Shown: positions 1-58,897, counted from the whole stretch's first letter. The stretch is DNA of 58,897 bases, filler included, from Dimargaris cristalligena (GCA_003614675.1; 8 parts of 8 records of this genome joined end to end with filler, not necessarily neighbours in it), one strand, 5' to 3'. Made by a program: numbers and translations. Notes: generated from the letters alone by a model not told the origin.

Positions 1-72
1 GGCGTACTTCCAATAAGTGCGAAAAATAGATAAAAAATAAAAGTAGGTAAAAAATATGGTAAGTTCACCACA
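1..72 (-). mobile_element. 5' end of LTR-like family B (TGTGGTGAAC...), cut by contig start
   Basis: Reverse complement starts TGTGGTGAACTTACC. It matches 7228-7296 with one mismatch and 1416-1487 with a few transitions. Confidence 0.75.
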
Positions 73-615
73 AAGTGTACCTGATGCATGTCCCTTGCCT
101 ATACCTGCACTTGGCCTTTTATTATAATGGGCTAGAAATAAGACCAGGTACCACAGGATGGACAGGACTTCAAAGGATAGGAATGGGTTTATTAGACTAA
201 ATATCAGAATAAGATAAAACAAAAGAGAAGTTGCAAGCTAAAGAGCAAGCTGTGGGGGAACAGTTGGGGTTATATCCAAACTCAAGGGGCAGGGGAAGAA
301 TAATGACAAATAATAAATACAAATTAGTAACTAGATAATAAGGGGATTATAACAATATGAATAAAATACAGTAGGACAATGGGTATATATTTCTATAATG
401 TTAAGTGTTAATTTACCCATTTGTTGGTATGGGTTTTTGCTTATATGGCTGGTTATTCTTTTAGTTTGAATTAACCAGTCATGACACCTTTATTGGTTAG
501 TACTATGCCTATACCTAACACCAGCAGCCTGCTTGGCCAAGTCTAAGCCCCATCTACTGTTAGAAGCCTATCCTCAGGACTCTTGATGGACTAAGAGTAG
601 TTAACCTGGGTGATA
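73..615 (+). mobile_element. 3' part of LTR-like family C, interrupted by a family A copy at 122-486
   Basis: 73-121 aligns with about 15101-15150. 487-615 aligns with 15143-15272 and 9533-9648, ending ...GAGTAGTTAACCTGGGTGATA. Confidence 0.7.
122..486 (-). mobile_element. Partial LTR-like family A (5' TGTCATGAC...)
   Basis: Reverse complement aligns along its length with about 1670-2035 and starts with the TG terminus TGTCATGACTGG. Confidence 0.75.
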
Positions 616-1173
616 ATTATTTTATTATTATTAAATTTACAACTGATCTATGCATCATGTATTACCCTTATGCCCAATCCTCTTATATCCTAGTATGCAT
701 AGCACTTGGAATTTCTATACTATTTAACTTTGCATATAAAAGACATTGGAATCCTATAAAGGAGGAATCAACAGATATCTACTCACCAAAGTATTATCTT
801 ATATTTTTCTAAGTACATCAGTGATTGTATTTTATTTATTCCCCATAGGTCTGTCCACCATCTACCATGGGTTCTGGTACCTCTAAAACTAGCTAGTCTG
901 TGTTCTTGAGTATCCCCAAAGTTGACAAGTTAGCCCCTCTACTGTGGCATTAAAGCAGCTTTAAAAGGAGAATAAGGCCATTTTCAGGTCAGTGAGCCTA
1001 CAACAGTATAGGTGGAGTCACCCAACCCTACTGATACCTCAAGAAATACTAATAAGATAGCTACTCTATCACAACTATGATCAGCAATACTATATATTAC
1101 TAGCAATAAGAATAAGTAGGAACTAGCAATGGGTTTCTTCCCTAATACAAGATTCTTAGAGAGAGATGCTGAA

Positions 1174-1415
1174 TGGGTTAACCATTCTTAATCTATCAAG
1201 AGACCCAGAGGTAGGCTTCTAGTGGCAGGGGTGGCTTAGGCTTAGTAAAGTAGGTACTGACATTAGGTATAGGTTAGGTGGTATAATCTAATAAAGACTA
1301 GATGTAATATATATACAAGGGATATGCAGGAGGTACACTTATTAGTTAGTATAAAAGGGTGGGTATACATAAGAGTTTATTAAGGTAAACTAGGGTTAAG
1401 AATAAGCAGAGGTCC
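1174..1415 (-). mobile_element. LTR-like family C fragment, reverse orientation (appears to resume at about 2286-2330)
   Basis: GGGTTAACCATTCTTAATCTATCAAGAG...AGAATAAGC aligns with about 8298-8530. 2286-2330 (CATAGGAAAGCTAATATAGT) matches about 8788-8810. Confidence 0.65.
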
Positions 1416-1669
1416 TGTGGTGAACTTACCATATTTTTACCCACTTTTATTTTTTATCTATTTTTCACACTTATCAGAAGTACACCCCTGATGAGTGAAT
1501 GAGCCCCTGCCCCTGACCAGAATGTACCCCCTACATTTACACTGCCCCTGACCTAACTACACCCCTATTCAAAGTACAGTTAAAAATAGATTTATCCCTT
1601 TCCCTTTTCCTTCTATTATTTCATATTGAATTTATTGGTTACTTGAGTATTACCTATCCTTTGTGATAA
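1416..1669 (+). mobile_element. LTR-like family B copy, older; 3' extent uncertain
   Basis: 1416-1487 matches the family B termini at both ends of contig 1. The rest is assigned only by position, up to the family A start. Confidence 0.55.
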
Positions 1670-2285
1670 TGTCATGACCGGTAAATTTGAACTATATAAA
1701 TAACCCACCATATAAGTAAAAAAACCCATATCAACAAATGGGTAAAATTAATATCCAACATTACCAAGATATATACCCATCACCCTACTATGTTTTATTT
1801 CCCAGTGTTTATTCCTCATATTATCTAGTTACTGATTTGTATCTATTAGTTATTATCATTCTTCCCCTGCCCCTTGGGTTGGGATATAACCCCAACCATT
1901 TTCCCTTAGCTTGCTCTTCAGCTTGCAACTCCTCTTTGTTTTCCTTTTCTGATATCTAGTTTAATAAATCCTAATTCCATCCTTCAAAGTCTCGCCTGTC
2001 TTATGGTACCTGGCCTCATCTTTAGCTCATCATAACAGATAACTAATATTATTATCTGGGAACTCCCCTCCCTTTCCCTCTACTTAGTCATCCAATGTTC
2101 TGGGACCGTTTCTCCCTTTCTCTATTATTCATCTATCTTTTCATTTAGACTTCCCCTTTTGAGTATAAATACTCCCCTTTGCTGCTACCTCTTGGAATAA
2201 CAAGTCTATCATCACCTTTCCCTTCTTATTATCTATTTTTTCTAATAAAGTTCAGTTTTCAAGTATTTAATTTCAGTTCTTTACA
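1670..2285 (+). mobile_element. Probable full-length LTR, family A (about 616 bp)
   Basis: Starts TGTCATGAC and ends ...TTTACA. TATAAATA near 2164 is followed by AATAAA near 2244, the usual U3-R-U5 order. Other copies at 122-486 and 7397-7490. No clear TSD. Confidence 0.65.
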
Positions 2286-2611
2286 GTGGCCATAGGAAAG
2301 CTAATATAGTATAATAATACCTATTATAGTTATGAGCCTAACTGGGCCAGATTAAGGTTGGTTAGTTAGGGTAATAGTATCATATCATTTTGGTAAATCA
2401 GAGAGGTGCGCTTCTGTTATAATTGCCTGCTATAAGCTCTCTTTTGATTAAGCCATTTGGTGAACATGAGTATAGTAAATTATTAGTAGGTGTAGGCTAG
2501 GTATAGCTTTGATATATAGCCAGTAGCTAGATAAGTGTATAGTGAGATATTTAATTAGTTGACAAAATCCTAAATAAGGATAGTTAAGTGAATAGAATAA
2601 ATATATAATAG

Positions 2612-2757
2612 GATATGGGTAAAATTTAACCCAGCTCTATAAGGTTTTAAATGATGTGTGTATAGGAAAATTTATAAGAGATACATTTTTAACCAGTAAT
2701 TTTTACCTCATCTAATGGATTTTTTGTTATACAGCCTGATTAAACCTCTCCCATATA
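2612..2757. repeat. Degenerate duplicate of 4387-4533 (relic of an unidentified gene or repeat)
   Basis: GATATGGGTAAAATTTAAC...TATAAGGTTTTAAATGATGTGTGTATAGGAAAAT...AATGGATTTTTTGTTATACAGCC aligns with GATATGGGTGAAGTTCAAC...TATAAGGTTTTAACCGATATGTGTATGGGAAAAT...AATGGATTCTTTGTTATACAACC. Confidence 0.6.
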
Positions 2758-5520
2758 TATTTTATATATGGCTCCAATATTTGTCACTCTAGTTAATACA
2801 TATCAATATTTTGGATGGGAAAGAGAGAGTGTAATATTTAGCATTTCATGCCTTTGCTAATGTTAATTATGACAATTAAGGGTAAGGAAGTGTAATATTG
2901 GTATATCTTAATCTACCTGGAGAGGAAAGTATTGGAGGCAAGGAACCTCTACTATATAGAATTGTGAGCCAGTTGCACCCCTTCTAGGTCTCCAACTGAC
3001 TTAGTTTCAATTTCCATTTGGATACAATATTTGGGTGCTATGGAGTCACACATCTGAGATTAGGAAATTTACAATGTGGAGCACAGTGAGAATAATGAGT
3101 GTCTCACATGCATTTTATCAATTGTATATTACCCAACTGTCCTTGTCCTTGGGGCTGACTTCTAAAAACCATTACAATACCATAGTCAAAAATAACATAT
3201 TAATGTAATATTTCTTTGTGTACCTGACAGTAGCTTTCCTTTCAAGGCATTTAACATAATATTACATCACTATCACAGTGATTCATCTCTCTAATGCTGA
3301 ATCAGTGTCCATATAGACAGGCTTCCTATGAATACAGCACCAAAGGGCATCTCAATAAGTAGATAGTAACTAGGATAAGTGTATGGGATTTATTTGGCTA
3401 AGCTAGATTAATGTAGGCTGAGGAGTAGACCAATCATGACCCGGTAGGATATTGATTCATGGGGACAGTACTGAAGAGCCAGCATAGGGATAGTAAGCAG
3501 CAACATTGGTGGATATCAGTTGGTATCTGGAATATTCCTCGGATCCATGATGAAGTATAGAGGTGAAATCAACCTGTTTCGGCTTTTCTGATTTTAGACT
3601 ATTGCAGTACAAAGTGTTACCATGGAAAAGATGAAACACCATGATAAAGACCTATATAGGACAACTGTGCTGAATCAGTAATTTGGTAATGGGGTGTACC
3701 CAAGTATAAATATATGTATTAAAAAAAACATTAGAATTTAATTATTAGTCATTGCCAAACCTATCCGCTTGGATTCAAGTAACATAGATTTATCAATAGT
3801 ATCCTCAGGACGCTCATACTTACCAAGCCAGCCAATATATGTATTATATTGATAACTAGAGCACTTATACAAATCTGCTAATAATATACAGGTCCTCTTG
3901 GCCAATATTACACGGCAATTTTTGAAAGCTACACTTTATTCCTTTAGTTCAATGGCACCACTGTAGTCCCAAACCTTGGATTACGTGCTGGCTCAACAGG
4001 ATTTTTGATCAATTGGCTCCAATTAAAAACTAAATAGACCCCAGTCCTTTTGTTGAAATGTGTATAATGCGACAATAGTTCTGACCAATATGGGCCCACC
4101 AAGGTTTATGAAGATTGTATTAAAAGCACCACTCAAACTCGACATATTTCTTTAGTATTACAATTAGTCACCCACAGCGGTAAGGAGTCGATTGTACCAT
4201 GGCGAATTTCAGCTGGTATACCTTGAAATTGGGGTTTTGCGCCCTCGTGTGATTAAATGGGGTAGACCTTACTATCGGAGTCCCTTGATCGAAAGCCAAC
4301 TCACCATAGTTGCCGATTAAACCAGGCATATGACCGCTCTGTCACCAGTGTGGGTAAAATTTGGCCCAGCTGTAAAAGTTTTGATTGATATGGGTGAAGT
4401 TCAACTTGGTTGTATAAGGTTTTAACCGATATGTGTATGGGAAAATCGGTGGGATGTTTCTTTTCAACCAGTAGTACTTGCCTCATCAAATGGATTCTTT
4501 GTTATACAACCTTGTTGAACAACTCCCATATGGAAATGGGTGTATAGACAGGTGATGCATTATTAACCTTCGATATCTGCCTCACCCAATAGATTTTTTG
4601 TAATATGGTCTGACCGAATCTCTTCCGTGTGCTCCTTACCCTGCGGGTCGAGTAAGAGTAGTTATGGTTCAACGATTGGCCCAAGAGTCCAGCTGATAGT
4701 CGCGCTCACCGACAATCTTAAAGGCAGTCCTTTTTTGATCATCGCAGTCTTAACTGACCGATTTTTTTATTATTTTAGTGAATAATGGGCGCCATGGGAC
4801 CAAGCAATGTCCCCATACTTTATCCTGTAGAGAATGGATTGTACAACACACCCTTCCTTCAACTGGCGCCACATCATTTTGCGAGAATCAGTGTATCCAG
4901 GAATAGGTTACTATTGATGGACCTAGGCAAATCGTGGACTATCTCGAGGTTCCGCCGACTGGGTCGACCGGGCTCATTTAGTCAGCTACACCGTGGGCAC
5001 CAATGTGTAATGCATTTTCAATATCATACCAACCCACTTAAACCTGTATTCGAAGACAATATCAAATAGCGTATTGCGTTAATCATGATTCTCGGGGTTA
5101 ATCATTTATCATTCAGTCCGCTCAACCGCTACTCCCGGTGTTAGTGGCATTCGAGAAAATCACAGCGTTTGGCTGGTGAGGGGAATTAATCGGACCCCTC
5201 TAGTCTAACCTAAATAAGGGGGATAATTAAATGTACAGCTGATTTGGGCCAAGGGATGGGGGGAGGAATGAACTTCGGCCTCCAATATTTAAATACCACT
5301 TTTGCACCACCTGGTCTCTCCAACACCACCTCCACTCACCTTAGTTATTATATTATATTGGACTGTCACACATGCCTTTTTAGCCTTTTGCGAACTCTCC
5401 AGTATTTATATAATACGATCCGTTTTTAACAGCGGCCTACCTGGAACTTCCGCTTAGTGTTCTACAAGCTACCCCGTTTTTTAATTTAACCTTTCCCTCC
5501 TCTACCAACACGTTCCCCCT

Positions 5521-5844
5521 ATGAAGGTCACTGGCGTATACTCCATGGCTCTTTTCGTTGCCACAGCTTTCCTCTTTGTAGCTCCCCCGGAGACAGCCGC
5601 CTCGGTTCCCGTTGAAGCCGAACTGCCTCCTTCAGTATCTAAACGGGATACAGTATTGCCACTCGGGGCACCCACCTTGCTAGCCCGTCGCTACCGCTCT
5701 TTTTCCTCCCGATCTGTTCGTGATTGGGGTGCCCGTTCGGTTGTCCAACAGCGATTCCAAAAGCGAGATACACGTCTTCTCAAATTTGTACCCACCGTAC
5801 TTTTTAATCGCTTTAGAGGTACAGGTGGCCGTTCAACCTTCTAA
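5521..5844 (+). CDS. Small secreted protein, 107 aa; Kex2-processed repeat-type peptide precursor
   Basis: ATG start, hydrophobic signal peptide (MKVTGVYSMALFVATAFLFVA), two KR-DT sites exactly 40 aa apart heading alignable units, and one internal RR. Confidence 0.65.
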   Translation: MKVTGVYSMALFVATAFLFVAPPETAASVPVEAELPPSVSKRDTVLPLGAPTLLARRYRSFSSRSVRDWGARSVVQQRFQKRDTRLLKFVPTVLFNRFRGTGGRSTF

Positions 5845-7227
5845 AGAACGAAATTTGGAAGTATTCCCTCGAGCCCCTGCAATGTACTCGATCCCCTCTT
5901 CTCCTTGAAATAGCCGTTTACAAGTGGTAATAGCCACGCTTTAATGATTTTGCTGGACTGCATCTCGCCACGAGTACCATTTACTATATCGGGTATTTCG
6001 AGTGATCCTATTGGTCGAAACTACACTCAATAAATACCACTGCGATGAGCTTAATTCTCATCTTGCGGTTCTTTCCTACTTCTATCTATCTTAAAATAAA
6101 CTTTATCTTTGGTCTATCTTGGATTATCATTGAGAGAATCTGCGGTTACACCAACAGATTTAATATCTACTCATTATCATATTAGTATCCAATCTCCACC
6201 TATTATTTGTCTTTGGTTTCACATAATTACCATTAATAAACAGGGGGTATTTGCAATCCCTTTATCTAGAGGCTTATGCTAGAGTTACGTATCTATCCTG
6301 TTGTCTAGTTAATAGGCCAAATCAATGACCCCCGAATAATAATATTTACAACTTGTGTAGAAATCCCAATTAGTGAACACATTTTGTAACTATAGTACCG
6401 AATTTCAGTACACTTCGAATGGTATAATTTAATAACATATTGTCGCCGGCCATTTACGATAATTGATTACAAATATATGGACCAGTTCACTCGAGCAGCT
6501 CCATCTGGATCAAAATATTAGCAGTTGTTTATTTATTTTTTGTTAAGGATTAAAAGAAGGGGGGAACGCTGAGCGAATCAGCCTCATTGGTTTAACGAAT
6601 GAATCCACCATGGGCTGCACCCCCCAACTACATAACTATAGCATGACGATGTCCTGGGTTGACGAAAACATAGCGTCTCTAAGAGACCCAAGCTCTAAAA
6701 CCCATATTACTATCTCTGACAACCGCTATGAAAATAGAGGACGGGCTTGCCAGCCCAGGCCACCTATTTATATGTGATACTTGACTCCAGGGTCTCCCAA
6801 GACTTTCCTTAGAATGCAGGCGACTGGAGAGTCAGAATAAATACTGCTCTCCTACAAGTGGTACTCCAATAGTGGTTATTCTCAGTGCCCCCGACATCAA
6901 TAAGTAGTGGTAAACCAGATGGAAGAATTACTTGACATTTAGTAATGGGTGATGGAAAGGGAGGGCATCAAATGGTGGTTTTTATAGGATAAATTCTACA
7001 GGAAATGGAGATGTGCACATAAGTGTGGGTTGGTGATGAAACAAAAAATAACAAAGAAGCTACAAGATATATTGAATAAGCCAGCCAGCCCTAATATCCC
7101 CACTTGATTATTTTTTTAGAACCTAATGTAGGTGAAATCCAGAACAACTGTATAGAACCCCAGCAATTGGTGTTTTTTGATCCAGTTCATCTCACCATAC
7201 CCAACAGTTGTCTTGGTATATGACTAG

Positions 7228-7296
7228 TGTGGTGAACTTACCACATTTTTTACCTACTTTTATTTTTTATCTATTTTTCGCACTTATTGGAAGTAC
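7228..7296 (+). mobile_element. 5' end of LTR-like family B, cut by contig end
   Basis: Near-identical to the reverse complement of 4-72. Confidence 0.75.
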
Positions 7297-7396
7297 NNNN
7301 NNNNNNNNNNNNNNNNNNNNNNNNNNNNNNNNNNNNNNNNTTAATTAATTAANNNNNNNNNNNNNNNNNNNNNNNNNNNNNNNNNNNNNNNNNNNN
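7297..7396. other. Artificial contig-join spacer
   Basis: 44 N + TTAATTAATTAA (stops in all six frames) + 44 N. Confidence 0.98.
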
Positions 7397-7490
7397 ATAA
7401 TGTTAAATATTAATTTTACCCATTTATTGGTATGGGTTTTTTACTTATATGGCTGGTTATTCTTGTAGTTCGAATTAACCAGTCATGACA
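7397..7490 (-). mobile_element. 5' end of LTR-like family A
   Basis: Matches about 396-486 and ends ...AACCAGTCATGACA. Confidence 0.75.
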
Positions 7491-8130
7491 TGGGGGGAGG
7501 TTACTACTAAGACTAGGGTAAGGTAAAATAGGCCAATTGGACAGCCATTAAGGACCTGGAAGACTCTAAAGGTAACCAGAAGAGTCTTTGGATTGTTAAG
7601 CAGTAAATTTTATGAGTGGACTATAGCTATGGTGGTTTAAATAACATAGATTTATTATATGGATAAAGTAAATAAGTGGTAATGAAGATACTGGTGATTG
7701 GATAATTAATAAGTGAGTGGGGTTGATAGTTATCTAAGGAGCTCTGCCTTAGCAGACTATTCCTTCCTTTTTATATTGGAGAATATACATAGGCCAAGTC
7801 AGGATATTGTGGTCACAGTAATGTCAGGTTCTCCTCTAGGGGGGGTCATTCCTAAATGGAGGGGGTTCCACCCTAGCTGTATGTGTGTCACCTTGTTCTC
7901 CTTAGTCCATTGCCAGTGCCATAGTCAGTTTGGCATTGATAGGATCAACACCTGAGTAATTGGTGTGAAGAGGCAGAGTCTGGAAGGGGAATAATTATAT
8001 GGTATAGGGTGATCCCATAGTACTGGGTGTAGTCATAGGAAGGTTAATATGGTGCCATAAGGCCTAATAGGGGTAGATACAAATATGTCTAGATTAAGGT
8101 AGATTAGATGGTCCAACAAAGTTCTTAATA
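7491..8130 (-). mobile_element. LTR-like family C fragment with an insertion at about 7610-7965
   Basis: 7491-7610 aligns with about 8600-8705, and 7965-8130 aligns with about 8718-8874. Confidence 0.55.
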
Positions 8131-8289
8131 CATTAGGAAATTACTAAGGAAAGGGGTTGTGGCTTACAGCTAGACATAGGTTACTGTAGACCTCTGCTGC
8201 AGTAAGGGTTCTAGATGTTACTAAGAGTAGTATATAAAATTATTATAAAATTTTCTCCTTATTTCCCTATATAGTAATTTATTGCCATC

Positions 8290-8874
8290 TATCACTCAGG
8301 TTAACTACTCTAAGTCCATCAAGAGTCCTGATGATAGGCTTCTAGTAGTAGGTAGGGCTTAGGTTCAGCTAAGTGGGCTACTAGTATCAGGTATGTGATA
8401 TGAGTAATAACTAATATAGGCTAAGTATACTAATATATAAGGGATATATAGTAGGCATATTTTCTAGTCAGTACAGGGGGAGTAAGCATATATAGAGTAT
8501 ATTGGAGTAAACTAAGGGGTAAGAATAAGCTAATGAATCTAACTAATCCCAGTGGGGCCTAGTAATATATATGTAAGGACAACACTAGAGTAAGGTCCTA
8601 AGGGAAGAATACTACTAAGATTATAGAATAGATAATTAGACTAACCAGATGGCTGTAGGTGTCTAGAAGATTTTGAGGGTAACTGAAAGAGTCTTTGGAT
8701 CAGTACTTAAGTGATTACTGTAAAGGGGCAGAGCCCAGAAGGGGAAGGGTTAAATAATATAGGATAATTCCTTAGTACTGGGGGTAACCATAGGAAAGCT
8801 AATATAGTACTATAAGACCTCATGGGGGTGGATACTAAGGTGTCTAGATTAAGGAGGATTAGATAGTCTGATAA
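8290..8874 (-). mobile_element. LTR-like family C copy
   Basis: Reverse complement aligns with 9077-9648 over the whole length. Confidence 0.7.
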
Positions 8875-9076
8875 CTAGCTGAAATAATTTACTAGATTCC
8901 AATTTCTGATATATTTAAGTTCCTCTAGGGATAACTAGTGATTAGAAATAGGTATTTGGCCCCTGTTATTTAATGGGGTATGGAAATCCTAAAATAATCA
9001 TTAGTGCATTATCTTTTGGCCTATTACTAATATATAATAATCCCCAGTAGGACATTTCCTATAATAAAATATAGCC

Positions 9077-9648
9077 TTATTGGACTATCTAATCCTCCTT
9101 AATCTGGCCAACTTAGTGTCTGATTATATTAGGCCTTGTAGTACTATATTAAACTTCCCATAGTCACCCCTGGTACTATAGGATTATCCCTTATTATCTA
9201 ACCCTTCCCCTTCTGGACTCTACCTATTCACACTAATTACTCAAGTATTGATCCTAAGACTCTTCCAGCTCCCATCAGAGTCTTCCAGATACCTGGGGCC
9301 ATCTATTTGGCCCATTTATTTATACCTTAGACTTAGTAGTATCCACCCCTTAGGGCCTCACTCTGGAGTTATCCCTATATATATATAACTAGGCCCCATT
9401 GGGACTGGTTAGATTCCTTAGCTTATTCTTACCCCTTGGTTAACGCCAATAAACTCTATATACTCACTCTCCCTTATACTAACTAGTAAGTGTACCCACT
9501 ATATATAACCCTTGTATATAATCTTACTTATGCCTTTATTAGTTAGTACTATGCCCTTACCTAATGCTAGTGGCCTACTTAGCCAAGCCTACTGTTAGAA
9601 GCCTATATTCAAGACTCTTGACAGACTAAGAGTAGTTAACCTGGGTTA
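9077..9648 (+). mobile_element. LTR-like family C copy
   Basis: TATA-like run near 9376-9388, AATAAA near 9448, 3' end GTTAACCTGGGTTATA. Homologous to 14790-15272. Confidence 0.7.
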
Positions 9649-12339
9649 TAAAGAGTATTATATCCTATAGATTTAATATCACTAGTGAAAATTATATTGC
9701 AGAAAAAAGGCAAGGCTAAGATAGATATACATATACATATCATATAAGAATAGGTGGTACCCTCATAGCTAGTACTTGACCAGCTTCTGATACCCAAACT
9801 AAGCAGTGTATAATATAGAGCCATCAAAAGAAAATCTGGAATAGAGAGAATAAACACATAAATAGTGAGTCTGGCTGGTGGGCAAGTGCAGTTAAAGCAG
9901 CAATCTTGTGGTCACAGGGATGTTTAGTCTGTATTAATATACAATAGTTCTGTTATTATGTTGGGGCAGGGCATGGCTTCACCAGTCACCACCCCATTAA
10001 TCAGTAAGGCCCCGGCCATGCTCATAACCAATAACCCAATCACAAATGGTCAGATTAATGCACTGTAGTGTACATTGGACCCGAGGTTTTACTAATTTAC
10101 TACCTCTGGAATTGCCCCTGTTTCTTAGACTGCTAGTATACGGCACTTCCACAGCCAATCCTCATATTTACAATTAATAACATTCAATCATTCCACTATT
10201 TCTTCACCTAACTGCACCAGCAGCGGCACATGTGTGCAATTCAGAAGCCCTGTTACTCCATGACTGTATTTCCACCCCATCACCAGCCACCAGTAAAATA
10301 GATCACTGTCCTGAATTTCCTATAAGTTCGTATATATCAAGTACATTTGGTTGCATCTTCATTAATGAACTGACCCCATGCAATACCCCTCTAAAGGGGT
10401 GGCCGGATATACCCGATAATAAGGTAGTGTGCCGTTTATCCCCCAGTCCAGCCAGTTTGCTGTGGGTCTGAAAGTCTCAAAGGTGCACTGTCACCAGTGC
10501 TCTCTGTATCCCGATATTTATTACCTTCACAATCTACGTATGGGTAGGATAAACCTCATATTTAGTAGGGTAGAGATGCTATGGAATAATATGGCCAACG
10601 GGCGCAGCAATAGCCGAAGTGAAGGGTGGGGCGAGGGTGTCGGGTATTTTAACGTACAGTGGATGGGGCGGAACGGCAAAACGGCGTGGAATTAGGGGAG
10701 TAAGCCTGTTTGGGCTGTGCTTTGAAGCCCAGGTCTAGTAGGGGGCGGCAATTCGAAGATAAAAAGGCATCGTAAAAGTTTAGCCGCCTGGGCGATGATC
10801 TAGAAAATGGATCGGTATTCACCCTCGCCATGTAGGCTGGTCATTGGAAGTAAGTGTAATGGAGGTATGCGTTGGGAGTCGAAGAAAGGCGTTATATAAT
10901 CAAGACGAGGAAATCCAATCTATGGGCCATGGAAGACGCCGATCAGCCCAATGGGCCGCTCATTCTATACTCTCGGGTCATTTGCGTAGCCTATCCTCAT
11001 ACTCACAGTCGGTTGATCGATATCGATACGCGGTCGTACTTACACAAAGAAAAATTTAACTGTAAAGGTGGGCTAATAGACCAGCTTCTTACACGACACC
11101 CCCCTGTAGACGAGAAGGAATGCTCAGGAAATCGTAAAGCAAGGATCGTTGGAACAATCCAGTACCAACCGGCCGGTTGGCCCATTACTGTCTTTGTCTC
11201 TTAGGTCTAACGGGGCTGTGTGAAGGAGGGCAAACGGAGCAGCGGGGTTTCATAGTAATATTACTCTGTGAAATGAACACGGTGAGGTTATCCTGCACTC
11301 GTCGACGACTACTCGACTGTGATATACTAGTGTACTTCGCAACAGATGCCGGGTGGATTCCCAACAGTGGAGGCGATTCTGACGCTTTGTTCTCTAATAG
11401 ATTAAAGCAATAGCTGATTATTACCTACCGAGTAGAAAGAGTCGCCACGAAAGAAATTACATGTTGAATATTGGTGCAGAATAGACCAATATATCGGTAG
11501 CATATGTGTGCCGAGAGACGAAAAAGCAGCTGAGACAGGATAGCGGCAACGGAAATGATGTCCGTGAAACAGCAGCCCGGGAAATTGGCGCCCATCTCGA
11601 GCGTCTGGAGGGCAAGCTCCCAGGAGATATGCAATTGGTCTCAACCCACCGGAATCAAACATTGGCTCATTACTGGCAGCGGTGGCATCCTAGTATTCTG
11701 GAACGAGCGACGACTATTCAAACCCAACTTATAAATACCTACTCCGTGCTGCCCTTTCCCAGATATTCATCAGCTTCAAGCCCCTTTTATCTTTCCTTCA
11801 TCTGCATCGCCATTGCCATTTCCCCGGACATTTCCGCCTATTTTTCACCTTCTATTGGCTACTAAAGTCACGACCATTGTAACCCCCACCCTCCTTCTGA
11901 CCATTAAATCTAGCTAGCTCGACTAAGCCCAACGACCTCATTCACATTTTTTCTTTAGATATCCCGCGTGTTTATTATTTATAACCAGGTGACTAATTGT
12001 TAGCAGTTTTTTTGGTAATATTTAATTGAAATGCTCGTACATTGACCAGCTGTCCAGAAGATAGGCTACCGATATACACGTATATCACTCGTTTACGGAA
12101 GCATCCATCACTAATGGAAACGTTACCATGGATACTTTACTATTGTTCCGTACAACTTCCCATTCAAACCGATCCTATTAGGAATTGAACACTATAGCTC
12201 AAAGGAAGGCATGTGTCTTTATAAAGAGTATAAACAATATATACCGGCAAATATTGATAACTGATGTATAATATATATATATATATTTCCGGAAGGATGC
12301 GGTAACCATTGTAGGGCAGCAAAAAACAGTTTGTTCAAT

Positions 12340-13948
12340 TTAGAAGAATGGGCTACGACACATGGGGCAGGTGATATTATGGCTTTCACTGAACCATTTC
12401 TCCAGACAAGCCGCGTGGAATTTCTTATGGCACACGGGACACGGTTTCCCCGGCAGGGTTTTATCCCGGACGCACACAACGGAGTAGCAAATGTAACATT
12501 CTTCTACGCCATCAAATAAGTAGGCCAGGTTGCTGGCGAAAATGCAGACAATGTCGGCGAGCTGGTGGTTTTGGAGGGCTAGTGCATGAGCATTACGACT
12601 CCAGGCCCGCCAACGGGCTTCCGTGATGACGGAACTTTGGCGACATTCAATGTCGACACGTCGCACCGGGTAGCAGGGGGACAGACGGAAGGCTAGCTCA
12701 ATGTTCACATCATCTAGGACGAATTTCAAGGTGCAGAGGCGACCGGTATAGTTGACCCGGCAGTCCAGGGCATCGTATTTAGCCCGAAGTGCATGTAGTT
12801 TGGGGTGTTCATTAACCGCTAGTAACTCGCGACGGATGAGTTCGTGACTGTAGTGTTGGGTGACGAATGTTTCGAACGCCTGTTGCATGTTACGGTTTCG
12901 GATATCCTCAAACCAGTACCTGTTTGGTAGAATAAAGTTAGAAAAGTCAAAGTAGGTATGGGTATAGCTATAAATTAGTGAGCCATTCAGTTCTAGAGAT
13001 CGGATTTGTAAGAGTCAGACGGTTTCCATCGGCCACGTTCGCCCTGACCCGATAGGTTCGTTACCGGATTGAGTGATGATCCCATCAAAATTTAACTTAC
13101 CTCACCACCGCGGGAATAACAAACATGGACCGATAGAGCAAGTAAGCCGAAAAGAGGGCATAGCTGAGACCCATATCCAGTTTAAACTCCGATAAGTAGA
13201 ACTTGGTGGGTTCCCATCGGGCCAGTGGAAACGGCCGGACGCTGTGCCGGGAAATGCCCAACAGGCTGGTAATCAGGGTGAAGGCCTGGGCCAGTGTGGC
13301 GCGTTCATCCAGTTCGAGTATACGCGGGGTCGCCGCAGTTTCCGTCGCGGACAGCTGCGGCGATGACGACAATAGGGATGATGTCGATGTTGGCGACGGG
13401 CTAGTGGACGGCGAGGTGGGTCGATTATGTTTCAAAATCCCGATCACCTCAGTCGATTCGAGGCGGAATTCCCGTTGGATGGCGTCCAGATATAAATTGG
13501 TGAGAACGAGTGAACGGAGCACACTGAACTGGGTCGACCGGGCGGGCACGTCAATGACCGTAAAGTCAGGGTCGTTAATCAACGGTAAGGCGGTATCTAG
13601 GCTATACTGCAGGTGGGCCAGAATCAAGGGTCCCGCGGGTTTCGAGGCCGAGAGCGGGGATTTTAGAACCACATTGCGGGCATTAAAGTACACGTGGGTA
13701 ATTAAGGTGCCGCCGTTGGGATCGGTCAATTTAGTCAGGCAAGGGCCTAGTTCCGGGCTAGGTAGCAATTTGGTTCGGATGGCCGGTGATATGAGCCCCG
13801 CCAGGGCCCTCGTGAACTCCAGTTTTACTTTCGTGGCCTGGCCAGCGGGTTCCAGCGGTAGGTTCATATAAAAGTCCCATACCGTTTGGAGGAGGGCTAA
13901 GCCCGTCGAGGGGCACGGATAGTTGCTAGTGATGAAACTAACAAACTT
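12340..13948 (-). CDS. LTN1: Listerin/Ltn1 (Rkr1) E3 ubiquitin ligase, C-terminal region; exons about 13948/13867-13101 and 12919-12340
   Basis: C-terminal GVEECYICYSVV...CPVCHKKFHAACLEKWF...CPMCRSPFF RING preceded by an RWD-like region. A GTAAG...CAG intron at 13100-12920 joins PAVVR to YWFEDIRNRNMQQAFETF in frame. The 5' start is unresolved. Confidence 0.85.
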
Positions 13949-14689
13949 TTAAGAATGATAATGACCCCTCCTACGGTGGGCTGACCGCCTGCGATTTAGG
14001 CCATGGATAATAGTTAGTCAATTATAGAGTTGGGGCCAAAAATGATCTGTAAAGATTGAGTTGATGGATTATATCATAAAAAAGCAAAAAAAAAAAAACT
14101 CGACAGATTCCGCTCAAATAATGAAATAGGAATAAGTCTAATCGATATTATTCCCGGTGCAACTTAAATTATGGATAAATGAATAATATTAGAAACAAAG
14201 GGAGTAATAACAACCTTCTACTCATAATCACAGGCGACTTGGAACTATTAACAATTATGGTTATATATAGAACACTATCACCCTTAAGTGGCCTCAAAGT
14301 GATCCTACTGAACTATTTGTAGTCTTCTCTGGATTGTGTAGAGGGGTATATAGTGAAGCTTAGACCAATTGTATTCTGGACAAAATTGCCAATACCAGAC
14401 TAGATTAGATTACTGTGGGCTTTCACCCCATCTGTGCCTAAACGACAAACCATGAGCCAGCATTAGTGTTTGGCTTGACTATCGCCAAGTGTCGTCCAAT
14501 ACATCTTGGGGTAGTTCATGGTCGAATACCACAAAATATATTCCTTGGCCAAGTGTGGACCAAACTCTATCAGAACGAATATCGGGGTGTTGTGGCCGGG
14601 CCTGCTTAAGCTCTAATAGCATATCCCGGCCAAGCTATTTTTAGTTTAGAAAAGATGAAGAACATCACCAAATATCAGTCTTCATCTTT

Positions 14690-14789
14690 NNNNNNNNNNN
14701 NNNNNNNNNNNNNNNNNNNNNNNNNNNNNNNNNTTAATTAATTAANNNNNNNNNNNNNNNNNNNNNNNNNNNNNNNNNNNNNNNNNNNN
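14690..14789. other. Artificial contig-join spacer
   Basis: Same 44N-TTAATTAATTAA-44N linker. Confidence 0.98.
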
Positions 14790-15272
14790 ATATTACTCTT
14801 CCCTTGCTATATAACCCACTATAACTGGGCCCCAATGCTTCTCATACAATACTCCACTAGCTGATCCAACATTCCTTCTTTTCTTAGTAGAGTCTTCCAG
14901 ATACAAGCCCCCCAGTCAAGGCCCCAACCCTCGCCTCTTCTTTAGTCATCCCATTACTCTTAAGGACCCCTCGTTATAAGTAGTCCCTACATATAAATAT
15001 CTGGGCCCCTTTGGGACCAGTTCAGTTCCTTAGCTTATTTCTTACCCCCATAGTTTACCTCAATAAACTCCTTATATGCTCACCTACCATATTAGCCAGT
15101 AAGTGTGCCTGCTGCATGTCCCTTGCATTAGTCTGTACTCGTCCTTTATTGGTTAGTACTGATCCCTCCCTGATGCTAGTAGCCCACTTAGCTGAGCCTA
15201 AGCCCCACCTACCATTAGAAGCCTATCCTTGGGACTCTTGATAGACTAAGAGTGGTTAACCCAGGCAACACA
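14790..15272 (+). mobile_element. LTR-like family C, 3' portion
   Basis: ATATAAATA at about 14991, AATAAA at about 15062, ends ...GTTAACCCAGGCAACACA (CA terminus). Homologous to about 9270-9648. Confidence 0.7.
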
Positions 15273-15552
15273 ATGAGGGTGGGTTTATTAACTTAGGGAT
15301 GGATTCTGATTTAGATAACCTGGGTGTTCTACTCACTCATCTAGAACTACTGTACCCGCTTCTTGGGTTGTGCCAGTCTCTTAGCATTTCCACCCTCCAA
15401 GTCCCCCATAATCCCAAATGACGCTGATAACAATTCAAAAATGAATGTAATGAAAGCCCCCCATCAGGCGGATCCATTGGCAGACATTACAAGCGATTTA
15501 TCCGAACCATAACTCTCCATCACTGGCTCCCCACTGCTAACTCAACAATTAG

Positions 15553-17190
15553 GTCAACTGGCACCTCTCCCCAATTCCCCCTCTTCTAAGCCGGGTATAT
15601 CCCCAGCCGAAGTTCCCTCGACCATGATGATACATTCCACAACCATTACCGATCATGAATGCCAGACCATGCCAGAATTCTTCCGGGGGAAGAGCAACAA
15701 AACCCCGGAGCGCTACCTGAAAATACACAACTATATGCTTAATGTCTGGCACGAGGTTCAGCCCAACTACCTAACTAAAGTGCGGGCTTGCCAGGGCTTG
15801 CGGGACTGTGGCGATGTCAATGCCATCGGTCGAGTCCACACTTTTTTAGAGCAGATCAAGGCAATTAATCGCGATGCCATCATGTCTGCTGTATCACTGG
15901 GTAAACTGCAGGCCAAGGGGTCGGCTTCGTCGAATAAACCAGCAAACAGTGGGGTGGCCGCCACTCGGAATAACCCACCACCTTAATTATAGGAAGACCA
16001 TCCCGCCCGGTTTAGCCAGCCTCTGCCGCCGGAATGGAACCTCCATTCAATGGATTTGCATGGTCACCAGCCTTCTCCCATACCCAGTCTGGTTGGGAAT
16101 AGAACCCTGAAGAGGTTGGCGGCGACTCCGAAGACTACACTGAAACGAAAACCCAGCACCAAATGGACGACCACGAACGCATTACCTGCCCCACTGGAAT
16201 CGGCGAGGGTAAAACAGCGGACCACGAAGCAACCAATGTTGGAATCGGCTTCCGCCTACAATCCATGTTCACTCGTACTCTTGGTCAAAAGTAAGTTGTG
16301 CACACCCGGAAACATTCAATTGTCTGTACGGTAAAAGGTTATGGTAGGTTCAACTATTTTTACTTCTAATATTTTGGCCATATGCGGGTCTATCCCCTCC
16401 CAACCCCACAGGTTCTCTGTGGGATCACTTGGCAGCTTCCCTCACACCTAACCCAATAATTTCTATTTTTATATTTAATAGCATTCTCTCCGATTAGGCT
16501 GTTATGGACTTCCGCGCTCACCTGGCACAAACAGATATCATCGGACTGTTGGGTGGCACTTATGATGGCGCCAACCGTACAGTATTCATTGTAGCTACAT
16601 TTCCATGTCGTAGTATCAGTACTGGCTTCCAGGTCGATGAGAAATGGAGGCGTGATTCAATCTAGGCGGACCCTAGTGCCTAAGTGGCGTCATGAGGTCT
16701 ACATTTCAAATTCGGCTGTAACTTCACACTCTCACCTGATTTCCTTCGTTTTTTTGCTTGCTTAATTTTAGCGCAATTCCAAAATTGCAATGCTAACCTC
16801 CATGGTGTATCACCCACCTGACTCACATTTATTATCAACTATATTTCGTTTTGCTTGGCTTAGCATATGTACACCATTGCTGATGTGTGTGGACTCCTGG
16901 CCTACAACCCTAGTATACCTCCCAGTTATAACTAACCGCTTAGTATGAAATGGATCCATCCTCGGAAACTGAAACCCATGACGTATTTGCGACCCAAAAT
17001 CCATCCATGGCCAACTGGTACCACTCGCACGCGACCTTCGACCCCGACCCCTCCCTACGGGACATAGTCTGTCCGCTCCACCCGCACCGGATATTCGATC
17101 CGATAAATATTTGGCTCTTCTTTGTGGGATAGCTGTTGGACGCCACCCACGGGTGTCGAGTTCCCCTCCGCTCCCAGGCGGCGGCACTCG
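15553..17190 (+). pseudogene. MYSM1: MYSM1-like histone H2A deubiquitinase (SWIRM + MPN/JAMM) pseudogene
   Basis: SWIRM: PEFFRGKSNKTPERYLKIHNY...CGDVNAIGRVHTFLEQIKAIN. MPN exons at 16498-16632 (AVMDFRAHLAQTDIIGLLGG...FPCRSISTGFQ) and from 16944 (YEMDPSSE...WYHSHATFDPDPSLRDI). Frameshift after about 15980, in-frame TAA at 16332, frameshifts after RDI. Confidence 0.85.
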
Positions 17191-19951
17191 TGAAAGAAGA
17201 GAATGTCCTGCTAATGGATGGGGCGGCGGCTGAGGCAGATTAGGCTACCTCTCTGTTTGGCCGATTGTTGTGAATGGTCACTAACTGTCGGAAATTTTCT
17301 TCTGTAAACAACCACCAATCCAACCCTCCCATTATTGCCCTAATGATCAAAACATGCCAACTTTCCGCTCGGGATAGTAGCACCAGTTTTCCCGAACTGG
17401 GTGATTATACACTTCCCATTGCCCGAGCGCCCCATCCCTCTCCATCATTAAGTATTTCTTGTCCAACGGGTCGCCAGTATGAAAGCTAATCTTTTCATCG
17501 CCACCCGAGTTACTTGTTTCAAGGCGGGTGGCCTGACTAAGAGAACTGGGGAGAACTAAGGGAGCATAGTGGTTTCATTGGTAGTAGTAATAGTGCAACC
17601 GCTCGACGAATCCCCGGCCCGCTCTCCCTCCCCATCACGTGACAGAACTCCGGCCGGTCCCCCAACGAGCGAAGCAAGCGCGATAAGCGTTGGAACCGAA
17701 GAACCGTAATCGAAAGCGTAATTATAAATTAAGCGAATCTATGCAAAATCGAGGAAAAGTGTGTTTCAATAAAATATTTAACTTTATTACTAACATTCAT
17801 AATTCGCCCGAATTACCCTATCCCACCTCGGACTCGAACCCTACTGGTAAAATCCCCCGGCCCACCTCGACCCCGTTACAATAGTAACGATGGCGATAAT
17901 AGAAATGTCTCTGGAACCTGATGGTGTTATTATTAACTAGGAGGAAGTTTTGGTGTAACAATTCGCGACGCATTGGGTGTCACTTGTCCATTCCCTTTAT
18001 GGCAAGCCGTTCCCAGGCCAACATACTACTGTGAATGTATGGACAGCGCATACCTCTTTCTCGCACTTTCCCTCCTTGTCCCCGTTTGGGAGAGTCGGTC
18101 TTATTCGTTATCTCATTTAGGACAGGGGTGTAATAATTTTTGGGCGCGTGTTGCAACCAAGCTCGTCGGAGGGGAAGGGTCACGCTCATTTCACTCACAC
18201 CCATTTTTGCTATTTTTTCCCTATCCGGCCCCTATACCCTTAGCCGTGTGGACCTTGCGGAGCCATACCCGACTCCTTCGTCGCCATCCAGACTTCACAT
18301 GCTATTAAGCCCCCTCCGCCACAATTTTCCACTACCACGCGACCAGGCCCTTACGTTCGTGAAGCGGATGGGGCAGCTGGTCATTTTGATCAGTGTGATG
18401 AATTACACGATTGGTAGTGGCTCACGCTTTCTGCAGGATGCAACCCGAGACGATCGTCACCTTGAGTTATCGATTGTGGACCCGAGTGCGTTTGTGGTGG
18501 TGGATAAATCGCCATGGTCTAGAAAAACGATCACGGTAAGGACGGCGGCAAGGATGAAGTTGTCGGTGTCGATGCTGACCTCTCCACTGACAGTCCCTCG
18601 CCGAAAATTATGTAATGGCTTCACCAATGGAACTTAAAATAAAATAGAAATGCGAACAGCAATAACACCGCCCATCCGTTCGTATACCTTTCCACATGTG
18701 TGGTTAAGCTACCCACTGTCAATATTCTAGAGCAATGATCAACTCTCTATAATCTACCATTAGCATGTCTGTAAATACATCCATCAATCTCTGTACTTCC
18801 CTCTTTCGAAGCATCCCCCACCATCCTTCGTGAATGTACTACAACACTTGCGTATTGCGAATAAAAAGCGGGTATTCTTGGAGGCCGCTTGAAGACTACC
18901 CCTTATCTGCCACCCTTGTCATTTAAATCGCCCTAAAAAATATACATGCATCGAATAGTCGGAAGGTGCAAGAATGCAAGGGAAAGGGGGGATGTTAATA
19001 GCAGCGACACTGGAGCAGAAAGTACGGTTTGAAGACGCCACATCATATAGGGCCCTCCACGGACGGCCTACTTTAACCAATATTCTTACCTGACCTTTAG
19101 GATTGATGGGACCTTGTCCACCATCCTCATAAGAGAAACAGATAATGTCGTCCAGGGCCGCAATGGGCAATGGGAGCCAGACGTTACTACTACCTCTGGG
19201 CACTGTTAAATATGCCACCGATGGCCTTGGGTGACCAGCCAATCGTTTGGTGGCTAATACAACGGGTGGTGGTAGAGGAGAAAGGGAAGAGCGAGGCGGG
19301 ATGTGCCTAAGTGGCTAAGGCCCGTTTGAAATACACCTCCTCTCGGGTGCCACTTCCTACTTAACGATGTACAAAAAGGATTCAAAGGAATCCTATTAGT
19401 CGAAATGGCGCATATTCTCTCCTTACAGCACAGTTTTTTCTTTAATCATCATGGTATTAGGTCTCGCGAGAAAATGCGGCCTAGCTAACGAGTCCTACCT
19501 AAGCCTTCTGGGATTTAATGCATTGGGCCAATACAGTCGTACAACGGACACTCGATGAGGAATGGGAGGGGAGGGAGGGGGTTAAAGGCGGAATTAGACC
19601 TCCCCACCCGCCTACTCTGCCTTTTGCCACCGACACCCCGTTTTTCCCTCTTTACCGCCCCTCCTATCCAAATATAGCCCATTGGGCCTGGCCAGGTGGG
19701 ACATGGGTCGGTTGTATATAAACGAAACCCTATGGCCCATCCCAAATGCGGCTTCCTTATCCTATTCATATGCTAGGTTTATTGGAGCAATTCCCGCAGT
19801 ATATTATTTCTATTTCGTAGCCTCGGTCGTCTGGATTATTATCATAATTACTATTTGATTTACTACACCATATCTCCCGAGGTTTGCGTTTGGCACGATT
19901 GTAATCCGGCATTATAATCGATTTTACGACCCGTTTCCTGTTCCACTAACC

Positions 19952-20881
19952 ATGAAGTCGGTTAATGTCTTTCTAGTTCCTTTTATGGTGGCGAGTTTTC
20001 TCGCAACCGCCCAGGCCGGCCAGGGTGCCAGCACTTTAAGTGATATTAGCGACGGCTTACCGGTAACATTGCCTTCAAACGGCCTGTATAAAGGTTTATA
20101 TATCCATCACCTGCCGAATCGTAGCAGCGCTTCAATCAGCAGCTTTACCTCATCTCTTAACAGTGAGAATGGGACCGACAAGAGCAAGCTTTCCGCTGCC
20201 AGCATCACCGATATTCACGCCTTAGGTGAGGCCGACGGCACCCAATACGGTAAAGGACTTCGCGAGAGTTTCGCCAAATACAACCCTAATCCCGGACCAC
20301 CCTCCAAGGATGACCAGTTCGGGAAGGAGTCTCTTTACCGTGAGAGCGAATCCGTAAACAGACCCTCTAATGTCAGTTTCACCGATACACAGTCCTTCAC
20401 CGAGGACAACTGCTCTCAAGATAATGAAGTTTACGAGAGGCTCGCCAAATACAGAATTGATGCCTGTCCGCCCTCCAATGATGACCAGTCCCAGAAAGGA
20501 TCCGACACTGACGACGAGCCGATAGCGCCTCTCCAACCACTATCACGACAGCAACAGGCACGTACCTACCCCAATAAGCTTCACCAGCCCGGATCCTTCA
20601 GGTATCGGCCTAATGTGCTCCGTTTGGGGGAGGGCTATGCCCACCTCGACTTGTCCAACAGTCGTTTGCACATGCCCCAGCAGTACAACCACGAGCTAAT
20701 TGCAGCATCGGACGAGAATGTGGCTACGACTCAGGAAATGCTCCAGGAAAAAAACGGAGCGTCGAAGTCCACCCCCAGCTCCACGAAAATTCCAAACTAT
20801 GCCAGAGCCACGGCTTCGTCGAATGGCAAGATACGCGAACGCCACATTATTACCTCCGAAATCGTGCGTCAGGTTTACTAA
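19952..20881 (+). CDS. Orphan secreted protein, 309 aa, with an internal repeat of about 57 aa
   Basis: ACCATG start, signal peptide MKSVNVFLVPFMVASFLATAQA, long open frame, repeat units RESFAKY..PPSKDDQ and YERLAKY..PPSNDDQ. Confidence 0.75.
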   Translation: MKSVNVFLVPFMVASFLATAQAGQGASTLSDISDGLPVTLPSNGLYKGLYIHHLPNRSSASISSFTSSLNSENGTDKSKLSAASITDIHALGEADGTQYGKGLRESFAKYNPNPGPPSKDDQFGKESLYRESESVNRPSNVSFTDTQSFTEDNCSQDNEVYERLAKYRIDACPPSNDDQSQKGSDTDDEPIAPLQPLSRQQQARTYPNKLHQPGSFRYRPNVLRLGEGYAHLDLSNSRLHMPQQYNHELIAASDENVATTQEMLQEKNGASKSTPSSTKIPNYARATASSNGKIRERHIITSEIVRQVY

Positions 20882-21290
20882 ATATGGCAATGCACCGGCC
20901 GCACTGCATAGTCAGACGATTTGCCAGTGAAATGGGTACGGTTAACCATCGCCACCATTATGAACAATTAATGTTGATTTGAAAAAAAAAATACCCGCTT
21001 TCGCATGAATGTCCTACAACCGTGCGCTTTTGTAGTTATTCATAGAGATATATTCACCAATGAAGTAAATAAGTGTAAACGAAGTGGACAAGTCCATTGA
21101 GAGAAATGTGAATACATCAGGCAACTTTACATTTCAAGCGGCCGGTCCATACGGAGGGTGGAAAAACAGTAATTATAAGTATAGAGAAGAGATTAGGTTT
21201 TATTTAATATATAGAGCGGGGGGTAATACAGCCGGTGCAATAGAAAAGGGGGCACGCGGGTACTAGAAAATCAATCAAGGGTCACGAAAT

Positions 21291-21785
21291 CTAGTAAGCG
21301 TGGGCGGCAAAGACCAGAGCAGCCACGGCAGCGGCGGTCGTCAGAGCTGGGCGCTTGGAGTCAGCCGAACTGGAGTCATCATCCTCGGAGCTGGAGGAGG
21401 ACTTGGCGGCGGCCGAGGCAGAACCAGTAGCCTTGGGCTGGTTCGAAGCGGAGCCAGAGACGGTAGCCACGGAAGCGGTGGTTTGGATATGGGTGGCGGA
21501 GGAGAGGGACTCCATGGCGGTAGCGTGACCACAGAAGTTCTGCTTGGTGCTGTCGGCCAGGGTCTTCAGGTTCTTGTTCACATCGTCATCGGGGCAGCTG
21601 TCGTAGCAAGCGACCACGGAGCTCTGGGCCTGGCACTGGCAGGTGAAATCGCCAAAGGCGCAGGCGGAGAGGGAGGCACCGGTGGTGGCAAGGCAAGAGT
21701 CAACCACAGCCTGGGACGCGCACTCGGCTTGGACACTGACGGCGGCAGCGGCGGCAAGGGCAACAACAGTGGCGAAGAACTTCAT
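21291..21785 (-). CDS. GPI-anchored Cys-rich/Ser-Thr-rich cell-surface protein, 164 aa
   Basis: Signal peptide MKFFATVVALAAAAAVSVQA, 8-Cys domain (CASQAVVDSC...CQCQ...CYDSCPDD...C), S/T/A stalk and hydrophobic C-terminal GPI signal. Strong codon bias. Confidence 0.88.
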   Translation of the reverse strand: MKFFATVVALAAAAAVSVQAECASQAVVDSCLATTGASLSACAFGDFTCQCQAQSSVVACYDSCPDDDVNKNLKTLADSTKQNFCGHATAMESLSSATHIQTTASVATVSGSASNQPKATGSASAAAKSSSSSEDDDSSSADSKRPALTTAAAVAALVFAAHAY

Positions 21786-22070
21786 GCTGACGGACGGAGT
21801 ATGTGTATGTGGCAGTGGGTGTGTATATGGGTGCAGATGCAAGCTGTATTACCGGAGATGGGCAATGGGAGCCAGACGGGGACCAGAAGAGTAAAGGCAA
21901 CAAGACAGAAGGACGAAACGTAAGGATGCAAGGAAGGGGCGGAACAGGGGACTGTTTAAATAAAGGGCAGTTGAGAGACAAAGTGGTTGATTGTATATGC
22001 GCATTCAACAATAGCAGCCCAACAGGCTGAGCTATATGCTCTAATAATCAGGCCTTTTCGGGCGAATGCA

Positions 22071-22170
22071 NNNNNNNNNNNNNNNNNNNNNNNNNNNNNN
22101 NNNNNNNNNNNNNNTTAATTAATTAANNNNNNNNNNNNNNNNNNNNNNNNNNNNNNNNNNNNNNNNNNNN
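22071..22170. other. Artificial contig-join spacer
   Basis: Same linker. Confidence 0.98.
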
Positions 22171-24364
22171 TTCTTGGAATTACGCCATACAACTACTTAG
22201 CATGAACTCTTTTTTTAGTCTTATCAATATCCGATATGAAGGAGGACTGGGAAGACGGGGTCTTCCAACCTTCCAATTTCTACATTTTACTTCCATTTAA
22301 CATATTCACGACCATAGTTTAGCTAGTAGGTCAATTTTTTCCCTATTACAGGTTTTTTATAACCTACAATTATCATAGTTATTATCTTCAGTCATAGCTC
22401 TTTAGTCTGGTTAATTTCTTATATATACCTTAGTAGTGTCCCCTCAGTTGAAGGGACAAGTTAGTTTCGAGATAAATGAATAAATATCTATTTTAACTTT
22501 ACCAGACGATATCGACAATTACCCTTTTCACAGTTTTATTTTGATTATTATTATCACTATTTCTATTTTGTTTTATTATTCCATCTATTCAGGTCGAAGT
22601 GTTGGTATCTCCGAGTACCGACTTGATTATAACGTTTCTTTTATTATTTTCTTATCAACTGACGACGCGAGATGATGACGTACGACGCAATGAACGACCA
22701 GGAAATCAGCGGCGACTTCGCCAAAGCCACTTCAGTCTCAACCCCCTCGAAACCGATCAAGCCCAACCCTCCGCACTATATGACGAAGTATGGTGAACCG
22801 TCTGGGGATAGTAAACCGGAGACTCCTCCACCCACTGTCAACCCTCCCAAGGACGTTCCCGCGGAGCCCCTCAAAACGTTGGCATTACAATATACATCAT
22901 CTGGAAATTTTGGAAAGCTAAATATCTTTCGGAGGTACATTAGGTCTTGATGCTGGCTGAATTCATCGGCTAAGTGCAAGGGCTTCTTTATGTAACATAC
23001 ATGTATTTTCAAAGAGAGAAGGAACCACCGGTAATGCTGGTGCATGCCTGTGCCTGGGTTAAGGCTGTACTGACCGCGGTGCCCAGCACTGATCAAGCAG
23101 ACCAGCGTGGAGGACCCACAGCTAGGGTAGAACCATCTCACCTAGTGAACAACACCCCGGAGGAGAAGAACCTGGCTATGTAGTTAGGGTCAACCCTGCC
23201 ACGCCCACACAAAACTCGCCACTATGTGATTACTCCCAGCTCCATCAGTAATGGGGTGCTTAACCCCATCTCCAGGCCGGACTATAGTGGGGGCCCTCAA
23301 TATAGATAACAAAAGCGTTTGTCCGCACTCCTACTCCGCTTGAATCTATATTCCTCTTATATACAAGGAAGGATCACCAATCGGGCACAATAATAATCAC
23401 TATCTATCTATAGGTCTTTGGCTGTCATAATCACAGTCTTGATATTAGCAATGCTATTGACGCGGTTAGTATAACTAGCAGCCTTTAGTATTTCTATTAT
23501 TAAGACAATATAATAAAGAAGAGATTATATTGCTATAATTCGCCCTTCAAGCGGGCTCCACTCTAGAACCACAACTTTAAGGGCTCACTCACATACCATT
23601 TTAAATACCACACTATTCAGGCCATTTGGCTATTATATTAGTGGCCGCCATCTCGCTGCTTCCTCTGCCTATATAGATTGCTTCTCCTCGAAATTTATTA
23701 TGTACCTCTCCGGTGGTAGGGAGCTTTCAGTTCCTCCACACCCATGCTATCCCAGCCTTTTAAAATTGCCCTGCACCCCACTTACGGCCTGAAACATTAT
23801 GTGGGGTACCACTTCATTTAGATATTTTCGTGCTCCATTTGGAAGTTGAGAGGGAATAGGGGGGGGGGGAACGGCCAGTTCCTAGAAAAATTCCTAGAAA
23901 TGAACCTTTTTCCCCTCACACCGTAGCATAACATTTTATTGGATGGCTCAGTTTTTCCAAGGTGCGAAATCCGCACCATAGAATCCTTCAGACATGTCTG
24001 TTTGTTTTTCTTTTTAAAAAAAATATATAATAGTAGGCAACTATTGCAATTACGAAAAGGAGGGGCTGTACAGGGAACCGACGAATGCATGACCAATTAC
24101 ATGGGTAGGAGAAGACTACCCGATTGTCTCTAGACATAGTATCGCTTTAAAAACTGAAAACATATAAAATTACAACGCGAATAGGAAATGAACATGAGGG
24201 TTAGGCTGGTGGCGTGAAAAGTATATATAATGTGTACCTTAAAAGTCGCTTAGGTCGAGTAAAAAATAACCGATGACCAAAAAATCCAAAATCCAAAAAG
24301 CAAGGGGTATCGAGTAAAAGCGTGAAAGAGTCAAAGAAAGTTGAGATCAAACCCTTTCTCTCTT

Positions 24365-27300
24365 CTATTCCGCCTGGTAAAGCCGGGCGGCATTTCGCAG
24401 TCGCCGCATAATATCAGCCACCACATTATCCACGTCGGTCCAGCATTCCTGGAAATGCAACAGCACATCAACGTATTGGCCGATGGTTTGGACGATCCGG
24501 ATGATAGGGTGGTCGGGTAAGCGGGAAGGGTCGAATTCACTCAAGGTAGTTTCGGATTGGTCGGGGTCAATGATTTCGGCGATTAGGGTGACGACAGCCC
24601 GGGCCAGGGGGGGGTCCATACTGCCTAGGGCCTGGGCTTCAGCAGTAGGGGCCGTGGAAGGCGGGGACTGTTGGGCCTGTGCGGCTTGGTTGACGATTTC
24701 AACGACGGACGGTCCAGCGGTTGCTGGGGCGGTGGCGGATGGTTCGGAAGATCCCACCGTGTCAGTTGTATCCGTCATATGTGTATCAGCGGATGCCTGA
24801 TGGGACGGAGGTACTGATGGTGAGGAGGAGGCCTGGGACATGGGCGGAGACGGCGGCTGATTCGAAAGAGGAATGGCGGTGGTGGCCGACATATTAGTCG
24901 GTGGACTCAATGGAGTAGAGGTTGAAAGGTTACCGAGCGACTGGGCCAAACTGCCCAGATCCGCTATTCCCCCTCCGGCCCGGCCCGGGGTTTCATCGAC
25001 GCAAGCCGCCGATGGTGGTCCACTATTATTATTACCATTAGCCATATCATCCGCCGCACTGGTGGAGGGAATTTTATAGGCCAAGGTTGGCGAAATCGGA
25101 TGGGCGGTCCGATTCAGACCGGGCAGCATATCCAAATAACAGTATAGGGCCTGGGTCACGGCAATGGGCACGATGTAATGAAACGCGTGGGCGGGTATTA
25201 CCTCGATGTAATCCAATAGGGCCGTAATCCGCTGGGCCGCGCGCCAGCGGGAGGCGTGGCAGTGCGACAGTATAGCTGATGATACCCGACCCTTACAGTT
25301 CTTGGGCAACGTAAATAGACAGAGGTTGGTGGTATAGTAAAACGCATGGATAGTGAGCGTTTGGGCCAGGGCCAGGGCGGCCCGTCGGTCGGTGTCGAAA
25401 ATGTCGGCGGGCGGGGGGGAGTCGCCCACAGGGAACGACTTGGGCATCACATCCTCCCAGAATTCGGTGAATAGGGCGTACAGCCGTACGGCGGATTCCT
25501 CAAACTTCTCGGGGGCTAAGTGGCGTTTGAAGATGTGGCCCTGGGCGAAGGTACTGAAAATGACGAGTTGGATGAACGGCAAGGAATTGCCGAAATTGTG
25601 GACGGTAAGGGGGAACACGGTGGGAAAGTCGGGTCGGGTGTAGAAATCGGACAACCGGGGGTCCATTACCATGTGGAGCGTCCGGGAAGATGGTCCCTCA
25701 GAATCCAGTCCACTACAATTACTCATAGGTGAATTCGTGGTGGTAGTGGAGGTGGGGGTGGTGGTAGCAGCGGCGGCTGCTTGGTGGTGGTACCCCTGCA
25801 AGTACTGGAGAAGTACCGAGTGGAACGTCGAATCATCGGATGGAATGGGGCAGGACGTTTGGCTGATGGCCGTTGCCACATTTTTCTCCAGGGCCACCGA
25901 AGCGATGGCCTCATGGGAGTACAATTCCCACCAGAACCGCGAATGCAGTTCGTTGAGCAATAGGTCGGATGAGGTGAGAAGGTCCCGAATATGGATTTCT
26001 GGGCTGCGTTTGCGGGCATTGGCGGCAGCGGCGGCGGCGGCCGATACCGCAGCGCCTTCGGAGCCGGGCAGTGGTGACGGGGGATGGGAGGCGAGTTTGG
26101 AAGGGGGTTGGGGCTGTGATGGGGGTATTCGGTCGGTAATTCGGTCGGACAGGTGTAATTTCATTTCCAGGCCCATATTAAACGCCATGCCCAGGTAACT
26201 GATGGCCTTATCCGTCTCTTCGGCCATTGAGCCCAGCATTGCGATATTAAGCAGACCCATAATATTGTCCAATGAGGCCTGGTCAATGGCGGAGAAGGCG
26301 AGGGCTTCCGCGCGTTGGAAATACCGGCGACTGAGGGCCTGTAGGTTTTCCAGGGCGGATTCGGCGGTGATGCTCTGCTTGTAGGCGGACATACCCAGAA
26401 CGGAGAAGAGCAGAAAGTCGCTTACGATGCCCAGCTGAAGCCGCACTAGAAAGCGGTGGGTCAAATACTGGTCCAAAGGCACCGGGGCGTCTAGGAAATA
26501 TGAATGGATCAAGGATACCATAGACGAGTAAGGGATGCCGGCTTTAAAAACGGCGGGGCGTAGAGAAGACTCGTCGGGGAAAGGAAGAAGGGCGGGGGGT
26601 GACGGGGTAGGCGCGTCGGGGTGGGAGTAGTGGTACTGAATCGGCGGGGCAGTACTGTTCATGTGGCGGGCGCCGAAGGGATAGTAGGCGGTCGGATGGG
26701 GACCCGTGCCCGGCAGTACTGGGGGTGGCACAGGGGGCTGTCCAACCAGATCCGGGCCAGTAGAGCCGGAAGGGGGCCGCTGGGAGGGCGGGTAGAACAG
26801 CGACTGATAGTATTGGTAAGTGGTTGGGTCGGACGACAGGGCATTGATAAGCAGCGATGTGGTGGACGGGGACAGGGTTGCAGCGGGGGACGGCTTATCA
26901 CCGCTGTGGCCCACCTGACTCTGGTTTGGGTTCCCCCCCGGGGCTTCAAACAGGTTATCTGACTGGGCCGGGCTCGATGGATGCGACGACGAGTCCCGGT
27001 CACTGGACCGACTGTTGGCCTGACTGGCCATAGACAGGAGCCGTTCGTTGATACTATCCATTTTCTGCAGCATGTTATTATCGACCGAGGAGGGCCAAGC
27101 GGTAGGGTACCCGGCGTTGATATCGAAGAAGGTATCCAACGGATAAGCGGGCGATGTAGCGGATGAGGGGTCCAGGCCGTGCATGGCAATGTGGGGCTGG
27201 TAGGGACCACCAATACCACTATTGCTAAAGGAGGAGTGCATGGGTGAAGAAACATGCCGGATAGCTACGTTGGGGGCGGTGGGAGTGGCGGGTAGTTTCG

Positions 27301-27499
27301 CAGCCTCCTGGGCAGCCAGGAGTTTCCGTTTGGCGGATGTGGTGGGGGGTCGGCGAACAATTAGGCTATAACGACAGGATAGATCGCGAGCGGCGCAGCG
27401 GGTACAGGGCTGGCCGCGACTGCATTTGACCTTGAGGCGGTGGCATTCGTCACAAGCCAGTCGAAGGGCCCCCGGTTTAGGGTATGACACGTCCGACAT
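24365..27499 (-). CDS. Zn(II)2Cys6 (Gal4-type) fungal transcription factor, 1044 aa, intronless
   Basis: ACDECHRLKVKCSRGQPCTRCAARDLSCRY zinc cluster and a middle homology region (MGLEMKLH...RFWWELYSHE). ATG in CCGCCATG context at 27499; the ORF-track start at 27520 is TTG. Confidence 0.93.
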   Translation of the reverse strand: MSDVSYPKPGALRLACDECHRLKVKCSRGQPCTRCAARDLSCRYSLIVRRPPTTSAKRKLLAAQEAAKLPATPTAPNVAIRHVSSPMHSSFSNSGIGGPYQPHIAMHGLDPSSATSPAYPLDTFFDINAGYPTAWPSSVDNNMLQKMDSINERLLSMASQANSRSSDRDSSSHPSSPAQSDNLFEAPGGNPNQSQVGHSGDKPSPAATLSPSTTSLLINALSSDPTTYQYYQSLFYPPSQRPPSGSTGPDLVGQPPVPPPVLPGTGPHPTAYYPFGARHMNSTAPPIQYHYSHPDAPTPSPPALLPFPDESSLRPAVFKAGIPYSSMVSLIHSYFLDAPVPLDQYLTHRFLVRLQLGIVSDFLLFSVLGMSAYKQSITAESALENLQALSRRYFQRAEALAFSAIDQASLDNIMGLLNIAMLGSMAEETDKAISYLGMAFNMGLEMKLHLSDRITDRIPPSQPQPPSKLASHPPSPLPGSEGAAVSAAAAAAANARKRSPEIHIRDLLTSSDLLLNELHSRFWWELYSHEAIASVALEKNVATAISQTSCPIPSDDSTFHSVLLQYLQGYHHQAAAAATTTPTSTTTTNSPMSNCSGLDSEGPSSRTLHMVMDPRLSDFYTRPDFPTVFPLTVHNFGNSLPFIQLVIFSTFAQGHIFKRHLAPEKFEESAVRLYALFTEFWEDVMPKSFPVGDSPPPADIFDTDRRAALALAQTLTIHAFYYTTNLCLFTLPKNCKGRVSSAILSHCHASRWRAAQRITALLDYIEVIPAHAFHYIVPIAVTQALYCYLDMLPGLNRTAHPISPTLAYKIPSTSAADDMANGNNNSGPPSAACVDETPGRAGGGIADLGSLAQSLGNLSTSTPLSPPTNMSATTAIPLSNQPPSPPMSQASSSPSVPPSHQASADTHMTDTTDTVGSSEPSATAPATAGPSVVEIVNQAAQAQQSPPSTAPTAEAQALGSMDPPLARAVVTLIAEIIDPDQSETTLSEFDPSRLPDHPIIRIVQTIGQYVDVLLHFQECWTDVDNVVADIMRRLRNAARLYQAE

Positions 27500-29453
27500 G
27501 GCGGGAGACAACGAATACAAATTAGACTAGAATAAGAAGATAAAGGTGACGAAGCGAAAAAAAAAATGGCAAGGGAGGGTGGGATAATTGCTATAATGGA
27601 GATAGTGCGCACGGGCAACAGTAGTCGTTGTGACGTGGAGATAAGAAGGGAGGAAGAGGGCTTAGAGTGCCACCCGACAGGCGTTGGCCAGTAAGAGAGC
27701 CAGAGGTGGGGCTGACAAATAGAAAGACGCCAAGGGGATATTAAAGTGCAATATGTGAGGCGAGAGGGGCTCTCAATCAATGAACACAAAAAAGAATGAA
27801 TGGGAATGAACTGGAATGAAGGGATACTATAGGAGAGAAGAGCTACATGCCTTGGTCGAGCCAATGCAACCAGGAATAATAAGAATAGCAAGGTGGTGAC
27901 AACCCCGAGAAATATAGTAGCTAAATAGACCCAAAAAGCCCTGTCGAGTGATAGGGCGTAAATATATGTATGTGTATATGGGGAAGATGTAAGGCGAGCG
28001 AAACGGATAGGACGCCCCACACCCGCGCAAAGTGGCTGGCTGGCTGGTACAGATAGGCCAAAACAAGGCAGAGGAAGGGGGAAAAAGAAGAGAGCAGAGA
28101 AGAGAAGAGTTTCACAAGACAACAGGCTGGAATGGCAGGTAAAAGAGAGAAGGGGGGAGTTTAAGGCCGGGCCGTCGATATATTTATAGGCTAGTAGTTT
28201 ACCTCTGGCCGAATTAGGCTATATAAGCAATACTATACGAACCCTTATAGTTAGTTATGTGTAATATCGGCCAAGCGATTAACAACGCTCACACACAAAT
28301 AGGGATACACTGGCGGCCGCAGTGGAGACGAAGTAGATGGACGGGGAGAGCGCTATTTACAAACGAACTTGTTTTGGAATCAATGATGCAAAAACGATTA
28401 GGTTAGCGAGCAAGTACACCATTTAGAAAGGCCTTGTTCAAGTAGATTACGTAATAGGAAAGGTGAGCCATAAGCAGCAACCTGAATAATAAATAACTCT
28501 AATGTCAGCTGTGCATGAAAGGGGGGAACCTGCAGGGCAGCCTGTCAGAAGGATGTATACTACTATATATAGGTAGGTGTGTAATTATACCATAATTATT
28601 ATGTATGGTTAAATAATTAATGTTTTAAAACATATATAGAGATAATGGTTAAAAAAAGGTGTCTGTAAGTGGCACATTGCCTGCAGACTGATAACGTCTC
28701 ACAGTCCCTTTTTTTCTTCCCCAACCAAGAGTGTTGCTGGTAGCGCTGTTCAATCCTATATTATCCTATCCTGTACTGGTACGGTTTGTGGGTAGTAAGA
28801 ACAAGCGAGCAGAAAAAAAAGCGAAAGCGTAAGCGCGATTCGTAAGCAAGCCAGCTGCAAGTGGATTGGTGGCGGGGCTGATCGCTAGATCCGCGTCCAG
28901 TAAGTACCCAGAGTAGAGAGTAGAGCAGCGGTGTATAATGTGTCTCTGCAATAAAACCCCCCTAGTTTAGATTGAATTGATAATTAAAGGGGCTACGCTC
29001 GCCCTTTGCAACCCTGAACTAGACATAATTGGCCTTTAGCTATTGAATAATAGTCACCAACAACCAATACCGTGGCGCCCCACGCTAAGCCACATAGATC
29101 CATGTTATTGGTTCTAGGAGTAATGGAAAATTCCTGGGACACAATTGTCCAGCGTGAAGATAGAGGATAGGTGGCTGTTATATGGGTTCGAATCCTTGGA
29201 TCACCCCCTCTTCGATTTGGCTTATCCTTGGTAGCTGCAGCCGTATTTTACCCAGGGTAAACCAGCCCCGTCCCTCCTTCCTTCCTCCTATTCAACTGAA
29301 AGTAGGGGGTAATAATAATACTCACACACCTTGCACTACAGTTTTCCCGCACCAAGAGATCCCCCCGGCCCTTTACATTTTAAAAGACCCTCTCGCCAAA
29401 TTTCGGGTGGTTCCTTCAAATCCAGCATTAGTTTTTGTAAGGCCCTTCTACCA

Positions 29454-29553
29454 NNNNNNNNNNNNNNNNNNNNNNNNNNNNNNNNNNNNNNNNNNNNTTA
29501 ATTAATTAANNNNNNNNNNNNNNNNNNNNNNNNNNNNNNNNNNNNNNNNNNNN
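29454..29553. other. Artificial contig-join spacer
   Basis: Same linker. Confidence 0.98.
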
Positions 29554-29989
29554 AATTGTATCATTGGTTTTTAAATGGTAAACCATTTGTTAGTATCACC
29601 AAAATAATAGTGAAGAAAGGGAACTTCAAACTAATAATTGGATAAGTGAAATGATTATACCCATTGGTATAATAAAAACAAAAGAATAAAAGGTATAGAT
29701 GAACTTATAATAGGTTAAAGGAATGGCTGATACTTGTTGTTAGAGTATAGCAAGGGTATAAATGTGATACTCAAAATAATAATCCAATTAAAAATAAATA
29801 TATAATTATTGTATAACAATAATAACTTATAAAAAGGGAAAACTTAGGCTAGCAGTGCCAATTCCTTGACTAATCACCTAAATATGGATGGTGGTTTCAA
29901 TAAAAGAGGAAAAATAAATAAGACAATGGTAAATAAGACTATAGTTATTTAGCTCTATCACAACAAATTGGATAGCTGTAATAATACAG

Positions 29990-31200
29990 AGACTGTGCAA
30001 ATTAAAGTGGGTGATTGGTGACCTGTGATTGGGTTGACAATACTCCCAATGAAGTTGATCATTCTGAAGAGGGTTATCAATGTGTGGTCAATGCTAAAAA
30101 AGATGTCACTTCATAGTAAACAACTTGGATAAATTGATGCTGGTTTACTTCTATTAATATAACTCCTCCTAACTATCATCCAGTATTTCAGGGACAATAC
30201 CTGCCAGGTTAATAGTGCCATTTTCTGGACCTAGTGGCTGCCTATAATAATTCAATATATATGATAAAAATTACTTTTGCTCATATTGGAGGAGAAGAAA
30301 AATACAGGGGATGGTTCAAATGGTGACTATTTACTGTGCTTAGCTTACCCACACCAAGAGAGAGGACAGGTGGGTCTTATATACTGGAGATGGTGGTAAA
30401 TTAACTGGGTATTGTTAAGGGGGAGAGGGGATTCAGGTGGCATAGGGCTTAGGTGCCACATTTGGTCCAGCGGCAGCCAGGAAGACCTTCACCTCTACAA
30501 AGTTAGCCAAAAACCCATTGCTACTATCTTGGCTGAAAATGGAGGCACCTACTCAACTTAAGATGCTGGCACCACACCAATAGTGGCTTGAAATATCTGT
30601 GGTGTTTCTAATTATGGTCTGGTGAGCATTCACCATGGTGGGTTCAACATACCATACTCTAAGTTTTATAGGATTTCCCCTTTTTTTCTTTGGCAATATT
30701 CCAAAGCTGGGGGGAGGAGGGTTTGCCTAAAAACATATATATATATATATGGAAAAGAGGTGAAGGAGTAGAGGGGGATGGGAGTGATGGATATCTCTGA
30801 TAACAATGAGTAGTGGGAGTGGACTTGGTCTAACCAACAGGGAGAATTATTCAATTAAGAATATGCTGATTATATGGTCCCAATGCCGGCAATACCTTCC
30901 CCTCTGAGGATGAAATATGTGCATTAGAATAAGGCCCCTGGTGTTGAATTAATATCTGCCAATTGGGCTAAAACAGGCTTAGGATGGCTATTGTCCTGGC
31001 ATAGTATCATTGCCATTCAATGAGACTATATGGAGCAATTTGCCACAGGTTTCTGGTCATTAATGGTGGGGGGGGATAGTGGCCATATTCTCCCTTTTGT
31101 ATGGGAGTACGTCAATGCCAATGTTCTAATGGTTAAATGGAGCATTATGCAACACGCCATTGGTAATGTTAATGTAAAGCTGAGGGACAACCCCCACTAT
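29990..31200 (-). pseudogene. Decayed protein-coding relic, identity unknown
   Basis: Manual minus-strand reading gives protein-like stretches broken by stops, e.g. VWYVEPTMVNAHQ...ASILS*VGASIF...FVEVKVFLAAAGP and QPLGPENGTINLAGIVPEILDDS*EELY**K*TS. The region is almost CpG-free. Confidence 0.35.
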
Positions 31201-32089
31201 GTGTTGTGTTTTTCTCTGGTATTATCTAAAATTTAATAAGTGGATGAGTGAAGCTTTTGACAGGAACTGTAATACAAATAACGAGTATGGTAAGGCATAA
31301 GAGGTGCTGTTGTCTGGATTACCTACTTTTCTAGACTAGAAATAGACACTAGGCTGCCCCAGTTTAGTCCCGTAAGTCGAATTTAGGTGTTAATTCGCCC
31401 ACGGTGAAATTCGGAGTCAACGAGAGCTCGTCGCGTGAGTCATTAACCTGGTGATGGTTATCGAAATGGCCTTTTTGGCTTCGAAGTCTTGCAAAGCTCG
31501 ATACTTCACTAAGAAAAATGGCCAGGCTTACCACCTCCCTAATATGGAAAACTACTGCCTTTAATTCTGTTACATATTAGGGATGTTAAGTTGGGGATTA
31601 GAGTGGGAGGGGTTAGGGTTAGAGGTAATTATCACGTGCCTCATTTGTATTGGGGTATCTTGAAATGAGGCGCTCCTAAGGGGAGCAATATTATCTCTCC
31701 GCCTCACAGTTGGTTGGGTAAGTCAACCTGGTAGTACACCTTCCACATGGGCAGCGGTGCTATAGAGGCCCTCTCAATTACTTGAAACAGCGTCGTCGTT
31801 GCCTGTCGACGTAAAGAGTAGATCGCCTGAATCTATTAACTTGAAGAAAGGGAGGGGGGGTATGGCACCCGAATCTGCCCATGAGCCCAAACCACCTTTG
31901 TAGCCTAAGTGGTTGATCATCCCATATACCCCGCCTGTTTATTCTGGTTTTCTATTGCCCTACTACATTTAGACCAACTAGTTCCCTCTTCCACCTTCTG
32001 GAGATAATTCCATTTGTTCTGTTTACTGGATCAGCCCTGTTTTTATATTTCATTTTTTATTATATAGCAAACCAACCCACTCAGTCGCC

Positions 32090-33245
32090 ATGGTTCTCGC
32101 TTGCCTCGCTACTCGTCGGATGGTTGGCGCCTTTGGTAGGTCAGAGAGTTTACTTTGGCTGAGCCGGCGAAGCTTACCCGTCCGCACATTCACCCTTGTC
32201 TAGAAAGAGGACTAATACCCCCGTACCTTTTACTCACTTTATATCTTTATGCCTGTACGTTGCTAATGCCTATACGCTTTATCATTCTACAGCCCAGACC
32301 AGCCGTGTTCACTCAATGGCCGTTGCGCCCTTTCATTCCAGCGCCCATGCCCGTGAAGGTAAGTGTATTCCAGTGACGTATATCCATATCCCTTTTGCAA
32401 TGTCGCTTGTTATAGCTCAGGTCACTTTAGCACTCCGCCCGTACTTTACAATAGTTGGCCCTATGGCCTCCCATTAACTCAGTTCCTTTTATGCTTTGCC
32501 CGCCTGTGCCACTTTGCCTATATGTTCGATTGGGCTGCCTACATACTATCCATCTTCATCCATGCTAGTCCCCGCCACGTACACCTACAAGACCGAAGAG
32601 GCCAACCCCGCGCTGCGCACCCAAGACAAGCAGCTCTACGATTACGGCCGCCATCTCGTGAGCATGCTCCCCAAATTCATCCAACAATTCTCGGTCTGGA
32701 AGGATGAATTGACCCTTTACGTGGCCCCTTCAGCCTTGGAACCCGTGATGCTATTCCTCCGCGACCACACGGGGGCGCAATTCAAACAACTCACCGATAC
32801 GTCCGGCGCGGACTACCCCAACCGGGCCAACCGTTTCGAAGTGGTGCACAATATGTTGAGCGTCCGGTACAGCACCCGCATCCGCGTCAAAACCTACTGT
32901 GACGAAGTGACCCCGGTTCCTTCCATGGTGGCCCTGTTCAACAGTGCCAACTGGTTCGAGCGGGAAGCCTATGATATGTACGGCATTTTGTTCGAAAACC
33001 ACCCCGACTTGCGTCGCGTGCTGACCGACTACGGGTTTGAAGGCCATCCCCTCCGTAAGGACTTCCCCCTGACGGGTTATGTTGAAGTGAGATACGACGA
33101 CGAGCGAAAACGGGTCGTCACCGAACCCGTTGAGATGTCCCAGGCGTTCCGTAACTTCGACTACAGTTCCGCGTGGGAACAGACCGGCCAGGGTCGGGAC
33201 GATACCCCCCAGGGCTACGAACGTACTCCCAAGAACAAGCAGTAA
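32090..33245 (+). CDS. NDUFS3: NADH:ubiquinone oxidoreductase 30 kDa subunit; join(32090-32135,32293-32358,32569-33245), 262 aa
   Basis: [51 protein letters not shown] signature. Two GT-AG introns restore the frame with an Arg-rich mitochondrial presequence ([15 protein letters not shown]). Confidence 0.96.
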
Positions 33246-33966
33246 ACGGCACAGTACGGAACGGTTGACTGGATGGCCGGGAGGGTGCGTGTGGGTGATG
33301 TACCTCGGCCACACCCTTCAACCCTTTCACTTTCCGCCCATCGACAATAAGCCGTGGGGTACGTCTACTCCTCGCAATCTTTATTTATATATTTTACATC
33401 TCCCTCCCTCCCCCCACCACCCCACACTCCCTTCCCCCCTGACCAATAGTTTTTTCATGTTTTCCACTGCGTGCCGTCCACAGGGGAAGTCTTCACTGAT
33501 AAACTTGACTAGTATTTTTTACTTTTATTTTTGGAAAACAAAAACTACTCGGCAGTGAATTATGGTGGCCCTGGTTTAATATTGTAAATTGAGGCGTGTA
33601 TGTGCCACCTTTATAGCGAAGCAAACCTCATGGGCGATTAGACTGGCTTATCGTATTTGCTGCAACCTCTTCACGGACCTCCCAGCCATGCCGCTCACTT
33701 GATAAGGCCCGCTGTCAGAGTACGTATACTTTAACGAGTATAATATTTGAAAATAACAATCCTGTGGATATCCTCCTTCCCCAGCAGAATTTGACGAATG
33801 TCTTTGCAGGTGGTGAACAGTGGATTTTATTGTAAATTGAGCCAGAAACGAGAGTTTGGGGGCATATAAACTGGGAAATGAAAAACAAGCAACCCTTTTT
33901 TTCAGGCGAGTGGCCCTATACAATTTAAATTGGTGTGGAGTTCGAACGACTAGGCGGAATAGAGGA

Positions 33967-34185
33967 CTATGAGCCGCTGGGTTTCTTCCTATAATTGGCA
34001 ATCTTTTTCTTGACGCTCGTCACCGCGTCTTCGATTTTCATCTGAGTGTCTTGCTTAAAATTAGTCAAACGAGTCTTGATGGCGTATCTATAGTCGATCT
34101 TATACGCGTGTGTAGTGGCGGGAAAGGCTGAGAAGGCGAGACAAATAGCCAACAAGTAAAAAATGGAAATAGGAAATGACCGCAT
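33967..34185 (-). CDS. Small secreted basic protein, 72 aa (orphan)
   Basis: Signal peptide MRSFPISIFYLLAICLAFSAFPATTHA followed by a Lys/Arg-rich mature part. Confidence 0.5.
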   Translation of the reverse strand: MRSFPISIFYLLAICLAFSAFPATTHAYKIDYRYAIKTRLTNFKQDTQMKIEDAVTSVKKKIANYRKKPSGS

Positions 34186-36829
34186 ATTTTCTGTACGTGT
34201 GGTGTGAGACTGGACGGGGACAAGGGTAGGTCAACCAAATATCAAAAAATCGAGCTAATTTATGAGTCAAATGAATAAAGCAGAATATGGTGAAATAATG
34301 TAGAGTGAACGGTAAGTAAAGCAATGGTGATGACGAGGTTAAAAGTAGGTGAGGGTGGGTGCCATCGGTCAGTTATATACTGCTTAGATATCGGTATATC
34401 ACTACCCTACCCAATTTATTGAACGAAATATACAATGGTCCAGTTCCCGGACTGACTAAAAAAAAGGTGGGGGATCTCCGTATACCCCGTTAATTTACAT
34501 CCAACGCAGTGTAGTCCCAGCATACTCCGTCGCCCGGTGGTCGATAATAAGCCAGCCCAACGATAAACGGCAGTGGACTGTGGTGGGCATGAACAGAATA
34601 CCAGACCATCGAGGTCCCGCGGCTGGTTTAATGCACATCGCTCTCCAGTAAAAGGCGATGATTTACCTTTACCAAGGCGGATTATTCTACCGTCTTTCCA
34701 AGAATAACCCAACCGTACAACCCTTCCTTGATAATGGCGTGCACCGTGAATACCTTCTTTGATTGCATTTCGTCGGAGTGTCTTCAGAGTGCAAAAAACC
34801 ACAACCGCAGGGGATGAGGGGAGGGGGCGGGGCGGGGAAGAAAGGTGGGGGGTAGCTCATGGGGACCATCAATTTTGAATAAGCCTGGCTCTTATTTATA
34901 GGGACTCTCAAAACACCATAGGCATGTGGTACATTAAGGGTCCTTTGGAACAGCAGTAGGTTGGCTCATTAAAGGTGGGAGGATAAGTTGACAGTAGCTT
35001 CCTTAAGCATTCATTGTATTTCCAGGACAGGCATAGTCTATATCACTTTTCGCTTGGAGCTGAATGAACAATCTTCCGTCGGTGTTCCCCGGGCCGGAAT
35101 ACACGTTCAAATTGCGTAGGGCTGTAGTGCACAGGGGTAATGAATGCGCACACGAGAGGATTGGGCGATTATGGGAGCCAGGCTCAATAGTATACCTTGA
35201 TCACTAGCGACTGGTCTGGCAGATGGTCTTGCCTATTTACTATGTAGGGGAAAACGAGAGGCCTTCGACCTGCTATCTCCCAACACGAGTTGGGGACGTG
35301 TCCTCAGGGCTAGCTGCCTAGGGTGACCCAGGATTCTTGGGGGACGTGGGAAATATAGACATATTATCGAAACATGTAATTATTAGTAATATCCAGATAA
35401 GAGGTAATTGCGTCCACGAAGCGTTAGGGTCAATAGGGGAATTACGAAGAACTCGGTCAATGCTGAATAATACACATAGACAGACATTGAGTGGTGGGGA
35501 TTTTAATGGGCTGATTTTAGTTTATAAAACATATACGGCAGCATGGACGGTATATCTAAAGCATCTGGGAAGGGAATACTGCCAAGACAGGGGAACTGGT
35601 AGGGTGACGAGTTGGTTCCGAATAATTGGCCAGTTCGAGCGTTTTCTAGGTGCCGAGTCATTCAGATATTACTCCACCAGTCATGGATAATATTCTCCCC
35701 AATGTGTATAGTTCATTCCACCGTCCGCAATACCTTATTTTGCCTCATGGATAGGCGCGGTACTATCACGAAGTTTCTTATGAAACAATCCCATTATTTA
35801 TAAAGCCTGTCAAGCCCAGCAAATTTTCGGATTGAATCGGCTGTTTACGTGAAGATAAGGGCAATGGTAAAGCATTGTGGTGCTCAGCCAGCTAAGGCGC
35901 ACCCACTCAATTATGCAGACATGGAACGGCCGGCTTTTAATGAAGAGCTTGTGTCCAGCCGTACAACTGGCTGGATAGCTGACTAAGGCATCAACGTCAG
36001 CAGGACTAACCAATCTGGAATGCCTGATAAGATGCATTTCGTCTACTGGTGGTTGAGCAGATTTTTAGGCATATAGGGAGGGAAGTCGTCCGGGGCAAAA
36101 GGGACAATTTGGTCAGTTTCTAGTTCGGCCCTTATTTAGCCCTAATCCTCTCTCAAATACCATCGACTGGCGCAAATGTAATTTCGGAACACTTTTTTAG
36201 GCAGGATTTATGATTAAGTGAAGGCAGGGCGTAATGGATCATTCATTGGGGTTGGTAATTTCTATCTGGTAAGTCCCTTTCTCAACTTCCAAAACACCAA
36301 ATAAAGTACACTATTGCCGTGGGTGTGGTGGGTTAGCGAGCCCTGGAAGAATCCAATGCCATTCGCCATTCTAATATTTAGAGCGGCTAATTCATGAATA
36401 CATAGTTTAACCATCACCTATGCTTTGATAAATTCGTTTTTAAAAAACTCATTATGTTAATAGAGGGGAAAGAAAAAAAAATCCGTAAAAATATTCTTTT
36501 CCCCTATTGTGGTCACACTTAATACCACAAGGTAATATAGCCTGATAACCTTATCAGGGCCGACTGGAGCAGTCTCGGTCTGGTGGAAAAACTAAATAAC
36601 TAAGGAAAACACGCACTCGGTGGGGACAATTCTTATTTGATCTTCAGATAGGGACAACTAGGGCAACCGGGGACCACACAGGGATCCCTCTAGTGTACAG
36701 CAGATAAGGCACAATGAATGGGCTTGGGCCAAATAGATGACAGGGATATAACAAGACTGGTGGATCGAAATAACTAACTGGTAAACTATACTTAATGTAA
36801 AACTGCCTGTTTATTAGTAGAATACCCAA

Positions 36830-36929
36830 NNNNNNNNNNNNNNNNNNNNNNNNNNNNNNNNNNNNNNNNNNNNTTAATTAATTAANNNNNNNNNNNNNNN
36901 NNNNNNNNNNNNNNNNNNNNNNNNNNNNN
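36830..36929. other. Artificial contig-join spacer
   Basis: Same linker. Confidence 0.98.

Positions 36930-58897: not shown

Follow-up and report, generated by a model that had tools for sequence, protein, structure and literature searches.

What process removed CpG from the repeats at this locus, and was it a RIP-like or methylation-driven genome defence, as a preliminary description of the sequence had proposed? The window, by which we mean the whole stretch of DNA analysed (58,897 nt), consists of eight unlinked contigs of about 7.3 kb with N spacers between them. Each spacer has the form N44-TTAATTAATTAA-N44, and two of them, at 7297-7396 and 14690-14789, divide the interval 487-15272, which had been taken as a single stretch, among three separate contigs. 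The host had been called an early-diverging fungus, in agreement with the Vps35 encoded in the window, which is 74% identical to that of Tieghemiomyces parasiticus and places the host in the Dimargaritales.

CpG is nearly absent from six domains

Six CpG-poor domains, 9,114 bp in total, hold 15 CpGs where 300.9 are expected, an observed/expected ratio (o/e) of 0.05. The left part of contig 1 (1..3441), which carries copies of all four repeat families described below (A, B, C and D), has 6 CpGs against 105.8 expected (CpG o/e 0.06, TpA o/e 1.18, TpG/CpA 0.98), and the right end of the same contig (6893..7296), with a family A copy at its end, has 1 against 12.8. The left part of contig 2 (7397..10012), where high-copy repeats reach to about 9650 and a single-copy CpG-free flank follows, has 2 against 89.2 (TpA 1.44, TpG/CpA 0.81). 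The others are the start of contig 3 (14790-15356; 3 against 25.9), the start of contig 5 (29554..31109; 2 against 51.8) and 38094..38623 (1 against 15.4). Outside these domains (49,083 bp) CpG o/e is 0.81, and it lies at about 0.9-1.2 in ORF-dense 500-bp windows; the genes, described earlier as CpG-rich, are thus CpG-normal.

We considered whether the domains might be AT-rich spacer in which no cytosine was targeted and CpG is low through base composition, selection or foreign origin. They are indeed AT-rich (GC content 0.37), and none of their 53 ORFs of at least 45 aa matches Pfam at E<=0.1. However, a GC-matched AT-rich control (45 windows of 200 bp) gave a CpG o/e of 0.69 rather than 0.05, GpC is not depleted (o/e 0.83 versus 0.94 elsewhere), and the repeat copies differ from one another exactly at CG/TG/CA columns. 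Moreover, since contigs from four runs bridge a CpG-poor domain and genes, for example across 9617-11904, the join is not chimeric. Spacer of ordinary or foreign composition is thus barely credible as an explanation.

The preliminary description had also held the loss to be restricted to repeats. Genes and GC-matched AT-rich DNA are spared as that claim requires, but the single-copy flank at 9651..10012, which stands at unique depth from bin 9837 and is reached by one contig per run bridging 9617-11904, has no CpG where 12.3 are expected. Since the depletion enters about 360 bp of single-copy DNA, it is domain-wide and not strictly repeat-restricted.

High-copy repeats in the CpG-poor domains

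The repeats are high-copy across the genome: each run yields 1,850-3,102 contig pieces of them, and their depth is 25-250x that of unique DNA. Summed contig depth is 25-250 times the unique level over 7397-9836, and repeat status by depth was shown for 7397-9650. In run X1, 603 of 3,102 pieces are at least 95% alike (137 at >=99% and 466 at 95-99%) and near-identical copies therefore persist, although these pieces are short contigs whose figures do not give repeat length. Differences between copies are mostly transitions, both in pairwise alignments within the window (500/698) and at the variable places of run X1 (325/415).

Family C is represented by two long copies, at 8287..8880 on the minus strand (terminus at about 8290; nhmmer E 3.6e-195; loose contig ends at 8292 mark the element end) and at 9075..9653 on the plus strand (terminus at about 9648; E 2.1e-192; loose ends at 9645/9646), which form an inverted pair with outward-facing termini and arms 77% identical. 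Self-BLAST and a profile search also placed the terminal 130 nt of the element at 486..617 (+), its terminal 240 nt at 1174..1412 (-), a fragment at 2286-2375 (-) and a copy at 14800..15269 (+), at the start of contig 3 and within the CpG-poor domain there. Fragments of one further copy lie at 7940-8120 and 7481-7595 (-; nhmmer E 1.5e-34 and 1.4e-13). Mutual identity among family C copies is 71-81%. Family B (122..486, +; 1670-2035, -; 7397-7490, +) shows 79-91% identity and is distinct from the "family B" of the preliminary description, which corresponds to our family A (1..72, +; 1416-1486, -; 7228-7296, -; 91-98% identity, with copies at contig ends). Family D pairs a copy in a CpG-poor domain (2612..2756, +) with one in CpG-normal DNA (4387-4531, +).

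Copies differ at columns of the CG/TG/CA type

The four family C 3' ends on which the original proposal was built are present and align as written, with CCTAACACCAGCAGCCTG at 514, CCTAATGCTAGTGGCCTA at 9561, CCTGATGCTAGTAGCCCA at 15169 and CCTGATACTAGTAGCCCA on the reverse strand near 8390, so that CA, TG and TA, the three products named, all occur at shared columns. The same holds for the family A example, in which GTGCGAAAA (1-72, 7228-7296) stands against GTGTGAAAA (1416-1486) and CCAATAAG against CTGATAAG. In MAFFT alignments, 24 of 1,254 columns had both CA and TG among their copies, compared with 3-9 for seven control double-transition classes; in a looser, profile-based alignment the count was 29 of 1,163, with 6-18 in six control classes (Poisson P 5.5e-7 relative to their mean). 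The copy-to-copy CA/TG pattern is thus above chance. CG itself survives in young copies, where it is opposed by TG or CA, and in one copy each of families B and C: family A keeps CG in two copies with TG in the third, a family B column (122..486 and relatives) has TG, CA and CG together, and the family C copy at 14800..15269 retains two CG cells at CG-derived columns. The control classes suggest that three to five "CG-derived" columns may come from TA ancestors.

A second change at CpA in family C is modestly supported

Three of the six domains (6893..7296, 29554..31109 and 38094..38623) have raised TpG/CpA (1.27, 1.16 and 1.18) with TpA near 1 (0.87, 1.02 and 0.96), a make-up that is the textbook signature of CpG decay. 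It could be argued that nothing else took place anywhere, and that TA arose from old background transitions, misread TA ancestors and the TA-rich nature of family C without any CpA-specific step. The column counts speak against this. The 19 CG-derived columns comprise 84 cells, of which 2 remain CG and 22 are TA, compared with 42 of 706 cells in the C>T background at CpC and CpT (P ~3e-9, for cells that share ancestry and are not independent). Counted by column, TA occurs in 14 of 19 CG-derived columns versus 59 of 187 varying C-bearing CpC/CpT columns (P 6e-4). Consensus CpA shows C>T in 30/168, roughly threefold the level at CpC (15/280) or CpT (27/426), and sites followed by A vary between C and T about 3x as often as those followed by C or T (odds ratio 3.75). 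These counts come almost wholly from family C, where no column has more than five copies, all of them kin, and leave the direction of change not fully settled. The many TA double hits noted earlier exceed the background C>T rate in this sample.

Base composition is consistent with the column counts. Over 8290-9650 (family C) TpA rises to 1.60, and TpG/CpA falls to 0.63, whereas CpG decay should enrich TpG/CpA. CTAG stands at 3.0x there against 0.61x elsewhere, and CTAG and TAG are 2-3x enriched in the TpA-rich relics. Only family C and its neighbours combine surplus TpA with a shortage of TpG/CpA; the three domains with the CpG-decay signature do not. Part of the TpA richness of family C may be inherent, in the form of TATA-type tracts (TATA 2.9x o/e).

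Because coverage of a column never exceeds five copies, the alignments cannot tell whether CA became TA or the reverse. If TA is ancestral, the polymorphism is what an ordinary rate of T>C at the plentiful TpA sites would give, as T>C at TpA (0.32) is unremarkable beside TpC (0.36) and TpT (0.21), and A>G at TpA is near the composition expectation (6/12 versus ~45%, among the 36 variable repeat places listed). However, both directions are raised in YpA context (C>T 17.9% versus 5.4-6.3%; apparent T>C 9.4% versus 3.1-6.5%). We know of no process that raises T>C at TpA, while a saturating CpA>TpA change with mis-polarised majorities would give a rise both ways. Family D offers an independent pair with a proxy for polarity. 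With the 4387 copy as reference there are 18 G/C>A/T transitions versus 6 opposite, the 2612-2756 copy has TG once and TT once where the reference has its two CpGs, and changes in CpA context lean the same way (10/22 versus 6/27, not significant). Taken together, a second step beyond CpG decay is modestly supported by the alignments, and CpG decay alone appears somewhat unlikely.

The pattern departs from canonical RIP

Mutated DNA that is repeated, with the strongest TpA gain in the family of highest depth, also invites a reading as homology-triggered, RIP-like deamination outside Dikarya by a DNMT-like enzyme with CpG as its first preference and CpA as its second. Classical index values are found in family C (TpA/ApT 1.52, (CpA+TpG)/(ApC+GpT) 0.71), as is the CTAG enrichment, but the domains at 29554..31109, 38094..38623 and 6893..7296 lack both the index values and any TpA excess. 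The composite RIP index reaches ~1.0 in family C; as it exceeds zero in 50 of 191 ordinary windows (26%), with values up to 0.88, it is unspecific here. The leak of CpG loss into the unique flank is compatible with such a process, as RIP also leaks into unique flanks.

Targeting of CpA in the manner of RIP, which had been suggested, is not what the alignments show: CpG is saturated whereas CpA>TpA amounts to about 18-26%, the reverse of the ascomycete order. Near-identical copies are plentiful in run X1, and the high-depth contig end at 14473-14689 keeps 8 CpGs. Strand-coherent CA/TG tracts were not seen in any of the four copies examined by a runs test of low power (6, 5, 10 and 6 runs versus 7.2, 5.7, 6.8 and 5.0 expected). 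Canonical RIP is not supported on these three grounds, namely target order, persistence of near-identical copies and strand coherence. For RIP-like deamination in the wider sense, published hints exist in an index-based account of Zoophthora radicans (PMC11105155) and in CpG-targeted "RIP-like" hypermutation described for Pucciniomycotina (PMC3318451), while a kingdom-wide screen is reported to find repeat-directed signatures in ascomycetes only (PMC12543289). We regard it as improbable.

Decay of methylated repeats is the preferred explanation

We consider it probable that high-copy repeats lost CpG by deamination of 5mC, with a slower CpA step in family C; of the two halves of the original proposal, methylation-driven decay (with 5mC putative) is thus the better one, and canonical RIP is unsupported. 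The CpG-poor domains would be non-coding, high-copy relics of mobile elements that are CpG-methylated in the germ line, now or long in the past, while genes are unmethylated. In each copy separately, spontaneous deamination of 5-methylcytosine would convert CG to TG when it strikes the top strand and to CA when it strikes the bottom one, until nearly all CpGs were gone; methylation would also reach a few hundred nucleotides into the adjoining unique DNA, which would decay likewise. In family C, the oldest and most abundant, a slower change of the C of CA to T, or of the G of TG to A, would give TA, at a rate about three times that of CpC and CpT. For this step we infer, as the simplest cause, that these domains also carry weak non-CpG (CpA) methylation.

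No Pfam match to a DNA-methylase family was found among the 22 ORFs scanned of 28 listed in the window at 150 aa or more. Published accounts point both ways. As reported in PMC11258239, 5mC lies almost exclusively in repeats in Linderina pennispora (Kickxellomycotina; citing Mondo 2017) and is confined to repeats in Phycomyces, and early-diverging fungi reportedly possess DIM-2-type enzymes (PMC7862722); the former source also describes 5mC as scarce in Zoopagomycota overall, which counts against methylation.

If the repeats are methylated, they provide sequence-level evidence that a mycoparasite of the Dimargaritales silences and erodes transposons by cytosine methylation, in a lineage reported to be poor in 5mC and rich in 6mA (PMC11258239). 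Methylated domains could then be read from sequence alone, given the sharp divide in CpG content (~0 versus ~1). A bolder and, in our estimate, unlikely reading is that the Dimargaritales possess a two-tier repeat-directed cytosine mutator (CpG, then CpA), a RIP-like defence outside Dikarya. Such a mutator might rely on a DIM-2/DNMT1-type enzyme that methylates non-CpG sites densely, or on a deaminating enzyme much as in RIP, and might drive abundant elements fully to TpA-rich relics. The modest CpA excess makes RIP-like mutation outside Dikarya a testable question in this genome, on which the kingdom-wide screen says no (PMC12543289) and the index-based study hints yes (PMC11105155).

Comparison with known systems

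No description of this CpG-loss pattern in Dimargaritales was found in the literature searched. CpG decay of 5mC-methylated transposons is a known process in vertebrates, plants and many fungi. The window shares with it CpG-specific loss, TG/CA products, repeat or heterochromatic domains, spared genes and a gradient into the flanks; it differs in that loss is near-total, methylation is putative, and one family has additional TA together with TpG/CpA depletion. Canonical RIP, as in Neurospora and other Pezizomycotina, is RID-dependent and premeiotic and prefers CpA well above CpG. Common to both are C:G>T:A transitions in duplicated DNA, and at 8290-9650 family C gains TpA, loses CpA/TpG and shows RIP-type index values, whereas here CpG is struck much more than CpA, repeats that are nearly identical survive and strand-coherent tracts were not seen.

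The TpCpG hypermutation of Pucciniomycotina transposons, termed "RIP-like" by Horns et al. 2012 (PMC3318451), likewise affects the repeats of a fungus outside the ascomycetes through C>T change at CpG, but in another lineage and without the extra CpA component; a TpCpG preference is not readable in the window because CpG loss is saturated in every context. Finally, a composite-RIP-index signal has been reported, with caveats, for Zoophthora radicans and other Entomophthorales (Zoopagomycota; PMC11105155), and in both cases the index hints at a RIP-type composition in a member of the Zoopagomycota. That claim is purely compositional, whereas for the window the weight rests on the alignments, which indicate CpG first.

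CpG depletion is centred on repeat-seeded domains

Six stretches of the window, at 1-3441, 6893-7296, 7397-10012, 14790-15356, 29554-31109 and 38094-38623 (9,114 bp in total), contain 15 CpGs where 300.9 would be expected from base composition, giving an observed-to-expected ratio (o/e) of 0.05 as compared with 0.81 in the remaining 49,083 bp. AT-richness was considered as the cause of the low CpG content and was rejected, since 45 AT-rich 200-bp windows outside these CpG-poor domains, with closely matched GC content (0.377 vs 0.367), keep an o/e of 0.69. GpC is only slightly reduced (0.83 in the domains vs 0.94 in the rest). The borders of the domains are gradients that extend over a few hundred bases. 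The segment 9651-10012 (362 bp), which is single-copy by depth and is bridged into genes by one contig in each of four public sequencing runs, holds 0 CpGs vs 12.3 expected. The depletion is therefore not strictly limited to repeated sequence and is instead a property of repeat-seeded domains. The preliminary description had proposed a repeat-restricted mutation of CG to TG, CA or TA; the restriction stands insofar as the depletion is centred on repeat domains, but it fails at this single-copy flank.

Repeat families and assembly structure

Seven identical spacers (44 N + TTAATTAATTAA + 44 N, at 7297-7396, 14690-14789, 22071-22170, 29454-29553, 36830-36929, 44199-44298 and 51549-51648) divide the window into eight pieces of 7,249-7,296 bp, here called contigs 1 to 8 (1-7296, 7397-14689, 14790-22070, 22171-29453, 29554-36829, 36930-44198, 44299-51548 and 51649-58897). 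The interval 487-15272, given for the proposed mutation, therefore runs across three contigs that are not linked in this fragmented assembly. In a repeat search the spacers show up as a 7.36-kb periodic "repeat family", which is artificial.

Self-BLAST of the window yielded 21 repeat pairs, all but one of them inside 1-15300, and we sorted the repeats into four families. Family A (1-72, 1416-1486 and 7228-7296) includes the example previously labelled family B; our family B lies at 122-486, 1670-2035 and 7397-7490, and family D at 2612-2756 and 4387-4531. Family C is found at 486-617, 1174-1412, 8287-8880, 9075-9653 and 14800-15269, with fragments detected by profile search at 7940-8120, 7481-7595 and 2286-2375; the four family C stretches quoted in the preliminary description read in the sequence as quoted. 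Its copies share 71-81% identity and a common sharp terminus (...GTTAACCYRGG), at which the contigs of other copies part from the window, leaving loose ends at 8292 and 9645/9646. Two copies, 8287-8880 and 9075-9653, lie about 195 bp apart as an inverted pair with 77% identity, their termini facing outwards; this may reflect two nested insertions, or else a foldback or long-TIR structure. Contig 1 has a family A copy at each end, the two being in inverted orientation with 98.6% identity (1-72 and 7228-7296), and contig 2 opens with a family B end (7397-7490, matching 395-486). Repeat copies sit at these contig ends, evidently because the assembly was interrupted there.

Assembled contigs from the four runs were aligned on contig 2 at a likeness of at least 80%; 1,850-3,102 contig pieces per run aligned, and the summed contig depth over 7397-9836 was 25-250x the single-copy level, with single-copy depth from about 9650. 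The repeats are abundant genome-wide. One of the runs, X1, differs from the window by T>C at 11158 and C>T at 11169, where the other three runs match the window, and at 12542-12543 the window's AT is TG in all four runs; either strain differences or an assembly error underlies these sites.

None of 53 ORFs of at least 45 aa from the CpG-poor domains matched a Pfam family, and Rfam and ARAGORN found no Rfam family and no tRNA-like part in the repeats. The sole match was an unrelated tRNA-Arg (anticodon CCG, Rfam 50.6 bits) at 51650-51723, right where contig 8 begins. Scanning metagenomes with a 27-letter degenerate motif of family C returned three loci, none of them related to family C by nhmmer, and so added no copies. 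Separately, ORF 19859-20881 matches no Pfam family and contains an internal direct repeat (20197-20318 and 20371-20489, about 70% identity, 171-174 bp spacing) that is probably a repeated protein module.

Aligned copies point to ancestral CG dinucleotides

Differences between copies are mainly transitions (500/698 within the window, and 325/415 variable places in X1). Families A, B, C and D and one sub-fragment were aligned with MAFFT, giving 1,254 dinucleotide columns, of which 24 show CA and TG in different copies, vs 3-9 columns in seven adjacent double-transition classes used as controls. With a less strict, profile-derived alignment of 1,163 columns, the count was 29 vs 6-18 in six of these classes. 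CG itself survives in two of three family A copies, with TG in the third, in one family B column with TG, CA and CG, and in two cells of the family C copy at 14800-15269. As a proxy for polarity we used family D, in which 2612-2756 lies in a CpG-poor domain and 4387-4531 in CpG-normal DNA. Relative to its partner, 2612-2756 carries 18 G/C>A/T transitions and 6 opposite ones, and both CpGs of 4387-4531 have been lost from it, one as TG and one as TT. These alignments fit the ancestral CG that had been proposed for the shared columns, which would have been hit separately in every copy, on one strand or the other.

Evidence for a second mutational step at CpA

In principle, a methylated CG cannot reach TA in one round: when both strands are deaminated, one daughter carries TG and the other CA, and a further C>T at CpA, or its equivalent G>A at TpG, is required for TA. 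We took 19 family C columns whose states fall within CG, CA, TG and TA and in which either CA and TG occur together or CG is present. Their 84 cells comprise TG 35, CA 25, TA 22 and CG 2, and the TA share of 22/84 exceeds a background of 42/706 for C>T at CpC and CpT (binomial P ~3e-9, although shared ancestry means that the cells are not independent, and a single family, with no more than five copies in any column, supplies nearly all the data on the second step). TA is carried by 14/19 of these columns, and 59/187 C-bearing CpC/CpT comparison columns vary (P 6e-4). By majority consensus over at least three copies, C>T affected 30/168 CpA cells (17.9%), 15/280 CpC cells (5.4%) and 27/426 CpT cells (6.3%). 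With an invariant 3' neighbour, C/T-polymorphic and invariant-C positions number 64 vs 37 before A, 25 vs 67 before C and 34 vs 61 before T (odds ratio before A 3.75, P 2.5e-7). The step has no clear trinucleotide preference (CAG 9/32, CAA 6/38, CAC 3/22, CAT 9/49). In family D, C>T at CpA is 10/22 vs 6/27 in the comparison (P 0.13), and among 36 variable places in repeats, a small sample drawn from 40 of the 533 variable places on contig 2, C>T or G>A at CpA/TpG is 5/8 and A>G at TpA is near compositional expectation.

Composition agrees with a second step for family C only. The family C region 8290-9650 has TpG/CpA 0.63, TpA 1.60, TpA/ApT 1.52 and (CpA+TpG)/(ApC+GpT) 0.71, whereas 29554-31109, 38094-38623 and 6893-7296 have the plain CpG-decay signature (TpG/CpA 1.16-1.27, TpA 0.87-1.02). 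CTAG is 3.0x and TAG/CTA 2.2x in 8290-9650, compared with 0.61x and 0.86x outside the CpG-poor domains, an excess that fits conversion of CCGG, CCAG or CTGG to CTAG.

The direction of change is not fixed by these counts, and TA could instead be ancestral, with T>C occurring at TpA. The T>C rate then implied at TpA (0.32) is ordinary beside TpC (0.36) and TpT (0.21). However, YpA shows elevated rates for both apparent directions, with "T>C" at 72/768 for TpA vs 8/194 and 12/386, and saturating CpA>TpA together with a mis-polarised majority would yield this pattern; a process that increases T>C at TpA is not known to us. Judging from the control classes, 3-5 of the "CG-derived" columns may really be TA-derived. 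We therefore regard the roughly 3-fold CpA>TpA excess in family C, the oldest and most abundant family, as modest and not yet secure. The earlier suggestion that TA exceeds passive CpG decay is modestly supported by the counts in one family.

Methylation-driven decay is favoured over RIP

Calls of RIP based on the composite index mean little here, as the index proved unspecific: it is above 0 in 15/31 CpG-poor windows and in 50/191 other 500-bp windows, with a maximum of 0.88 in coding DNA and about 1.0 in family C. A true RIP-like system is possible but disfavoured. RIP of the ascomycete type has four observations against it: CpG is saturated and CpA only partly mutated, many copies are nearly identical (of 3,102 pieces in X1, 137 are at 99% or above and 466 at 95-99%), the high-depth contig end 14473-14689 still has CpGs, and CA and TG outcomes form no strand-coherent runs along four copies, a comparison of low power. 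This contig end, on the right of contig 2, has a summed depth of about 50-130x the unique level, with 8 CpGs in 14443-14627, and may be a younger repeat whose CpG depletion is still to come. Methylation is favoured by the textbook CpG-decay signature of three domains and by the depletion reaching into a unique flank. Of the two mechanisms first offered, RIP-like or methylation-driven, ordinary 5mC-driven decay of presumably methylated transposon relics is most likely.

Comparison with related fungi

Proteins encoded in the window include Vps35, a Zn2Cys6/Fungal_trans factor, a RING protein of listerin type, an Hpt protein, one SWIRM protein and a 30-kDa subunit of complex I (Pfam). The Vps35 ORF (52175-55249, minus strand) has 74% identity to Tieghemiomyces parasiticus, 69% to Dispira simplex and 66% to two Dimargaris species, with next matches at 53-55%; by these identities the organism belongs to Dimargaritales (Kickxellomycotina, Zoopagomycota), and its initial designation as an early-diverging fungus was correct. 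On methylation or repeat mutation in Dimargaritales we found nothing in the article texts searched; CpG decay of methylated repeats, a known process, would here extend to a lineage for which we found no earlier description. In Linderina pennispora, a relative within Kickxellomycotina, 5mC is reported to be almost confined to repeats (PMC11258239, citing Mondo 2017). DIM-2-type enzymes able to methylate non-CpG sites are said to exist among early-diverging fungi (PMC7862722, PMC13297926), and CDCA7F, which co-evolves with DNMTs, is present in two Kickxellales (PMC9915587), an order from which HELLS is reported as well. The reports on 5mC, DIM-2 and CDCA7F favour methylation. As to repeat-directed mutation, Badet and Croll 2025 (PMC12543289) place such signatures in ascomycetes only, an eLife 2024 study (PMC11105155) reports, with caveats, that the composite index is positive for Zoophthora radicans, and Horns et al. 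2012 (PMC3318451) describe TpCpG "RIP-like" hypermutation in Pucciniomycotina.
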